A DNA stretch of 64,000 bases. Source: an uncultured Clostridium sp. GTDB taxonomy: Bacteria; Bacillota; Clostridia; TANB77; CAG-508. Shown here one piece after another: positions 1 to 64,000 of this stretch. How positions within the stretch are numbered: the first letter of the stretch is position 1; each line of letters begins with the position of its first letter. The DNA lies in assembly GCA_947087745.1 (NCBI GenBank), contig CAMUDX010000002.1, positions 17,151 through 81,150 of the forward strand, given 5' to 3'. A program made the position numbers and the translations under genes. The notes under the pieces were generated by a model. That model saw only the letters and a program-made list of their open reading frames with translations. It made no database searches and had not been told where the DNA came from.

Positions 1-297
1 CTTTAATACATTAGGACATGTTAAATCTACTAATTCTATATTTTTCTTTTTGGCTTGTTCATATATTTCCTTTTTGACTCCATGTGCTCTGATTATTGTC
101 TTTCCATTACTTTCATTTATATCTTCTATAAATCTTAGCCCCTTTTCTTTCAATCTTCCTGTTACATTTTTGTTATGAACTAACTCTCCTAAGCAATATA
201 TCGTTTCACTGTTTTGGCTTATTTCTGTTTCAGCCTTTTCCACTGCATTTTTTACTCCATAACAAAATCCACTCGTTTTTCCTATTTTTATTTCCAT
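1..297 (-). CDS. ispH: 4-hydroxy-3-methylbut-2-enyl diphosphate reductase IspH, N-terminal part; the gene continues past the window edge
   Basis: Reverse-complement translation from the ATG at 295-297 gives MEIKIGKTSGFCYGVKNAVEKAE...AHGVKKE...LTCPNVLK. This matches the IspH N-terminus (GFCxGV, AHGV and TCP motifs). It is absent from the ORF track because it is truncated at the window edge. Confidence 0.65.
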   Translation of the reverse strand, partial: MEIKIGKTSGFCYGVKNAVEKAETEISQNSETIYCLGELVHNKNVTGRLKEKGLRFIEDINESNGKTIIRAHGVKKEIYEQAKKKNIELVDLTCPNVLK

Positions 298-317
298 AAT
301 ATTTTCTTTCCTTAATT

Positions 318-1514
318 CTATTTGTCTAATAAACATTCTATTCCTGGTAGTTTTTTTCCTTCTAAGAATTCTAGTGAAGCTCCACCTCCAGTTGATATAT
401 GTGTCATCTTGCTTGCTAATCCTGCTTTTTCTACTGCTGCCGCTGAGTCTCCTCCACCAATTATTGTTGTTGCTCCTTGTAGTTCTGATAATACTTTTGC
501 TACTGTATTTGTTCCTATGGCAAATTGTTCAAATTCAAATAATCCTACTGGTCCATTCCAAATTACTGTTTTTGCTCCTTTTAATTCTTCTTTGAACATT
601 TCTATTGTTTTCTCTCCAATGTCAAATCCTTCCCATCCATCAGGTATTTCTGTCCATGCTACTGTTTTGCTTTCTGTGTCTGGTTTGAATTCTTTTCCTA
701 CTTTTGTGTCTATTGGTAATATTAATTTTACTCCTTTTTCTTTTGCTTTTTTCATTGCTTCCAATGCTAAATCTATTTTATCTGGCTCACATAATGAATT
801 TCCTACACTATATCCTTGTGCTTTGAAGAATGTATATGCCATTCCTCCTCCTATCATTAATGTGTCTACTTTTTCTATTAAACTGTCTATTACTCCTATT
901 TTATCTGATACCTTTGCTCCTCCTAATATTGCTACAAATGGTCTTTCTGGGTTTGAAATAGTATTCCCTAAAAAGTTTAATTCTTTTTCTATTAAGAATC
1001 CTGATACTGATGGTAAGTATTCTGCTACTCCTGCTGTTGATGCATGTGCTCTGTGTGCTGCTCCAAACGCATCATTTACATATACTTCTGCCATTGATGC
1101 TAATTCTTTTGCAAACCCTGCGTCATTATCTGTTTCTTCTTTATGAAATCTTACATTTTCTAGTAACATTATTTCTCCTACTTTTAAATTTGCAGCTTTG
1201 CTTTTTGCATCTTGTCCTATTACATCTTTTGCTAATATTACTTCTTTTCCTAATAATCTTGATAGCTCTTTTGCTACTGGTGTTAATGAAAATTCTGGCT
1301 TTACTTCTCCTTTTGGTCTTCCTAAATGTGATGCTAATATTATTTTGCAGTCATTTTCTAGTAAATATTTTATTGTTGGTAATGCGGCTACTATTCTTCT
1401 GTTATCTGTGATTACTTTGTTTTCATCCATTGGAACATTGAAATCACATCTTACAAATACTTTCTTTCCTTTTAAATCTATATCTTTTACAGTTTTTTTG
1501 TTCATTTTTAACAT
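318..1514 (-). CDS. pgk: phosphoglycerate kinase
   Basis: 398-aa ORF aligning over its full length to PGK (hinge and nucleotide-binding motifs, GGGASLE at the C-terminus). Confidence 0.95.
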
Positions 1515-1613
1515 TTCCTTCCCTTTGTAATTAATAAGCAGACTTTAAGTTTCTAAAATATCTTAGTACCTTTTAGTCTGCTTTGGTTAATATTTTTCTT
1601 TATGAAATTTTTA

Positions 1614-2657
<1,044 letters not shown>

Positions 2658-2716
2658 TCACACAATTATCCTATCTTTAATATATATTTGCCATTTTTAG
2701 GCAACTTTATTCTATA

Positions 2717-2745
2717 CCAAAAAAAAACACTTTGCAAGTGTTCTT
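2717..2745 (-). terminator. rho-independent terminator (bidirectional hairpin) downstream of the GH15 gene and upstream of the gap promoter
   Basis: Stem aacactttgcaagtgtt (2726-2742). On the minus strand it is followed by a 9-10 nt T run; the plus strand also has a T-rich tail. Confidence 0.6.
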
Positions 2746-2898
2746 TTACTTTTTTGTAAATTATATTATAAGCATATATATATTTACATTTGTTTCTAAA
2801 TAATATGTATTTTCTAAAAAGTGTTTTTTTCCAAGTGTGCACATTTTTGCGCAATTTTGAAAATCATATATTCTTTTATAAAAAAGAACTTTTTCTCT

Positions 2899-2922
2899 AG
2901 TGAGCGGGAATTCCCGCTCACT
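2899..2922. promoter_or_regulatory. GC-rich perfect 24-bp palindrome (AGTGAGCGGGAA|TTCCCGCTCACT); candidate operator or protein-binding site
   Basis: Perfect dyad symmetry read directly from the sequence, centred on GAATTC. It stands out in an AT-rich intergenic region and has no adjacent T run, so it is not a typical terminator. Confidence 0.4.
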
Positions 2923-3031
2923 GGAAAATTAGCTACTTTTATAAATAATATATTATAATTCTTCACTAGCTACTTTTACAAATAATATATATTATAATTC
3001 TTCGAAATTAACTTTTTCTAAATGCTACTGA

Positions 3032-4951
3032 CTACTTCTTTGTAGAATTTAAAAGTTTTTCTAAAACTAGTATAAACATTGCATGTGACCAACCTAATCC
3101 AATAACCCAGTTTGGCTTTAGTGTAGAATTATCAATTTGCTCACTTAAAAGTCCATGTTTTGACGATGTTTTTATAACAAAATCTAATGTCTCTCTAGCT
3201 TTTTTCTTTTCTCCTTTTTCTAAATAATATAATGACATCCACAGATTAGAAATTACCCAAGGATTCCCATTCATATAATGGTCATTCTCAAATCTTTGAT
3301 ATCCCCCAGTATATGTTCTTATAGTTAAATTAATTCTTTCTATAGTATTTAAAACCTTTTTTTCCTTTGCTGTAAATACTTTAAATGGAACTACTGCTCC
3401 AACCAAGCTTATGTCCATTTTTTTATCTTCTAAATTTCTTATATATGAACACATTTCTTCATTGTACATCTTATCATTGATAAACTTTTTAATTTTCTCT
3501 TGAAGTGTTTCAATTTCTAATGATGATTTTGCAACTTTTTCATCTTTTAATCTATTTCCGCCTTCAAAATCAGAAACTCCTCTTCCTAGTATTTTATAAA
3601 TATTTAAAATTGCTGTGAATGCTGCATATATACTCGCTAGTGAATATAAATGTATCCCTTCATTCATTTCCCATAAATCATAACTTACATGATATTTTCG
3701 TTCATATCCCTCTTTTTCTTCAAATATATCTTTTATATATCTTTTTAAAAAGTCAACCGCTTTTTCGCACATCTGTAAATTTTCTTTTAAGAACTTTTCA
3801 TTTTTTGTTATCTCATAATGGCTATATACACCATACACTACACTTGCTGTTTCATCAATTTGATATCCCCAACATGGTGCTAATCTTCCATCTGTATAAA
3901 AGCGTTGTTCCCACATTCCATTTTTACTTTGTGTCATTTTACAAAAATTCTTATAAAACTTTTCTGTCTCTTTATTCATCCCTAAAATGTCTAGTGCTTT
4001 TGTTATAAATACCGCATCTCTTGGCCAGCAATAGCAATATCCTCCACTTTTGCTTCTTTCTTCATCGACTTCTGGTGCTGCTATCATTCCTCCTGTATTC
4101 TGATTTATTAGTAGAGGAAATAGTAAAATACTTCTTTTATAAATATCTTGCATTTTTTCTTCATATGTATTTTTAGTTTCTTCTAAATTTAATGTATTAT
4201 GCTCTTTAACATATTTTCTCCAATAAGCCTTAACATTTGTATATTCTTTTTGTATATCTATTTTTTTAATTCTTTCTATTTCACTTTCAACTTCACAAAA
4301 TGTCTTAGTATTGTCATTTATTAATATATATATTTCTAGTGTTTTCTTTTCACTTGGCTTAATAGTACCTAAATCAAAACTTATGCTAGAATCGTTTGAC
4401 ATACCTATATAGTCTTTATCCTTTATTATTCCAGATTGTATATTTGACTTTGTATCATTTATCTGATGACTTAATAATTTTGATTTTGAAAACGTTGATA
4501 TAGAAAAACTATGTGCATATTGCAACATACCTCCATCAACTACCTTTGCACTGACAGAATCATTCTCATTAGATAATAATTCAGAATGCACTAGGAAGTT
4601 TAGATTTAAGTCTATGTTACTTTCATTTATTAATAAATATTTTCTTACTATTACATCATCTTTTAGTATTGCAAAATCTGTTTGTAATATTTTTAAATTG
4701 AAATATTTATTTGTTATTTCTGTATTTAATATGTTAGTATCAGTATCATAATATTGTTTATATACATTATTTATATCATCATGTAAGTATATTATGCTTG
4801 AGTCGTTTATTTTTACTCCTGTATGAAAATAATTTAGATATTGTCTGTTATCCCTTGTTGGATAATATAATCGTAACATTTCTCCTTTTCCTGAGAATGT
4901 TGCTAATACATTTTTGTTTCCTATTATTGCTTCATTAAAATACTTTTCCAT
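3032..4951 (-). CDS. glycoside hydrolase family 15 (glucoamylase / glucodextranase-like)
   Basis: 639 aa with CWPRDA and SYDLWEM (GYDLWEE-like) motifs characteristic of the GH15 catalytic (alpha/alpha)6 barrel. Confidence 0.8.
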   Translation of the reverse strand: MEKYFNEAIIGNKNVLATFSGKGEMLRLYYPTRDNRQYLNYFHTGVKINDSSIIYLHDDINNVYKQYYDTDTNILNTEITNKYFNLKILQTDFAILKDDVIVRKYLLINESNIDLNLNFLVHSELLSNENDSVSAKVVDGGMLQYAHSFSISTFSKSKLLSHQINDTKSNIQSGIIKDKDYIGMSNDSSISFDLGTIKPSEKKTLEIYILINDNTKTFCEVESEIERIKKIDIQKEYTNVKAYWRKYVKEHNTLNLEETKNTYEEKMQDIYKRSILLFPLLINQNTGGMIAAPEVDEERSKSGGYCYCWPRDAVFITKALDILGMNKETEKFYKNFCKMTQSKNGMWEQRFYTDGRLAPCWGYQIDETASVVYGVYSHYEITKNEKFLKENLQMCEKAVDFLKRYIKDIFEEKEGYERKYHVSYDLWEMNEGIHLYSLASIYAAFTAILNIYKILGRGVSDFEGGNRLKDEKVAKSSLEIETLQEKIKKFINDKMYNEEMCSYIRNLEDKKMDISLVGAVVPFKVFTAKEKKVLNTIERINLTIRTYTGGYQRFENDHYMNGNPWVISNLWMSLYYLEKGEKKKARETLDFVIKTSSKHGLLSEQIDNSTLKPNWVIGLGWSHAMFILVLEKLLNSTKK

Positions 4952-4955
4952 TTTT

Positions 4956-6596
4956 TCACCCTTCTACTACATTCAAAATTTGTCTTTCTAAGTCTTTCAT
5001 TTTTTCGTTAATTCTAAACATATCTTGTTCTTTTAATCCCGTGTCTAAAATATCTTGCTTAACATATTCTTCCATCTCTTGTATTTCTTTTTTTATTAAG
5101 TTTAGTCTCTCCATTACTTCTCTTCTTAGAGTTCCTGATATTCTTCTTTCAATTTTATCTGTCATTGTTATTTGATTATTTAATTCATATGTCTCTCCAT
5201 ATTCTGGTATTGTTACATCTATTCCTATATCTTCTTGTATTTTTTCTTTTAATACTTCTTGTGATTCTTTCTCTCCATGTACTAAAAATATGTGTTTTGG
5301 TCTTTCTCTAAATGAATATATAAAATTCATTAGTCCTTCTTGATCTGCATGTCCTGAATATCCTTCGATGTATTCAATTCTTGCATTTACTGAAATTTCT
5401 TCTCCAAATATTTTAACAGTTTCTGCTCCATTTACTATATTATATCCTAATGTACCTACTCCTTGATATCCTACAAATAGTATTGTATTATTTGGATTCC
5501 ATATATTATGTTTTAAATGATGTTTTATTCTTCCTACTTCACACATTCCACTTGCTGATATTATTATTGCTGGACTTTGGTCTTGGTTTAAAGCCATTGA
5601 TTCTTCAGCTGTTTGTGTAAATTTAAGTCCTGGAAATTCCAGTGGATTATCTCCTCTTTCCATTCTTTCTTGTGTCTCTTCATCAAATAATTCCATATTC
5701 TGTTTAAAAACCTCTGTTGCTGATATTGCTAATGGACTATCTACATATACTGGTACTTTCATTAATGTTTCATATTCTCTTAAGAATTTTTCATCTGTTG
5801 TATTTTCTTTTATTTTATTTAGTTCATATAATATTTCTTGTGTTCTTCCTACCGCAAATGATGGTATTATTACCTTTCCTCCATTATCAATTGTTTCTGA
5901 TACTATATCCAGAAATACCTCTGCTTTTTGGTCATTTTTATTATGCAGTCTACTTCCATATGTCGATTCCATTATTAAGTAATCTGCATCTTCAATCATT
6001 GTTGGCTCTCCTAATAATGGTATATCATTGTTTCCTAAATCTCCTGTAAATACAGCTTTCGTTTCTTTCCCATCTTCTTTTGTCCATATTTCTACTACAC
6101 TTGAGCCTAACATGTGACCTGCATCATTAAACCTAATATGAATATTAGGGTCTACTTCTATAATTTCATCATAATTTACAGATTTAAATATTTCTAAGCT
6201 GTCTATTGCTTCTTGCGCTGTATATAATGGATTTAGTTCTTTTTCTCCTTTTCTTACTCTCTTTTTATTTTTCCATACTGATTCCATCTCTTGTATATGA
6301 CCACTATCTGGTAACATTAGCCCACATAAATCATATGTTGCTTTGTGTGCATATATTGGACCTTTAAATCCATCTTTATATAATTTTGGTATTCTTCCTG
6401 AATGGTCTATATGTGCATGTGTTAATATCATAAAATCTATTTCTGCTGGGTTGTATTCAAACCCTTGATAGTTTTGTTCCTCTATTGTTCCTTTCCCTTG
6501 ATACATTCCACAGTCTACTAGAAATTTTTTACCTGATGCTTCAACTAAAAAGTTTGAACCTGTTACGGTCTTTGTAGCTCCTAAAAATGTTATCTT
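4956..6596 (-). CDS. MBL-fold metallo-hydrolase of the beta-CASP family (RNase J / CPSF-like RNA-processing nuclease)
   Basis: HAHIDHSG (HxHxDH) motif with beta-CASP region and a C-terminal coiled coil. The likely true start is MKITFLGA at 6596, with a strong RBS GATAAGGAGGAAATTA-ATG; the ORF track extends to 6650. Confidence 0.8.
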   Translation of the reverse strand, partial: KITFLGATKTVTGSNFLVEASGKKFLVDCGMYQGKGTIEEQNYQGFEYNPAEIDFMILTHAHIDHSGRIPKLYKDGFKGPIYAHKATYDLCGLMLPDSGHIQEMESVWKNKKRVRKGEKELNPLYTAQEAIDSLEIFKSVNYDEIIEVDPNIHIRFNDAGHMLGSSVVEIWTKEDGKETKAVFTGDLGNNDIPLLGEPTMIEDADYLIMESTYGSRLHNKNDQKAEVFLDIVSETIDNGGKVIIPSFAVGRTQEILYELNKIKENTTDEKFLREYETLMKVPVYVDSPLAISATEVFKQNMELFDEETQERMERGDNPLEFPGLKFTQTAEESMALNQDQSPAIIISASGMCEVGRIKHHLKHNIWNPNNTILFVGYQGVGTLGYNIVNGAETVKIFGEEISVNARIEYIEGYSGHADQEGLMNFIYSFRERPKHIFLVHGEKESQEVLKEKIQEDIGIDVTIPEYGETYELNNQITMTDKIERRISGTLRREVMERLNLIKKEIQEMEEYVKQDILDTGLKEQDMFRINEKMKDLERQILNVVEG

Positions 6597-8097
6597 CATT
6601 AATTTCCTCCTTATCAATTTCAAATTTTTCATCATATTGTTCATTTCCATTTTCTGAAAACTCTATTATTATCTTATTATTATCTTCTTTTACTTGTATA
6701 TATATTTCCTCTAAATTTATTATTTTTGTTATGAATATATAATGGAAAATAGTGCTTTCTATAATTTCATTTATTACTTTATTTTTAGTCGCCTTCCCTA
6801 GAATCTTTTCTTCTACTTCTTTAATTCTATTTTTTAATTCTGTACTCTCATATATATTCATATTTTCATTAAATGGTAACATTTGATAATATCTAAAATC
6901 ATATATTAGATTTACCATTTCTTCTTTGGTTTCTGCTTTTTCTATTTTTATCAAAAATGCTTCTAAAAAAATTTCTTGAAATTGTACTAGAGTCTTTTCT
7001 ATATCTTTATTTTCTAACAATTCATATTTTTTCTCTTCTTCTTCTTTTTTTTCTATAAATTTGTTAGGTTTTAATAAATCTGTTTTTTCTTCATATTCTT
7101 TTTTTAAATATTCCTTTTCATCATTTAATATTTGAACTAAAGCTTTTATACTAAATATCCTTTGTTCTAATGGTAATATTTCATTTCTGATTTTAAACTC
7201 ATTTTCTATCTTTACTTTGTCTGCCAATATAGTGTCTAGTTCTCTCATTTTGCTTTTTATCCTTTTTGTTTCATTTGTTATATCTTCTACATATGTTCTT
7301 TTGTCTTCAATCTTTTCTAAATTTGTTTTTACTTCTTCAATTCTGTCTTTGATTTTTTGTCTCATTTCTGGATTAGTTTTTCTTTCAATAAGCACGCATA
7401 ACTCTTCTAATTTGTATATAAGCTTGTCTTTTATTTCTGTTGTATATTTTTCTTCTAATTCATTTTTTAAAAGTTCATAGTAATTTATAATATATTGTTT
7501 ATTTTCTATCCATTTTAATAGAAAGTCATTTCCTATTAAAATCCTTAGATTTTGATATATTAAATTATATGATAAATTCTCTATTTCTTTTTTTGTTATT
7601 AACCAAGACCATCCATTAAAATCTCGTAATGGCTCTACCATATTTATACTATTGCCTTCATTTATTGCATTTGTGATTATATCATTTATTAGTTGGTCTT
7701 TTTCTTTTACTATTTGATTTTGTTTACTAATTTTTGAAATTGCATACAATAATTCTCTTTCTATAGGTGAACATACTATTTTTTTGTTTTCTTTGTCTAT
7801 TATAAATATTGCCTTTTTAGTTTTTCCTTTCTCTCGTGAGCTTGGTGTTATTAATTCGATTTCTTCAATTTCTTTTTCTATTGTCTCTATTATTTTTGTT
7901 ATATATTCTTCTTTTGTTTCTGTATCTCTTTTTACTTTTTCATAGTCCTTGTATGATATTTCTATTTTATATAATATTTCTAGGAGAATATTTTTTACAT
8001 TTTCTTCAAATTTCTTAGTTTCTAATATTTCTTCTAACTCATTATCATAGTCTTTTTTTACTATTTTTTCTAAAAAATTTTCTTTTTTCTTTTGCAA
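6541..8097 (-). CDS. hypothetical coiled-coil protein (518 aa, K/E-rich)
   Basis: Long ORF starting at TTG with an AGGAGA RBS. No recognisable catalytic motif. Its 3' end overlaps the downstream MBL gene by ~56 nt. Confidence 0.55.
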   Translation of the reverse strand: MQKKKENFLEKIVKKDYDNELEEILETKKFEENVKNILLEILYKIEISYKDYEKVKRDTETKEEYITKIIETIEKEIEEIELITPSSREKGKTKKAIFIIDKENKKIVCSPIERELLYAISKISKQNQIVKEKDQLINDIITNAINEGNSINMVEPLRDFNGWSWLITKKEIENLSYNLIYQNLRILIGNDFLLKWIENKQYIINYYELLKNELEEKYTTEIKDKLIYKLEELCVLIERKTNPEMRQKIKDRIEEVKTNLEKIEDKRTYVEDITNETKRIKSKMRELDTILADKVKIENEFKIRNEILPLEQRIFSIKALVQILNDEKEYLKKEYEEKTDLLKPNKFIEKKEEEEKKYELLENKDIEKTLVQFQEIFLEAFLIKIEKAETKEEMVNLIYDFRYYQMLPFNENMNIYESTELKNRIKEVEEKILGKATKNKVINEIIESTIFHYIFITKIINLEEIYIQVKEDNNKIIIEFSENGNEQYDEKFEIDKEEINEDNIFRSYKDRNRFKLFS

Positions 8098-8111
8098 TGT
8101 TTTCTCCTTTC

Positions 8112-8180
8112 AAAAAAATGTGTCATGGGGACGTGCTTTTTGACACAAAAGTGTGTCAAAAAGCACGTCCCCGTGACACA
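8112..8180 (-). terminator. rho-independent terminator of ftsK, with an unusually long 29-bp stem
   Basis: Arms 8119-8147 and 8152-8180 are inverted repeats (29 bp, one G.U position, loop aaag). On the minus strand the stem is followed by TTTTTTT, then the RBS of the next gene. The stem abuts the ftsK stop codon. Confidence 0.75.
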
Positions 8181-10634
8181 CTATTCCTCTGGTACTTCTT
8201 CTGGTGCTGGTCCCATTCGTAGCTCTTGTAATCTTTCTAACGTCATTAATACTTGTCTTGGTTTGCTTCCTTGATATCCTGATATTACTCCTCTTTCTTC
8301 CATCTGGTCTATTATTCTTCCTGCTCTAGCATATCCCACTTTGAATTTTCTTTGTATGTATGATGTTGATGCTTGTCCTGATTGTACAACCTCGTCTATA
8401 GCTTCCATTAGTAATGGGTCTGTCTCATCATCATTATCTTTTTCTTCTGCCATTTCTTTATCTGTCTTATTACTATTTTCAATTGTCTCAATAATATCTT
8501 GACTATATGTAGCCTCTCCATTTGATTTTACAAAGTCTACAATTTTTTCTACCTCGCTATCTGATACAAATGCTCCCTGTACTCTTGTAGGTTTTGGTGT
8601 TCCTGATGGATAAAATAGCATATCTCCTTTTCCTAATAGCTTTTCTGCTCCTACTGTATCTAATATTGTTCTTGAGTCTATTTGTGATGATACTGCAAAT
8701 GCTATTCTTGATGGTACATTTGCTTTTATTATTCCTGTTATTACATCTACTGATGGTCTTTGTGTTGCTATTACTAAGTGCATTCCAGCAGCTCTTGCCT
8801 TTTGTGCTAATCTACATATTGCATCTTCTACATCTTTTGATGCTACCATCATTAAGTCTGCTAACTCATCTATTATTATTACTATTTGTGGTAATTTTCC
8901 TGCTTTTTGTTCTTCATCGCCATTGTCTTCTTTTTCTATTGCTTGATTATATCCCTTTAGGTCACGTACTCCTTTTGACGCAAATTCTGCATATCTGTTT
9001 TCCATTTCTTGTACAGCCCATGCCAATGCTCCTGCTGCTTTTTTAGGGTCTGTTACTACTGGTATTAATAAATGTGGTATTCCATTATATACTGATAATT
9101 CTACTATTTTAGGGTCTATCATTAATAGTTTTACTTCACTTGGTTTACTATTATATATTATACTTGTTATTATTGTATTTATACATACACTCTTTCCTGA
9201 TCCTGTTGAACCTGCTATCAATGCATGTGGCATCTTTGCTATGTCTGCTACTACTGCCTTTCCTCCTACATCTTTTCCTAATGCTACACTTAATTTTGAT
9301 TTATTATCTTGGAATTCATCACTTTCTAATACTTCTCTTAAATGTACTACTTCTTTTTCTGCATTTGGTACTTCTATTCCTACTGCTTGTTTTCCTGGTA
9401 TTGGTGCTTCAATCCTTATTGTTTCTGCTGCTAAATTTAATGCGATATCATCAGCTAAATTTGCTATTTTGTTTACTCTTACTCCCTCTGCTGGTTTTAA
9501 TTCATATCTTGTAATTGCTGGTCCGACAGATACATTTTCTACTTTTGCTGATACTCCAAAACTATATAATGTCTTTTGTAATTTTGTTGCTATATCTGCT
9601 AATGCTCTCGCTCCTCCTTTTAGTGTTCTCTTTTCTCCTATACTTAATATTTCCAATGGTGGATATTCATAATTCTCATCTTCTACAACTAAAGCATGCT
9701 CTAATTGTAATACTTGTTTTGTTTTATCTTCTTTTACTTGTTCTTCTTGTTTAAATAAATTATTTTCTATATAATCTGGTTGAACTGCTTCTATTTCTTT
9801 ATTAATACTTGATTTTTTATTTTCTTTTTCCATTGCAAGTGGTACAATGTCTTCTTTGTTATGTTGATATTTTCCAGCTTTTACAGGATTGTCTTCTATT
9901 AGTCTACCATTTAGATTGATTTGTATTTGTTCATCATCTATTATGTCCAAATCACTAGATATTACTGCTGTTCCTGCCTTTTTCTTCTTTCTATCTTTTG
10001 TTGGTGCTATTTGTATATATTCTTCTTTTGCATATTCTTCTCTTCTTTGTCTACGTCTTTCTGCTTCTTCTTGTTTTCTTTCTATTAATGTTTCAACTAA
10101 ATTGTTTATTATATTTGATATGTCTATTCCAAATGTAACTACAAATAGTATTATCGCAACTCCTATACTTAATATAACTGAGCCTACTTTTCCTAGCATT
10201 TTTACTAATGGTACTGCAGCTAGTGTTCCTATTGCTCCTCCTCCCATTGAGTTGACTGCTCCATTATTATATGCTATTTTCATTATTTCTGATATATCTT
10301 TATTTATATCTATTCTTCCATTTAAAATTTCAAATATACTTGCTACTACTGCTACAAAAAATACTAATATACTATATTGGAATAGTTTTGTTGATAAATA
10401 TTTATTTTTCTTACATGCCATATTTATCCCTAGTAATAATGTTCCTAATGGAAATATATATTTTAGACCTCCCATCATGCCACCTAAAAACTTGCTTAAT
10501 CCTAATCCAATATATCCTGATTCTGTATATACTAATACTACTAAAAGGACACTTAGTATAATCGTGCCCACAACTGTTATATTTAACATATTATTATTGC
10601 TTTTCTTTTTACTACTTTTCCTCTTTTTTGCCAT
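8181..10634 (-). CDS. ftsK: DNA translocase FtsK/SpoIIIE
   Basis: N-terminal TM segments, central linker, and a C-terminal motor with GSTGSGKS Walker A, DE Walker B and a gamma domain. The likely start is MAKKRK. Confidence 0.9.
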
Positions 10635-10646
10635 TTTTAACATCCC

Positions 10647-11150
10647 CTAATTTAATTCTTTTCTGCTGTTTTGTATCGTCTTAAGGGTATCTTCTAATGA
10701 TATTTGCATCATATTTAGTGCTTCTGTCATATTCTTTTGAAGATTTTCTAATGTTGTTGTTAATACTGCTTCTGTTGACGATAATAAATTATCAGCATAT
10801 TCTTTTGTTCCTTGTGATATTTCTCTTGACATTTCGTTTGCAGATTCTATTATCTCATTTTTTTGGTTGTATGCTTTTCTTGTTATTTCATGTTCATCAA
10901 TCATTGCTATTATTCTATTTTCTGCCTCTTTTACTATACCATCTGCTTCTTTTTGTGCCTCTACTAATATTCTTTGTCTTTCTTCTTTTATCCATTTTGC
11001 CTGCTTCAATTCATCTGGAAGCTGTATTCTTATTTCTTTGATTATATCGAGCAATTCATCTCTATCAACTAATCCCTTACTTGTGAAAGGAACACTTTTG
11101 CTCTTTTCTATTATCTCCTCTAAATTTTCTAATAAAGTAAATATTTCCAT
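10647..11150 (-). CDS. hypothetical coiled-coil protein (167 aa)
   Basis: ORF with E/K-rich helical sequence. No confident family assignment. Confidence 0.45.
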   Translation of the reverse strand: MEIFTLLENLEEIIEKSKSVPFTSKGLVDRDELLDIIKEIRIQLPDELKQAKWIKEERQRILVEAQKEADGIVKEAENRIIAMIDEHEITRKAYNQKNEIIESANEMSREISQGTKEYADNLLSSTEAVLTTTLENLQKNMTEALNMMQISLEDTLKTIQNSRKELN

Positions 11151-11252
11151 TTTTAGTTATGTTAGTATCTATTACTAACATATCCTCCTTTCTCTGCAAG
11201 CTATAACTTACACTTGCTACTGCTAAACCTTTGATTTGTATGAATTGCTGTT

Positions 11253-11804
11253 TTATTTCTGAATTTTTAAAAATATTATATTTGCTATTCCATATTTTCT
11301 TTTATCTATTATTTTAAATTTTAAATGTTCTATTTGTTTTAATATTCTTTCTTCATTATCTGTTTCTAATATTATCTTTGTTTCTTCTTTTATTATGTTA
11401 GATTTTTCTAAAATTTCTAATGTTTTTAATATATAATCTGTTTGATATGGTGGGTCTATGTATACAACATCTATTTTATCTTTTATGCTTTTTAGACATT
11501 TTTCAAAATCCGTATTTATTATTTCTGCCTTTTCTTTGAAGTGAGTTTTTTCTACATTCAATTTTATTATCTCTATTGCTTGTTTTGATTTGTCACATAG
11601 TATTGCCTTTTTTGCTCCTCTGCTTAGTGCTTCTAATCCTATTGCTCCACTTCCTGAAAACAAGTCTACAAATATTGTGTCCTCTATTTCATTTTGTATT
11701 ATATTAAATATTGATTCTTTTACTCTATCTAATGTTGGTCTTGTTTGTTCTCCTGGCAATGTGTTTAGCTTTGTCCCTCTTGCTTTTCCACTAATTATCC
11801 TCAT
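11253..11804 (-). CDS. rsmD: 16S rRNA (guanine966-N2)-methyltransferase RsmD
   Basis: MRIISGKARGTKL N-terminus, SAM-binding DLFSGSGAIGLEA motif and DPPY motif. Confidence 0.85.
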   Translation of the reverse strand: MRIISGKARGTKLNTLPGEQTRPTLDRVKESIFNIIQNEIEDTIFVDLFSGSGAIGLEALSRGAKKAILCDKSKQAIEIIKLNVEKTHFKEKAEIINTDFEKCLKSIKDKIDVVYIDPPYQTDYILKTLEILEKSNIIKEETKIILETDNEERILKQIEHLKFKIIDKRKYGIANIIFLKIQK

Positions 11805-11965
11805 TAACTTTCTTTCCCATTTTTGTTATTTTTTTACACTATAATTTTATTCTTTTTTCTAATATTGTCAATAGTATTAACAGAATTGTAATAAACATTT
11901 AATACTTTTGTAATATTGAAAAAATGTAATTGTTGTAGTAATAAGAAACTTAACCTTTTTGTATA

Positions 11966-12000
11966 TAAAAAAAGACTACTAAGTAGCCTTTTATTCTAGA
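11966..12000 (-). terminator. rho-independent terminator downstream of divIVA
   Basis: aaaggctact-t-agtagtcttt hairpin followed by a T run on the minus strand, just 3' of the divIVA stop. Confidence 0.5.
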
Positions 12001-12045
12001 TTTTGATGCAAACATGTCGCATTTTATCTTTTGTACTATTTATTT

Positions 12046-12495
12046 CTAGTCATCATTACAACTTTTTAATAATTCTAATTGTGATATTAGTAATGATTCC
12101 ATTTTTGCTTTATATATGTCAAATTGTTTTTTTACATCATCTAGAGCCATTTGTTTCATTCTTACTTCTTGAGTTAAATCACTAGTTGCTCTTTGTGCAG
12201 AACTTCTAGCTTCTAATAAAATTTGATCAGCTTGTTGCTTTGCCACATTTTTAACCTCTTCTGCTGTAGTTTGTGCCATAACTAGCGTATTTTGAAGTGT
12301 GCTTTCAATTGTTTTATAATGTTCTAAACTATTTGTTAATTCTTCTACTTTTTTAGATAATTCTGTTGCTAATTTATAATTTTTTTCATAATCTATTAAT
12401 ACTTCATCTAAAAACTCATCTACCTCATCTACATTGTATCCATGCATTACTTGCTTAGAAAATTTTTTATTTTCGATATCTAATGGTGTTATCAT
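12046..12495 (-). CDS. divIVA: DivIVA-domain cell-division protein
   Basis: The N-terminal [29 protein letters not shown] is the DivIVA lipid-binding/dimerisation domain; the rest is coiled coil. Confidence 0.85.
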
Positions 12496-12521
12496 TTTTA
12501 TCTTCCTTTCTTATGGATATT

Positions 12522-12998
12522 CTAGTTTATGCTGTTACCTTTTAACCAAGATACTGATAATTTATTTTTTATCTCTTCTCTTGCCATTTCGTTTGTGATT
12601 TCATAATTTGTTGGTGCTATTAAGAATATTGAATTAGATATTTTTTGTATATGTCCATTTAATGCATATACTCCTCCACTAATAAAGTCTACTATTCTTC
12701 TAGCTACATCTTTGTTTACATACTCTAAATTTACTATAACTGATTTCTTTTCTTTTAAGAATGAACAAATTTCTTCTGATTGTTCAAATGTTGTTGGTTG
12801 AGATATTACCATTTTGATTGCTTGGTTTTGTGGCATTGCAAATATCTTTTTCTTACCACCAAACAATTTTCTATCTTCTATCTCTTCATTTTCTTCTTCA
12901 TCGAACTCATATATGTTGTTCTCCTCTTCATCTTCTTCAGGTTCTGCGGAATCCATTCCAAATAGCCCCCAAACTTTATCCATTATTGCTCCTGACAT
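12522..12998 (-). CDS. sepF: cell division protein SepF
   Basis: Acidic N-terminal linker followed by a conserved SepF C-terminal domain (VIVNLEY...ARRIVDFISGGVYALNG). Confidence 0.85.
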   Translation of the reverse strand: MSGAIMDKVWGLFGMDSAEPEEDEEENNIYEFDEEENEEIEDRKLFGGKKKIFAMPQNQAIKMVISQPTTFEQSEEICSFLKEKKSVIVNLEYVNKDVARRIVDFISGGVYALNGHIQKISNSIFLIAPTNYEITNEMAREEIKNKLSVSWLKGNSIN

Positions 12999-13126
12999 AA
13001 AAAAACCTCCTAAAATTTCTTATCTTTTTGTCTTTTACGCATATAGTATCTCTTTTTTTTACATTTTTGTCAATACTTTTCATTGTTGTAATACAAACTT
13101 AATATTGGTGTAATATTTTTGTAATA

Positions 13127-14368
13127 TTATTCCACTAAATCCAACTTTGGATATAATAAAATTTCATCATATAGCTTTATTTTTTTGTATGTTGTTATTT
13201 GTTCTTTTGTGTATCCTAGTTCTGCTAATTCTATAGTTCTGTATGATGTTATTATTGAATAATTTTCACTTGTTGTCTCTATTTTTACTAATACCTTTTC
13301 TAAATATCCTAATCTTTGTCTTATCACATAATTCAAATTATTTTCATCTTGTATTATTGCTTGATTTGGCACTTTTAGCCCCTCATTGCTCCACCATATT
13401 ACTTCAACTGTTACCTTTCTATAATTTACTAAACTTTCTGTCTTTTTATTTATTTCAAATACTATTAATCTATTATTTTCTTCTTCTTTTATATTTGATA
13501 TTTTTGCATCTATTTCATCATTTGTTGATAGTCTTAATTTTACCTTTTGACCAACTTCAGCTCTTTGTGCTTCTTCTGAATCCATTGCGATAACTATATG
13601 ATATTTAAAGTTATCTATAACCTTTCCTTTTTTTGTACTTGTAGCGACAATTTGTCCAGTTTTTAAGTTGATTTCTTTTAATAATTGTAAATTTATATTT
13701 TCTATATTGTTAGAGCTTAAGGTTTCTTCTAAACCATCAACTCGATATGATACAATTCCACTTATTGGCGCATTTACAGATATGGCATTTTGGGCTAACT
13801 GATTTTCATACTTCTTTCTTTCTTTTATTAGTTCTTTAACATATGTACTTGTATTTGTTGAACTTTCTATAAAATTTATTTTTCTATCCAATAGCTTGTC
13901 TATATCTTTATTATATTCAGAAATCTCTTGAATATTACTTATTTTTTTTAAATCTTCAATTTTTTTATCAATTTGGTTTTCAATTAACTTAAGTTCTGAT
14001 GATGATATCATTTTTTCAGATTTTAGTGCTTCTTGTAGTTTTAAATCTATTTCGTTTATTTTAGCATTTATTTCTTGTTGATTCATATTATAATATTGAA
14101 AAATTGCGTTGTTTTTTGATACTTTTTCTCCTTCTGCCATTATTGGTACAATGTCCCCTGTCATTTCTTGATTTTCAATTACAACTTCATTTCTTAATAT
14201 ATATCCAATAACAGTCTCTTCTTTATATATAGTTCCTTGATTTACCAAATATATATCTGATTCATCTCCTATTAATAAATAAGCTATATATGATATATAA
14301 ATTATTGCTATTAAAATTATTATCCCAATAAATATTTTACGCTTATTTATCTTTTTGCCAATTTCCAA
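13127..14368 (-). CDS. membrane-anchored HlyD/membrane-fusion-like protein
   Basis: N-terminal TM helix, long coiled coil, then a beta-rich region typical of membrane-fusion/biotin-lipoyl-like adaptor proteins. Confidence 0.45.
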   Translation of the reverse strand: MEIGKKINKRKIFIGIIILIAIIYISYIAYLLIGDESDIYLVNQGTIYKEETVIGYILRNEVVIENQEMTGDIVPIMAEGEKVSKNNAIFQYYNMNQQEINAKINEIDLKLQEALKSEKMISSSELKLIENQIDKKIEDLKKISNIQEISEYNKDIDKLLDRKINFIESSTNTSTYVKELIKERKKYENQLAQNAISVNAPISGIVSYRVDGLEETLSSNNIENINLQLLKEINLKTGQIVATSTKKGKVIDNFKYHIVIAMDSEEAQRAEVGQKVKLRLSTNDEIDAKISNIKEEENNRLIVFEINKKTESLVNYRKVTVEVIWWSNEGLKVPNQAIIQDENNLNYVIRQRLGYLEKVLVKIETTSENYSIITSYRTIELAELGYTKEQITTYKKIKLYDEILLYPKLDLVE

Positions 14369-14447
14369 TTCTTTTCAGTGATGCAAGTTTCAAAACTTGC
14401 ATCTTCTCCTTTCTCTAAATTATAGATTTAAATTTATAATTTAAGAT

Positions 14448-15365
14448 TTATATATTATCTAAAATTTGTTGTATATTATGTTCTTTTGTCTCAAATGCAT
14501 CTAACCAAATATTTTCCTTATTTTTTCTAAACCATGTTAATTGCCTTTTTGCATATCTTCGAGATTCCATTTTTATTTTTTCTATCATTTCTTCCTGTGT
14601 ATATTCCCCTTGCAAATAATCTACTACTTCCTTATATCCTAATCCTTGCATTGCAGTTGGAAATTCATTATATTTTCTTTGTAAATTTTCAACTTCTTGT
14701 ATGAGTCCTTTTTGAATCATTATATCAACCCTTTTGTTTATTCTTTCATATAGCTTTTCTCTATCCATATTCAATACAAAAACTCTATAATCATATTTTA
14801 CTTCATTTTTTCTTGATTCTTCCTCTTGTTCTGTTTTTGTTTTCCCAGTTGCATGATAGATTTCTAATACTCTCATTATTCTTTTTTTGTCATTTGGACT
14901 AATCTTTTTCATTGCTTGACTGTCTATTTCATTTGCCCTACTATATAAAGCCTCTAGTCCTTGCATTTCTATTATTTTCTCTAACTCTTTTCTATACTCT
15001 TCATCGATTTCTATATTACTATATTCTATTCCATATATTAGGCTGTCTATATATAATCCTGTTCCACCAACTACAATTGGCATTTTTCCTTTTTTTATTA
15101 TTTCTTCTATTGCAATTGTTGCATCATTTTTAAATTGTGCTACACTATATCTTTGTTGTGGAGATACATAATCCATCAAATAATGCTTTATTCCTTGTTT
15201 TTCTTCCTTTTCTGGCTTTGCTGTTCCTATATCCATATCTGTATATATCTGCATTGAATCTGCTGATACTATTTCTCCATTTATTCTTTTTGCAAGTTCT
15301 ATCGATAGTGCTGTTTTTCCCGACGCTGTTGGTCCACAAATTACTATGACTTTTGGTTTTTGCAT
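14448..15365 (-). CDS. miaA: tRNA dimethylallyltransferase MiaA
   Basis: GPTASGKT P-loop at the N-terminus and full-length MiaA similarity; sits immediately downstream of mutL as in many bacteria. Confidence 0.9.
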   Translation of the reverse strand: MQKPKVIVICGPTASGKTALSIELAKRINGEIVSADSMQIYTDMDIGTAKPEKEEKQGIKHYLMDYVSPQQRYSVAQFKNDATIAIEEIIKKGKMPIVVGGTGLYIDSLIYGIEYSNIEIDEEYRKELEKIIEMQGLEALYSRANEIDSQAMKKISPNDKKRIMRVLEIYHATGKTKTEQEEESRKNEVKYDYRVFVLNMDREKLYERINKRVDIMIQKGLIQEVENLQRKYNEFPTAMQGLGYKEVVDYLQGEYTQEEMIEKIKMESRRYAKRQLTWFRKNKENIWLDAFETKEHNIQQILDNI

Positions 15366-15415
15366 GTTCTTAGCTTATGTTAGCTTTTACTAACATTCCT
15401 CCTTTTTACATTTTA

Positions 15416-17767
15416 TTACTTTCTTGCAAATTTTCTTTCAATCTCATATTTAGTCATTTTTATTGCTGTTGGTCTTCCATGTGGACATGTAAAAGGATTT
15501 GGTAATACTAATAACTTGTCCATAAGTTCCTTTACTTCTAACTCGGTTAATGCCATATTTGCTTTCACGGCTGCTTTGCATGCTACTGTTGCAATAAATC
15601 TTTCTTCTATTTCTTGTTTTGCTGTTCTTCCTAATGATGTAATTTCATCTAATGCTTCTAAAAACATTTCTTTTGTTTCTAAATCTATGCATATATCAGG
15701 TACTCCTGATAATTTGATTGTATTTTCTCCAAATTCTTCTAATACAAATCCTGCTCTTTCAAATATTTGCATATTCTCTCTTGCTATTTCCATTTCTTTA
15801 TGTGTTAATGTTATTATATCTGGTAATAACATCATTTGTGTTGCAGTTTGGTTGTTTGCATAATAGTTCTTTTTTACTTTTTCATATAGTACTCTTTCAT
15901 GTGCAGCATGTTGGTCTATTACATACATTTCTTCATTCATTTCTAATATAATATATGTATTAAATACTATTCCGATTATTTTATATACTGGTTTTTCTAA
16001 TTCTGGTATACTTTCAAAAACCGATATGTTTTGTATATTTATAGAACTTGGCATTTTTCCAAATGTCTTCATATACATTTCATTGAAATTATATTTTATT
16101 TCTTCATCTTCTATCTTTTGTACTTGTTTATTCTCTTCTTCATTGTATTCTTCTATTATATATGGTAATTCCATATCTTCTTGTTCTTCTTTTTGTTGTT
16201 CATTATCATAATTTTCCTGTTGTTTTTCTTTTAGTGATTGTTCTACTTCTTCTGGTTTTATATTTTTAATCACTAATTCATTTTCAATTACTGTTGGATT
16301 TTCAATTTCTTGTTGTTCTATCTTGCTTACTGGTTGTAATTGACTTTCTTGTTCTGTTTCATTTACTTCTTGCTTTGCATTTTCTTGTTGTTCTATATAT
16401 CCATTTTGTGTATCTTTTTCTTCAATTAAGTTTTCCTGTTGTTTTATACAATTCTCTTGATTGAATTCCTCTTGTTGCCTCATTTTAGCTTGTTGTGCTC
16501 TATATAAAGCTTCAACAATATTTGTTTCTTCATTTTGTTCTAAATCTGTTTTGTTATTTATACTTTGCATTGAATTTACTTCTGAATTTGGAATTTGTTC
16601 CGAAAACTCTGTTTCTTTCCTATTTTCTATTTTTTTGTTGAATGATGGTAAAATTGATAAGAAAGGATTTTTTTGTTTTGTTTGATTTGTTATATTTGTT
16701 TGTTGTATTTCTCGTTCTTCATTTATTAATTTCGTTGTTTTTTCTTGTACTTGATTATATATAGATATATTTTGTGAATTACCTTTTAATAATGTTTCTT
16801 TTATTGCATGATATAATGCTTTGAATATCTTATCTTCTTCTTCGAATCTTACTTCTAGTTTAGCTGGGTGTACATTTACATCTACTTTATTTGGTTTCAT
16901 GTCTATATTTAGACTTAAAAAGGGAAACTTTCCCAATGGTATCATTCCTTTAAATGCTTGTTCTGTTGCAGATTGTAATATTTTGTCTCTTACATATCTT
17001 TTATTTACAAAAAATATCTGTTGGCTTCTATTTGATCTTGCAATTTCAGGTCTTCCTATTATCCCTGTTATTTTTATATCTTCATATTGGTAGTCTACAT
17101 TTATTATTTTATCCGCAACATCTTTTCCATATATACTATATATTACAGTTTTTAAGTCTCCATTTCCATTCGTTTGGATAACTGTTTTTCTTGAATTTAT
17201 TAATTTTATTGCAATCTCTGGATAGCTTTGTGCAATTCTTGTTACTACATCTTCTATATATCCTGATTCTGTATAATCTTTTTTTAGAAATTTGTATCTT
17301 ACTGGTGTATTGTAAAATAAATTTCGTACAGTTATACTTGTTCCCTTTGGACACCCTGCTGTTTGTTTTTCTAGTATATATCCACCTTCTACCACTATTC
17401 TATATCCATTTTCTTGTTCTGCTGTTTTTGATACTAATTCTACATTTGCGATAGCTCCAATACTTGCTAATGCCTCACCTCTAAATCCCATTGATTTTAC
17501 TTCTGATAATTCACTAGCATTTCTTATTTTGCTTGTTGCATGTCTTTCAAATGCTAATTCTAAATCATCTTCTGATATTCCTTTTCCATTGTCTGTAACG
17601 CGTATATATGATATTCCACCATTTTCTATTTCTATAGTTATATTTGTTGCTCCTGCATCTATTGAATTTTCTATCATCTCTTTTATTACAGATGCAGGTC
17701 TTTCTATTACTTCTCCTGCTGCTATTTTGTTGATACTTAACTCATCTAATAGTACTATTTTTCCCAT
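15416..17767 (-). CDS. mutL: DNA mismatch repair protein MutL
   Basis: GHKL ATPase N-terminus (AAGEVIERPASVIKEMIENSIDAGA), low-complexity linker, and a C-terminal dimerisation domain with an FTCPHGRP motif. Confidence 0.9.
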   Translation of the reverse strand: MGKIVLLDELSINKIAAGEVIERPASVIKEMIENSIDAGATNITIEIENGGISYIRVTDNGKGISEDDLELAFERHATSKIRNASELSEVKSMGFRGEALASIGAIANVELVSKTAEQENGYRIVVEGGYILEKQTAGCPKGTSITVRNLFYNTPVRYKFLKKDYTESGYIEDVVTRIAQSYPEIAIKLINSRKTVIQTNGNGDLKTVIYSIYGKDVADKIINVDYQYEDIKITGIIGRPEIARSNRSQQIFFVNKRYVRDKILQSATEQAFKGMIPLGKFPFLSLNIDMKPNKVDVNVHPAKLEVRFEEEDKIFKALYHAIKETLLKGNSQNISIYNQVQEKTTKLINEEREIQQTNITNQTKQKNPFLSILPSFNKKIENRKETEFSEQIPNSEVNSMQSINNKTDLEQNEETNIVEALYRAQQAKMRQQEEFNQENCIKQQENLIEEKDTQNGYIEQQENAKQEVNETEQESQLQPVSKIEQQEIENPTVIENELVIKNIKPEEVEQSLKEKQQENYDNEQQKEEQEDMELPYIIEEYNEEENKQVQKIEDEEIKYNFNEMYMKTFGKMPSSINIQNISVFESIPELEKPVYKIIGIVFNTYIILEMNEEMYVIDQHAAHERVLYEKVKKNYYANNQTATQMMLLPDIITLTHKEMEIARENMQIFERAGFVLEEFGENTIKLSGVPDICIDLETKEMFLEALDEITSLGRTAKQEIEERFIATVACKAAVKANMALTELEVKELMDKLLVLPNPFTCPHGRPTAIKMTKYEIERKFARK

Positions 17768-19351
17768 TTAAAAGTGTTTTCCTTTCTTTTTATCTGTTTG
17801 TATTATATCTTCTATATTTTCTTGTACTCTTTCAATATTTTCTGTCTCTTCTATCTTTTGGATATTTTCAGTATTTGATATTTTTCCTGTGTTTGCTATA
17901 TTCTCTATATTTCGTATTTTCATCATAATATCTTCAAAATTTATATCACTTTCTAAATTATTCTCTGTTTTTATCACACTTTCAGTCTCTATACCTTTTT
18001 CTGTATCACTTTTAATTTCGTTTTCTAGTCTTGGCTCTTCTTCTATTTCATTATGTATATTGAATTCATTTTCTAAATTGTTTTCTATTTCCTCATCTTT
18101 ATTGTTAATTTCTTCTTTATTTGTTTTACTTTTGGCTTTCTTCATTTTTGCTTTTATTACAGCATATATGATTATTAAGATTACTATTACTATTAGTGCT
18201 AATATTATTGCTATTCTTTTTATCATTTCTTCTTTTTTTAGTTCACCAAATATATTATTTATTTCATTTTGATTTACTGTGTTTTTTATTACTGTTATTT
18301 GATATGTTGCAACTACAGTATTTTGTGAATCATATACTATTAATGTTATTAGGTTTTCTCCATTTTTTAAGTCTTCATTCCCTGCTACTACTACTCTGTA
18401 TTTGTCTGATGTTGTTTTTGCATCTATTTCTAATGTTTTTATATCTTCTTCTAATATTGCTTCGTATTCATATGTATCTGTATCAAATTCTGGTTTTAGT
18501 GTTATTCCTGCTATAGTTAACTTTTCTATTCCTTCTCCTGGCTCGGTTACCTCATTATTCGTTGGCTCTTCTGGTACTTCTGGTTGTTCATCTGTTGAAT
18601 CTTCTACTGGTGGCTCTACTGGCGCTCCTTCTTCTTTTCTTGTTACTGTTATTGTGTATTTTTTTGTGTTTCCTGCTTCTGCTGTTACTGTTATTGTTAT
18701 TTTGTTTGTTCCTACTTTTAGTCCACTTACTTTTCCATTGCTTACTTTTAGTCCTTTTTCTGCTGTTATGCTTACTGTTGATTTTGTGTCTGATTGTTTG
18801 TACCACACTTCTATTTCTTCTATATCATTTGGCACTGTTGCTACATAACTTGTTCTGCTAGATTTGAAGTTATTAAAGTCATAATCTTTTGGATTTATTC
18901 CTAAATTACTTAAGTTAGCATTATTTGATTTTGTTGGTACCACAGGGTCATTTTCTTCCGGTTTTGGGTCTGGTTGAACTGTTTTTTGATTTATATTAAC
19001 TGTTGTTGACTTATTTATTTTTATTGTATTTCCGTTCTGGTCTGTAATATCTCCTATTAAATATATTACATATGTTCCTACTTTTGATGTATCTAATTTA
19101 AGTGTATCAACAGTATTTCTTTCGCTTAAATCATCAGTTTGTGATGCATATCCTTTACTTGATATTCCTTCACCACTTACTTTTAAATTCCAAGCTGCTG
19201 CTGTAAAATTTACTGTTATTGATACATTATCTCCTACTTCTGCTGTTGCTTTTGTTGCTGTTATATCTGCACTTGCTGCTTCTACTTTAACTGTTCCTAT
19301 AAATATGGCTAATATTATTCCAAATACAATTATTGATATTCTTTTTTTCAT
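17768..19351 (-). CDS. cell-surface protein with two cadherin-like beta-sandwich domains, one TM helix and a cytoplasmic coiled-coil tail
   Basis: Signal peptide, then LSNLGINPKDYDFNNFKSSRTSYVATVPNDIEEIEV... and LTIAGITLKPEFDTDTYEYEA... (cadherin-like beta-sandwich signatures), and an internal hydrophobic segment. Confidence 0.6.
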   Translation of the reverse strand: MKKRISIIVFGIILAIFIGTVKVEAASADITATKATAEVGDNVSITVNFTAAAWNLKVSGEGISSKGYASQTDDLSERNTVDTLKLDTSKVGTYVIYLIGDITDQNGNTIKINKSTTVNINQKTVQPDPKPEENDPVVPTKSNNANLSNLGINPKDYDFNNFKSSRTSYVATVPNDIEEIEVWYKQSDTKSTVSITAEKGLKVSNGKVSGLKVGTNKITITVTAEAGNTKKYTITVTRKEEGAPVEPPVEDSTDEQPEVPEEPTNNEVTEPGEGIEKLTIAGITLKPEFDTDTYEYEAILEEDIKTLEIDAKTTSDKYRVVVAGNEDLKNGENLITLIVYDSQNTVVATYQITVIKNTVNQNEINNIFGELKKEEMIKRIAIILALIVIVILIIIYAVIKAKMKKAKSKTNKEEINNKDEEIENNLENEFNIHNEIEEEPRLENEIKSDTEKGIETESVIKTENNLESDINFEDIMMKIRNIENIANTGKISNTENIQKIEETENIERVQENIEDIIQTDKKKGKHF

Positions 19352-19382
19352 TTTTATTCCTTTCTTGTGTAAATATTTTAAA

Positions 19383-21075
19383 TTATTTTATAATAAAATT
19401 ACTATTTAATAATAAATGTCTTTGTATAATAAATAAATCTCCTGAATTTATTTCTCCGTCACCATTTGCATCCATCGCTTGTTTTACTTGATTACTTATG
19501 CTGTGTCCTGTTAATAAATATTTCTGTATACTAAATAAATCTCCTGAATTTACTTCTCCATCGCCATTTGCATCTCCTAAAACTGATATTATATATGTGT
19601 CATTTACAATATATCCTGTTGCTAATAGCATGCCTGAATTTATTATTACTCCATTAACGTTTTTTACTACGATATTTTGACCTATTAAGTTTGCAATATC
19701 TTGTGATGTTACTCCTGGTACAACTGTAATACTTTTATTTGTATAATCTACCTTAACTTTTTCATTCTTAACAATATTATTAGGTTGATCTGGCGTTTCT
19801 GGTGTTATAGGTACTAGATATAATTTATATTCTGGTAAATCATAATCATATGTTTCTCTTGCAACATATCCTTTTGTTCCATTTGCTTTCATTATATAGT
19901 CCCAATATGTTCCTCCAACTTTCTCTGTTGCCTTTTGTAATCTTGTAACTATTTCATCTTTATATAAAAGTACTCCACTTATCTTTGCACCATTAGGTGA
20001 TTCTCTAACACTAATTGTACTATTTACATTTACTCTTACTAAGTCTGATGTTATTGTACCTGGATTTGATGTTGTATTTGGCTTTCTGCATATTTCGGAT
20101 GGCATGTTTTCATATAATGGTATTATAAATGTATATGATGCTTCCATTTTTCCACTTTCTTGTAATGCCTGTCTGATTTTTACTCCCTCGTTTTGTGCTG
20201 CTAAGATATTTTGTTGATATTGATGCCAATATAGTCCATTTGTCTCTTCTACATCAAACTTCTTAAAATATATTGTATTTTGTCCTCTATTTATGTATCC
20301 ATCTACAATAGTTGTCATTCCGCCCTCAATTGATTTTTCTAAGCTGTTCCATCCGTTTACTTTTTGCATATTCTAAACCATTTCTTATTACTTCATCTTT
20401 GTTACTTCCAGTTGCTCTTATGTTAAATATATTATAATATCCTTCATATCCTGGGTATGTTCCTGATACTGTTGAGCCTCCATTTGGTCCTTGCTCTTGC
20501 AGAGCTAATGCTGCTAAGTAATATGCACTTACATTATATTGGCTAGATACTGCTAATATTTTATTTATATATATTGGGTTGTCTAAAAATGTTCCTGATA
20601 CCATTTGTTGTATTGAATTGTAGTCACATGGAATATATGTTAATTCCATAAATTGAAATACATCTGAAGTGTTTATTGAATTCCTTGGATCTATCATATA
20701 TTTTAACGCAATTTCTGATGCACAGCGCCAATTTCCATTATCATATCTTTCATCTCCACATATTGCACATTTCCATTCTCCTTGCAAACTTGCTGATACT
20801 AGACTTCTTGGTGATGCTCCATGCCCTACATATTCATTTGCTATTACTTCATCTAATGTTAATCCCGTGTACAATACTTTAAATTTCCATGTTGGATGTT
20901 CATGTTGTAATGATTGTATCATTTGTTTTACACCTGGATATCTATTACTATCTATCCCATTTATATCTTCACTTATTGGTTGTGTAGTTGCTTCTACATT
21001 GTTTCCTAGTATTATATTGATTATTATAAATATCATTATGAATATTACATATTTCAATATTTTTTTCACTTGCAT
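19383..21075 (-). pseudogene. secreted autolysin (GH73 glucosaminidase - SH3b - dockerin) split by a frameshift at a poly-A run near 20326-20369
   Basis: ORFs 20326..21135 (signal peptide plus the N-terminal half of a glucosaminidase) and 19383..20369 (GWNSLEKSIEGG...GQNTIYFKKF...HQY, the continuation of the same domain, then SH3b and two dockerin repeats DANGDGEVNSGD / DANGDGEINSGD) overlap by 44 nt in different frames. Removing one A from the AAAAA run restores ...EYAKVNGWNSLEKS.... Confidence 0.6.
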
Positions 21076-21257
21076 CTTATTTTCTCCTTTTTTCTTTTTG
21101 TATTTTTTGTCATTTTTACGAGTACAGTATATCATTTATGTTTTTTTTTATCAATAATTTATGCATATTTTTTATAGTAAATATGTAAATTTCTTGTGAA
21201 TCTTTTATGAATATTAAAATAGTTATAAGTTGTCTAATCTCTTATAACTATTTATGC

Positions 21258-23303
21258 TTAAATTTCTATTCTATTACCAAATTTATTTTTTACTTTATTA
21301 TTTAATAGACTATTTTCTACTGTTCCCAGTTTTGGGTCTTTTTCTAAAATACTTATAGATAAATCTTGTACTTGTTTTAGTATTGGTAAATCTTCAAACA
21401 AATTTGCTACCTTAAATTCAGGTATTCCATGCTGTTCTGTTCCAAAAAAGTCTCCTGTTCCTCTTAATTGTAAGTCTTTTTCTGCAATTAAAAATCCATC
21501 ATTTGTTTGTGCCATTATTTTCATTCTTTCTATTGTATTTTGTCCTTTTCCTTCATATTTTAATATACAATATGATTTATATTCTCCTCTTCCTACTCTT
21601 CCTCTTAATTGATGTAATTGTGCTAGACCAAATCTTTCTGCATTTTCTACTACCATTATACTTGCATTTGGCACATTTACTCCTACTTCTATTACTGTAG
21701 TTGATATTAGAATGTCTATGTTTCCATCTTTAAATTCTTGCATTATTGCATCTTTTTCTTTTGCTTTCATTTTTCCATATACACATTCTACTCTATATTC
21801 ACTAAATACTTCATTTTTATATTTTTCTACTAATGTTTTTACTGCCTTTAAATCACTTTCTTCGCTTTCTTCTACTAATGGGCATACTATGTATGCCTGC
21901 CTTCCTTCTTCTATTTGCTTTTTTATAAATCCATTTACTCTTTCTTCCGTATTTTTTCTTACTGCAAATGTGTCTATCTTCTTTCTGTTTGGAGGCAGTT
22001 CATCTATTATTGATATGTCTAAGTCTCCATATAATATTAAACCTAGAGTTCTTGGTATTGGCGTTGCTGACATTACTAGTACATCAGGATTTTGTCCTTT
22101 TTCTACGATTTTTGTTCTTTGTTTTACACCAAATCTATGTTGTTCATCTGTTATTACTAATCCTAAGTTCTTAAACACTACATTGTCTTCTATCATTGCG
22201 TGTGTTCCTATTAATATATCGATTTTTCCTGCCTCTAATTCTTCTAGAACTTCTCTTTTCCTTTTTGCTGTCAAACTTGATATTAATAATCCACATTTTA
22301 TTCCTTTCTGTTCAAACATTTCTGTAAAACTTTCTAAATGTTGTGTTGCTAGTATTGCAGTTGGTGCTAATAATGCAACTTGATATCCTGATTTTACTGC
22401 TTTATATGCTGATATTATTGCTACTGCTGTTTTTCCAGACCCTACATCTCCTTGTAATAGCCTATTCATATTCTTTTTGCTTTCCATGTCTCTGTCTATT
22501 TCTTCTAATACTCTTAACTGTGCTTTTGTTAACTTAAATGGCAATAAATTTATCATTTCTGACATTTTTGCTTCTTCTTTAAATTGTATTCCGTTTCTAT
22601 CATTTTTGTATTCGTTTTTTAGATATAATAAGGCTAGTTGCATTATTAATAATTCTTCAAATGCTAACCTTCTTCTTGCTTGTTCAAATTCACTTAGTTC
22701 GTTTGGAAAATGTATTTTTTTTATTGCTTCATTATATTTTAATAATTTGTATTGTTCTAAAATCCTATTTGGTAATGTTTCTTCTAGTTTCCCATATATT
22801 TCATTCATCCCTATTTCTATTATTTTTCTTAATGTATTTTGTGATAAATTTTTTGTTAATGGATATATTGGTATTATTTTTCCTGTATTTTTTGTTTCCC
22901 CTTCAATGTCATATGTTGGACTTGCTATTTCTATCCTTCCATTTTTGTTTGATATTTTTCCATAGAATTTATATTTTTTTCCTGGTGTGAATATGTTTTT
23001 TAAATATGTTTGATTGTACCATATTGCTGTGCATGTTCCTGTTTCATCTCTTAACATTAACCTACATATTGTCATTCTTCTTGTTCTTATTTCTGTCATT
23101 CTTGATACTACTACCGCTTCTATTAGTGTTTCTTCTCCATCTATGCATTCACATATTTTCTTTGTTTTACTTCTGTCTTCATATTCTCTTGGAAAATATG
23201 TTATTAAGTCTCCTAATGTATTTATATTTAATTTATTTAATAATTTTGCTCTGTTTGGTCCTACTGTTTTTATATATTGTACTTCTTTTTCTAAATTTAT
23301 CAT
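21258..23303 (-). CDS. recG: ATP-dependent DNA helicase RecG
   Basis: Wedge domain, GDVGSGKT Walker A, DEQH box and a TRG motif region; 681 aa. Confidence 0.9.
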   Translation of the reverse strand: MINLEKEVQYIKTVGPNRAKLLNKLNINTLGDLITYFPREYEDRSKTKKICECIDGEETLIEAVVVSRMTEIRTRRMTICRLMLRDETGTCTAIWYNQTYLKNIFTPGKKYKFYGKISNKNGRIEIASPTYDIEGETKNTGKIIPIYPLTKNLSQNTLRKIIEIGMNEIYGKLEETLPNRILEQYKLLKYNEAIKKIHFPNELSEFEQARRRLAFEELLIMQLALLYLKNEYKNDRNGIQFKEEAKMSEMINLLPFKLTKAQLRVLEEIDRDMESKKNMNRLLQGDVGSGKTAVAIISAYKAVKSGYQVALLAPTAILATQHLESFTEMFEQKGIKCGLLISSLTAKRKREVLEELEAGKIDILIGTHAMIEDNVVFKNLGLVITDEQHRFGVKQRTKIVEKGQNPDVLVMSATPIPRTLGLILYGDLDISIIDELPPNRKKIDTFAVRKNTEERVNGFIKKQIEEGRQAYIVCPLVEESEESDLKAVKTLVEKYKNEVFSEYRVECVYGKMKAKEKDAIMQEFKDGNIDILISTTVIEVGVNVPNASIMVVENAERFGLAQLHQLRGRVGRGEYKSYCILKYEGKGQNTIERMKIMAQTNDGFLIAEKDLQLRGTGDFFGTEQHGIPEFKVANLFEDLPILKQVQDLSISILEKDPKLGTVENSLLNNKVKNKFGNRIEI

Positions 23304-23333
23304 TCTTTGTTTTCTCCGTTTTTGTTTATTGTA

Positions 23334-24038
23334 TCATACGATATACAATTCAAAATTCAATCCATCGGCACTTACTAATTTATACTCTATACCATCAATA
23401 AGACCTTCTATGGCTTCTTTAATAGAATCACTATGTAAATGCCCATATAAGCACTTTTTAACATTATACTTTTTCATAATATTCACAAAATTTAATTCTT
23501 CATCTTTAATAATTTTAAAATTATTAATTGGAGGATAATGCATACACACAATAATTTCTTTTTCAGTTCCGTATTTATTAATACCATCTTTTATAGATAA
23601 TTCTAACCTTGCAAGTTCTCTATTCAATATTTTTTCATCCTCTTCTTCATCAATTGTACTCCACCCTCTTGTTCCTGCAATTATATAATTATCATATTCA
23701 TATGCATTATTATATATAAAATCAATTGTTTCGAAACTATTTTCTTTTAAAAATCTCCTCATACTTGTTAATGTTGTCCACCAATAATCATGGTTACCTT
23801 TTAATAGAAGTTTTTTTCCTGGTAGGGAATTTAAGTATTCAAAATCTTTTTTTGTTTCTTGCAAATATGTAGCCCATGAAAAATCTCCTGGCAATAATAC
23901 TATGTCATCACTTTTTACTTTTTCTATCCAATTTTTCTTTATCTTTTCTTCATGACCTATCCAATTTTCTCCAAATATATCCATTGGTTTATTCTGCTCA
24001 AATGATAAATGTAGGTCTGCTATTGCATATATTGCCAT
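23334..24038 (-). CDS. calcineurin-like metallophosphoesterase
   Basis: DLHLS, GDF and GNHD metal-binding motifs. Confidence 0.7.
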   Translation of the reverse strand: MAIYAIADLHLSFEQNKPMDIFGENWIGHEEKIKKNWIEKVKSDDIVLLPGDFSWATYLQETKKDFEYLNSLPGKKLLLKGNHDYWWTTLTSMRRFLKENSFETIDFIYNNAYEYDNYIIAGTRGWSTIDEEEDEKILNRELARLELSIKDGINKYGTEKEIIVCMHYPPINNFKIIKDEELNFVNIMKKYNVKKCLYGHLHSDSIKEAIEGLIDGIEYKLVSADGLNFELYIV

Positions 24039-24041
24039 ATT

Positions 24042-25037
24042 TTATCTTTCTCCTATTTTTAAGTTTGGTACTGCATTTAACTTTAAATCAGAAATATCTC
24101 CATTTATATATCTATAATATCCTGCTGCACCTATCATCGCTCCATTATCTGTACACAATTTTAAATCAGGCATATATATTTGTATACCTTGTTCTTGTAA
24201 TTTCATAAATTCTTTTCTTATATATGAATTTGCCGATACTCCTCCTGCTAATGCTACAGCTTTTACTCCTGTTTGTTCAATTGCTTTTTTTGTATTTTCT
24301 ATTAGTATTTCTGTTACTGTCTTTTGAAAACTAGCACATAAATCAGCCTTATTTATATCTGGCTGTTTATGATGTAAATTTATTATTGCTGTTTTTATTC
24401 CACTAAAACTAAAATCTAAATTGTCTATATGTGTTTTTGGTAGTTCTATATTTGCTGTTCCTGTTTGTGCTAATTTATCTATTTTAGGTCCTCCTGGATA
24501 TCCTAGTCCTATTACTCTTGCTACTTTATCAAATGCCTCTCCTATTGCGTCATCTCGTGTTTTTCCTAATACCTCAAACCCACAATATTCTTTTACATGA
24601 ACTATTTGTGTGTTTCCTCCTGATGTCATCATGCATAAGAATGGAGGTTTTAAATCTTTATGTGTTATGTAGTTTGCAGCTATATGTCCTTCTATATGGT
24701 TTACTCCTACTAATGGCTTATTTATTGCATAACTTAGTCCTTTAGCATATGATAATCCTACTAATACTGCTCCTACTAGTCCAGGTCCATATGTTGGTGT
24801 TATAACATCTATATCTCTAAATGTTATTTTTGCTTCTTGTAATGCTTCTTTTACTACTCTTGTTATTGCTTCTATATGGTTTCTTGATGCTATTTCTGGT
24901 ACTACTCCTCCATATTTTTCATGTATTTTTATTTGTGTATCTATTATGTTTGATAGTATTTCTCTTCCATTTTTTATTACTGCTACCGCTGTTTCATCAC
25001 AGCTTGATTCTATTCCTAATGTTATTATATCTTTCAT
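24042..25037 (-). CDS. tsaD: tRNA N6-adenosine threonylcarbamoyltransferase TsaD
   Basis: [14 protein letters not shown]-terminus and Kae1/Gcp family signatures. The likely start is the internal MKDIITLG. Confidence 0.9.
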
Positions 25038-25109
25038 TTTATCTTTTCTTCCTTTTATGTTTTTTCTAAGACTTCTTCTATTTTGATACATTAATAAATT
25101 ATAATAGAT

Positions 25110-25847
25110 TTATCCTATTCTAAATATAAATACTCCTAGATTTACAATTTGTTCTGTTATATTAGATATTATAGGTGATATTAACTTACCTGCTATTCCT
25201 GTTATCCATATGAATAAAAATATCATATAAAAGATTTGCTCATTGTCTTGAAACCAATACTTTGCTTTTGTAGGAAGTATTGGCAAAAATATTTTTGAGC
25301 CATCTAGTGGTGGTAATGGTATTAGATTGAATACTCCTAAGCCTATATTCATTATTATTGTTGAAGATATTAATGACATTATTACTGTTCCTACAGTTGA
25401 AACTATAAATGTCGCACTTGCAAATTTAACTATTGCACAATATATTAGTGTAAATACAATTGCTAATACAAAGTTCATTAATGGTCCAGCAAGTGATACT
25501 ATCGCATCTGCTTTTTCCATTGACATTCTTCTGTCATAGTTTCTTGGATTTACTTGTACTGGCTTTCCCCATCCTATATGTGCAAATATTAGCATTGCTA
25601 ACCCTAATGGGTCTACATGGTCCATTGGATTTAAACTTAGTCTTCCTTGTCTTCTTGGTGTATCATCTCCTAATTTGTCTGCTGCATATGCGTGTGCAAA
25701 TTCATGGAATGTTATTGCTAATAACACTCCTGGTATTGATAGTAATAAACCTAATAGTGCTCCTTCTGTTGTTGCATAAGTAGATATTGTCCATAACACC
25801 ATTATTCCTATTAGTATATATATTATTCTTTTGTCAAAACTAAACAT
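25110..25847 (-). CDS. site-2 protease family (peptidase M50) membrane metalloprotease
   Basis: HEFAHAYAA (HExxH) in a TM helix, a second LDGS motif, and multiple TM segments. Confidence 0.7.
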   Translation of the reverse strand: MFSFDKRIIYILIGIMVLWTISTYATTEGALLGLLLSIPGVLLAITFHEFAHAYAADKLGDDTPRRQGRLSLNPMDHVDPLGLAMLIFAHIGWGKPVQVNPRNYDRRMSMEKADAIVSLAGPLMNFVLAIVFTLIYCAIVKFASATFIVSTVGTVIMSLISSTIIMNIGLGVFNLIPLPPLDGSKIFLPILPTKAKYWFQDNEQIFYMIFLFIWITGIAGKLISPIISNITEQIVNLGVFIFRIG

Positions 25848-25902
25848 TTATCTTTTTCCTTTCTCCTATTATATTTTATAATAAACTTATTCTGAAACTT
25901 GT

Positions 25903-26319
25903 TTATGGTCCTTCTTGCATTGCTTCCCATTGTATATTCGTTGGTTTGTTTTTTGTTGTACAAAATTCTATTGCAGCATTTATTGCAGATTCTATAGTAA
26001 CAAAGTAAGTATTACTAAAAGAAACGGGATTGTATGGAATAATGATAGTTTCACCATTTGGATTCAAGTCATTATTATCATTAAGTGACTGCCATTGCTC
26101 ATCTTTATTTATGTAATAAAGATAAGCATATTCCTCATTTGCTTCAATCCATAATTGTACTTCATCATCTTTGCTACCATGCTCACTAAAATAGAAATAA
26201 TTGTAGTTGGAACAACCATTTCCTAAATCAAAACGCAATTTCATAATATTTCTTATTTTTTCAAAACTTTCACATTCCTCGTTTTGACTTTTTTGGCCAT
26301 TGTAATATTCAACTTTCAA
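25903..26319 (-). CDS. hypothetical small acidic protein; first gene of the accessory region
   Basis: 138-aa ORF with no recognisable motif; it sits where conserved core synteny ends. Confidence 0.35.
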   Translation of the reverse strand: MKVEYYNGQKSQNEECESFEKIRNIMKLRFDLGNGCSNYNYFYFSEHGSKDDEVQLWIEANEEYAYLYYINKDEQWQSLNDNNDLNPNGETIIIPYNPVSFSNTYFVTIESAINAAIEFCTTKNKPTNIQWEAMQEGP

Positions 26320-26436
26320 AATAGCACTCTCCTGTTCCTAAACTAGTTGTTTTCTAGTTCATAATTATATATTCCACATATTAATGATAGACGCAAGTAG
26401 TGTCTTTTCCTCTTTTGTCAGCTGATTCTTTTGTCA

Positions 26437-26516
26437 CATTAATAGTATTTAATAATGTACCATCAAAATCAAAAAAGACAAATTTATATTCTTTCATTTT
26501 AATCTGCTCTCTAAAT
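26437..26516 (-). repeat. orphan 80-bp copy of the 5' end (RBS plus first ~20 codons) of the HAD-hydrolase gene at 31383..31462
   Basis: Exact 80-bp duplicate read directly in both places. Identity ends precisely at the boundary where the att-like repeat R1 begins in the other copy. Confidence 0.8.
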
Positions 26517-26618
26517 GAATAAGAAATTAAGCGATGTAAGTTTAAGAAAAAACTCCACTAGAAGCTCTTGGCAGATAAAACTTACATCGTTTAGTTTAAT
26601 TGCACAAACTGCGGAAAT

Positions 26619-27083
26619 TTAATCAAATATCTTTTGATGTGAAAAATCTCCATCATCATAAATAATTCCTTTTTTCATATTTTTAATTACATTTCTAATA
26701 CGTATAATGGTGTTTTCTGGTAATTCATTTATATTAAACCATTTTAAATCATCACATTTATTTGGCTCCATTATTTTTGGAGTTCCTGTATATTTATTGG
26801 TTGTAAAAAATACATTGATATAATCTTCTTGGTATGGATGAATAATAGAAACTAATTCTAAATTTTTTTCTTGTATGTCTAAATTAATTTCTTCCTTAGC
26901 CTCTCTACATAGTGCCATTGATAGTGATTCTCCTTTTTCAAGATGACCACTACAAGCTGTATCATATTTTCCATCCATATATCCTGTATTACATCTTTCT
27001 TGAAGTAAAATCTGTGTTTGTCCTTCTATTTCCCTTGTTAATATTAAAAATACTGCTACTTTACTTTGATATCTTTCTTTCAA
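26619..27083 (-). CDS. NUDIX hydrolase
   Basis: Nudix box GHLEKGESLSMALCREAKEEINL (Gx5Ex7REUxEExGU). Confidence 0.8.
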   Translation of the reverse strand: MKERYQSKVAVFLILTREIEGQTQILLQERCNTGYMDGKYDTACSGHLEKGESLSMALCREAKEEINLDIQEKNLELVSIIHPYQEDYINVFFTTNKYTGTPKIMEPNKCDDLKWFNINELPENTIIRIRNVIKNMKKGIIYDDGDFSHQKIFD

Positions 27084-27283
27084 ACTTATTTGCCTCCTTA
27101 CATTAAAACTTTTCTATGGAGTTTTTAAACTTTATCTCTTATTCTTTTTTTCTTATTTTACTATATTTTCCTGAATATATCAATTTTTAAGTTGAAATTT
27201 CTATAAAATTTTAGTAAAATATATATAGAGACCCCCTCCCCAATAAAGAGGCAATTTTTAAGAGGGTATGAAATTGTGAATTA

Positions 27284-28408
27284 TTATGCTGGACTAGGTC
27301 TTATTAAATGTCCAATTTCACAAACTGGACATAAATTAAAGTCTTTTCCAGACACTTTCTTTAGTATTTTGAGAGGGGAAATATTTTCTTTAGTTAACAC
27401 TTTTGTATTTGTGAGAGATTTACAAAGTGTTAATTTTTTCGTTTTATTTCTATTTCCCAATAATCCAAAATGTCGTATCTTCATAAATCTAGGTGGCAGT
27501 ATATGTAATATGAATCTTCTAATAAATTCATCTGCATCTAATACCATTGTTTTCATTTTATTTTTATCTCTATAATCACGCCATTTAAAAGTTACTTTTC
27601 CATTATCTATATTTAATATTCTACTATTAGAAATTGCTACTCTATGAGTATATCTTCCTAAATATTCTATTACACTATTTGCATTTTTAAATGGTGGCTT
27701 ACAATATACAACCCAATCCTTAACATACAATGAAGATATGAATTTATCAAATTCTTGTGGTATTTTTAGTTCTTCAAGTTCTTTGTAAAAATCAAGCTTT
27801 TCTTGTTTCATGTAGTATATCAATTTTCCTCTAAATACTTTAGACAATACCTTTACTGGTATGAAGAATTTCTTTTTACTATTTCTCCATTTTCCCAAGC
27901 TATCAAGTCCCCCAGCTAGTACTATACAATGTATATGTGGGTGGTCTTTTAAATTTTGACCCCATGTATGCAGAATGGTTGTAAATCCTATTTGTGCTCC
28001 TAAATATTTTTTATCGTTTGCTAGTTCTTGCAATGTTTCTGATACTGTTTTAAACATTATATTATACATTTTTGTTTGATTGTAATATACAACTTTATTT
28101 AATATATCTGGTACTGTAAATACCACATGAAAGTATTGCACATTTAATACATTAAACTTTTGATTATATATCCATTTTTCTTTTGCTGATGTTTGACATT
28201 TCGGACAATGCCTATTTCTACAAGAATTGTAACTAATTTTTTTATGACCACAATGGTCACATATATCTTCATGTGCTCCTAATTGTGCTGTCCTACATTT
28301 TTCTATTGCATTTAATGTTTTCTTTACATATATTGGCAAATTATGTTTTTCTTTATATTGTTTTCCATATTGACTTAATATATCTTGTAATTCAGGCATT
28401 TTCATCAC
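27284..28408 (-). CDS. IS91-family transposase (rolling-circle HUH/Y2)
   Basis: N-terminal zinc-binding cluster CDHCGHKK...CRNRHCPKC, HTWGQNL...HPHIHCIV (HUH) and C-terminal conserved tyrosines. Confidence 0.8.
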   Translation of the reverse strand: MMKMPELQDILSQYGKQYKEKHNLPIYVKKTLNAIEKCRTAQLGAHEDICDHCGHKKISYNSCRNRHCPKCQTSAKEKWIYNQKFNVLNVQYFHVVFTVPDILNKVVYYNQTKMYNIMFKTVSETLQELANDKKYLGAQIGFTTILHTWGQNLKDHPHIHCIVLAGGLDSLGKWRNSKKKFFIPVKVLSKVFRGKLIYYMKQEKLDFYKELEELKIPQEFDKFISSLYVKDWVVYCKPPFKNANSVIEYLGRYTHRVAISNSRILNIDNGKVTFKWRDYRDKNKMKTMVLDADEFIRRFILHILPPRFMKIRHFGLLGNRNKTKKLTLCKSLTNTKVLTKENISPLKILKKVSGKDFNLCPVCEIGHLIRPSPA

Positions 28409-29274
28409 CTGACCTATACAATCTATCTAATGGATTTACAATGTCTTTTTCTACATTTGCAAGATGTAAATATTCCATTGTTGACCTTATTCCTGAATGT
28501 CCAAGTAATTTTTGTAAATGCAATATGTCTAATCCATTTTCTATTAAATCTGTTGCAAAATTATGTCTTAATCCATGTACTGTTACTTTTCTTGTTATTC
28601 CTGCTTTTTTTCTTATTTCTCTAAATGCAATTTCTGGACCTGATGGAGTATATTTGTCGTTTGTTTGTTGAGAAATGAATAGATAATTTTCCTTGTGCTT
28701 CGGTCTATATGCTTTAAAATATTCTCTTAATATTTCTAAATTAATTTGTGATAGCAAAGTATATCTATACTTGCTTTCTTTTCCTTCTCGGACTAATATT
28801 CTCATATTTTTACTATCAATATCTTGTATTCTTAAATTACACAGTTCTGATACTCTAAGTCCTCCACCATATACTGTCATAAACATAGCTTTATATTTTA
28901 AACCGCAATCTTTTATTCTCACAAGCCTTAAAAAATCTTTTCAGTTCTTCCTTTGTAAACATTTCTGGCTTATTCTTTTGTATTTTAAATAGAGGTATCC
29001 TCTTTAAATTTAATACTTTATTTAGTGTTGTTCCATACATAAATCGTACTGCACTGTTATATGTATTTACATCTCGTCTTTTGTTTTTACGTTCTTCTAC
29101 TAGATATTTTAGAAAATCTCTAATATCATCTTCTGTTAATTTTTCAATATCTTTTCCTTTGTGAAATTCCATATATCTACTAACTCGCCAGATATATGAT
29201 TTTTTTGTTTTTTCTGCTAAACCTCTAAATGTCATGTCTTCTTCCATGTGTTTTATTATTTCTTCATTACACAT
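28392..29274 (-). pseudogene. IS91-associated tyrosine recombinase (phage-integrase-like), frameshifted
   Basis: ORF 28891..29274 encodes a SAM-like N domain (ends ...FKACENKRLRFKI*). ORF 28392..28922 encodes the catalytic domain (RVSE...HGLRHNFATDL...LGHSGIRSTMEYLH). The two overlap out of frame at an AAAA run; removing one A gives a continuous integrase. Confidence 0.65.
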
Positions 29275-29447
29275 AAAAAACTCCTTTCAATAGATATTTG
29301 TAGACATAATCTACTTAATATCTATTTTAAAGAGTTTTTCTTGATATTTCAATACTTACAGCTTTTTAGATTTTAACTAGTAGCAATTTGTTATTTTTAG
29401 TGCTATACTAACTTAAACGACCACTGCGACAGCAGTTTAGTGCAATT

Positions 29448-29519
29448 ACTATTTTTATTATAATGCAATTTTAATGCTACCCGATTAAATTTATTAAAAT
29501 CCATTAAACTTTATTAATC
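29448..29519. repeat. att-like repeat family, compact copy (R1-R2-R3')
   Basis: tactatttttattataatgcaattttaatgctac + ccgattaaatttattaaaa + tccattaaactttattaatc. Related copies lie at 31463.., 34607.. and 34846... Confidence 0.75.
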
Positions 29520-30410
29520 TTATTGTTTATTTAATTTTTTATAAGCTACTGTTAATATCTCCTTATACTTTCCTTTAATAACTTCTTTATAAAATTCTTT
29601 TCTTATATTTGAAATTATATTAATTTCATCTATCAACTTAAAAATTTCATTCATATTAATTCTATCATACATTCTAATTAAAGCATTATTACAATCTTCA
29701 TTTTTCAAACTTGTAATAAATTCAAAGTATTTTATTTTTGCACCATCATCTCTAATTGCAGATGATGTATTTTTTATACAATCTTGCATTTTTGAGTTAT
29801 TTTCTAAACATTCTTGCATTTTTTCATCTGTGTATACTGAAAATAAGCAAGAGCCACAATCATAAATTGGTGCAAATGTTAATTTTTCATCTTTAATATT
29901 CTTTAAAAATCCCCAATTCCCATTGTGCCTATCTTCATTTCCTATTAAGCAATCAATTATAAACATATTCCAAAATTTTTCTTTTAATTTATCTAAATCT
30001 ATATTGTAGATTCCTGTTTGTACTATATGAAATATGTCTTTTAATTCTCTTTTGAAAGGATTTGGCTCTATACTAGCATTTTCAAATTTTTCAAATTCAA
30101 CTAATTTAGTATCACAATCTGTAAAATCTTCACATCCACAAACAATTCTTTCTTTTCCATCTTTATTGTAAATACCAAGTTCTACTTTTTGTGTTTCAAA
30201 TCCACATAATTCAAATACTTTAGTACCTATATATTCAGAATATACATTATTTATATATGATATTTCTATCTTTGTTGATCTATTAGGATCTGGAAATTTA
30301 ACTAAATATTTTTTGTTATTTAATATCATTGTCTTTTTCTTTTCACTACCAGTATATTCTGGTGCTATTTCTAAAGCTTTTGAAAAATCTAATAATTGCA
30401 TGTTTCCCAC
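29520..30410 (-). CDS. HipA-like kinase-domain protein (toxin-like)
   Basis: IGNEDRHNGNWGFL matches the HipA/CtkA catalytic-loop motif (D-x-H-x-x-N). 296 aa, shorter than canonical HipA. Confidence 0.55.
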   Translation of the reverse strand: MGNMQLLDFSKALEIAPEYTGSEKKKTMILNNKKYLVKFPDPNRSTKIEISYINNVYSEYIGTKVFELCGFETQKVELGIYNKDGKERIVCGCEDFTDCDTKLVEFEKFENASIEPNPFKRELKDIFHIVQTGIYNIDLDKLKEKFWNMFIIDCLIGNEDRHNGNWGFLKNIKDEKLTFAPIYDCGSCLFSVYTDEKMQECLENNSKMQDCIKNTSSAIRDDGAKIKYFEFITSLKNEDCNNALIRMYDRINMNEIFKLIDEINIISNIRKEFYKEVIKGKYKEILTVAYKKLNKQ

Positions 30411-30425
30411 TCCTTTTTTATTTTC

Positions 30426-30656
30426 CTATTTATTTGCTAATTCATTATCTACATACTCTCGTGCTTCTTCAATATTATCTGTTTCTACAAAGATATTTTC
30501 ATTTTCGTCTTCAACAGAATATCTCGTATATTCTCCTCTTATATAACTATATATTATATAACCTTTATATCTTTCCACCAAATCATTATATCTTCTTCTC
30601 ATTGGACCTTTACAAGTTATATCTTGAATTTCATATTCTTTAAAATTAAATTTCAT
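30426..30656 (-). CDS. small hypothetical protein upstream of the HipA-like gene
   Basis: 76-aa ORF from MKFNFKEY, just upstream of the HipA-like gene. It has no HTH motif. Confidence 0.3.
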   Translation of the reverse strand: MKFNFKEYEIQDITCKGPMRRRYNDLVERYKGYIIYSYIRGEYTRYSVEDENENIFVETDNIEEAREYVDNELANK

Positions 30657-30984
30657 AACTACTATTCTTTCTTTAAAATTTATTATTATAAAAAACAAAA
30701 TAGGATATATTATTTATACCCTACTTGTAATGTAAATCTCCCTACTTAAGTGGCAAGGGTTTTCCAATTATCATTTTTTATATTATAGGATACTTTTATA
30801 TTAATGTCAATTATATTTAACATTAATTTTATATATTATAATTCTAATTTCTCATTTTTGTCTCATCTTTTAGTACTCTCTGCTGAAATAAAATCAAATT
30901 TTTTTTAATTTTCCTTTATAGTGTTTACATCTCTATCTTATAAAAGCATAGTTTTCATTTTGTTAAATCTATATTCTCAATATT

Positions 30985-31443
30985 ATTAATTGCATGTTTC
31001 ATAATCTCTTTTTTTGTTATTCGAGAACTGTCTGTCGTCGCTCCAACTACCATATCAAAATATTTAAATATATCAAAATATTTTTATATTTTAATAGCAG
31101 TTTGTTCTAATTTAGCAGTTACTATAATTAATTTTTTTCCCTTTTTCTTTAATGTGCTTAACATTTCTTCAATTCCATTATACAACTCATTACATTCAAC
31201 GGTATTTTCACTTTGGTATTTTCTATATAATTTTATAGCTTCTTCTATATCTTCATCATTCACATTATATTTCTTAAAAGATTCTCTCAATGGTGGACCG
31301 CAAAAAATATTTCCTATATTTTCAGCATCCGATACTAATATATTAAAATGTTTTAAAGCATATAGAGCTGATTCTTTTGTCCCATTAATAGTATTTAATA
31401 ATGTACCATCAAAATCAAAAAAGACAAATTTATATTCTTTCAT
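30985..31443 (-). pseudogene. HAD-family hydrolase, disrupted by frameshift/stop
   Basis: N-terminal FFDFDGTLLNT (HAD motif I). The ORF stops after 119 aa, and the C-terminal motif (...VVGATTDSSRITKKEIM...) continues in another frame, next to an ~18-bp tandem duplication atatcaaaatattt. Confidence 0.6.
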
Positions 31444-31462
31444 TTTAATCTGCTCTCTAAAT

Positions 31463-31617
31463 TACTATTTTTATTATAATGCAATTTTAATGCTACCAAC
31501 TTAAAAATTAGTAAAAACATAATAATTTTTTCATTTTAATTATTTTTATAAATTTTTCTATATAGTACAGTTTCAATACTTTTAAGTTCTTATTAAACTT
31601 TATTAAAACTCATTAAC
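31463..31617. repeat. att-like repeat family, expanded copy (R1 ... ~95 bp ... R3)
   Basis: R1 tactatttttattataatgcaattttaatgctac at 31463-31496; R3 cttattaaactttattaaaactcattaac at 31589-31617. Homologous over its length to copy 34607-34762. Confidence 0.75.
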
Positions 31618-31627
31618 TTTTAATAAA

Positions 31628-32358
31628 TTAATCAACTTCTTCTGACACTTGTTCTATTGTTAGTATATAACTTTGCAATTTTTCACTAAGTCTTTCTTGG
31701 CATTTTTTTAATACTTGAGTTAATTGTTCTAAACTTCCTGTCCTTTGAGCCTTATATAAAGCCTCTCTATATTCTTTATTATATTCATCATCAATAGCAA
31801 TTAAATCAACATTATTCTCTAAACATTGTCTAAGTATAATAAATCTTCCTATTCTTCCATTGCCATCTTGAAAAGGGTGTATATGTTCAAATTTTTGATG
31901 AAAATCAGCTATAGCATGAATATCTTTTTTACTTTCTTTCCAATCTTCAAGTAAATTATAAATACTATTCTTAACTAAATGTGGTTCACACAATTTTAAG
32001 TCTGTCTTAGAAAGTCGATTCTCATATTTTTTCCATCTCCCTATATTATCTATTTCATCATCTACAGTTCCTTTTTTTAATAATCTATGCCACTGCCATA
32101 ATAAATATTTATCAAGTGGTTCTTTTAATGTATTGACTACATTATCAAATAATTCTAATGAGTTCTTTGTTTCTATTACATCATCTAAAAAATGTTCACC
32201 GATTAACTTGTTTTTGCTCTAAAAGATCTATTAAATTTTCTTTGCTAAACGTACTTCCCTCAAGTTTATTTGAATGGTATAGATATTCTATTTTGATTGC
32301 TCATATACTGAATTTTTTATTTTTGATAATTTTTGCATAGTATTAATAGATATTTTCA
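31628..32358 (-). pseudogene. Fic/Doc family protein, N-terminal half fragmented by multiple frameshifts
   Basis: The intact C-terminal ORF carries HPFQDGNGRIGR (Fic motif HxFx[DE]GNGR). The upstream ~350 bp encodes recognisable Fic N-terminal pieces (YHSNKLEGSTFSKE...) in three different frames. Confidence 0.6.
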
Positions 32359-32512
32359 TATACTTTTCCTCCCTTCGTATTTTTACTTTTTGAAATTTTT
32401 ATTATAAATTCAACAGTATATATAATATTATAATTCTTCTCTTTTAACTAACCTTTTGTATAGAATCTAGCCATTTCAAATTCACTATGAAATTGTAATT
32501 TTGCAGTTACTT

Positions 32513-33040
32513 TTAAATTTCTTTAATGATACTTTCTAAACTAGAAAAATCAACAAAATTAACTTTTTGATTATAAGTATCTATCATTGCTTTAACTTCT
32601 GCTGTTTTCTTTTCTTCTGGTAGTCCTTTTGCTTTTTTATAAAGTAAACTCATCATTGTTTTATGAGCAAAATTTAATTTTGAATAATCTATTCCACCTC
32701 TTAAATGATAAATAGATGCTTTTTCATATATTTCATTTGAAAGTTGTCTTTTCATACCATTTTCTATATTACTTGTATTTTCTATATCCATAGGGTCTGC
32801 TAATCCAACTGTTGCAATTATTATTTTCTTATTTCCATAATTAGATATTTTTTTGAAAGTTTTAGCCATTCCTAAAACTCCACCTGCATAAAGTCCACCT
32901 AGATAAATAATTTTATCATACTTATTTATATCTTTTATTTCTTCAAACGATATTGCTTGTATTTTAGTTATTTTTGATAATTCCTCTGCATACATTCTTG
33001 TTGTTCCATATTGAGAACCATATATTATAATTTCACTCAT
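32513..33040 (-). CDS. flavodoxin-like fold protein
   Basis: IIIYGSQYGTTRMYAEEL N-terminus typical of flavodoxin-like FMN-binding proteins. Confidence 0.65.
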   Translation of the reverse strand: MSEIIIYGSQYGTTRMYAEELSKITKIQAISFEEIKDINKYDKIIYLGGLYAGGVLGMAKTFKKISNYGNKKIIIATVGLADPMDIENTSNIENGMKRQLSNEIYEKASIYHLRGGIDYSKLNFAHKTMMSLLYKKAKGLPEEKKTAEVKAMIDTYNQKVNFVDFSSLESIIKEI

Positions 33041-33065
33041 ATAAATCTCCTCTATTTATTGTAAT

Positions 33066-33782
33066 TTAGCGAATACTTTTATAATCAATATTGGCTAATT
33101 TTGCTTGCTTACACAAATCCTTTGTTTGTATTTTATATTGTTTTCCATCTTTTATTGTATAAGTTCCACATTGTCTAAATTCAAAACTAACCTCTTTTCT
33201 TATACATTGCTCTCTAATATCTAAAGCCCACGAATAATCAAATATTCTAGCATTTATATCAGATTCTCCACCAACTACTACAAGTTCTATATTATCAAGA
33301 TATTTTTCTATATATATTTTCTCTAATAATGGCTGTGCTGTTATACATTTATGTTTTATTGGTAAATCTTTAAAAATTGATAACTTATAATCAGCATTTT
33401 TTTGATTTTCAATAGTACAACATACAACTACATTATCATATCCATCATTCCAGTCATTTGGAATACATTTCATAAATCTATCAATTCTTTTTGTTAGAAA
33501 CAGAAAAGTACAGTCCTGCCTTTCTTTAATCATTTTCCAACAGTCATTTCTCCACTCGTCTGCTTCTTCAATAAGAAAATCTGTAGAAAAACATAAATAA
33601 ACAATTCCAGATTTCATTTTATAATTGCCATTTTTTAATTTCTCTATTGGCTTTTCAAAGTCTTTTGTTTTTATAATTTCATTTGTATCTACTTTTCTTT
33701 TAAAATCTCCTTTATGAATATAGCAATGTAAACAACCATCACTACATTTCTTACATCCTCGCCAAGCGTTCCACATTGCCAT
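33066..33782 (-). CDS. DUF5131 / phage Gp37-Gp68 family protein
   Basis: N-terminal WNAWRGCKKCSDGCLHCY matches the WNP..GC...S.GC..CYA signature of this family. Confidence 0.55.
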   Translation of the reverse strand: MAMWNAWRGCKKCSDGCLHCYIHKGDFKRKVDTNEIIKTKDFEKPIEKLKNGNYKMKSGIVYLCFSTDFLIEEADEWRNDCWKMIKERQDCTFLFLTKRIDRFMKCIPNDWNDGYDNVVVCCTIENQKNADYKLSIFKDLPIKHKCITAQPLLEKIYIEKYLDNIELVVVGGESDINARIFDYSWALDIREQCIRKEVSFEFRQCGTYTIKDGKQYKIQTKDLCKQAKLANIDYKSIR

Positions 33783-33794
33783 ATTTATACCACC

Positions 33795-34247
33795 TTAAAA
33801 TTTTGATTTTTCATAATTATAAGGAATACTTGTTCCTACAACTACATCTTCTATTTTTTCAATAATTAACCAATCATCCATATTTCCTTGATGGTCAAAA
33901 TCTAATGCTGTAATTTCTCCTACATCTTTAAATTCAACTAAACACAAACATTTTTTGTGCCATCTTTCTTTTTGCTTATCAGTTAGTTGTAATTTACTAT
34001 TATTATCTTCAATAGTTTTTGTTATTTCTTCATCACTTAGCTTTACATAGTTTTGAACATCTGTTACAACTGCTTTTGCTGTAATCTTTTTTGTTCCTTT
34101 TTCCATAAAATAAAGTGTTTCGTCTTTAAATACTCTACTATGTGGTATTTTTCTTCCTGCTGCACCTCTTATAATCATTGTTTTACTACCATCTATAATC
34201 TTATTTAATTCTTTTGATTTATCATCACAATATACTAAATGCACCAT
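33795..34247 (-). CDS. ASCH/PUA-like domain protein (tentative)
   Basis: 150 aa; GSKTMIIRG...PHSRVFKDETLYFMEKG resembles the ASCH beta-barrel. Weak call. Confidence 0.35.
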   Translation of the reverse strand: MVHLVYCDDKSKELNKIIDGSKTMIIRGAAGRKIPHSRVFKDETLYFMEKGTKKITAKAVVTDVQNYVKLSDEEITKTIEDNNSKLQLTDKQKERWHKKCLCLVEFKDVGEITALDFDHQGNMDDWLIIEKIEDVVVGTSIPYNYEKSKF

Positions 34248-34283
34248 AATTTTACCTCATCTTTCTAATTTTAAGTTGTATAT

Positions 34284-34583
34284 CTAATACTTTTTTATTA
34301 ATTTTGAAATTAAAGCTCTACAAGTATTCATTTGAATACAAGCATAAAAATTATTCGTTACTTCTTTACCTTTCCCAATTGTTGTTGCATTATTTGCATC
34401 TTCTTCCGTTTCCCAAAGAACAAAATCAGTCCAGATATTACCTTGTAAGTAATGCTCCCAAGAGATAAATCCCTTTGCTTTAGAAATAATTTCATCATGT
34501 AATTTTTGCGTTAATTTTACAAATTCCTCTTCACTTACACCTTTTTTAAGTTTATATGAAAATATCCATGCTGTTTTATTCAT
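34284..34583 (-). CDS. small ABM/Dabb-like (ferredoxin-like fold) protein (tentative)
   Basis: 99 aa; length and hydrophobic pattern (WEHY...WTDFVLWETEEDA) are compatible with antibiotic-biosynthesis-monooxygenase-like proteins. Confidence 0.35.
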   Translation of the reverse strand: MNKTAWIFSYKLKKGVSEEEFVKLTQKLHDEIISKAKGFISWEHYLQGNIWTDFVLWETEEDANNATTIGKGKEVTNNFYACIQMNTCRALISKLIKKY

Positions 34584-34606
34584 ATATAAATTCCTCCCTA
34601 CAAATT

Positions 34607-34762
34607 ACTATTTTTTATTATAATTCAATTTTAATGCTACATCACCAAAAATATAGTAATCTTTTGTCTTTACCATTTTGATAATATTTTGTATATTAGT
34701 ACATTTTTCAATGCTTTTAAGTTTTTATTAAACTTTATTAAAACTCATTAAGCATTATTAAG
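34607..34762. repeat. att-like repeat family, expanded copy (R1 ... R3)
   Basis: R1 variant at 34607-34640 and R3 at 34733-34762. The central region is homologous to 31497-31588. Confidence 0.75.
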
Positions 34763-34845
34763 AGGTTTCATTGAACTTTTTATCAAGTTCTTTGTAACCT
34801 GCTTGATTGTTATTGTTTCGGGCATTTTTTAATGTTCAAAAACTG

Positions 34846-34901
34846 CTATTTTAATGCTACCCGATTAAATTTATTAAAACTTATTAAACTTTATTAGTAA
34901 T
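34846..34901. repeat. att-like repeat family, compact copy (partial R1-R2-R3') immediately 3' of the ICE integrase gene; candidate attL
   Basis: ctattttaatgctac + ccgattaaatttattaaaa + cttattaaactttattagtaat, lying 87 bp downstream of the integrase stop. Confidence 0.6.
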
Positions 34902-34987
34902 TTCTTTCTTTAAATTTACAGTACATACTATATCATATTTTAATTGAAAATTCAATTAAATATCAGTATTTTTTCAAAAACTGTATT

Positions 34988-36202
34988 TTAAAAAATAGAG
35001 TTAATTTTTTCAATTTCTTTTTCCTTAAATTCATGAAATACACTTGTATATGTATTTAGTGTAACTTGTATATCTTTATGTCCTAATATTCTTTGTAAAA
35101 CAACTGGACTTACTCCGTTTTCAATACATCTCGTTGCAAATGTATGTCTTAACATGTGCGTATTTACTTTACTTTTTGTTATATTACATTGATATATTGT
35201 TTTAGTCTTTCTTCCACCTTTTATTCCTACCTTTTTCTTATAAACCCTAATATCTGCATTTTTGCATAATTTTTGAAATCTCGAATTGAAACTCGTAGCG
35301 TGTATAAAGTTTCCATTTTTTAAAAATAGAAAACCTCTCTTTTTATCAATTTGATATTCTACTAATTTATCGTATAAAGTATTTAGTATAGGTACATCTC
35401 TCATTCCTGCATAAGTTTTCGTTGTATTTTCTAATAAAATTCTTCCTTTATCAACATGGCTTAATGTTTTTCTTACATATATTTTTTTGTTTTCAAAATC
35501 TATATCTTCTCTTTTTAGTGCTAATATTTCACTTATTCTCATTCCTGTATATATAGCTATATAAAATACTATTGTATAATCATCATACCCTTTGTCTAAT
35601 TCTTTTATAAACCTTTCTTCCTCTTCTACTGTTAGTGCATCTATTTCTTTTGTTGGTTTACTAGATTTAGGTTTCATTATATATCCCTTTAAATCAAAAG
35701 GATTCTTATCTACTATATCTCTAATCCTTGCTTCATTAAAAGCACCTTGTAATTGTTGCCATACTTTTGTGATTACTGATTGTGAATACGAAGTAAGAGT
35801 TTGACTTTGCATATTTATTATACTTCTAGTAACATTTTGAATTGGAATATTTGCAAAAGGTAATATTTTCTTCATTATATCTATCGATTCTCCAATTCGT
35901 ATGTATGATGCTCTTTTTATAGAATTAGTATTATATTTTAGTTCTCTTATTTCTTCAGCAATATCTACTATTGATAACTTATTTGTTACATCTGTCCCAT
36001 CTTGCATTTCTCTCTGGATTTGCTCCATTTTATCTTTTACTTCTTTTCTTGTATCTCCATAAAGGCTTTTTCTTATTTGTTTTCCATTTCCATCTCTTCC
36101 TAATGTAACTTGTCCTACCCATTTCTTTGTTGCTTCTGAATAATAAATAGTTCCTTCTCCATTACCTCTTTTTCTCATTGTTCTTGCCATAATTTCCTCC
36201 AT
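34988..36202 (-). CDS. int: tyrosine site-specific integrase (Tn916/phage type, with N-terminal arm-binding domain)
   Basis: N-terminal RKRGNGEGTIYY...GRDGNGKQIRK (AP2-like arm-binding domain). Catalytic region with R...HMLRHTFATRCIENGVSPVVLQRILGHKDIQVTLNTYTSV. Confidence 0.9.
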   Translation of the reverse strand: MEEIMARTMRKRGNGEGTIYYSEATKKWVGQVTLGRDGNGKQIRKSLYGDTRKEVKDKMEQIQREMQDGTDVTNKLSIVDIAEEIRELKYNTNSIKRASYIRIGESIDIMKKILPFANIPIQNVTRSIINMQSQTLTSYSQSVITKVWQQLQGAFNEARIRDIVDKNPFDLKGYIMKPKSSKPTKEIDALTVEEEERFIKELDKGYDDYTIVFYIAIYTGMRISEILALKREDIDFENKKIYVRKTLSHVDKGRILLENTTKTYAGMRDVPILNTLYDKLVEYQIDKKRGFLFLKNGNFIHATSFNSRFQKLCKNADIRVYKKKVGIKGGRKTKTIYQCNITKSKVNTHMLRHTFATRCIENGVSPVVLQRILGHKDIQVTLNTYTSVFHEFKEKEIEKINSIF

Positions 36203-36216
36203 TTCAAAAAAGAAGA

Positions 36217-36474
36217 TTACTCAAACATTCTTGCAGCAATTTTTTCTAACATCATTTTTTTAGTTTCTTCATCTACACAAAATTCATATATGAATACTGC
36301 TCTTTTATCTGCGATTAAATTTGCTCCGCAGTTTTTTATTAGTGGAAAACCATAACTATGAAATCTCTCTCTTGCTTTCACAACTCCTATTCCTCTCCAA
36401 TCAGAGTATATTTCTGGAGTTATTGTGTCTGGTAAATCTTCAAATTTTATATTTGATTTTTTTACTTTCATCAA
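36217..36474 (-). CDS. small excisionase-like / recombination directionality factor candidate
   Basis: 85-aa ORF immediately upstream of int; the xis-int arrangement is typical of ICEs. The sequence is only weakly HTH-like. Confidence 0.4.
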   Translation of the reverse strand: MMKVKKSNIKFEDLPDTITPEIYSDWRGIGVVKARERFHSYGFPLIKNCGANLIADKRAVFIYEFCVDEETKKMMLEKIAARMFE

Positions 36475-36590
36475 ATCCTCCTAACTTTCAAAAGTTAGTC
36501 TTTGATGTAATCAAAGACTAACCCATTTTTTTTATTATGTGAAATGTGCAAATTCAAAAATCTCAATGATTTCATACATTTGACAATTCT

Positions 36591-37346
36591 CTATTTTCTA
36601 TCTTTAACATTTTCTGCTTGTTTTTCAACTTCATCTGGAGAATATAAATCAATAAGTGTTAAGATATATTTTCCAAATTCCTCGTTTGAAATTTCCAAGT
36701 TCCCTGTATGTTTTAGATATTCTCTTGCTACCATTCCATAAGATGCAATTTGATTTCTCGTAACAAATTCTGTTTTTTCTTCTATTCCCTCTCTATGTGG
36801 CACTTCTTTTTTGATTTTCTCTAAATCTATTCCTAATGAAATAATAAGAGCTTTATCTACTTTTCTCAATTCTCCAATATCTAAAGCACCTATATAATAT
36901 TTTAATCTTGATTTGTCTATTGCTCTGATTTGTTCTGTCAAAACAAGTGAATTTTGTTTTAGTCTATCTTTATACCCTTTTATATACACATGAGTTGGTA
37001 TAATCGATTTTGAATTTACTTTACTTGTTATTGGTGCAATTATAACAGTTGGACTATGCTCATTTCCTATATTGTTTTGCAATATTACTACTGGTCTTAC
37101 TCCTGTTTGTTCACTTCCTACATAAGTTTCGTCTAAAGCTGCATAATATAAATCTCCTCTTTTAATTTCCATTTTATTTCTATTCTCCTTTTTTTCTTTA
37201 TAATTTTTCAAATATTCCATTTGTTCTTGATCTTCCATTATTTTTTCTTCTTCTGTTTTACTCATACTCGCATATAGAATCATTAAATATGTAAATATTG
37301 TGATAAGTATAAGTAGTATTAAAAATATAATTAGTAAAATATTCAT
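36591..37346 (-). CDS. PemK/MazF-domain protein with N-terminal TM helix and C-terminal extension
   Basis: The core IKRGDLYYAALDETYVGSEQTGVRPVVILQNNIGNEHSPTVIIAPITS...LVLTEQIRAIDKSRL is a classical MazF/PemK fold. It is embedded in a 251-aa protein with a hydrophobic N-terminus. No obvious MazE partner ORF is present. Confidence 0.6.
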   Translation of the reverse strand: MNILLIIFLILLILITIFTYLMILYASMSKTEEEKIMEDQEQMEYLKNYKEKKENRNKMEIKRGDLYYAALDETYVGSEQTGVRPVVILQNNIGNEHSPTVIIAPITSKVNSKSIIPTHVYIKGYKDRLKQNSLVLTEQIRAIDKSRLKYYIGALDIGELRKVDKALIISLGIDLEKIKKEVPHREGIEEKTEFVTRNQIASYGMVAREYLKHTGNLEISNEEFGKYILTLIDLYSPDEVEKQAENVKDRK

Positions 37347-37696
37347 TGTTTTATTTCTCCTTTTTTATTCAAAAAGGCTACCTTATAGATTAGATAGCCT
37401 TTTACAATTACTTTCTATCTTCTCCTAAAATTCATTAAACGGCAATTAGCTAAATTGCTCCACAGGACTTCCACCTACCTGCTTTCAACAGATTTGTTCT
37501 CAATGCGTGGGACGGTTTTATCTCGCTCGTGCTATGACTAAACAAGTGTATCATTATACCTACTACTTGTCCTCGCCTTATAAGTGGCTATCTTATATTT
37601 AAGTAAAGTAATTTGTGAGATTACTTTTTAACTAGCTCGAATAGTAGGAATGTATTTAATGAATTGTTATTTAATTTTCAAAGTTCATGTGGAATA

Positions 37697-37740
37697 AAAA
37701 TTCCTCTCATTTCTCCTGTGAAAAAATGAGAGGTTTGTAG
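37697..37740 (-). terminator. rho-independent terminator of the sigma-like gene
   Basis: 10-bp stem cctctcattt/aaatgagagg, followed on the minus strand by a T-rich run. Confidence 0.55.
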
Positions 37741-37750
37741 GATTAAATTT

Positions 37751-38275
37751 TTAAATTTTTATAAATTTTTTTAATTTTTCTAAAATTCTATCTCGTTTAT
37801 CTTGAATTGTAGTGTAATGTTTGCCTACTATTGCAGCATATTCTCGCAATGTTTTATTTTCAAAAAATAATGCTTTTATTAGTTTGTATTCTTCTTCACT
37901 TAATTGTAATAAAGCTAATCTTAATTTTTCTATTTCATTTTTTCTTTCAAAATTAGCTTCTACATTATCTATTGGATTTGAAATTATATTTTTTAATGTA
38001 GCTCCATTTTCAGTTTCATTATCATAAGAAACTAAATTCATCTTTCTTGATACTCTATCTAAATACTTCTGTCTTTGTTCCTCATACTCTATAATTTCAT
38101 AATCTTTTTTTGACACTTCTAGCAAAACATCATCCAATTTAATAAATTTTTTTTTCTTATATGTACTGTATTTTTTTCGTTTTTCTTTAAGTTCTTTATA
38201 TGTAATTTCTTCATAAATTCCTTTTTTTAATTTTATAAAACATTTTGCATTATCTTGCATTTCTCTTTCCTCCAA
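37751..38275 (-). CDS. sigma-70 region-4-containing sigma-factor-like protein (Tn916 Orf7-like)
   Basis: C-terminal LSEEEYKLIKALFFENKTLREYAAIVGKHYTTIQDKRDRILEKLKK is a sigma-70 region 4 HTH. Confidence 0.65.
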   Translation of the reverse strand: MEEREMQDNAKCFIKLKKGIYEEITYKELKEKRKKYSTYKKKKFIKLDDVLLEVSKKDYEIIEYEEQRQKYLDRVSRKMNLVSYDNETENGATLKNIISNPIDNVEANFERKNEIEKLRLALLQLSEEEYKLIKALFFENKTLREYAAIVGKHYTTIQDKRDRILEKLKKFIKI

Positions 38276-38747
38276 TCAATTCGTTTTTGTGAATTGATTG
38301 GTAGGTGGGCTACGGCAATGTTTTTCTTTTAGAGCATAAAAAAAATCAAATATACAACGCATAATTGCACATTTGATTTGAAATAGGCACAAATATCTAA
38401 TATTTACATTTTTTAATGTAAATACTTGTGAAATTACTTTTACATTTTTACTTGTACCCCTCCCCATATAAAAAACTCCTTTACAGAATAGTGCCTAAAC
38501 AAAATTCTTAAAGGAGTTTTGAATAATTAAAAAATAAATCAATACTATAATCAAAGTCTAAAATATGTACTTGTAATTATCTTGTGTTTTCTCTATATCT
38601 TTTGAATCGCCTCCCTTTTAAGACTTTGATTAAGTTGCTTGCATTATATAGAATTTTACTTTTCTAATGTCAAAAAAGGGGGAATATGGCGAAAAAGGGC
38701 GAAAAAAGGCTAAATTTTCTTTTACTATTTTTTCCATTTTGTATTGT

Positions 38748-38770
38748 GTTTACATAATTTTTATGGTATA
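38748..38770 (+). promoter_or_regulatory. candidate sigma-A promoter with extended -10 (TGGTATAAT) for the Spo0A-like gene
   Basis: TTTACA ... TGGTATAAT, about 45 bp upstream of the ATG at 38816, with an AGGAGGG RBS. Confidence 0.4.
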
Positions 38771-38815
38771 ATGTTATCGAATTTATAATATAGACATTTG
38801 TAGGAGGGTTTCCAG

Positions 38816-39535
38816 ATGCAGAAAGTCCTTATTGCTAATCCTAATGTTGAGCAAAGAATAAGGCTTTGTCAACAGCTTGCAAATGATAAAAGGTTAGAAG
38901 TAATAGAAACAGCTGATGGAAAAACTGCTTTAGAAAAATATCTTGATATTAAACCTAATGTATTAGTTTTAGATTCTTGCCTAAAAGATATAAATTGTAT
39001 TGAAATAATTGATAGATTATCTACAAATATTGCAGATAAGAAAAATAACAACATTATATTAACAGCTCAAAAAGAAGAAAATTTGAACTTGTCTAATGCT
39101 GCTAGAATATACAAGGTAATATATGATGATGAAAATTTTAATGACTTTTATAGTACAATTAACGAAATGTATCTTTTTGGAGAATATGAAGAATTAACTA
39201 ACGAGGAACTCGATTTATTATTTTTGACATTAAAAATTCCTTTAAATTCAAATGGAACTAATTACATAAGAGAAGCTATTTTTGAATGCTACTACTACCC
39301 TGACTTACAGAAAAAATTGAAAGATATTTTTACTATAATTGGACAAAGACATAACAAGCCTAATTCGGCAATACGATCAAGTTTTAGAACTGCATTAGAA
39401 CGATTAAATATGTATAGAGATACTATCAACTGCCCTATTATGCAATATTTTGATATTGAAGAAAATATAACCCCAAAAGATTTTTTAGAAATTGCAGTAA
39501 TGTATTTACATCTACAAAAAGGAAAGAAGAAATAA
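38816..39535 (+). CDS. Spo0A-like regulator (degenerate receiver domain plus Spo0A C-terminal DNA-binding domain)
   Basis: C-terminal NYIREAIFECYYYPDLQKKLKDIFTIIGQRHNKPNSAIRSSFRTALERLNMYRD...KDFLEIAV parallels the Spo0A_C signature (YLREAI...LYP.IA...T...VERAIRHAIE...PTNSEFIA). The N-terminal REC-like fold lacks the canonical acidic pocket (ANPN). Confidence 0.55.
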   Translation: MQKVLIANPNVEQRIRLCQQLANDKRLEVIETADGKTALEKYLDIKPNVLVLDSCLKDINCIEIIDRLSTNIADKKNNNIILTAQKEENLNLSNAARIYKVIYDDENFNDFYSTINEMYLFGEYEELTNEELDLLFLTLKIPLNSNGTNYIREAIFECYYYPDLQKKLKDIFTIIGQRHNKPNSAIRSSFRTALERLNMYRDTINCPIMQYFDIEENITPKDFLEIAVMYLHLQKGKKK

Positions 39536-39567
39536 GTTTTGTAAAAACCTATTCCTTCTTTTTTAGT

Positions 39568-40758
39568 TTATGCGTTCTCTTTTAATTCTTTATACCCTTG
39601 CATTATATTGTCTATTTCCATATTGTTTATTGGCTCTGATACAAATGTATTCAAATTTCTTCCCATTAGATTATATGCTGTTTTCATATATTCATCACTA
39701 ACATTATCACTTGTAATTATATTGAATATTGGCACATTATCTTTTAAACTTTTTTTTGATTTCCTCATTATTTCCATACTGTCCATATTGTCTAAATTCA
39801 TTTTTGCAAAAACCATTTCTGGCTTTGATTCTATAATTTTGTTATATGTTTCTTTTCCGTCTGCTGCTGTGTCTACTAATTCAACATAGTCTAAACCTTT
39901 TATTGTATCTGCTATTTTATTTCTTATTTCTTCGTTATTATGGGCAATTAGAATCTTTATCTTTTTCATTCTATTCTCCTCTAATTCATACATAAATTCT
40001 ACTGGATTTTGGTATAGTGCATTTCCCTTTTTTACATCTACACCATGTTCCGTTTTTATTATATCTCCATTTGCTATTAGCAAAGTATATTTATCTTCCA
40101 TGTCCTTTTCTTGTCTAAAGTCTGTTTCTCCTATATTTCCAAAATTTCTAAATACATTTTTAGTTTGCTCAAATTCTGTGTCTGTTATTGCAAATTCGTC
40201 TTTATTTTTCTCTGCTGTTTCTCGAAGTGGCATAAATTTAAAGAACTTCCACTTGCTAATATTATAATTGTTTAGGAACTCTCCTAGCTGCTCCATTTCA
40301 TTTATATTTTTCTTGCTAACTACTGTATTTATATTTACTTTAAGATTTTTGTCTTTAACATAGTCTAGTATAACTTTAACCTCTTCAAAATGATTTCTAC
40401 CTCTTCCTAGTTCTTCATTTGTATCATCATTTATTGTATCTAATGACAATGTCAAAGAATCTAAATAATCTAAAATCTCTCGCATATTTTCATTTTGTGC
40501 TAGTACCATTCCGTTTGTTATCAATTTATTCTTTATTCCATTTTCTTTTGATATTTTTAATAGTTCTTTTAAGTTTGGATATAGTAGTGCTTCTCCCCCT
40601 GTCCAAGTAATGTTGTTTACTCCATCTTTAATCAAATTATTTAATATCTCTTTATTTTCTTCATAAGTAAGATCGTTAATACCTAAAAATCTGTGGCAAT
40701 ATTTACAATTTTGATTACATTTTGTTGTAATATTCCAACAAACTCTCTTTTTTTGCAT
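39568..40758 (-). CDS. radical SAM enzyme fused to a C-terminal (pseudo-)receiver domain
   Basis: N-terminal CNQNCKYC (CxxxCxxC) with GGEALL. The C-terminal ~120 aa show a REC-like pattern (KIKILIAHNNEEI...MVFAKMNL...IITSDN) in which the phospho-acceptor Asp appears replaced. Confidence 0.65.
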   Translation of the reverse strand: MQKKRVCWNITTKCNQNCKYCHRFLGINDLTYEENKEILNNLIKDGVNNITWTGGEALLYPNLKELLKISKENGIKNKLITNGMVLAQNENMREILDYLDSLTLSLDTINDDTNEELGRGRNHFEEVKVILDYVKDKNLKVNINTVVSKKNINEMEQLGEFLNNYNISKWKFFKFMPLRETAEKNKDEFAITDTEFEQTKNVFRNFGNIGETDFRQEKDMEDKYTLLIANGDIIKTEHGVDVKKGNALYQNPVEFMYELEENRMKKIKILIAHNNEEIRNKIADTIKGLDYVELVDTAADGKETYNKIIESKPEMVFAKMNLDNMDSMEIMRKSKKSLKDNVPIFNIITSDNVSDEYMKTAYNLMGRNLNTFVSEPINNMEIDNIMQGYKELKENA

Positions 40759-40867
40759 TTTTAACCTCTCTCTTTCTTTGAAATTGATACATGAATATTA
40801 TATCTTGTAAGATTTTTCCTGTCTATTCTCAAATTTTTAATCGCTATTAAATATTTTTTAACGCAAA

Positions 40868-40905
40868 AAAAGAATACCCCTTGTTTTAAGGATATTCTAC
40901 CTATC
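40868..40905 (-). terminator. rho-independent terminator of the LysR gene
   Basis: agaata..tattct hairpin followed by TTTTTTT on the minus strand. Confidence 0.5.
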
Positions 40906-40921
40906 TTTTCATATTCGTTTA

Positions 40922-41815
40922 TTACTTATTTTTTAAGTATTTCTTTATAAATTTTTTATCTACTTGTGTTAGCATATCTTTTATATATACTAAATTTATA
41001 CTCAACTCTGGCAATTCTATTGGCAATTCAACTTCGTATAATTCTCCATTTTCTAATTGCTTCTTGACAGCTTCTTTCATTACATAAGCTATTCCTAATC
41101 CATTCATTACAGCTTCTACTCTTATTTCTGTTGTATCACATTTCATATTTGGTTTTATTTTTATTTTGTGTTCTTTTAGAACTTTAAATAAATTTTTAGT
41201 AGAATTTGTATTGTCAAAATTTAATATATATCGTAAATCTTCTAGTTCTTTTACATCTTCAATTTTTAGTGGCTCTTTCGCAACAAATATATTGCTTACT
41301 TTCTTTAATTCTTCTATTACAATTCCATCTGTTTCTGTTGGTATAACATCTGTTATTACAAAATCCAATTTATGATTCTTTAACATCTCAAACATTTCAT
41401 TTGGAACTGCACCACAAGTTAACTCTACATTTAAGTTTGGATAATCATTTTTAGCTGCTTTTATATATTCCATTAAGTAATAGTTCGTTAAGTGTGATTG
41501 ACACCCTATATTTACTGTGCCATTAGCTAAATCATTTTTTTCTTTTATTACTTTTTCTGCAAAATCAAATGAAGAAATACTTTTATTTACAATTTCAAAT
41601 AATTGCTTTCCCTCTTCTGTTAATTTTACTCCATCATTTTCTCTATTAAATAGTTTTACATCTAGTTGTTTTTCTAAATTTTTTATCTGTGTACTAATAT
41701 TAGCTGAAGTAAAACCTAGTTTTTCGCCTGCTTCTGCATAACTTTTAGAATTTGCTACTGCACAAAATATTCTATACAGATTATAATTTATGTTAGACAT
41801 AATAGCACCTCTCAA
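40922..41815 (-). CDS. LysR-family transcriptional regulator
   Basis: N-terminal HTH (YAEAGEKLGFTSANISTQIKNLEKQLDVKLF) and a C-terminal substrate-binding domain. Confidence 0.85.
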   Translation of the reverse strand: MRGAIMSNINYNLYRIFCAVANSKSYAEAGEKLGFTSANISTQIKNLEKQLDVKLFNRENDGVKLTEEGKQLFEIVNKSISSFDFAEKVIKEKNDLANGTVNIGCQSHLTNYYLMEYIKAAKNDYPNLNVELTCGAVPNEMFEMLKNHKLDFVITDVIPTETDGIVIEELKKVSNIFVAKEPLKIEDVKELEDLRYILNFDNTNSTKNLFKVLKEHKIKIKPNMKCDTTEIRVEAVMNGLGIAYVMKEAVKKQLENGELYEVELPIELPELSINLVYIKDMLTQVDKKFIKKYLKNK

Positions 41816-41887
41816 TCGCTATTATTGTATCATATTATGTAAATAAAGTAAAGAGTTTTGCCCTATTTCTAGGCAAAACTCCATGTA

Positions 41888-42946
41888 TTATTTGTTATTT
41901 TGTTTTGAATATAATAAATCTGCTTTTCTAATATCAAACTTTGTTCCAATTTTTAGGTTAAGTGTTTTTACAAATTCTATTAGCTGTTCTATATTTTGTT
42001 CTGCATTTTCTACTTTCTTTACTTCTAGCTCTATAAATATTCCTAAATCTTTAACATCTTGAATATATGCTATAAACTCATCATTCTCATACATATAATT
42101 TTTATCAATCATATTTAAAAATCTTGTATAACCTAATATATTCAAATGCTTTTCTGCTTCTTCTATGCTCATAACTTTTAATACAGACTTTTCTGTACTT
42201 ATCTCAAACCCATTGCTATTATGATTTCTTCTTTTACAAACTATCTTTTTGTCATCTTCATTAACATATCTAATAATTAGTGTATCTGTAATTCTTCCAT
42301 TTTTAGGTGCAAATTCATTAGTTCTATCATTTTTCATATATATATCATCTAATGTAAATTCTTCTATATATTTGAATCCTTTTTCTTCTAAAACTTTAAC
42401 AATAGTTGATATTTCTTCAAAGACTTCACAAGTTATTTCTATATCTTTTATAAACTTTGTTTCTTTTTTATCACTATCATATATTCCTACTTTTTCTTCT
42501 AATAGTTTAAAATTACAACTTATATCCACAAAAAATTTCTTTTTATCTACTGTTACCATTTTATATAATTTCTTTGCCACATTTCTTATTTTTTCTGTAT
42601 TTTGTTGTATAAAATTGTTTTGTGCCATTAACAAGTTTTTATATTTAATATCTTTAATTAAATTAAAATCTATTGGTGTTAGTACATCTCCTACAACTGG
42701 AATCATATTATTGAATCTAATAATTCCATAGTCTTGTCCTATTTTTATGTATGTTGGATTATCACTATATTTTTTGTGTGTACTTTTAGGCGAGAATAAA
42801 GGTGCAAAATATTTGATATTATCTATCTCAATAATAACACCTATATATGGTCTTTTTTGATTTTTATTGTATGGAACTTTATCATCAAATTGATATAAAT
42901 AATCAATATATTTATCATCTATGTTATAAAATTTTAATCTATCCAT
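41888..42946 (-). CDS. type III toxin-antitoxin ToxN/AbiQ-family endoribonuclease fused to a C-terminal CYTH-like domain
   Basis: Residues 1-~160 align with AbiQ/ToxN (KFYNIDDKYIDYLYQFDDKVP...YIGVIIEIDNIKYFAPLFSPK...CNFKLLEEK vs AbiQ KFYTISSKYIEYLKEFDDKVP...FIGIVLEIQGHKYLAPLTSPK...CDFSLLEEK). The following ~190 aa have a CYTH/CyaB-like pattern (LIIRYV...KRR...E...LGYTRF...DLGIFIELEV). Start at MDRLKFYN, with an AAGGAGAG RBS. Confidence 0.7.
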   Translation of the reverse strand: MDRLKFYNIDDKYIDYLYQFDDKVPYNKNQKRPYIGVIIEIDNIKYFAPLFSPKSTHKKYSDNPTYIKIGQDYGIIRFNNMIPVVGDVLTPIDFNLIKDIKYKNLLMAQNNFIQQNTEKIRNVAKKLYKMVTVDKKKFFVDISCNFKLLEEKVGIYDSDKKETKFIKDIEITCEVFEEISTIVKVLEEKGFKYIEEFTLDDIYMKNDRTNEFAPKNGRITDTLIIRYVNEDDKKIVCKRRNHNSNGFEISTEKSVLKVMSIEEAEKHLNILGYTRFLNMIDKNYMYENDEFIAYIQDVKDLGIFIELEVKKVENAEQNIEQLIEFVKTLNLKIGTKFDIRKADLLYSKQNNK

Positions 42947-42965
42947 ATTCTCTCCTTTAACAAAA

Positions 42966-43000
42966 ATTGTGGGATGCTTATATAAAAACACCCCACATAG
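42966..43000 (-). terminator. hairpin between the ToxI-like repeats and the toxin gene (attenuator/terminator typical of type III TA loci)
   Basis: tgtggg(a)tg...ca(c)cccaca imperfect inverted repeat, placed exactly where ToxIN and AbiQ loci carry a terminator. Confidence 0.5.
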
Positions 43001-43007
43001 TTTTTAT

Positions 43008-43116
43008 CGCTTACTTAGGGCTAAGCTACTCCCATTTTTTATCTTCACTTAGGGCTTGAATACTCCCATTTTTTATTGTCAACTTTTGGCTTGACTACTC
43101 CCATTTGAAAATATTT
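43008..43116 (-). ncRNA. ToxI-like antitoxin RNA: three tandem ~36-nt repeats upstream of the ToxN-family gene
   Basis: Direct repeats ttacttagggctaagctactcccattttttatc / ttcacttagggcttgaatactcccattttttattgtc / aacttttggcttgactactcccatttgaaaatattt, with no interspersed spacers. Confidence 0.65.
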
Positions 43117-43141
43117 GCATATTTTCTTTGTTAGTATATTC

Positions 43142-43170
43142 ATTATACACTATTTTTATGCTATTGTCAA
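43142..43170 (-). promoter_or_regulatory. consensus sigma-70 promoter (TTGACA-17-TATAAT) driving the ToxI-like repeats and the toxin
   Basis: The minus strand reads TTGACAatagcataaaaatagtgTATAAT, about 25 nt upstream of the first repeat. Confidence 0.7.
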
Positions 43171-43227
43171 ACACAAAAATTACAAATTTTCTACATTTTT
43201 TATAAAAACAAGTCTGTTTCTAACTCT

Positions 43228-44742
43228 TTATCTGTCTATATCATCCATAGAACTACTTTTATCAATTTGATGTAATTGTTCTAATTGTTTTTCTGTAATA
43301 TTTATTACTTTACCACAACAAGGTTTAAAATCTTTATTTCCATAAACGAGCCAAATAATATTTTCTCTTTTTAGATCTTCCTTTGGCATAGTTCCAGGAC
43401 AAGGATAACCATCAGTAAAAACAATTTTGTTTATTTCTCTTTTTTTAGTAAATGATCTAACTGCTAAATCCCAATCTTCTGTCCATGCTGAATGTCCTCT
43501 AGCTCCTCTAGGTATAGTAAAATTATCTATGTCTTTTACATTTTTTATATCTACAAGTCCCCAAAATTGCTCATTAAAGCATCCTACTCTTAGTTTTGAT
43601 TGTTCTAATAATGGTTTTAGTTGCCTTAGAAATGATTTTACTAATTCTAAATCTACTGAGCCAGAAACATCAATCATAACTTCTGTTTCAGCTTCATCTT
43701 CAATATCATTTTCTTCTAATCTATATGCATAATTATTTTCTGCAATAGAACGCCTTTGACTCCAAATTGTTTCTGTTTTTTCTACTTCTCTTCGTAATAA
43801 AAGTTTCCAATCAATTTCTTCTTTACTTTTTCCTATATCCCCTAATTCTATTGTTCCTTTATCGGTACTTCGTATATCTTTTTCAGTCTTTTCGCGTCTA
43901 GATTTGAATTTTTCTCGTTTTTCTTTTCTATTATCTTCAAATTCTCCTTTTTCATCAAAATCTATATCTGTATGTTCTTCTCCAGTTTGCTCTTGTTCTT
44001 GTCCCTGTTCTTGTTTTTGCGAATTTTCATCTTGCCTTTGTCCTTTCTTTTGAGAATTTTGCTGCTCTTTAAATGCTTCTTCCCATAAACTATGGTCATC
44101 TCCTTGACTTTTACTTTTATCTGAATTTTGATTTTCAGTTTGCTCCGCATTTTCATTATTACTATCTTGTTCTTGATTTTGCTCATTGCCTTGTTTATTA
44201 TCTTGTTCATCGCTCTGTCCACTTCCTTGCTGATTATCTTGCTCTTGTTCTTGTCCATCTCCTTGTTCTTGGTCTTGGTTTTGATTTTGATTATTCTTTT
44301 GCTCTTGTTCTTTCTTTTCTTTTTCTTGCAATAATTTTTGATAAAATTCTTCTGCTGAATAATCTAGTGCTTCTGGCATGTTTACATATCCTTCTTTAAT
44401 TGTAAATCCATCTCTTTCTAAATTTGCATTTATAATAGCATCAGTTGCTATATTCCAAAGTTCTGGATCTCTTTTTACTCCACTTTTATCCTTTAATCTA
44501 TACATGTGCATAAATTTTATATGCATTATTTCATGTGCTATTGTAAATAATCTATCATTCTCACTTAAACTTGCAAAATAGTTAGGATCAACATATATAT
44601 TTTTTCCATCAGTTGCTGCTGTATGATATTTCAAGTTGTCTTTAAATTCAATATTAGCTACTGCTATTTCACTACCAAATCTAGGATATTTTGCTAGCAT
44701 TTTCCTTTTTGCATCATAAATCAAATCTGTATTAGCACTCAT
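43228..44742 (-). CDS. DUF2201-type protein: N-terminal putative metallopeptidase (HExxH) domain, acidic Q/E/K-rich linker, C-terminal VWA-like domain
   Basis: TIAHEIMHIKFMH (HExxH) in the N domain; a long low-complexity QEQEQ/KEKREK linker; a C-terminal VWA-like region (MIDVSGSVD). This is the usual partner of MoxR/AAA_5 ATPases. Confidence 0.7.
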   Translation of the reverse strand: MSANTDLIYDAKRKMLAKYPRFGSEIAVANIEFKDNLKYHTAATDGKNIYVDPNYFASLSENDRLFTIAHEIMHIKFMHMYRLKDKSGVKRDPELWNIATDAIINANLERDGFTIKEGYVNMPEALDYSAEEFYQKLLQEKEKKEQEQKNNQNQNQDQEQGDGQEQEQDNQQGSGQSDEQDNKQGNEQNQEQDSNNENAEQTENQNSDKSKSQGDDHSLWEEAFKEQQNSQKKGQRQDENSQKQEQGQEQEQTGEEHTDIDFDEKGEFEDNRKEKREKFKSRREKTEKDIRSTDKGTIELGDIGKSKEEIDWKLLLRREVEKTETIWSQRRSIAENNYAYRLEENDIEDEAETEVMIDVSGSVDLELVKSFLRQLKPLLEQSKLRVGCFNEQFWGLVDIKNVKDIDNFTIPRGARGHSAWTEDWDLAVRSFTKKREINKIVFTDGYPCPGTMPKEDLKRENIIWLVYGNKDFKPCCGKVINITEKQLEQLHQIDKSSSMDDIDR

Positions 44743-44792
44743 TTATATGCTTCTCCTCTCTAAAAATTAACTACCATAATTTTTATGGCTAA

Positions 44793-47018
44793 TTATTCTC
44801 TTTCATGTTCTTCATTCATAACTTCTTTAGAAACTCTTGTTAAATACGAACTATACATTTGTCCTATATCTGTATATGCTGCTATTCCATCTTTTGCATA
44901 TTCTTCTGTTTCTTTTCCTGTATGTAATGCTAAAGACATTTCTTGCAGTTCACTTATTTTCTCCATCTTTCTTTCATCATTTCCAGCCCAATATATATCA
45001 TATATTGATAAATATTCTGGATCACAATGTTTTCTTATGAATTCTCTACAACTTTCTACTTGTGTTTCATCTGCTGTTATCAATGCTGTCATATATGCAA
45101 ATCTTTCGCTTATATCTCTTGGTAAGTCTGCTTGTGTATATCCTTCTCCCATTCCTTTTGTTACTTCTTCTGGAGTCAATGTTGGAAGGTTATAAAAATC
45201 AAAAAATTCTGCTGACCATTCTTCTCTAAGTTTTGAGCTTATTGACCTTTGGATTATATCTTCTACATCTTTTCCTTCATATTTTCCTTGTTCCAAATTT
45301 CTTTCAAAATTATATAAGGTATTTGAAATTGATGTCCAACCACGAGGATCGTTTGTTCTTCCTTTACATCCATTTCTATCTAAATGTTCTTCTCCTACAT
45401 CTGGCTCTTCGTAGAAATATCCTATGTCTTGTATATCTTCGCTTTTTCCAGAATTGTTGTATTTTGATAACATATATCCTATTACTGATGGGTGTATTTT
45501 TTGTGGAATTGCATATTCTGTTATCCATTCTCCTACTTTTGGCTCCATATCTAGGATATGGTCAAATCTTTTTTCTAGTGGCTCTGCTAAATCTTCTGCT
45601 ACACTTGAATATTTCTTTTGGTTTCCTGTTGCTACAACTACTACATTGTCTGGTAATTTTAGTCCTTTTCCTATCTCTACCATTCTATTTAATACTAATG
45701 TATATACTAAACTTTGAACTGCTGGTTTTACATTTAAAAGCTCATCTAACATTATTACAACTTTTTTATCGCTTTCTTTTGACCTTTCATATACTGTATC
45801 TGCTACATCATATATATTTTGTATATTTTCTTCAACTAATTTTCTTTCTTCTTCTGTTGCTTCTTGCATAATAGCTGTTTTTGCAAAGTCTGGTGGTATG
45901 CTTTGTCCTGTTTGTAAATTTACTGATCCTACCACTTTTTCTGGGAACATGTTATTTGTTAATTTCATATAAATTAAGTCTGGATATAATGTTTTTATTC
46001 TTTCTGTTTTTCCTATTCCAGATGGTCCTCTTAATAATACTGACTCTCCTGCTTCAATCCAATTTTGTATTATTTCTGTATCTGTCATTCTGCTTCTATC
46101 AGCAGTTTTTGTTTTGTCTGGATTTAATTTTTGTAATCTAGATTTTCTTGGCTTAAATTCTTCTGTTTCTTCTGTTTGCTCTCCTAATGTTATTGTACCT
46201 CTTGATTGTTCTAAATCTCTTGCCAAATATCTATCCATAAATGTTTTTATATCTGTTTTATCAAAATCTCTTGTATGATAATTACTCTCTTTATTAAATT
46301 GAACTCCTGCAAATATTAGTTTTTCAGTTATCATCATACGAGATTTTTCATCTACAATCCATTTAACTGGAGAAACTTCTATCCATACATTATCTCCATC
46401 TTTATATTGTTCTCCATTTGAAAGTGTAAAGTTACTTCCATCATAATATGAATTAGCTTCAACTCTTACATATCTTTTTCCATTATATTCATATTCTTGA
46501 TGAGTTTGTGGCTCAAATGTTGTATCATATTCAGTGTATCGTGTTGAATCTGTTGTATAACTATTTCTTGTTTTTGAAAGTCTGCCACTTTTATATTCTC
46601 TTTCTAATTTTTCTTGCATCTCTTTTGATACTGCTTTTTGTGGATAATATCCATACTCTACTTCAAGAATACCATCTCTTGCTCTTTTCCCACTCTCTCC
46701 GTTCGTGGGGATATTAGAGATTGATGAGAACGGCAAAGCTGGGCGAGCCCCACCATTGCGAGTGTTAACATTGTAGTAATCGCTATCACCACTATCGTAA
46801 ACCACGCGCGCGTCATTATCTCCGTCATCTGACTTTGTCCAATACCAACCTGTTCTCCCCTCTAAAGAACTATCATTATCTACATGATAATCAGAAACCC
46901 ATCCACCAAGCAATACAGAAAAATCTGTTATGGCTGCCTGTGTTCCTCTTTTTTCTAATATATCTAATTTATCATTACCAAAGCATTGTTCTTCGGTTAA
47001 AAAAGTAAAATTACTCAT
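44793..47018 (-). CDS. DGR target protein 1: N-terminal C-type-lectin/DUF1566-like variable domain (contains VR1) fused to a MoxR/AAA_5-type AAA+ ATPase
   Basis: VR1 (46739-46816) encodes residues ~68-93. The upstream segment (LTEEQ...GRTGWYWTKSDD...ARVV...RNGGARPAL) resembles short CLec/DUF1566 folds. Walker A VLLRGPSGIGKTERI, Walker B VVIMLDELLN and an AAA_5-like sensor region. No signal peptide. Confidence 0.8.
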   Translation of the reverse strand: MSNFTFLTEEQCFGNDKLDILEKRGTQAAITDFSVLLGGWVSDYHVDNDSSLEGRTGWYWTKSDDGDNDARVVYDSGDSDYYNVNTRNGGARPALPFSSISNIPTNGESGKRARDGILEVEYGYYPQKAVSKEMQEKLEREYKSGRLSKTRNSYTTDSTRYTEYDTTFEPQTHQEYEYNGKRYVRVEANSYYDGSNFTLSNGEQYKDGDNVWIEVSPVKWIVDEKSRMMITEKLIFAGVQFNKESNYHTRDFDKTDIKTFMDRYLARDLEQSRGTITLGEQTEETEEFKPRKSRLQKLNPDKTKTADRSRMTDTEIIQNWIEAGESVLLRGPSGIGKTERIKTLYPDLIYMKLTNNMFPEKVVGSVNLQTGQSIPPDFAKTAIMQEATEEERKLVEENIQNIYDVADTVYERSKESDKKVVIMLDELLNVKPAVQSLVYTLVLNRMVEIGKGLKLPDNVVVVATGNQKKYSSVAEDLAEPLEKRFDHILDMEPKVGEWITEYAIPQKIHPSVIGYMLSKYNNSGKSEDIQDIGYFYEEPDVGEEHLDRNGCKGRTNDPRGWTSISNTLYNFERNLEQGKYEGKDVEDIIQRSISSKLREEWSAEFFDFYNLPTLTPEEVTKGMGEGYTQADLPRDISERFAYMTALITADETQVESCREFIRKHCDPEYLSIYDIYWAGNDERKMEKISELQEMSLALHTGKETEEYAKDGIAAYTDIGQMYSSYLTRVSKEVMNEEHERE
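46739..46816 (-). other. DGR variable repeat VR1
   Basis: 78 bp; 70/78 identical to the TR. All 8 mismatches fall at TR positions that are A on the coding (minus) strand. Flanked by GC-rich clamps (gacgcgcgcgtgg ... ggtggggctcgcccag). Confidence 0.9.
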
Positions 47019-47057
47019 ATACTACTCCCTTATATTTCTTATGCTAATTACTGTAGC

Positions 47058-47423
47058 TTAAAATGCAATAACACAGAAATTATATAGCTCCTTTGAAATG
47101 TTTTTTAATCCTTCTCTATCTTTAACAGTTAAAACTACAATCATATCTTTTGGTAATTTATATCCATAAAATTCTCTATCTTTAACTATTTGATAATATT
47201 TATTTTGTGTACTTTCATTCAATTTGTCTATTTCAGATATAATAAAATAATCAAGTTCTTCTTTATTAGAGATTTTCTCTTTAAAAATTGTAAGCAATTC
47301 ACTATCATTAGAATCAGCATTCACAATAATTTTTGAATCTAATTCTTTACAATCTTCATTTTGTATTACAACACAGGTAGCAAGGCATCCTTTTTGTAAT
47401 TCTATCAATTCTTTATTAATCAT
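47058..47423 (-). CDS. hypothetical protein (121 aa) between the two DGR target genes
   Basis: ORF only; no motif recognised. Confidence 0.35.
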   Translation of the reverse strand: MINKELIELQKGCLATCVVIQNEDCKELDSKIIVNADSNDSELLTIFKEKISNKEELDYFIISEIDKLNESTQNKYYQIVKDREFYGYKLPKDMIVVLTVKDREGLKNISKELYNFCVIAF

Positions 47424-47424
47424 A

Positions 47425-47901
47425 TTAAATTTTATCCCCTTTCGTAATACTAAAAAAACTCAATATTTTATTAAGAAACTTTTTTAATATATTTTCTTTT
47501 TTATATTCTACTATATTTTTTTCTATCACATTTTCATTTTGAATTATTTTATTTTCTTTTTTGTTTTTAAAAATATCATTTACATTATATGTTTCTTTTA
47601 TTTTTTCTTTTTTCATATTGTTTTCATGTATTATATTTTTATATTTTTCATGTTCTTCTTTATTACACCACCATGTAATATATATAAAGCCTAAAAGTTC
47701 TTTAGTTTGTTTTCTTAAATTAAAGCCATTGATTGGCTGTTCATGATTAAATTTAGATTTATAGCTTTTACTTGAAATATCAGTTAAAAACTTTATAAAA
47801 CTTTGTGGTATTCTTGCAACATCTTCTTTATTTGTATGATTTAGTATGTCTAATACTTCAACTGCTGCTTCACTATATTCAGCTTCTCTCATTTTCTTCA
47901 C
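47425..47901 (-). CDS. hypothetical protein (158 aa) between the two DGR target genes
   Basis: ORF only; its start overlaps the end of target gene 2 by 23 nt. Confidence 0.35.
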   Translation of the reverse strand: MKKMREAEYSEAAVEVLDILNHTNKEDVARIPQSFIKFLTDISSKSYKSKFNHEQPINGFNLRKQTKELLGFIYITWWCNKEEHEKYKNIIHENNMKKEKIKETYNVNDIFKNKKENKIIQNENVIEKNIVEYKKENILKKFLNKILSFFSITKGDKI

Positions 47902-50110
47902 TCCTAACTTCTTCTTTAGAATCTCTTGTTAAATACGAACTATACATTTGTCCTATATCTGTATATGCTGCTATTCCATCTTTTGCATATTCTTCTGTTT
48001 CTTTTCCTGTATGTAATGCTAAAGACATTTCTTGCAGTTCACTTATTTTCTCCATCTTTCTTTCATCATTTCCAGCCCAATATATATCATATATTGATAA
48101 ATATTCTGGATCACAATGTTTTCTTATGAATTCTCTACAACTTTCTACTTGTGTTTCATCTGCTGTTATCAATGCTGTCATATATGCAAATCTTTCGCTT
48201 ATATCTCTTGGTAAGTCTGCTTGTGTATATCCTTCTCCCATTCCTTTTGTTACTTCTTCTGGAGTCAATGTTGGAAGGTTATAAAAATCAAAAAATTCTG
48301 CTGACCATTCTTCTCTAAGTTTTGAGCTTATTGACCTTTGGATTATATCTTCTACATCTTTTCCTTCATATTTTCCTTGTTCCAAATTTCTTTCAAAATT
48401 ATATAAGGTATTTGAAATTGATGTCCAACCACGAGGATCGTTTGTTCTTCCTTTACATCCATTTCTATCTAAATGTTCTTCTCCTACATCTGGCTCTTCG
48501 TAGAAATATCCTATGTCTTGTATATCTTCGCTTTTTCCAGAATTGTTGTATTTTGATAACATATATCCTATTACTGATGGGTGTATTTTTTGTGGAATTG
48601 CATATTCTGTTATCCATTCTCCTACTTTTGGCTCCATATCTAGGATATGGTCAAATCTTTTTTCTAGTGGCTCTGCTAAATCTTCTGCTACACTTGAATA
48701 TTTCTTTTGGTTTCCTGTTGCTACAACTACTACATTGTCTGGTAATTTTAGTCCTTTTCCTATCTCTACCATTCTATTTAATACTAATGTATATACTAAA
48801 CTTTGAACTGCTGGTTTTACATTTAAAAGCTCATCTAACATTATTACAACTTTTTTATCGCTTTCTTTTGACCTTTCATATACTGTATCTGCTACATCAT
48901 ATATATTTTGTATATTTTCTTCAACTAATTTTCTTTCTTCTTCTGTTGCTTCTTGCATAATAGCTGTTTTTGCAAAGTCTGGTGGTATGCTTTGTCCTGT
49001 TTGTAAATTTACTGATCCTACCACTTTTTCTGGGAACATGTTATTTGTTAATTTCATATAAATTAAGTCTGGATATAATGTTTTTATTCTTTCTGTTTTT
49101 CCTATTCCAGATGGTCCTCTTAATAATACTGACTCTCCTGCTTCAATCCAATTTTGTATTATTTCTGTATCTGTCATTCTGCTTCTATCAGCAGTTTTTG
49201 TTTTGTCTGGATTTAATTTTTGTAATCTAGATTTTCTTGGCTTAAATTCTTCTGTTTCTTCTGTTTGTTCTCCTAAAGTTATTGTACCTCTTGACTGTTC
49301 TAAATCTCTTGACAAGTATCTATCCATAAATGTTTTTATATCTGTTTTATCAAAGTCTTTGGTATGGTAATCTCTAGTATGATTAAATTGTACTCCAGAG
49401 AATATCAATTTATCTGTTAGCATGACTTTTTCTCTTTCATCAACTAACCATTTTACAGGAGAAACTTCTACCCATACATTATCTCCATCTCTGTATTGTT
49501 CTCCATTTGAAAGTGTAAATCTATTTCCTCCAAAATCTGAATTAGCTTCAACTCTTACATATCTTTTACCATTATATTCATATTCTTCATGTTGTTTTGC
49601 TAAAAATTTTTCGCCATAAGCATCATATTTTCTTGAATCTGTTGTATAACTATTTCTTGTTTTGGATATACTACCACTTCTATATGCTCTTTCTAGTCTT
49701 TCTTGCATGTCTTTTGATGCTGCTTTTTGTGGGTAATATCCATACTCTACTTCAAGAATACCATCTCTTGCTCTTTTCCCACTCTCTCCGTTCGTGGGGA
49801 TATTAGAGATTGATGAGAACGGCAAAGCTGGGCGAGCCCCACCATCGCGAGTGAGAACATGGGAGCAATGCCTATGACCATTATCGTTAACCACGCGCGC
49901 GTCATTATCTCCATCATCTGATTTTGTCCAATAATATCCTGTTCTTCCCTCCAAAGAACTATCATTATCTATATGATTGTTGTCAGAAACATAAGCACCT
50001 AAAAGAATAGAGAAATCTGTTATTGCTGCTTTTGTTCCTCTCTTCTCTAATATATCTAATTTATCACTTCCAAAATATTGTTCTTCGGTTAAAAAAGTAA
50101 AATTACTCAT
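47879..50110 (-). CDS. DGR target protein 2 (paralog of 44793..47018; contains VR2)
   Basis: Same architecture as target 1. VR2 encodes ...DARVVNDNGHRHCSHVLTRDGGARP..., versus TR-encoded DARVVNDNGNRNYNNVNKRNGGARP. Confidence 0.8.
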   Translation of the reverse strand: MSNFTFLTEEQYFGSDKLDILEKRGTKAAITDFSILLGAYVSDNNHIDNDSSLEGRTGYYWTKSDDGDNDARVVNDNGHRHCSHVLTRDGGARPALPFSSISNIPTNGESGKRARDGILEVEYGYYPQKAASKDMQERLERAYRSGSISKTRNSYTTDSRKYDAYGEKFLAKQHEEYEYNGKRYVRVEANSDFGGNRFTLSNGEQYRDGDNVWVEVSPVKWLVDEREKVMLTDKLIFSGVQFNHTRDYHTKDFDKTDIKTFMDRYLSRDLEQSRGTITLGEQTEETEEFKPRKSRLQKLNPDKTKTADRSRMTDTEIIQNWIEAGESVLLRGPSGIGKTERIKTLYPDLIYMKLTNNMFPEKVVGSVNLQTGQSIPPDFAKTAIMQEATEEERKLVEENIQNIYDVADTVYERSKESDKKVVIMLDELLNVKPAVQSLVYTLVLNRMVEIGKGLKLPDNVVVVATGNQKKYSSVAEDLAEPLEKRFDHILDMEPKVGEWITEYAIPQKIHPSVIGYMLSKYNNSGKSEDIQDIGYFYEEPDVGEEHLDRNGCKGRTNDPRGWTSISNTLYNFERNLEQGKYEGKDVEDIIQRSISSKLREEWSAEFFDFYNLPTLTPEEVTKGMGEGYTQADLPRDISERFAYMTALITADETQVESCREFIRKHCDPEYLSIYDIYWAGNDERKMEKISELQEMSLALHTGKETEEYAKDGIAAYTDIGQMYSSYLTRDSKEEVRSEENERS
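47905..49320. repeat. ~1.4-kb segment 100% identical to 44819-46230 (tandem duplication / gene conversion between the two DGR target genes); approximate extent
   Basis: Identical antisense ORF pairs (44837..45040 = 47926..48129; 45233..45871 = 48322..48960; 45881..46141 = 48970..49230) and identical C-terminal ~480 aa of the two target proteins. The N-terminal ~260 aa are only ~75% identical. Confidence 0.85.
49828..49905 (-). other. DGR variable repeat VR2
   Basis: 78 bp; 12 mismatches to the TR, all at TR coding-strand adenines; same GC-rich flanks as VR1. Confidence 0.9.
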
Positions 50111-50230
50111 CTATACTACTCCTATATTTTTGTATATCCATAGAATTTTTATAAAAATTTCATAGATACATTATCTCTTTTTTTATTCTACCATAACAAC
50201 TTTTTTTTGGGAATAGTTTTACATATTTTT

Positions 50231-51349
50231 TTACAGTTTTTGTGGAAAAGTTTCATTTTTTAATTTTTTACTTTCTTTTGTGTCTTTGATATGGTTATAA
50301 AATGCATTTTTTCTAATATAAACATATTCCTCATCAACAATATTTTTTTCTCTTAATTTATGCAATGTTTTTAAATGTTTTTTTAATCTTTGTTTAGATG
50401 AAACTCGTAATTTTCTTGTTATACTGCCATCTTCATTTAAGATATGCCTATATCCTAAAAAATCTATTCCATTTTTTACAATTCCTATTTGTGTTTTTTG
50501 ATTTAGTGATAGCTTTAACTCATGTTCACATTTCTCCTTTATTTTTGAAAGTGAATATTGTAAATAACTTTTATCTCTATGAACCAAAATCATGTCGTCC
50601 ATATAACGAATATACCCTTTTACTCTTAAATCTTCTTTAACATATCTGTCGATTACATTTAAATATAATAGTGCAAACCATTGACTAGATTGATTTCCAA
50701 GTGGTAAGCCAACATCTGCATTATTAGGCTGTTCTTTTACTAATTTTTCTATCATCCACATCTCATCACTTGAAAAATTAATCTTTTTTAGTAAATTTAA
50801 TAGCACTTCGTGATCTATGCTTTGAAAATACTTTCTTATATCACATTTTAGAAAAAATATTTTATTGTTTTGTTCTTTTCTATATTCATTTCTTAAAAAA
50901 TTTTCTAATCGTTTTATAGCAAATGTTGTTCCTTTTTCTTTTCTGCATGCTGCATTATCATATATTAGTTTTCTATCAATTTTATCTCTTAGTGCCACAT
51001 CACAAAAACACTTTATAACAACTCTATCTCTAAAAGGTAATGCTTCTATAACTCTTTCTTTTGGCTCATATATTAAAAATTCTTTATACTTTCCTAATTT
51101 ATATTTCTTTGACATTATATCGTTCATAAGATTACTTATATTACTTGATAAATTAGCTTCAAATCGTATCACTTCTCCTTTATGTTGTTTAGATTTTCTA
51201 CAACCTTTATATGCATCATATAAATTTTCAAATGTAAAAATTTCTTTTAATTCCATATTGTATTTCCTCCTAAAAAAAGAACGCTCCTTAAAACTTGCAA
51301 AAAATAGATTATCTATTCGTTGCTCGTGTAAGCGTTCATATTCTTCCAC
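50231..51349 (-). CDS. DGR reverse transcriptase
   Basis: RT motifs: LKCDIRKYFQSIDH (motif 2), GLPLGNQSSQWFALLYLNVIDRYV (the DGR-specific [LI]GxxxSQ motif 4), RYMDDMILV (YxDD). 372 aa with no maturase or endonuclease domains. Confidence 0.85.
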   Translation of the reverse strand: MEEYERLHEQRIDNLFFASFKERSFFRRKYNMELKEIFTFENLYDAYKGCRKSKQHKGEVIRFEANLSSNISNLMNDIMSKKYKLGKYKEFLIYEPKERVIEALPFRDRVVIKCFCDVALRDKIDRKLIYDNAACRKEKGTTFAIKRLENFLRNEYRKEQNNKIFFLKCDIRKYFQSIDHEVLLNLLKKINFSSDEMWMIEKLVKEQPNNADVGLPLGNQSSQWFALLYLNVIDRYVKEDLRVKGYIRYMDDMILVHRDKSYLQYSLSKIKEKCEHELKLSLNQKTQIGIVKNGIDFLGYRHILNEDGSITRKLRVSSKQRLKKHLKTLHKLREKNIVDEEYVYIRKNAFYNHIKDTKESKKLKNETFPQKL

Positions 51350-51480
51350 CGCACTATTTCTTTAGCGGTTAGAAAAGAGAAAAATTCCTTCACTTTAAAA
51401 TACTGATATATTTTCCTTAAAATATATTTCTCTGATTCTTTATTTTAAATCCACTTTTATAGGATTTATCAAAAGTGAAT

Positions 51481-51558
51481 CTGGGCGAGCCCCACCATTG
51501 CGTTTGTTAACATTGTTGTAATTTCTATTACCATTATCGTTAACCACGCGCGCGTCAT
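51481..51558 (-). other. DGR template repeat (TR)
   Basis: 78-bp non-coding segment between avd and the RT, homologous to VR1 and VR2. On the minus strand it is rich in AAY codons (aac gat aat ggt aat aga aat tac aac aat gtt aac aaa cgc aat). Confidence 0.9.
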
Positions 51559-51629
51559 AGAGAATGGGGCTACAAAGAAAAACCCGAAATAAATTTTTCT
51601 CTTAATTAAAAGCCTTTCAGCCTAAAATC

Positions 51630-52211
51630 CTAACTTCGTTTTTTCCATCTTTCATCATCACTCTTTTTCCATGCTACTGTTAAATTAATTGCTTCTGATA
51701 ATTGAATAGAAATTTGTTTGTATTGTTTCTTTAATATGCATCCAGAATTTTCTGCCACCATAGAAACATATCCTAGTAATTTTAATTTTACTATTGCCTC
51801 TTTTTGTAATTCTTCTCTTTTTGTTTTCTTTTCTACTGCATCCATTCTAATAAAATTAGCTTCTAATAAGCACTCTAATGTATCAAGACAATAGTTCTGC
51901 ATTCTATTTACAAATACTCCTCTAAATTTTTTTGGAGATTTTTCTGTAACTGCAATTATATAAGTTGCTAGTTTCTTTACTACTGTTATAACCATTAAAT
52001 CATTTGCATTAAATGGCAACTTATTCACTTGTTCTAATTCATTGTCATTTTCTACGCTTTCTTCAATTTCTTTTTTATTAAATCTTTTATTCTCAGCAGT
52101 AGCAATAGCTTGCTTCACTGCTACTTTATCCTCAATACTGTTTTCAGCTCCGTTAAAATCTTCTAATTTTTTAGGTATTTTCAAATTACTATCTCTACTA
52201 ACTTGTAACAT
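51630..52211 (-). CDS. Avd-like accessory variability determinant (four-helix-bundle, IVS-protein family), with possible N-terminal extension
   Basis: The C-terminal ~120 aa (from MVITVVKKLATYIIAVTEKSPKKFRGVFVNRMQ...LLGYVSMVAENSG...LSEAINLTVAWKK) fit the basic four-helix Avd/23S-rRNA-IVS pattern (..kfPK.er..l...a.....K...L...W.K). It sits immediately upstream of the TR. The first ~70 aa of the ORF may not be translated. Confidence 0.55.
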   Translation of the reverse strand: MLQVSRDSNLKIPKKLEDFNGAENSIEDKVAVKQAIATAENKRFNKKEIEESVENDNELEQVNKLPFNANDLMVITVVKKLATYIIAVTEKSPKKFRGVFVNRMQNYCLDTLECLLEANFIRMDAVEKKTKREELQKEAIVKLKLLGYVSMVAENSGCILKKQYKQISIQLSEAINLTVAWKKSDDERWKKRS

Positions 52212-52279
52212 TTTTATCCTCCTTACACATTTCTGTATTTTAACATGAATTCCCTAAAAAATCCATTAAGTTCAATGTT

Positions 52280-53260
52280 TTAAAGTTCTCCTTTGATTTT
52301 TGTTATCTTATTTAAAAGCTTATTGTACTCCTCTCTACTAACACCTGTTCCTTCTAAAGACTTCTGATACTTTTTTTCTTCTTTAGATAGATATTCTTCT
52401 GGATCATCATAATATAATAATAATTCTAACATCAAACACTCTATTTCACATTCTGTATGCTTTTTATTTTTTATTGTAATACCTAATTTTTTTAATATCC
52501 TTTTCTCCTTAAAACTTAACATTTTTCTTATATTTAAAATCTCTAAATTATGATATTTTTCATCCCATTCTAAATATTTTTTATTTTCTAATTCTCTTTT
52601 TATTCTTTTTAATTCTGTATATATTTCTTCATAATCATTAACTGGTTTCTTTATATATCCTGCTACTTCTAGTCCACCATTTATAACATCACTTTTGTTA
52701 TCTGCAGATATAACTAAAAATGCAATATCTTTATTTTTGGCAAAATAACTCTTTATAATATCTAAACCTGTATATCTATGATTACGCATAAGGTCTGTTA
52801 TTACAATTTCTGGCTTTAATTCTTCGATCATTTTTATTTCATCTTCATCACTATTAGCAATTCCTAATATTTCTATATCTTCATATTTTTCTAAAAATTC
52901 TTTTATAAATTTGCATATATGAATATTGTCATCTGCAATTATGATTTTAATTTTTCTACTCAATTTAATCTTTCCTTCCATTATTTCATTATTTATTTTC
53001 ACTATTGTTTCTTTAGCAGCAATAGTAAATATCTCCTTTAAATTTGTCTTTAAATAATTATTGGTATCCTCTACATATCCAAATATTTCTTCATATAATT
53101 TCTTTTTTGTTTCAGTATCAAAGTTATTATTTTCTTCAATATTCTGTAATATTTGATTTATTCTCTTTTGTTTATTACAGTTTAAAATTTTTAATAATAA
53201 TTCATCAAAATCTTGTTCTTCACAAATCTCATCTATTAAATCAAATTTTATCTCTTTCAT
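52280..53260 (-). CDS. receiver (REC) domain protein with uncharacterised N- and C-terminal regions
   Basis: Central KIIIADDNIHICKFIKEF...EIVITDLMRNHRYTGLDIIKSY...AFLVISADNKSD...GYIKKP has the CheY-like acidic pocket, phospho-acceptor Asp, T/S and K. Confidence 0.6.
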   Translation of the reverse strand: MKEIKFDLIDEICEEQDFDELLLKILNCNKQKRINQILQNIEENNNFDTETKKKLYEEIFGYVEDTNNYLKTNLKEIFTIAAKETIVKINNEIMEGKIKLSRKIKIIIADDNIHICKFIKEFLEKYEDIEILGIANSDEDEIKMIEELKPEIVITDLMRNHRYTGLDIIKSYFAKNKDIAFLVISADNKSDVINGGLEVAGYIKKPVNDYEEIYTELKRIKRELENKKYLEWDEKYHNLEILNIRKMLSFKEKRILKKLGITIKNKKHTECEIECLMLELLLYYDDPEEYLSKEEKKYQKSLEGTGVSREEYNKLLNKITKIKGEL

Positions 53261-53374
53261 TTTTCCCTACTTTATAAAATTTTCTTTTCTTGATAGAAAT
53301 AGTCTACCAAGATTGGTAAATAAATATTGTAAAATATACAATAATAATTAATGTTGGAAAGGAAACTACTATAT

Positions 53375-53632
53375 ATGCAAGTTAAAAAGTTAAATGGTAA
53401 ATCTAATGTTATTGGTAGAAATATTAAAAAGTATAGAGAATTGCGTGGCTTAACTCAAAGAGAACTGTCTAATAAAATAGCTTTACTTGGTATAGATATT
53501 TATCATTCAGACATTTCTCAAATTGAAAATCAAAAATTATTGTTAAAAGACTTTGAAATTATTGCATTTTGCAAAGTTCTAAATGTATCTTATGAACAAT
53601 TATTTGAAAATACCGATAACTTATTTGATTAA
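53375..53632 (+). CDS. XRE-family HTH transcriptional regulator
   Basis: IGRNIKKYRELRGLTQRELSNKIAL...SQIENQK is a Cro/C1-type HTH. Start taken at the internal MQVKKLNG. Confidence 0.7.
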   Translation: MQVKKLNGKSNVIGRNIKKYRELRGLTQRELSNKIALLGIDIYHSDISQIENQKLLLKDFEIIAFCKVLNVSYEQLFENTDNLFD

Positions 53633-53867
53633 TTATTATTATTTTACAATGACATCTAAAATTATACTGTTTCGTATTTTTTAGTTAAATAAATGTTAAA
53701 GAATATGGTTTCATATTCTTTTATTTTTATCCATTACTATATTAACATATCTTATATTATAAATCAATATTTTATTTTACTTTTGCTTTTTTTCTAATAT
53801 ATGTTTGTTTTATTTCTGCCATAATTCTTATATTATTTTTATATAAGAAAGGGGGATTACTTATTCT

Positions 53868-54218
53868 ATGAAAAATGCAAAATCTTTAAAAAATATAGGA
53901 AACAATATTCAAATAGCTAGATTGAAAAAAGGATTAACACAAGAAGCTCTTTCTGAAAAATGTAATGTTTCAACTAAATATATAAGTGCAATAGAACGTG
54001 GAATATCCTCTGGAAGTATTTCACTTATAATTGATATTTGTAATGCTTTAGATGTAACACCTAATTATATTTTTAATAATACCATTAAAAATTCTAATGA
54101 TAATGTTGATATATTTCCTGTTGAAACTTCTTCAATTTACTTGAAATTAAAATCTGAGAATAAAAAATTTGTCGAAACTACAATACAACATTTATATTCT
54201 ATGCAAAATAAAAGATAA
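53868..54218 (+). CDS. XRE-family HTH transcriptional regulator
   Basis: IGNNIQIARLKKGLTQEALSEKCNVSTKYISAIERG is a Cro/C1 HTH. RBS AAGGGGGA upstream. Confidence 0.7.
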   Translation: MKNAKSLKNIGNNIQIARLKKGLTQEALSEKCNVSTKYISAIERGISSGSISLIIDICNALDVTPNYIFNNTIKNSNDNVDIFPVETSSIYLKLKSENKKFVETTIQHLYSMQNKR

Positions 54219-54242
54219 ATTTTTTGTATATATAATTAAGAA

Positions 54243-54285
54243 AAATCCGTATACTAAGCTTCATACGGATTTTTTATTATATATT
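54243..54285. terminator. bidirectional rho-independent terminator
   Basis: 12-bp stem aaaaatccgtat/atacggattttt with A/T runs on both sides, between the convergent HTH gene and the 54288..54515 gene. Confidence 0.65.
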
Positions 54286-54287
54286 TC

Positions 54288-54515
54288 TTACTTATTTCCT
54301 TTTACTAAAGTATTTAAAATACTACTATACTGATTACTTAATTTGGCAATATCTCCATTTTTAGTACTATGCGACATAATAAATTCTTCTATTTCTAATT
54401 CGCACTTTTTCAATTCTTCTTTGTTGTAATCTATATCTTCTACATTTATTCCTGCATTACTTAATAATTTTATATCTTCTTTTGAAAACTGCTTCATTAA
54501 ATTCATTTTCTTCAT
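54288..54515 (-). CDS. hypothetical small protein
   Basis: 75-aa ORF; overlaps the upstream ORF by 59 nt. Confidence 0.3.
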   Translation of the reverse strand: MKKMNLMKQFSKEDIKLLSNAGINVEDIDYNKEELKKCELEIEEFIMSHSTKNGDIAKLSNQYSSILNTLVKGNK

Positions 54516-54783
54516 TCTCCTTTTCCTTTATTGCTACCATAAGTTCATTGTCCTGTACTGTTCTATTTGCATTTTTATATGTAAATTTTGCACCTGTGAA
54601 ATAAACTTTATAATATAAGCCCTCTAATCTTGTTTTGCATAATGCTAAAAATTTGTCAACTTGTTCTTCTGATAAGTTGTGCTTAACTCTTAATTCATAG
54701 AAAGTAAAGACAATTTCATTTTCGTTTATTATCATTTTTTCATTGATAAGATTTTCTACAAATTGTGTTGTCATTGTTTCCAC
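54457..54783 (-). CDS. hypothetical protein
   Basis: 108-aa ORF downstream of the CHAP gene. Confidence 0.35.
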   Translation of the reverse strand: METMTTQFVENLINEKMIINENEIVFTFYELRVKHNLSEEQVDKFLALCKTRLEGLYYKVYFTGAKFTYKNANRTVQDNELMVAIKEKENEENEFNEAVFKRRYKIIK

Positions 54784-54892
54784 TCCATTCTGTATTGCAT
54801 TATATCATTTATTTTTCATTTTGTCTTTAAAAAACAAAAAAATCGCAGAAGAAATACTTATTTTTTATAAGTACCTCTTCTGCTTATTTTTA

Positions 54893-56497
54893 TTAGTACA
54901 TTGGTGTTCCATACCCTAAAATATCTAAACTATTTATGTTATAATCTCTCCTGCAACAACTATCACTTGAATTTCCTTCTATTGTATAAACTCTTCCATT
55001 TTCTGTTTTTTCTACTATGCCTACATGATCTGCTTGTCCACTTCTTACTCCTGTGTCCTTATCTGCCCAGTCAAAGAAAATTATATCCCCTGGTTTTGGA
55101 GTGAAACCTTTTTCTTTCCAAAGTCCACAAGTTCTAAACCAGTCAACACCCTCGCTCTGACATCCTGCAAATTTTGGAATTAGTCCTGCTTCAATGTAGC
55201 CACATTCATTGGCACACCACGAAACAAAACAAGCACACCATTCTACACGAGAATCAAAACCATACCAACTCCAATAAGGTTGTCCTCCAACATTTCCTAT
55301 TTGTGAAGCTGCAACTAGCACAATGTCATTGCTCCCAACAGATGAGCCATATATTACTGATGCCCACATATTAGCATATTTATTGTCTGTCAATTCTTGT
55401 AATTGTTTTCTTTGTTCTTGACTAAAATTGTATTTGTCTGCCATCTCATTTGCTGTTTTGCCTGTTATCGTAATATGCAACTTAACTTTTGTTACTGTTA
55501 CTCTATCAGTAGATGTTAAGCCTATTCTTATTTCTTCATGACTTTCTTCATCTTTTGTAAATGATATTTCATTCATTTCCCAAAAAATCTCTTTTAGAAG
55601 ATTAACCTTTTCATCATTTAAGGTTATAACATCTGCTTCATTATTACCATTGCTTAATTTAACTGTATATATTGCTAAAACATCTTTCCATTCGGCTCTA
55701 TGAGAATTTATATCGTACTCATCATAAGGATTATCTTTCTGTATTTGTGTTATCTTATTCATAAACTCTGTATTTAAGTCTGCTATTACTTGATTCATTG
55801 TTACTACTTGTTGTTGCCCATTTATAGTTATTGTGCTACCTGTATCTTCGCTTGAAAAGAAGATACCAAAAATTGAACTAACTAGCATTGCTATTAAGCA
55901 AACTACAATTATAATTAAAACAACGATCCAGCCACCTGCTACTAAAAATGCAATTAGTGCTTTTGTTGCAACTATAATAGCTTTTATTGCTGCTATTGTT
56001 GCTTTTATTCCTACTTTTATCGCCTTTACTGTTGCTTTAGCTGTTGCCTTTGCCATTTGTATTGCTCTTTTAGTGGCTTTGGCTGTTGTTTTTGCTACTT
56101 GTTTTGTTGTTTTAACTGTTCTGTCTGCTGTTTTTATTCCTTTTTTTGTAGTCTTTGTTGCATTTTTCATTTGTTTTACTACTTTTTTGGCATGATTTTT
56201 CTTTTTTATCGTTTTCATTTTTTGATTTACATTTTGTATATTTTGTACTGTTTTGTCAAAATTCTTCTTGCCATATTTATTAAGTCTGTAAACATTATTA
56301 GGAAGATTACTTGCTGTTTTTGATATTTTATTTATTGCGTATTCTGTTCCATTATTACTTGTTTCTTCTTGGTATGTTTCTTTTGTTTTGTCTTTTGCTT
56401 GTACTAATCTGTCTTTCATTTTTTCTGTTCCAACTACTGCTTTGTTAATTGTTTTTATTGTTCCTTTTTTACTCTGTTTAACTTTAATATCTGCCAA
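54893..56497 (-). CDS. conjugative-element cell-wall hydrolase with C-terminal CHAP (NlpC/P60-like) domain (Tn916 Orf14-like)
   Basis: K/T/A-rich N-terminal region and a TM helix. The C-terminus has SWYGFDSRVEWCACFVSWC...HVGIV, a CHAP-type Cys/His pair. Confidence 0.7.
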   Translation of the reverse strand: MADIKVKQSKKGTIKTINKAVVGTEKMKDRLVQAKDKTKETYQEETSNNGTEYAINKISKTASNLPNNVYRLNKYGKKNFDKTVQNIQNVNQKMKTIKKKNHAKKVVKQMKNATKTTKKGIKTADRTVKTTKQVAKTTAKATKRAIQMAKATAKATVKAIKVGIKATIAAIKAIIVATKALIAFLVAGGWIVVLIIIVVCLIAMLVSSIFGIFFSSEDTGSTITINGQQQVVTMNQVIADLNTEFMNKITQIQKDNPYDEYDINSHRAEWKDVLAIYTVKLSNGNNEADVITLNDEKVNLLKEIFWEMNEISFTKDEESHEEIRIGLTSTDRVTVTKVKLHITITGKTANEMADKYNFSQEQRKQLQELTDNKYANMWASVIYGSSVGSNDIVLVAASQIGNVGGQPYWSWYGFDSRVEWCACFVSWCANECGYIEAGLIPKFAGCQSEGVDWFRTCGLWKEKGFTPKPGDIIFFDWADKDTGVRSGQADHVGIVEKTENGRVYTIEGNSSDSCCRRDYNINSLDILGYGTPMY

Positions 56498-56508
56498 ACA
56501 AACACCTC

Positions 56509-59500
56509 CTAATTGTTTATTTCTCTTGCAATAACTACTAATCTTCCGTTTTTATTGCTATATTCACAAGTAGAAAGTGTAATAAATTTATCATGATATT
56601 TTGGTTTTATATTTGTTTCATAAAATGATAATTCTTTACACTTATTTACAAATGTATTGAACTCATCTTCATTACTAAAATTCACAAAATTATAATATTT
56701 AAAAGTATTTTTGCTATATACCACTGTTTTGAATACTGCAAAAATTTCGTATTTTTTCATTTCTTCCAATGTTGTAAAGTCTATAATCTTATGATTTTCG
56801 TAAAATTCTTTTGATTTATAATTTTCTAATGCACCAAATACTTTTTTATGATTCATGTGATGCCCATATATTACAAGATTATCACTTGTGTTTATATTGC
56901 ATTCTTCTGACATATAAGGTGTTCCATAAGATGAATACTTTTTATAAAAATCTCTATGCAAGTAATAGTTAGGATTACTTTTTGTCTGCATTATTGGATA
57001 GTTTATTGTTGTATCATTTATTTTTAACCAACCTACAATATCACTATTGATAGCATATAAGTTATCTATATTTATTACTGTTTCTTCTTGTTTTTTATCT
57101 TCTGGATTTGTTTGTTCTACTATTTCAATTAGTTCTTCAAAATTGTTTTCTTGTTCTTTATTTTGTTTCAATTCTTTATAAATACAATAACTGCTAATAA
57201 GAATTGAACTTATTAGCAGCATAATACAAAATACATATAATATTTTTTTCACTATGCGACACCCTCTCCGTGGTTTGGTTGTCATTAGTTTGTATAACTC
57301 TGTATTTCGTGGGAATCTATTTACAAATGGTATTAGTGAACTTCCTATTTTTATTAGCCCTTCTCCTGCATTTACATTTGTAATATAGCTCATTTGTAAG
57401 TCTGATATATTTAATAATTTTGCAAGCTCTACTCTATCTGTACTAGCTTGATTTAACATGATAATAAGCTCACTATTTGCTAGCATTGTTCTTGCTGTAT
57501 GACTTTGTAACATATCTTCCACATTTTGCGTTATTCCCGTACAATATGCTCCATATTTACGAACTCTTTTCCATAAAGTGAATAAGAAGTTTGCTGAATA
57601 TTCATATTGGAATAACAAGTAAATTTCATCAATAAAAATAAAGGTATTTCTACCTTTTGACCTATTCATTGTTATTCTATTCAAAATCGAATCTAGCACT
57701 ACTAACATTCCAATAGGTAGTAGTTGCTTTCCTAAATCTAAAATGTCATAACACACTAAACGATTATGTGTATCAACATTTGTAGGTTTTGCAAAAGTGT
57801 TCAAACTACCATTTACAAACAATTCAATAGCAAGTGCTATTTCTTTTGCTTCTGGCTCTTGCTGTTTTAATAGTTCTTCATAGAAATCTTGTAGTGTAGG
57901 TGGTGTTCCTTGATAATTTCCTTGTTGGTAATATCTATATACACTTGCTGTGCATCTGTCTATTATAGATTTTTGTTTTGCACCTAAATTATTACTGCCT
58001 ACTAGTTGTTCGCATAGTGAAAGTATGAACTCTGATTTTAATATGATAGGATTTGCTCCATCTCCATAATCTTTGTTCATGTCCATAGCATTGATATGAT
58101 TTCCACTTGTTGCTGATATTTTTATTACTTCTCCACCTAACGATTTTACAAGTGAACTTGCTTCCCTTTCTGGATCTACAATTATCACATCTGCGTTAGG
58201 ATCTTTTAACATTATAGAAACTATTTCTTCTTTTGCTATGAAACTCTTTCCACTACCACTAACACCTAGAATAAAGCTATTTCCGTTCAATAATTGCTTT
58301 CTATCTGCAATAATCATATTTTTGCTAATAACATTTTGCCCATAGTATATTCCGTTTTCGTGTCGTATCTCTTGTACTCGAAATGGCATAAATACTGCAA
58401 GCGATTCTGTTGTAAGTGTTCTTAAAGTATCAATTTTTCTTACTCCAAAAGGCATAGCTGTATTTAAGCCATCAAGTTGCTGAAATTTTAGCACACCGAA
58501 CTGACATAAATGCTTTCTTGCTATTGTTAGCAATGCCTCTGTGTCATTGTCTAGTTCTTCTTTGCTTTCTGCTGTATGCACCATTGTAAGAACTGATATA
58601 AACATTCTTTGATCACGAGTTATTAAGTCATCTAAAAACTCTTTGCTTTGTTCTCTTTGTTGCTCCATGTCATAAGGAATAATGGCTGAAAAGTTATTAT
58701 TGGCATTTTGTCGCCTTTGCCAATTAGTTATGTTTGTTTCTATTCCTAATCTTCTATTCTCTGCTTCTCTAACTGCCTCATCCATAGGTATTGGTATAAC
58801 ATCTATACTCATCATCATATTTTTATTTATATCTGTTAATTCTGCTACCATACTGTCCTTAATATAGCTTGCATACTCTTTCAAGAATATAACTCTGCCA
58901 TATCTATTTCCAATTTTGAAATAATCGCTTTCAAATTCCATAGAATCTGGACAAATAAAATCCTTAAAGCTATGTCCTTTTCTCATATTAGTTATCATAT
59001 CAAAATTGAATGATGTTTCTTCTCCTACTCTATAAAAGTCATGGAATATTCTTAATCTTTCTACTGCATCTAATTCAATACATATAGAGCCTAATTCTTT
59101 AAAGTGGTTTATTAAGTCCGTTCCTACTCTTGCAAAATAATTCTTTGCTTCTTCTATACTTTTTTTATCAACTGATATTGTTATAAACTTCTCTTGTATT
59201 ATACCATTTGAGGCTGTTGCCTTATCTAACAACATTTTATTATATTCTTTTCTAAATTTATCTAACTCATCATTTTCCATAGGTAATAGCATAGTTTCTT
59301 CAAAGTCAATTTTATTTAATCTTCTATTGATTATAGTTATTTTAGTAGTAGCACCTGTATCAAATGAATTTAATAACTCTGAATATTCTAAAAACATTGC
59401 TTCTTTATCATCTCTACTTGCTACTGCATAATTTATATCACTAAATTTATAACATTTTGAATACTTATTTTTTCCAATAAAAAAGATGCCATCTTCCCAT

Positions 59501-59589
59501 ATTGCCTTAATAGGAATGGCATCTTGCACACTTCGTGGTATGACAAACTTTTCTTTGTCTTGTTTGAATAATTTATTTAATGTTTTCAA
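56509..59589 (-). CDS. VirB4-family conjugative transfer ATPase (Tn916 Orf16/TcpF-like), in-frame with a C-terminal TM segment and a sortase B-like domain
   Basis: Walker A GVSGSGKS, Walker B FIFIDEIY. After ~780 aa comes a TM stretch, then a sortase signature (YPIMQ...VIYGHHM...TLSTCEY...R). An internal GTG with a GGAGAGGG RBS at ~57237 could start a separate srtB-like gene. Confidence 0.7.
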   Translation of the reverse strand: MKTLNKLFKQDKEKFVIPRSVQDAIPIKAIWEDGIFFIGKNKYSKCYKFSDINYAVASRDDKEAMFLEYSELLNSFDTGATTKITIINRRLNKIDFEETMLLPMENDELDKFRKEYNKMLLDKATASNGIIQEKFITISVDKKSIEEAKNYFARVGTDLINHFKELGSICIELDAVERLRIFHDFYRVGEETSFNFDMITNMRKGHSFKDFICPDSMEFESDYFKIGNRYGRVIFLKEYASYIKDSMVAELTDINKNMMMSIDVIPIPMDEAVREAENRRLGIETNITNWQRRQNANNNFSAIIPYDMEQQREQSKEFLDDLITRDQRMFISVLTMVHTAESKEELDNDTEALLTIARKHLCQFGVLKFQQLDGLNTAMPFGVRKIDTLRTLTTESLAVFMPFRVQEIRHENGIYYGQNVISKNMIIADRKQLLNGNSFILGVSGSGKSFIAKEEIVSIMLKDPNADVIIVDPEREASSLVKSLGGEVIKISATSGNHINAMDMNKDYGDGANPIILKSEFILSLCEQLVGSNNLGAKQKSIIDRCTASVYRYYQQGNYQGTPPTLQDFYEELLKQQEPEAKEIALAIELFVNGSLNTFAKPTNVDTHNRLVCYDILDLGKQLLPIGMLVVLDSILNRITMNRSKGRNTFIFIDEIYLLFQYEYSANFLFTLWKRVRKYGAYCTGITQNVEDMLQSHTARTMLANSELIIMLNQASTDRVELAKLLNISDLQMSYITNVNAGEGLIKIGSSLIPFVNRFPRNTELYKLMTTKPRRGCRIVKKILYVFCIMLLISSILISSYCIYKELKQNKEQENNFEELIEIVEQTNPEDKKQEETVINIDNLYAINSDIVGWLKINDTTINYPIMQTKSNPNYYLHRDFYKKYSSYGTPYMSEECNINTSDNLVIYGHHMNHKKVFGALENYKSKEFYENHKIIDFTTLEEMKKYEIFAVFKTVVYSKNTFKYYNFVNFSNEDEFNTFVNKCKELSFYETNIKPKYHDKFITLSTCEYSNKNGRLVVIAREINN

Positions 59590-59971
59590 TACTTTGCGAA
59601 TCCTCCTTGTTTTTAATTTTTCTCTCTTTTTTTACTTTTCTATTTTCTATATTTTTCAAATCTTCGTAGTATAAGTTTATTGGCTTGAAAGTTAATCTTT
59701 TAGGCGTAAGTATCATTGATTTAATCCAAGCTGCAACGAACTTTTCTGCTGTCATTCCATTATATTTAATAAAACCTAGTGCTGCGAATGGTGCTGCACC
59801 TAATATGCAAACCCATGACAGTGTTTCAATTCCACAATAAGGTTTCAATAAAAAATATAGAATAACAGCTACTACACAAGCACATATAGAAAAAATGAAC
59901 TGCCTTAATGACAGTCCAAAAAATATGCTTTCCGTATATTCTCTTATTTCTCTATTGATTTTTACTTCCAA
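59573..59971 (-). CDS. PrgI/VirB3-like small membrane protein (Tn916 Orf17-like)
   Basis: Two TM helices; position immediately upstream of VirB4, overlapping it. Confidence 0.5.
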   Translation of the reverse strand: MEVKINREIREYTESIFFGLSLRQFIFSICACVVAVILYFLLKPYCGIETLSWVCILGAAPFAALGFIKYNGMTAEKFVAAWIKSMILTPKRLTFKPINLYYEDLKNIENRKVKKERKIKNKEDSQSIENIK

Positions 59972-60790
59972 TTATCGTGCCTCTCTTCCTTTTTTATTTC
60001 TATTAAAACTTTCTACTATTTCAATTTTAGTATTTTCTTTTATAGACATATCTGGCTCTCCATAAAAGTTATTATTACTAGAAGTATGCAAGTCCATTTC
60101 TCCTATTCCCAAATTAGTATCTTTGTATATTGTTCCCTTTTCATCTTTATAAACAGGTCTGTCCCAGTTATCAATTCCAATAAATTTTATCTTTAATATT
60201 TTTTCTTTTAATTCTGGCTTTCTTATGCTTACTTTTATATCTTTTACATTACATTTGTTTTCTTCTGCTAATTGCTTAATAGTTGATTCTCGTTCTCCTG
60301 CAAATTCATTAAGGAAATCATAAGATAAAACTTCTTTTCCATTTATAGAAAAAACTACTTCTTTCGTTACTTCTTGATAAATTTGTTCTGGAGTCATATT
60401 TACATCTACAACTCCATCAAAAATGTGCTTCCCATTTTTCGTTATTTCACACCAAGTTCCCTCTTTATGAATTGAATAGCCATTTATTACTTTATGGCTA
60501 TTTTCATTTACTTTTTCTTTTGGATTATCTTGTAATTGCTCTATTGTATATACTTCTGTATTTCTAGCTGAAAATTCCTCAAAATCTATAAAATTATTGT
60601 AGTATTTATTGCCAAATTTTAATTCCTTATCTGTAATAATAGAGCCTATTCTATTTACTAAAACACTTTTCTCAATAGTTGCAATTTCTCCACCCTCATC
60701 ACTATGTCTTAAATCATAGCAATATAAGCCTTTACTTTCTATTTCCTGTTTTTCTGCATTATCTTTGTAACTTGTAACTAAATATTTCAT
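59972..60790 (-). CDS. hypothetical protein in the conjugation module
   Basis: 272-aa ORF, tightly packed with its neighbours. Confidence 0.4.
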   Translation of the reverse strand: MKYLVTSYKDNAEKQEIESKGLYCYDLRHSDEGGEIATIEKSVLVNRIGSIITDKELKFGNKYYNNFIDFEEFSARNTEVYTIEQLQDNPKEKVNENSHKVINGYSIHKEGTWCEITKNGKHIFDGVVDVNMTPEQIYQEVTKEVVFSINGKEVLSYDFLNEFAGERESTIKQLAEENKCNVKDIKVSIRKPELKEKILKIKFIGIDNWDRPVYKDEKGTIYKDTNLGIGEMDLHTSSNNNFYGEPDMSIKENTKIEIVESFNRNKKGREAR

Positions 60791-60793
60791 ATT

Positions 60794-61384
60794 TTATCTA
60801 GCCTCCATTGCTCTTTTTACTTTCTTTTCTTCTCTTTTTTGCAGTTCTTTCGCAGTATCTAAATAATATGATGCTAGCTTTAAAAATCGACCATATTGAA
60901 AATCGCCTTTCATTTCGTTCATAATATTATTTATTATTTCAGTTATTTGTTTTGCTTTTAATGGCTTTTTCCAAACTCTTTCTAATTCTTTTTGTTGTTT
61001 TTCTGTACCGAATTTTAGATTCAAAGGAGTATCACTAATATATTTTAGTTCTACTAAACTTTTTGCTAATGCTTCTCTATATTCTGTGTCTAAATCACGA
61101 TCACAAATAGACATTTCAATATCTTCTATTGTAACTGCACCATAATCTACATATATGTTCTCAATTTTATATTTTTCTTTAAATTCCTTTTGACTATATA
61201 CTCTATCTTCGCTTCCATCATCTTTTCCCTCAAATACTGCTACTTTTTTGTCTTTTGTTATAATAGCACATCCTTCTTGTTCTGTTTCTTTGTTTGTAAC
61301 TATCATATAATAATCTGTTCTTTCGCCTACAAAGTTTTTTATAAACTGTTTTGCTTTTTCTAAATTCCAACTATTACCTGTCAT
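60794..61384 (-). CDS. hypothetical protein in the conjugation module
   Basis: 196-aa ORF. Confidence 0.4.
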   Translation of the reverse strand: MTGNSWNLEKAKQFIKNFVGERTDYYMIVTNKETEQEGCAIITKDKKVAVFEGKDDGSEDRVYSQKEFKEKYKIENIYVDYGAVTIEDIEMSICDRDLDTEYREALAKSLVELKYISDTPLNLKFGTEKQQKELERVWKKPLKAKQITEIINNIMNEMKGDFQYGRFLKLASYYLDTAKELQKREEKKVKRAMEAR

Positions 61385-61391
61385 AAAATTC

Positions 61392-62267
61392 CTACCTTTC
61401 CATGCTTTTTTCTGGTATAAGTTTCATTTTCCTTTTTAAACTCTCTTTATATTCTTCTTGTATCTTTTGATAAATTTGCTCTAAATAAATCCCCATTTTT
61501 GTGCTACATCTCTTATTTTCATCTGTTATTTTATAAAAGCAATCCCTTGTTTTGAAGTTATAACTTTTTAATCTATTGTTTATAAAGCCTTGTGTTGCTA
61601 GTGGTATTTTTATTCCATATAGTTTTGCTAAATATAGAATATTATTTTGTATCGTTCTACCACTATATTTATCATCTTTATAAAACTCAAAATCCTCAAC
61701 TGAAACCATTTCTCCAATAAAGATTTTATATTTCATTTCTTTTAATGCTTTTTTGAATCTATCATTTACAGCTTTTATCTTTTCTTGTTCTTTTCGTTCC
61801 TGTTCTTGACTTTCTTGTTCTTGTTTTCTATTTCTATTTTCTTCAAATGTTCTTCTACTTTCTTTTGCTTGTTCATAAATCTCTGGAAAGTGCCTATGGA
61901 TATATTCTAATTCACATTTATTAAAGTATTTATTTTGTTCTATTTTCTTTTGCCAGAATCCTTTTAAATCAATATTTTTATAAGCATTTGTTATATCTTT
62001 TTTATATTCTTCAATTCTAGTTTGTTCTTCATTTTCTATAACTTCATTGTTTACAAATAGCTGAAATTTAATAGGTGCTATTCCTAATTTCCAATATTCA
62101 TCGTTCTTGTCCTTAATTAGAAAATCTTGAGCATAAAAGTCTTTTTCTTCTTTTAATATTGAGATTTCTATATCATTAAAATTGATTGATACTACTTTTT
62201 TATTTTTACAAGTCAATTCATTATTCTCAATGTGCCATACTCTCGCTATTTTTGTTTGTTCTTGCAA
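61392..62267 (-). CDS. hypothetical protein in the conjugation module
   Basis: 291-aa ORF. Confidence 0.4.
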   Translation of the reverse strand: MQEQTKIARVWHIENNELTCKNKKVVSINFNDIEISILKEEKDFYAQDFLIKDKNDEYWKLGIAPIKFQLFVNNEVIENEEQTRIEEYKKDITNAYKNIDLKGFWQKKIEQNKYFNKCELEYIHRHFPEIYEQAKESRRTFEENRNRKQEQESQEQERKEQEKIKAVNDRFKKALKEMKYKIFIGEMVSVEDFEFYKDDKYSGRTIQNNILYLAKLYGIKIPLATQGFINNRLKSYNFKTRDCFYKITDENKRCSTKMGIYLEQIYQKIQEEYKESLKRKMKLIPEKSMER

Positions 62268-62269
62268 TT

Positions 62270-62830
62270 TTATCTCTCCCTATCTCTATTTTTTCTTTTA
62301 TTCTTTTTATCTGGCTGATAATATTTCATAATGTTATCTGTCATTTTCGTACCACAGGCTTTATCTATTCTCTCTTTAGTGATATTGTTAGCTTTACAAT
62401 ATTTTAAATATTTTTGCATTCCTTCTTTATATCTAATATCGTATGGATACCATGCTTCAACTTGACTCCATATCGCATAATGTGCCTGCATACTTACTTT
62501 TCCTATTTCATGTCCATTTTGCACAAATTTAAAGAAATAGTCATCAAAATTAAAATTGTAATAATCTATATGTTGAAATTTGAGTGATTTGGTCTTTATA
62601 TAGGGTTTTACTAAGAGTGCATCTTCTTGCCTTTCATCTGCACATATTGCAAAAGACTCTTGTGGTCGATTTGTGTTAATTAAATAACATACTGGATAAG
62701 CATTATTAAAATGGAAATTTTCACTCAACATCTTTTTAATAGTGCTATCTTTCAAAATTTTCTTTACATCTTTTTCTATACTATTTCTTACTCCATCAAC
62801 TGTATTTGCTTTGTTTTCTTCAATTTTCAT
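62270..62830 (-). CDS. hypothetical protein in the conjugation module
   Basis: 186-aa ORF. Confidence 0.4.
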   Translation of the reverse strand: MKIEENKANTVDGVRNSIEKDVKKILKDSTIKKMLSENFHFNNAYPVCYLINTNRPQESFAICADERQEDALLVKPYIKTKSLKFQHIDYYNFNFDDYFFKFVQNGHEIGKVSMQAHYAIWSQVEAWYPYDIRYKEGMQKYLKYCKANNITKERIDKACGTKMTDNIMKYYQPDKKNKRKNRDRER

Positions 62831-62879
62831 ATTTTTCCTTTCTTTTTTATAATCCTAGCATTTCTCTTACTAATCTATC

Positions 62880-64000: not shown

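Follow-up and report, generated by a model that had tools for sequence, protein, structure and literature searches.

Two tandem target genes of a single DGR in a gut Clostridium, with evidence for concerted evolution of their ATPase bodies and a proposed sensor function

Background

DGR cassettes with at least two target genes are known, as in Legionella, Treponema and Thiohalocapsa (survey of Wu et al. 2018, PMC5758913). The locus described here lies in a stretch of 64,000 nt of DNA from an uncultured Clostridium sp. (the window, hereafter). It resembles those multi-target DGRs in having one reverse transcriptase (RT), one Avd and one template for several variable repeats, in changing only at adenines, and in a GC-rich 3' end of the variable repeat that matches the template. 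It differs in that its targets are full-length tandem paralogues, whose bodies appear to evolve in concert while their heads are distinct. Among the papers that could be searched, none described gene conversion between DGR targets, and none linked a DGR with DUF2201 or AAA_5.

A role in conflict has been proposed for DGR-diversified MoxR-vWA 'ternary' systems (Kaur et al. 2020, PMC7159879; Dore et al. 2024, PMC10907252). These combine a hypermutated lectin-type sensor with a peptidase, a vWA protein and an AAA+ ATPase of MoxR type, as does the present locus, whose sensor is probably lectin-like, and both are predicted to be intracellular. In the ternary systems, however, it is the vWA protein that ends in the variable C-lec/FGS domain, the ATPase being encoded separately, whereas here the ATPase itself begins with the variable domain, and the vWA protein bears a DUF2201_N HExxH peptidase. 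The hosts also differ, being cyanobacteria, actinobacteria and purple sulfur bacteria in the one case and unicellular gut Clostridia in the other. The locus has no VMAP-like gene, two small proteins being found instead; with its variable domain on the ATPase, it is analogous to the VMAP ternary conflict family of Kaur et al. (2020), not a member of it.

The tentaclins and other DUF6273 DGR targets of gut phages (PMC10743442, PMC11792537) carry a variable surface beta-hairpin on the C-terminal edge of their small N-terminal DUF6273/C-lec-like domain, as the present heads probably do, and are likewise common in gut metagenomes. Tentaclins are virion proteins in which Ig-like domains come next, whereas the present head is followed by a beta-rich domain and an AAA+ ATPase, falls below the DUF6273 threshold, and had no phage homologue among those searched. 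Bacteria and large phages also have generic AAA_5 / DUF2201_N-DUF2201 pairs (PHROG 1297 and 1314), which match the ATPase body and its partner but are without the variable head, the DGR and the pair of small genes. Lastly, the concerted evolution of tuf genes, rRNA operons and surface-antigen families offers a precedent for identity that is greater within genomes than between them, for conversion tracts with variable ends, and for differently selected segments that escape homogenisation; here, the escaping segment is a substrate of programmed hypermutation. The twin targets with homogenised bodies are real, yet a variation on known themes.

Results and discussion

The DGR and its variable repeats

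All genes and repeats of the DGR and its cassette lie on the minus strand of the window. The accessory gene avd (51630-52211, 193 aa) matched PHROG 3206, 'Avd protein of DGR' (E = 8.6e-18), while matches to Pfam bAvd (E = 9e-5) and NCBIfam DivGenRetAVD (E = 1.2e-6) were below the model cut-offs. The RT gene (50231-51349, 372 aa) matched Pfam RVT_1 (E = 2.8e-16) and PHROG 1423 (E = 2.9e-95), and its product carries both LGNQSSQ (aa 217), a motif of the DGR type, and YMDD (aa 249). Between avd and the RT gene there is a template repeat (TR) of 81 nt (51478-51558), rich in AAY codons when read in frame, which aligns to a variable repeat in each of two target genes and shares with both its GC-rich 3' end, GGTGGGGCTCGCCCAG. 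The variable repeats, also 81 nt each, occupy 46736-46816 (copy 1, codons 68-94) and 49825-49905 (copy 2, codons ~69-95). All 9 mismatches to the TR in copy 1, and all 13 in copy 2, fall at template adenines, which bears out an initial observation, made from the sequence before this analysis (the preliminary description), that the two copies are in different variable states. Its suggestion that one template could serve both also agrees with the data, the sequence from the GC-rich 3' end through 90 nt downstream being identical in both copies. With the RT motifs, the differences between TR and variable repeats at adenines only, and an Avd adjoining both TR and RT, the locus is a bona fide DGR with two targets and one template.

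A search for the GC-rich repeat end across the window recovered only the TR and the two variable repeats. Apparent third copies of the repeat families D5 and D7 within the RT gene were 71-76% identical and were judged to be due to chance. Rfam and tRNA scans of the window returned no RNA features, and folding of the DNA 3' of the variable repeat, in search of a homing hairpin, gave only a weak signal (z = -1.8), on which no claim of a cruciform is based.

The restriction of mismatches to adenines recurs in the related loci L004 and L005, where both variable repeats differ from a single template almost only at these positions, and in L009, L020, L021, L023 and L029. Metagenomic homologues were compared for each head type: 22 of A-type (that of copy 2; at least 95% identical over aa 100-266) and 8 of B-type (that of copy 1; at least 90%). 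Positions 74-76, 78-83, 85, 86 and 88 were hypervariable (entropy 1.5-3.3 bits), and these 12 correspond precisely to the adenine-containing codons of the TR; G77, V84 and R87 were invariant. In this between-sample comparison, all 22 A-type and all 8 B-type homologues carried different residues at the 12 positions. Judged by such differences between samples, diversification is ongoing and both copies are active in nature.

Architecture of the target proteins

Copy 1 ('B', 44793-47018, 741 aa) adjoins the partner gene and copy 2 ('A', 47879-50110, 743 aa) adjoins the RT gene; each is an open reading frame encoding a head and an AAA_5 ATPase. Three parts are proposed: a putative ligand-binding head (aa 1 to ~270), a disordered linker and a MoxR-like AAA_5 body. 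The first ~100 residues of the head, which carry the variable repeat, probably resemble DUF6273 / C-type-lectin-like DGR domains. Neither Pfam DUF6273 nor Fib_succ_major reached threshold in the window head, for which the only match among the DUF6273, Fib_succ_major, DUF1566 and FGE-sulfatase models was Fib_succ_major at aa 26-72 (E = 0.014, below cut-off), but DUF6273 was matched in 5 of 64 distant members of the head family (best E = 2.1e-7). A structure model of the head had a pLDDT of 88.7, falling below 50 from aa 273, and arranged the variable residues around a beta-hairpin with strands at 70-73 and 79-82; Foldseek produced no significant fold match to it in PDB or BFVD. Close homologues number over 1,300, and the head domain forms 1,850 clusters at 50% identity; the family comes from Clostridia of human, mouse, rabbit and chicken guts.

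The AAA_5 profile scored 27.8 bits for copy 1 and 27.6 bits for copy 2, against a Pfam cut-off of 22. In copy 1, a Walker A motif (GPSGIGKT) is present at aa 331 and a Walker B motif (VVIMLDE) at aa 420. The AlphaFold model of the body (aa 275-741) had a pLDDT of 42.7, the alignment being shallow and composed of homologues 87-97% identical, and no match to the body was found among PDB sequences. The body did match PHROG 1297 (E = 1e-32), and is 25% identical to the ATPases of jumbo phages; the product of the partner gene matched PHROG 1314 (E = 2e-44).

Cassette organisation and possible function

Two small genes follow copy 2, as first described. One encodes 158 aa (47425-47901), has a 23-nt overlap with the end of copy 2, and is syntenic in all related loci at 42-97% amino acid identity; family searches with its product, including Pfam, NCBIfam, PADLOC and PHROG, gave no match. 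The other encodes 121 aa (47058-47423), is equally syntenic (43-97% identity), and its only family match was a sub-threshold coiled-coil. The partner gene (43228-44742, 504 aa) had been called the VWA partner; its product is not a plain vWA protein, and combines a HExxH metallopeptidase (DUF2201_N, E = 3e-27; HEIMH at aa 70-74), a Q/E/N-rich linker and a vWA-like domain. The DUF2201 vWA-like model remained sub-threshold (E = 0.018 here, 9.5e-4 in L006) while aligning positions 3-122 of 123. The MIDAS-like elements DVSGS, WTED (T) and FTDG, together with HExxH, are conserved among 12 homologues. The ATPase thus has an adjacent vWA-like protein with a MIDAS motif, as in a MoxR-vWA couple.

Where relatives have a single target, the order is target, 158-aa gene, 121-aa gene and partner, and so the small genes and the partner make up one conserved module. 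That only copy 1 is followed by the partner is therefore literally correct but misleading; the gene order of the single-copy relatives shows that copy 1 is the additional one, having been inserted after the small genes and ahead of the partner.

A cytoplasmic sensor-ATPase system of conflict or defence type is proposed from the domain content of the cassette and its analogy to described systems. Adenine-specific mutagenic retrohoming from one TR diversifies 12 codons in each of the two tandem targets, and the heads would act as two independently diversified intracellular sensors. Ligand bound by a head would trigger the ATPase, on which the MIDAS site of the HExxH-peptidase/vWA protein would dock, and the partner would be activated or released. 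Since both paralogues would have to work with the same two small proteins and the same partner, their bodies are probably kept interchangeable, and high identity between the bodies would in turn ease further conversion. In its full form, that is, an undescribed defence or conflict system widespread among gut Clostridia, in which DGR-varied lectin-like heads on interchangeable MoxR-type ATPase bodies drive a metallopeptidase-vWA effector with two small adaptors, this proposal is offered tentatively, as possible and no stronger.

The components would also suit a module for chaperoning or maturation built on MoxR and vWA (examples are CbbQ-CbbO, NorQ-NorD and RavA-ViaA), with the variable head recruiting changing cellular or surface substrates. 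Such chaperone pairs generically consist of an AAA_5 protein and a vWA partner, and some relatives of the cassette are located between the housekeeping genes polA and glmS. Nor did any defence-system model match: PADLOC 2.0 gave a marginal DolB for the ATPase (E = 2.5e-5, no passing stretch), and nothing for the partner or the two small genes. Yet a hypermutated binding site is difficult to square with a fixed housekeeping client, and the partner has a peptidase domain. The cassette is also mobile and patchy, its neighbour being an AbiQ/ToxN abortive-infection toxin in several genomes, this one among them, and a conflict role has been proposed for DGR-diversified MoxR-vWA systems (PMC7159879, PMC10907252). 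A chaperone role is considered rather doubtful.

A phage or plasmid origin of the cassette is not supported. Neither plasmids nor phages gave a megablast match to 43.2-53.3 kb, and tblastn of the head against phages, with a scan of IMG/VR, found no close relatives.

Evolution of the two target genes

Self-comparison of the sequence, a check proposed for 44.7-50.2 kb in the preliminary description, revealed a direct repeat at an offset of 3089 between the two target genes, and the tandem paralogy of the targets, with identical 3' bodies and divergent heads, was confirmed. The longest exact tract measured 1,345 nt (44834-46178 in copy 1 and 47923-49267 in copy 2), which is improbable given the overall mismatch density of the two targets (p ~ 3e-35). 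It starts in the low-confidence linker 3' of the head and ends 39 nt before the stop codon of copy 1. The proteins are identical at aa 267-728, that is, over 462 aa; the C-terminal identity first reported holds, but not its extent of ~480 aa. The final 13 residues differ. Across the first 266 residues, protein identity was 77.8% (~75% had been estimated). The head is a mosaic in this respect, with identities of 87% at aa 1-67, 64% in the variable repeat (aa 68-95), 97% at aa 96-130 and 71% at aa 131-266. A second exact run, of 112 nt (46645-46756 and 49734-49845), covers the 3' end of the variable repeat and the coding sequence directly downstream of it (p ~ 8e-6). Third codon positions in this region are 81-84% conserved between genomes, against 66-75% in its flanks, and the run would fit either a homing signal that acts in cis or a conversion tract of its own. 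The copies also differ in their 5' leaders. Among metagenomic sequences, haplotypes of aa 39-58 were seen to be shuffled between A-type and B-type heads.

Related genomes were compared for copy number, as had been suggested at the outset. The order target, 158-aa gene, 121-aa gene, target and partner was also present in L001, L004, L005, L006, L007, L017, L019 and L045. Three target copies were present in L015, and a single copy in L009, L016 and L020-L023.

Heads and bodies gave discordant phylogenies. In a neighbour-joining tree of heads, the B heads of the window, L001, L004 and L005 formed one clade with 100% bootstrap, and the A-type head of copy 2 was orthologous to the RT-proximal copies of L001, L004 and L005; heads sorted by gene position across four species-level genomes, not by genome. 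In the body tree, paralogues paired by genome with 100% support in 8 of 8 two-copy genomes. The bodies of L004, L005 and L019 are 97%, 98% and 93% identical within the genome, and 85-94% identical to other genomes, and since they pair by genome although imperfect, the signal of conversion is independent of perfect identity. Exact tracts varied in length between genomes (636, 659, 827, 1032, 1274, 1345, 1774, 1987, 2160 and 2182 nt), which implies independent events. These patterns indicate that the ATPase body has undergone concerted evolution by repeated gene conversion, as had been one of two initial suggestions; on this account, intrachromosomal conversion repeatedly overwrites one body with the other, and has left the present 1,345-nt tract. 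By contrast, dS was 0.64 and 0.45 in blocks of the head, against 0 over the 1,345-nt body. Outside the 12 adenine-coded codons, the heads had dN/dS of 0.13-0.40, so that they are under purifying selection and not drifting, as had been supposed. On sequence evidence, DGR mutagenesis does not account for the divergence between the heads; the duplication appears to be old, and the two heads to be separate, persisting lineages. A dual-target DGR with an old duplication, conversion of the bodies and a putative sensor-ATPase conflict function is, with good confidence, the best explanation overall.

Within a single genome, the same pattern would arise if the whole gene had recently been duplicated and one copy had then received a new 5' third by recombination with a diverged allele from another strain. 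The position of the locus within an element resembling an integrative conjugative element, and the shuffled haplotypes of aa 39-58, are in keeping with such exchange. It would, however, have had to recur independently in each of eight genomes, restoring the same layout every time, A upstream and B downstream, with different breakpoints. Replacement of heads is thus quite improbable, and repeated conversion of the bodies is far more parsimonious.

Repeated conversion also has to be weighed against an error of assembly, by which there would be one target gene only, or clearly different bodies, and the repeat had been expanded or collapsed. The target gene was cut by a contig end in 18 of 37 related genome loci, and L003 is a low-coverage contig of RT, target and partner in which an A head is joined to a B 3' flank, precisely the chimera that a walk through a shared repeat node would give. 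In L006, L007 and L017 the copies were identical even in the variable repeat, and such identity of the whole gene is suspicious. Against this, the two-copy order occurs in at least nine independent assemblies, from different studies and assemblers; the copies differ in their heads, 5' leaders and last 13 codons; A heads and B heads are each conserved across species; and the non-identical bodies of L004, L005 and L019 still pair by genome. An artefact is very unlikely to explain the locus. The exact identity of the bodies may nonetheless be inflated, because short-read assemblers can pop bubbles between near-identical repeats, and 100% could overstate the true value.

The preliminary description also envisaged a recent duplication. 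A recent tandem duplication of the whole gene, whose heads then diverged fast because of the DGR or under relaxed selection, would be in keeping with the tandem layout, the perfect tract and the hypermutation to which the heads are subject, but is scarcely credible, being already contradicted by the values of dS (0.45-0.64) and dN/dS in heads attached to an unchanged body, by the restriction of DGR changes to 12-14 adenine codons, and by head lineages common to at least four species-level genomes.

Conclusion

For metagenomics, the locus is a caution: it breaks or chimerises short-read assemblies, and its copy number and identity need long reads before they are trusted. The functions of DGR targets in cellular genomes are still largely unknown, and the present family is abundant. 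Since the ATPase that carries the hypermutated binding site cannot lie outside the cell, the family supports the view that some DGRs diversify intracellular sensors, and the association of DGR, MoxR and vWA is extended beyond multicellular bacteria. The discordance of heads and bodies suggests that variable receptor modules can multiply while a shared signalling module stays constant. If the proposed function is true, a DGR would write ~4e12 variants into each of two cytoplasmic sensor heads, and several independently evolving 'receptor' heads would plug into one signalling machine, as a prokaryotic analogue of variable and constant regions.

Organisation of the duplicated targets

Every gene between 40 and 54 kb of the window was carried on the minus strand. 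From the highest coordinates downwards, these encoded a receiver-domain protein (52280–53260, 326 aa), Avd (51630–52211, 193 aa; matched by models from PHROG, NCBIfam and Pfam), a reverse transcriptase (RT; 50231–51349, 372 aa), target copy 2 (47879–50110, 743 aa), two small ORFs (47425–47901, 158 aa; 47058–47423, 121 aa), target copy 1 (44793–47018, 741 aa) and the partner (43228–44742, 504 aa); the 81-nt template repeat (51478–51558, same strand) lay between avd and the RT. Copy 2 is referred to below as A and copy 1 as B.

The targets were related by a direct repeat with an offset of 3089, the core of which was an exact run of 1,345 nt (44834–46178 = 47923–49267; P ~3e-35, given the mismatch density of both genes). 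Residues 267–728 were identical between the copies, while the final 13 residues differed; this confirmed the preliminary description of two tandem targets with an identical 3' body and differing heads. Homology extended from ~25 nt upstream of each ATG nearly to the stop codon, and the duplicated unit therefore comprised the gene and its ribosome-binding site.

One template and two variable repeats

The locus contains a genuine diversity-generating retroelement (DGR) with two targets. The RT possessed the DGR-type motifs LGNQSSQ and YMDD, and the template aligned with a variable repeat in each target (46736–46816 in copy 1, 49825–49905 in copy 2), where all mismatches fell at template adenines (9/9 in copy 1, 13/13 in copy 2). 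The GC-rich end, AATGGTGGGGCTCGCCCAG, occurred at three sites only in the window, i.e., the template and the two variable repeats, and a fixed difference between template and variable repeat (CCCAG-A-TT vs CCCAG-C-TT) marked the 3' limit of homology in every genome compared. Two related loci (L004, L005) showed the same restriction to adenines, again with a single template and a pair of variable repeats. The proposal that one template serves both repeats was supported, and diversification of the two repeats from that template is adenine-specific. Translated in frame, the template gives N D N G N R N Y N N V N K R N, with a coding capacity of ~4e12 peptides per variable repeat.

Metagenomic homologues were chosen on residues 100–266, requiring at least 95% identity to the A-type (n = 22) or at least 90% to the B-type (n = 8) of the window. 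The variable repeat was different in every one of them. Entropy exceeded 1.5 bits at positions 74, 75, 76, 78, 79, 80, 81, 82, 83, 85, 86 and 88, which are exactly the adenine-containing template codons; G77, V84 and R87, encoded by template codons lacking adenine, were invariant. Both variable repeats are thus diversified in nature.

DGR RNAs carry a priming and spacer structure immediately downstream of the template. In the predicted RNA fold, a 13-bp hairpin (AUCCACUUUU... / ...AAAAGUGGAU) was located directly downstream of the template (51440–51480, minus strand). The 326-aa protein directly upstream of avd had a central, Spo0A-like receiver domain (E = 1e-13) and was syntenic with the DGR in L001, L004, L005 and L029; it may regulate the cassette. 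Some cassettes had no avd or RT within 7–8 kb upstream (L038–L041 and the two-copy L045, 7001–13765), despite which the variable repeats of L045 still differed; in these, the DGR may have been lost or may act in trans.

A second exact run, of 112 nt (46645–46756 = 49734–49845; P ~8e-6), proceeded from the 3' end of the variable repeat, and third-position conservation was also raised here across genomes. This block may be a cis signal that allows one RT, Avd and template to address both genes; alternatively, it may be a separate conversion tract. Folding of the DNA downstream of the variable repeat produced no convincing hairpin.

Concerted evolution of the ATPase body

Divergence between the copies was partitioned along the gene. 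Protein identity was 87% for aa 1–67 (dS = 0.64, dN/dS = 0.13), 64% across the variable repeat (aa 68–95; dS = 0, all 11 changes being non-synonymous), 97% for aa 96–130 (dS = 0.04, dN/dS = 0.29), 71% for aa 131–266 (dS = 0.45, dN/dS = 0.40) and 100% for aa 267–728, with zero nucleotide differences over nt 841–2185.

Phylogenies of the head (nucleotides 300–800) and body (nucleotides 1000–2100) were discordant. In the former, B heads from the window and from L001, L004 and L005 formed one clade apart from all A heads (100% bootstrap); in the latter, paralogues paired by genome with 100% support in 8/8 genomes. Within-genome body identity was 97% in L004, 98% in L005 and 93% in L019, compared with 85–94% to other genomes; because pairing was observed where bodies were non-identical, the result is independent of repeat collapse by assemblers. 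Exact tracts varied from 636 to 2,182 nt between genomes, and in L045 the tract started directly after the variable repeat; judged from these sequences, such variation is the pattern expected of repeated, independent gene conversion. The identity of the ATPase bodies is due to concerted evolution after an old duplication.

The preliminary description, which had offered recent duplication or gene conversion of the body, stands therefore in part. Conversion, like the shared template, was borne out, the body tree pairing copies by genome and the head tree grouping B heads across genomes. A recent duplication with drifting heads was excluded by the head dS of 0.45–0.64 and the single clade of B heads: the A and B heads are old, and dN/dS of 0.13–0.40 outside the variable repeat does not support drift.

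Among metagenomic homologues (P0003–P0136), head residues 39–58 occurred as two haplotypes (WVSD-YHVD...W and YVSDNNHID...Y), shuffled among proteins that were A-type at residues 100–266; short recombination tracts therefore occur inside heads also.

Related loci and genomic context

A scan limited to one genome per species recovered 37 related loci, all belonging to uncultured Clostridia from the guts of humans, mice, rabbits and chickens; 18 ended inside the target gene. The order target, 158-aa gene, 121-aa gene, target, partner was found in L001, L004, L005, L006, L007, L017, L019 and L045, and this five-gene module is conserved. In L009, L016 and L020–L023, one target preceded the two small genes and the partner, from which it follows that the small genes and partner are one conserved module, and that copy 1 of the window is the extra copy, inserted before the partner. 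In L006, L007 and L017 the copies were identical even in the variable repeat; where assemblies derive from short reads, an exact 100% is best read as the maximum identity. Three tandem targets were present in L015 (7817–14746), and two without intervening small genes in L018 (4941–9352). L003 (680–2905) had the order RT, target, partner, in which an A head was combined with the 3' flank of B; it could be a recombinational deletion, or a chimera created as the assembly walked through the repeat.

No close relatives of the cassette were found in phage, plasmid or IMG/VR collections. It was flanked by conjugation genes (54.9–62.8 kb) and a tyrosine integrase (34988–36202), with toxin genes nearby, and its surroundings (27284–40758 and 53868–62830) resemble an integrative conjugative element. 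One side included a CHAP-domain protein, a VirB4/TraG P-loop protein fused to a sortase domain (1026 aa), PrgI and LPD28; the other included, besides the integrase, MazF, HipA_C, an IS91 transposase and a radical-SAM/receiver fusion (39568–40758). A type III toxin-antitoxin unit of AbiQ/ToxN type lay immediately downstream of the cassette, an adjacency recurring in several relatives. The unit was complete (41888–43170, minus strand), with a promoter that matches the consensus perfectly (43170 to 43142), 3.1 copies of a 35-nt repeat (43001–43106), a terminator-like hairpin (42997–42968) and a 367-aa toxin ORF (ToxN, E = 2e-44; AbiQ, E = 1.5e-46) bearing an unusual C-terminal extension of ~200 aa.

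Domain composition

The body matched AAA_5 above the Pfam cut-off, with Walker A and B motifs, and also PHROG 1297, a family of phage ATPases; it was ~25% identical to the ATPases of large phages. The head (aa 1–270) belongs to a large family that forms 1,850 clusters at 50% identity, whose members are standalone, tandem or fused with other domains. In a confident AlphaFold model of the head (pLDDT 88.7), the variable residues lay around a beta-hairpin (70–82); the model had no significant Foldseek match in PDB or BFVD. The window head matched Fib_succ_major below threshold only, and 5/64 distant family members matched DUF6273, a C-type-lectin-like DGR domain whose C-terminal edge bears the variable repeat and which phage 'tentaclins' carry in N-terminal placements as well (PMC10743442, PMC11792537). 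Given these matches and the published link, a C-type-lectin-like head is likely but unproven.

In the more distant relatives L038, L040 and L042–L044 (~60–70% identical), head (279–283 aa) and ATPase (463–466 aa) were separate ORFs of the same operon, overlapping by 17 nt, with the same pair of small genes and the partner downstream; in L040 the split pair was tandemly duplicated. A fusion or fission event, or else a frameshift site, could underlie this arrangement.

The partner comprised DUF2201_N (E = 3e-27) with a HEIMH zinc-peptidase motif, a long Q/E/N-rich linker, and a C-terminal domain aligning end-to-end, below threshold, with the DUF2201 vWA-like model; its MIDAS residues (DVSGS...T...DG) were kept in 12 homologues. 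The linker (43700–44330, aa ~140–300), Q/E/N/D-rich and of low complexity, was encoded by degenerate 6-nt and 33–36-nt tandem repeats, and its length varied among homologues (445–533 aa overall). Family searches with the 158-aa and 121-aa proteins returned no match.

Relationship to known systems and proposed function

Multi-target DGRs, N-terminal variable domains of DUF6273 type and DGR-coupled MoxR-vWA systems are already known; in the searchable literature, neither a direct head-ATPase fusion nor the evolutionary discordance of head and body was found. The closest systems described are the DGR-linked MoxR-vWA ternary systems, in which the vWA protein bears the variable domain C-terminally and a VMAP protein also occurs (PMC7159879, PMC10907252). 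Here, unlike those, the variable head is on the ATPase itself, which makes the locus an analogue of that family rather than a member.

The target protein lacks a signal peptide and membrane segment; this, together with fusion to an ATPase, suggests that the heads are cytoplasmic ligand sensors. Ligand binding would then act through the ATPase on the peptidase-vWA protein. Both paralogues would use the same vWA-peptidase partner and small proteins, and this sharing would both promote homogenisation of the body and be sustained by it.

Follow-up and report, generated by a model that had tools for sequence, protein, structure and literature searches.

Diversity-generating retroelements (DGRs) have already been catalogued in the thousands, and on that account a complete DGR is by itself of lesser note. 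The paradigm of mutagenic retrohoming is the DGR of the Bordetella phage BPP-1 (avd-TR-brt, with the target mtd). DGRs are the only known natural means of targeted protein hypermutation outside vertebrate immunity, and nearly all the characterized DGR targets are extracellular binders, such as phage tail fibres, adhesins and lipoproteins. DUF6273 has been described as a C-type-lectin-like (C-lec-like) domain of DGR targets (PMC10743442; bioRxiv 10.1101/2024.10.15.618418), and there are proposals, for cyanobacteria and Thiohalocapsa, of C-lec sensors that DGRs diversify and that are linked to MoxR/vWA conflict systems (PMC7159879, PMC10907252).

The DGR considered in this study lies in a 64,000-nt stretch of DNA from an uncultured Clostridium sp., referred to below as the window. 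Its features are listed in Table 1, and related loci are designated by L numbers. The DGR is a known kind of element; the architecture of its targets is the new part. What is unusual is that the diversified domain is fused to a predicted cytoplasmic AAA+ motor with a putative protease-vWA partner, rather than being part of a surface protein or a phage tail. Literature searches on DGRs with MoxR, conjugative elements, ICE and Firmicutes, or human gut and ATPase turned up no account of such an architecture, and what was retrieved for DUF2201 or AAA_5 consisted of dynein papers only.

Table 1. Features of the cassette and its surroundings, in window coordinates.
Feature	Position	Strand	Remarks
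PrgI (Gram-positive T4SS)	59573-59971	same as cassette	
VirB4/TraG-like ATPase (T4SS)	56509-59589	same as cassette	
CHAP hydrolase (T4SS)	54893-56497	same as cassette	
Receiver-domain protein, 326 aa	52280-53260	-	Pfam Response_reg 3.3e-9
avd (accessory variability determinant), 193 aa	51630-52211	-	extra N-terminal extension of ~60-70 aa
Structured DGR RNA	51279-51600	-	TR, flanks and spacer; covariation over 23 loci
Helix H1	51600-51592 with 51386-51378	-	encloses TR
H3/H4	51484-51473 with 51395-51387	-	TR 3' end and the sequence just after it, paired to spacer
RNA hairpins H6, H7, H8	51427-51406, 51376-51342, 51337-51279	-	
Template repeat (TR)	51481-51558	-	78 nt, non-coding, 26 adenines
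DGR reverse transcriptase (RT), 341 aa	50231-51256	-	probable start at ATG 51256
Target gene 1, 743 aa	47879-50110	-	Pfam AAA_5 and PHROG 'ATPase'
VR of target 1	49828-49905	-	residues 69-94; 12 substitutions, all at TR-A positions
orf158	47425-47901	-	small, conserved; overlaps target 1 end by 23 nt
orf121	47058-47423	-	small, conserved; sub-threshold DUF7201 coiled-coil match only
Target gene 2, 741 aa	44793-47018	-	paralogue of target 1, same architecture
VR of target 2	46739-46816	-	8 substitutions, all at TR-A positions
Partner gene, 504 aa	43228-44742	-	zinc metallopeptidase (HEIMH), acidic/Q-rich linker, vWA-like domain (MIDAS-like DVSGS)
Tyrosine integrase of the element	34988-36202		

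The retroelement and its template

A sequence-only reading of this DNA had picked out a 78-bp non-coding segment homologous to two coding segments, with mismatches confined to adenines and a reading frame rich in AAY codons, and all of this holds. The TR (51558..51481, with a minus-strand composition of A26 C15 G21 T16) aligns without gaps to the minus strand at 49905..49828 and 46816..46739, the VRs of the two target genes. The 12 and 8 mismatches, 20 in all, fall without exception at TR adenines (20/20), and the non-A positions are unchanged in both VRs (52/52). If TR/VR mismatches were placed at random over the 78 positions, the chance that all 20 would fall on the 26 A's would be (26/78)^20 = 2.9e-10. 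A scan of both strands of the entire window, in which a match was required at non-A positions and up to 12 mismatches were tolerated, found no TR-like site beyond the TR and the two VRs.

The homology ends abruptly, with a GC-rich block at the 5' side (GACGCGCGCGTGG) and another at the 3' side (GGTGGGGCTCGCCCAG). The 3' block is IMH-like and identical in the TR and both VRs, while the bases that follow it diverge (ATTCAC vs CTTTGC); over the 120 nt that come after the VR, the targets are ~100% identical to each other. In the Bordetella phage, homing is enhanced by a hairpin or cruciform 3' of the VR, a structure that is not universal among DGRs. Here, DNA folds of 111 nt taken at and after the 3' end of each VR gave no hairpin or cruciform that was significant relative to shuffled sequences (z of -0.26 and -1.36).

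Read in the frame of the targets, the TR consists of 8 AAY codons together with GAT, AGA, TAC and AAA amongst its other codons, and the 25 A's within codons allow a computed ~1.1e15 DNA variants and 1.6e13 protein variants. Each VR is in frame within an intact ORF (743 and 741 aa) and lies near the N-terminus of its protein, not the C-terminus, at residues 69-94 of the 743 in target 1. A C-terminal VR is typical of DGR targets without defining them. In the survey of Wu et al. (PMC5758913), only 3 of 372 DGRs had an N-terminal VR.

The same reading had claimed a complete DGR, made up of an RT with DGR-type motifs, an Avd-like gene upstream of the TR and the gene order avd-TR-RT-targets. These claims are borne out, since every named component is present and passes independent tests. 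Both RT motifs can be read in the protein, YMDD and LPLGNQSSQ, the latter aligned with IPIGSLTSQ of PDB entry 8ub7. This 328-aa 'Reverse transcriptase', which I take to be the Bordetella bRT, is the closest solved relative (E 1.1e-36, residues 4-293), and the second-best solved match is weaker by 24 orders of magnitude. The RT also matches PHROG 'Reverse transcriptase' (2.5e-95) and Pfam RVT_1 (2e-16) and falls below every cut-off of the NCBIfam models for group II introns, retrons and DRTs. An SQ-containing motif 4 reportedly marks DGR RTs as opposed to those of group II introns and retrons, in Doulatov's work of 2004 and in later surveys. By this motif and by its best solved relative, the RT probably belongs to the DGR clade.

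The most likely start of the RT is ATG 51256, which AGGAGG precedes, rather than GTG 51349, where the ORF opens. Related loci conserve both this ATG and its Shine-Dalgarno sequence, and what lies upstream of the ATG is a conserved structured RNA.

The avd gene sits directly 5' of the TR, which therefore lies between avd and the RT gene. Residues 59-191 of its product match PHROG phrog_3206 'Avd protein of DGR' (8.6e-18); matches to Pfam bAvd (9e-5) and NCBIfam DivGenRetAVD (1.2e-6) are both under the curated cut-offs, and phmmer against PDB sequences gave hits at chance level only (E 0.1-0.4; telomerase RT, Rab escort proteins). In loci L001-L033 the protein is conserved over its full length, N-terminal extension included, at 64-99%. 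For the distant DGRs L038-L040, similarity is confined to residues ~70-191.

The RNA around the TR is structured. Across 23 related loci, the RNAalifold consensus has 51 pairs, of which 22 show pairing-preserving changes on both sides, as compared to 2-5 in controls with the partners slid by 1-3 columns, and none of 500 shuffles reaches the observed number. The fraction of paired cells is 98.4% in the consensus vs 48-64% in the slid controls, and the single-sequence fold has a z of -3.1. No Rfam family reached its gathering score when the whole window was scanned. The covariation, with its compensatory changes, indicates purifying selection on the RNA scaffold.

Target genes and their partner

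Target 1 consists of a variable receptor domain (aa 1-~275), a linker, a MoxR-like AAA+ ATPase (aa ~315-500) and, towards the C-terminus, an uncharacterised region. Residues 328-486 match Pfam AAA_5 with 27.6 bits (cut-off 22), and the ATPase motifs can be read directly: Walker A (GPSGIGKT), Walker B (MLDE) and the RF-containing EKRFD. Neither target has a transmembrane or signal-like segment (maximal 19-residue Kyte-Doolittle mean of 1.27 in target 1), and the proteins are predicted to be soluble and cytoplasmic.

AF2 models have a pLDDT of 91.4 (aa 1-310 of target 1) and 82.2 (aa 1-118). According to the predicted structure, the VR lies in a minimal C-type-lectin-like, DUF6273-like domain at the N-terminus of the targets, whose beta-hairpin region would be diversified at 12 codons. 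Pfam DUF6273 is weakly matched by 9 of 56 members of the family. A phmmer search of the target against PDB sequences gave no match at E up to 0.1, and the only PDB match found with a profile of the N-terminal domain, to a hemopexin repeat, was discarded as spurious, driven by a YxxxGKKYVRV-like motif.

The two targets are 100% identical over 1,320 bp in their ATPase halves (46161..44842 of target 2 vs 49250..47931 of target 1) but only ~80% identical in their N-terminal domains. The same combination of near-identical ATPase halves and diverged N-domains is seen in L005, L010 and L011, and the fact that these were independently assembled argues against an assembly artefact as its cause. In L034 the identity is ~98% in the one half as in the other.

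Downstream of the target gene or genes, in every related locus long enough to tell and down to 29-37% identity, comes the partner gene. The N-terminus of its product matches Pfam DUF2201_N 'putative metallopeptidase' (3.1e-27), and the C-terminal 205 aa match the whole of PF09967 'VWA-like domain (DUF2201)', weakly (E 0.01, 16.4 bits, cut-off 26.4), with a DxSxS-like sequence, DVSGS. Two small genes may intervene. The first, orf158, follows the target gene in L005, L010, L011, L014, L017, L018, L020, L022 and L034, is absent from more divergent loci, and found no match in Pfam, NCBIfam, PADLOC or PHROGs. The second, orf121, is conserved alongside it and occurs without it in L026 and L029. None of the target, the partner, orf158 and orf121 is covered by a PADLOC model, a marginal DolB match aside.

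The operon avd-TR-RT-[variable domain::AAA+]-(orf158-orf121)-([second target])-metallopeptidase/vWA persists in loci where the RT is as little as 62% identical and the ATPase ~26%. The receiver-domain gene immediately upstream of avd has that position only in closer relatives (L001-L005, L010, L011 and partly L020), and it is uncertain whether it belongs to the cassette. A scan of the cassette for sigma-70 promoters found fewer sites than in shuffled sequences and is therefore uninformative on operon structure.

Proposed mechanism, role and alternatives

It is highly probable that the DGR mechanism itself operates at this locus, and, taking the locus as a whole, I consider a functional DGR that diversifies a domain fused to an AAA+ ATPase to be very likely the best explanation. 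By analogy with the Bordetella paradigm, the avd-TR-RT region would be transcribed, and the TR would be held in the RNA scaffold by a long-range helix around it and by the spacer paired just 3' of it. RT and Avd would copy the TR into cDNA, misincorporating at template adenines, and the cDNA would replace the VR of the two downstream genes, with GGTGGGGCTCGCCCAG as the mark of the 3' boundary. The result would be the randomization of 12 codons, and thus about 1e13 possible peptides, in the C-type-lectin-like domain.

The architecture of the target suggests, tentatively, a hypervariable intracellular sensor or substrate selector. The variable domain would select the ligand or substrate, an intracellular protein that most plausibly comes from a phage or another mobile element invading the cell, and recognition would be coupled to remodelling that the AAA+ ring powers with ATP and to cleavage or signalling by the metallopeptidase-vWA partner. 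It is more doubtful that the cassette is a mobile, self-contained 'anticipatory' system of intracellular recognition, immune or counter-immune, acting at the protein level and based on hypermutation. In such a system, at work in unicellular gut bacteria with small genomes, the DGR would keep rewriting the substrate-binding domain of the ATPase, and variants that bind an invader would feed or activate the metallopeptidase-vWA partner; the system would conceivably, and just as speculatively, be distinct from the ternary VMAP systems that have so far been tied to multicellular bacteria.

Alternatively, the diversified ATPases might serve an integrative conjugative element (ICE) as an anti-defence or host-range device rather than defending the host. 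The variable domain would then bind proteins of the recipient or host (restriction, defence or T4SS-related substrates), and the MoxR/metallopeptidase pair would neutralise or remodel them. In the window, L001 and L002, the cassette is directly downstream of Gram-positive T4SS genes and on the same strand, in an element that bears an integrase; the whole cassette of the window lies inside an ICE. A Legionella DGR is likewise borne on an ICE (PMC5758913). However, the only related loci with VirB4 and CHAP homologues beside the cassette are L001, L002 and, weakly, L028. In L025, a 1.2-Mb circular MAG, the cassette lies between the housekeeping genes ValRS and Wzy/LepA, and in L017 between PASTA kinase/RlmN/AspRS and AspRS/GatA, with no conjugation genes in either case. 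Because the cassette also occurs in this way, among housekeeping genes, it behaves as an autonomous module for which the ICE looks like one vehicle, and a device serving the ICE is an unlikely explanation.

About 35 species of gut MAGs have the cassette in conserved form; it is ~6-9 kb in size, and its hosts are small-genome gut Clostridia and Bacilli. A prophage context was considered for the window and rejected: the neighbours are PrgI, VirB4, CHAP, toxin-antitoxin genes and the integrase, with no capsid or tail genes. A near-identity DNA search with the 10-kb cassette gave no match amongst PLSDB plasmids or INPHARED phages. ARAGORN found no tRNA or tmRNA in the window, and therefore no att site of the tRNA type can be named.

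It might also be that the MoxR-like ATPase and the metallopeptidase-vWA protein are an assembly chaperone and processing pair, with the VR diversifying recognition of a structural client such as a component of the surface or of a pilus. Both the ATPase half and the partner fall into phage-borne families (phrog_1297 'ATPase' at 1.1e-32 and phrog_1314 at 2.4e-44), tblastn matches to the ATPase half occur in 321 phage records, and aa 266-668 of target 1 are ~23-26% identical to phage genes annotated as MoxR ATPase. A role in virion assembly and proteolytic processing was put forward by Iyer et al. (PMC7824862), and their chaperone, not a sensor, is the sole published proposal for the homologous phage pair. 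Against this, the phage homologues are without the variable N-terminal domain: their matches begin at about residue 266-328, and the domain itself has no tblastn match among 50,697 phage records. Moreover, a fixed client gives no obvious need for ~1e13 variants of a binding site, and chromosomal copies of the cassette have no phage structural genes or clients beside them. An assembly role is quite improbable.

Adenine-specific diversification is also evident at the level of populations. The element L001, which comes from another MAG and has the same RT (100% identity), shows 18 differences from the window over the 2,900 nt from avd into target 1, and 15 of the 18 are in the VR, all at TR-A positions. 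For L002 the VR accounts for 15 of 24 differences, again all at TR-A positions. Since the VRs differ at 15 TR-A positions between elements with 99.9% identity elsewhere, mutagenesis must have taken place after a very recent common ancestor. Amongst 120 homologues (at least 86% identity), entropy is 1.9-3.4 bits at residues 75-77, 79-84, 86, 87 and 89, exactly the 12 codons with A in the TR, and ~0-0.1 bits at the interspersed GGT, GTT and CGC codons. About 30 related loci have A-only or A-dominated TR/VR pairs. All this comparative evidence indicates a DGR that has been recently active. Some relatives have broken targets (L025, L020 and target 1 of L005), from which the system would seem to be dispensable or decaying in some hosts, but the breaks could instead be artefacts of assembling heterogeneous VRs. 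It is very improbable that the DGR is a fossil whose A pattern records mutagenesis now ended: ongoing activity cannot be read from a single assembly, and L025 is amongst the relatives with a disrupted target or a stop codon in the TR, but the ORFs of the window are all intact, the catalytic YMDD is present, and neither the apparent selection on the RNA scaffold nor the VR differences between nearly identical elements would be expected.

If the variable domain does select intracellular ligands, the idea of 'DGR-diversified antigen sensors', which began with large ternary systems in multicellular cyanobacteria and sulfur bacteria, would extend to a binary and minimal system of gut Firmicutes, a small and tractable model in which to ask whether hypermutation serves bacteria in intracellular recognition. 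The cassette invites study in that it is compact, spread on conjugative elements and chromosomal islands, and shows signs of recent activity. The N-terminal VR, the RNA scaffold backed by covariation and the arrangement of two targets could be useful to those who engineer DGRs for directed evolution.

Comparison with known systems

The locus resembles the BPP-1 DGR in its Avd-type protein, the position of the TR (between avd and RT), the family to which the RT belongs, the strictly adenine-specific TR/VR differences, the GC-rich 3' boundary common to TR and VR, the structure in the spacer RNA that follows the TR, and the placement of the VR in a (here predicted) C-type-lectin-like binding domain. 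It differs in gene order (avd-TR-RT-target here, target-avd-TR-RT in BPP-1), in the VR near the N-terminus rather than at the C-terminus, in having two targets, in the extra ~60-70 aa at the N-terminus of Avd, and in that no hairpin was detected downstream of the VR. The target is a predicted cytoplasmic AAA+ ATPase fusion rather than a receptor-binding protein of the tail fibre, and the setting is the ICE or chromosome of a gut Firmicute rather than a phage.

The tentaclins and other targets of the DUF6273 type (PMC10743442; FP_Toutatis, bioRxiv 10.1101/2024.10.15.618418) share with these targets the VR in a DUF6273-like minimal C-lec and the association with gut Firmicutes. In tentaclins, which are phage-encoded receptor-binding proteins, Ig-like/Fn3 domains follow, whereas here, on an ICE or chromosome, a beta-rich subdomain and the MoxR-like AAA+ ATPase follow, with no Ig/Fn3. 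The jumbo group 2.2 and rV5-like phages (Iyer et al. 2021, PMC7824862) have in common with the cassette an AAA_5-type ATPase followed by a protein with an N-terminal metallopeptidase and a C-terminal vWA domain (a candidate vWA domain in the cassette), but their ATPases, with a proposed role in virion assembly, have no N-terminal variable domain and are not DGR targets.

The VMAP-ternary systems (Kaur et al. 2020, PMC7159879; Dore et al. 2024, PMC10907252) likewise couple a DGR-varied C-lec to a MoxR-type ATPase, a vWA protein (a candidate one in the cassette) and a peptidase, and the targets of both are predicted to be intracellular sensors, not adhesins. No gene for their third component, VMAP, which has a conserved VMAP-C domain, was found with Pfam, NCBIfam, PADLOC and PHROG models, a search that a very divergent VMAP could escape; the other conserved genes of the cassette are just orf158 and orf121, which match no family. 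The variable C-lec of the ternary systems is of the FGE type and C-terminal, on the vWA protein or on a separate protein beside the MoxR gene, and their hosts are multicellular bacteria. In the small-genome gut Clostridia and Bacilli MAGs considered here, the ATPase itself bears the variable domain, which is N-terminal and DUF6273-like, and the putative vWA protein carries an N-terminal zinc metallopeptidase.

Template and variable repeats

All genes in the region of the diversity-generating retroelement (DGR) lie on the minus strand, and the features considered here are collected in the table. The sequence-only reading had described a 78-bp non-coding segment, the template repeat (TR), homologous to two coding segments, the variable repeats (VRs), with mismatches restricted to adenines. 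That observation is confirmed exactly: all 20 mismatches fall on A's of the TR (P = 2.9e-10 for 20 random mismatches, given 26 A's in 78 positions), and neither coding copy departs from the TR at any of the 52 non-A positions. The confirmation rests as well on the number of copies, since only three places in the window, with both strands scanned, match the TR at non-A positions, and on the sharp limits of the homology, which starts and ends abruptly. At its end is a GC-rich block, GGTGGGGCTCGCCCAG, common to the TR and both VRs, directly beyond which the TR and the VRs diverge.

Coordinates of features in and around the DGR cassette (window positions)
Feature	Position	Strand	Remarks
avd	52211..51630	minus	193 aa; upstream of TR
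TR	51558..51481	minus	78 nt, non-coding copy
RT	51256..50231	minus	341 aa; putative start
VRs	49905..49828 and 46816..46739	minus	gapless alignment to TR; 12 and 8 mismatches
Partner gene	44742..43228		504 aa, three parts; after second target
Long-range RNA helix	51600-51592 with 51386-51378		encloses TR
RNA pairing	51484-51473 with 51395-51387		at/just after TR 3' end, with spacer
Perfect sigma-70 consensus promoter	43170-43142	minus	type III toxin-antitoxin layout
Tandem repeat, 35-nt x 3.1	43001-43106	minus	type III toxin-antitoxin layout
Strong terminator	42997-42968	minus	then ToxN/AbiQ-family ORF
Radical-SAM protein fused to receiver domain	39568-40758
Spo0A-C-like regulator	38816-39535	plus
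MazF/PemK-domain protein, 251 aa	36591-37346		mobile/conflict gene around element
Tyrosine integrase	34988-36202
HipA-like kinase	29520-30410		mobile/conflict gene around element
IS91-family transposase	27284-28408		mobile/conflict gene around element

A scan with the reverse transcriptase (RT), taking one genome per species, found 80 loci. Those numbered L001-L037 belong to the same DGR family and come from gut MAGs labelled uncultured Clostridium, Clostridia, Bacilli or Tenericutes; judging from the names of the MAGs (MGBC, Lapin, Water_deer), the sources are several animal hosts and other gut samples. TR/VR pairs are A-only or A-dominated in about 30 loci. L001 has an RT identical to that of the window and differs from it at 18 positions over 2,900 nt (avd into target 1), 15 of them inside the VR and every one of these at a TR-A position. 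In L002 the VR holds 15 of the 24 differences, again all at TR-A positions. Such differences are evidence that the element was active recently.

The same pattern is seen in proteins. Among 120 metagenome homologues (at least 86% identity), the columns for residues 75-77, 79-84, 86, 87 and 89 have an entropy of 1.9-3.4 bits, and those for residues 78, 85 and 88 one of about 0-0.1 bits. The variable residues are exactly the 12 A-bearing codons of the TR (AAC GAT AAT. AAT AGA AAT TAC AAC AAT. AAC AAA. AAT), and the invariant ones are the codons GGT, GTT and CGC. In theory, the 25 in-frame adenines allow about 1e15 variants at the DNA level and 1.6e13 at the protein level. The anatomy of the locus and the population data together make it very probable that a DGR rewrites 12 codons in two genes by A-specific, TR-templated mutagenesis.

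In some relatives the targets are disrupted. The target of L025 (11098-11400) is interrupted by a TAG codon in the TR itself, the VR being an almost unmutated copy of it, and the reading frame breaks inside the VR in L020 (11134-11460) and in target 1 of L005 (2498-2830). Genuine decay may lie behind these cases, or else an assembly error from heterogeneous VR reads.

Reverse transcriptase, Avd and a structured RNA

The RT motifs (LPLGNQSSQ and YMDD) and the Avd-like gene 5' of the TR, both reported from the sequence, hold up in database comparisons. The ORF 3' of the TR encodes a reverse transcriptase (Pfam RVT_1, 2e-16; PHROG, 2.5e-95), whose scores against group II intron, retron and DRT models do not come near the cut-offs. 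Among solved structures much the closest relative (E 1.1e-36 across 290 residues) is 8ub7, a 328-aa 'Reverse transcriptase' that I take to be the Bordetella DGR enzyme and whose IPIGSLTSQ aligns with LPLGNQSSQ. As listed, the ORF starts at a GTG at 51349. I place the start at the ATG at 51256, because this codon and the AGGAGG before it are conserved in relatives and the sequence 5' of it is a conserved structured RNA. Residues 59-191 of Avd match the PHROG 'Avd protein of DGR' (8.6e-18), and the Pfam and NCBIfam Avd models match below their cut-offs; the N-terminal extension is kept in the clade of this DGR. Directly upstream of avd lies a REC-domain protein of 326 aa without a recognisable output domain (52280-53260, minus), which keeps this position in closer relatives and may regulate the cassette.

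The region from TR to RT was aligned from 23 related loci. RNAalifold gives eight helices, in which 22 of 51 pairs show double-sided changes with pairing kept. When the structure is fixed, 98.4% of cells pair. Sliding the partners by 1-3 columns, as a control, lowers this figure to 48-64% and leaves just 2-5 pairs with changes on both sides; in 500 shuffles the observed value is never attained. The predicted RNA has three hairpins after the spacer pairing. In the pairing of its spacer beside the 3' end of the TR, it resembles the Bordetella DGR RNA. No Rfam family matches the DGR RNA or anything else in the window.

Genomic setting and operon

The first ~25 kb of the window holds chromosomal housekeeping genes (RNase J-like, FtsK, MutL, RecG, TsaD). 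Beyond the integrase lie toxin-antitoxin genes, regulators, the DGR cassette and a Gram-positive T4SS (PrgI, VirB4/TraG-like ATPase, CHAP hydrolase), neighbours that make the cassette here the cargo of an integrative conjugative element (ICE), a context common to L001 and L002. Elsewhere the same avd-TR-RT-target-metallopeptidase cassette lies outside any conjugative element: between ValRS and Wzy/LepA in L025, a 1.2-Mb circular genome (9044-14970), and in L017 (9018-15663) between PASTA kinase/RlmN/AspRS and a second AspRS with GatA, so that one AspRS gene stands on each side. Its placement directly between housekeeping genes shows that it behaves as an autonomous module and not as a conjugation function.

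The surroundings offer several further observations. A sortase domain (Pfam Sortase, 4e-13) occupies residues 855-1022, at the C-terminus of the 1,026-aa VirB4/TraG-like ATPase (56509-59589, minus), a fusion that is unusual for a conjugation ATPase. Directly after the DGR operon is a type III toxin-antitoxin layout (41888-43170, minus), whose ToxN/AbiQ-family ORF (Pfam ToxN_toxin, 2e-44; PADLOC AbiQ, 1.5e-46) is listed at 367 aa, roughly double what is usual for ToxN. The two strands differ extremely in composition (plus strand 45.5% T, 26.7% A, 17.4% C, 10.4% G; G+C 27.7%), with nearly all genes on the minus strand, and the whole window has no tRNA.

Related loci share the gene order avd-TR-RT-[variable domain::AAA+]-(orf158-orf121)-([second target])-metallopeptidase/vWA, which persists even where RT identity has fallen to 62% and ATPase identity to about 26%. 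An association this persistent is old and under selection. The two small genes orf158 and orf121 (47058-47901, minus; 158 and 121 aa) lack a family assignment and are conserved 3' of the target gene in many relatives; the 23-nt overlap of orf158 with the end of the target gene is suggestive of translational coupling. The partner protein consists of an N-terminal DUF2201_N metallopeptidase domain (3e-27, HEIMH motif), an acidic linker, and a C-terminus, putatively a vWA domain, with a MIDAS-like DVSGS and a weak match to the whole 'VWA-like DUF2201' model (E 0.01).

Target proteins, their possible role and known systems

It is in its targets that the locus departs from the textbook DGR. Each VR corresponds to residues 69-94 of its protein (743 and 741 aa), which consists of an N-terminal module, a disordered linker and an AAA+ ATPase. 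The module (residues 1-~275) is a discrete one that recurs in 1,780 clusters (50% identity); many are free-standing proteins of 270-350 aa, and others carry various C-terminal fusions. Pfam has no match to it in the window proteins, and 9 of 56 family members weakly match DUF6273, a C-lec-like DGR target domain of gut phages that is N-terminal in 'tentaclins' (PMC10743442; bioRxiv 10.1101/2024.10.15.618418). An AF2 model of residues 1-310 (pLDDT 91.4) has a small alpha/beta subdomain (1-~118) holding the VR, followed by a beta-rich subdomain. The ATPase half scores above the Pfam AAA_5 cut-off (PHROG 'ATPase', 1e-32), has intact Walker motifs, and has relatives that bear the annotation MoxR ATPase in rV5-like phages and ATPase in PA5oct-like jumbo phages. 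The lack of any hydrophobic segment predicts a cytoplasmic location for the targets.

In their ATPase and C-terminal halves the two targets share 1,320 bp of 100% identity (49250-47931 vs 46161-44842), against ~80% for the N-terminal receptor domains. The contrast recurs in L005, L010 and L011 (96-99% vs 81-83%). Such a pattern suggests concerted evolution or gene conversion of the motor half, with divergence of two receptor paralogues maintained.

C-lec sensors diversified by DGRs have been proposed for MoxR/vWA conflict systems (PMC7159879, PMC10907252), and by analogy I favor a role as a hypervariable intracellular selector of ligands or substrates, which would be coupled to the AAA+ motor and to the metallopeptidase partner with its putative vWA domain. 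The targets might instead serve the ICE, for example in anti-defence or host range, a view weakened by the ICE-free copies of the cassette. They might also act as a chaperone in assembly, the role put forward for their phage homologues, but it is hard to see why a chaperone would need ~1e13 variants, and the phage homologues lack the variable domain. That the DGR is a fossil element is contradicted by near-identical copies whose VRs differ only at adenines.

As a DGR, the locus belongs to a well-known kind, and large catalogues may already list these loci as unannotated DGRs. The target architecture was not found described in the literature searched: a DUF6273-like C-lec domain that holds the VR, stands N-terminally and continues directly into a MoxR-like ATPase, with a metallopeptidase partner bearing a putative vWA domain, in unicellular gut Firmicutes and on ICEs. 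Wu et al. report an N-terminal VR for only 3 of 372 DGRs (PMC5758913). If the C-terminus of the partner is indeed a vWA domain, the pairing of ATPase and partner is the same as in jumbo phages, where a MoxR ATPase is paired with a vWA protein bearing an N-terminal metallopeptidase (Iyer et al., PMC7824862). In known DGR-MoxR-vWA systems the vWA protein bears an FGE-type C-lec at its C-terminus, and there is a VMAP component; in the system described here no VMAP was found, and the C-lec-like VR domain is at the N-terminus of the ATPase.
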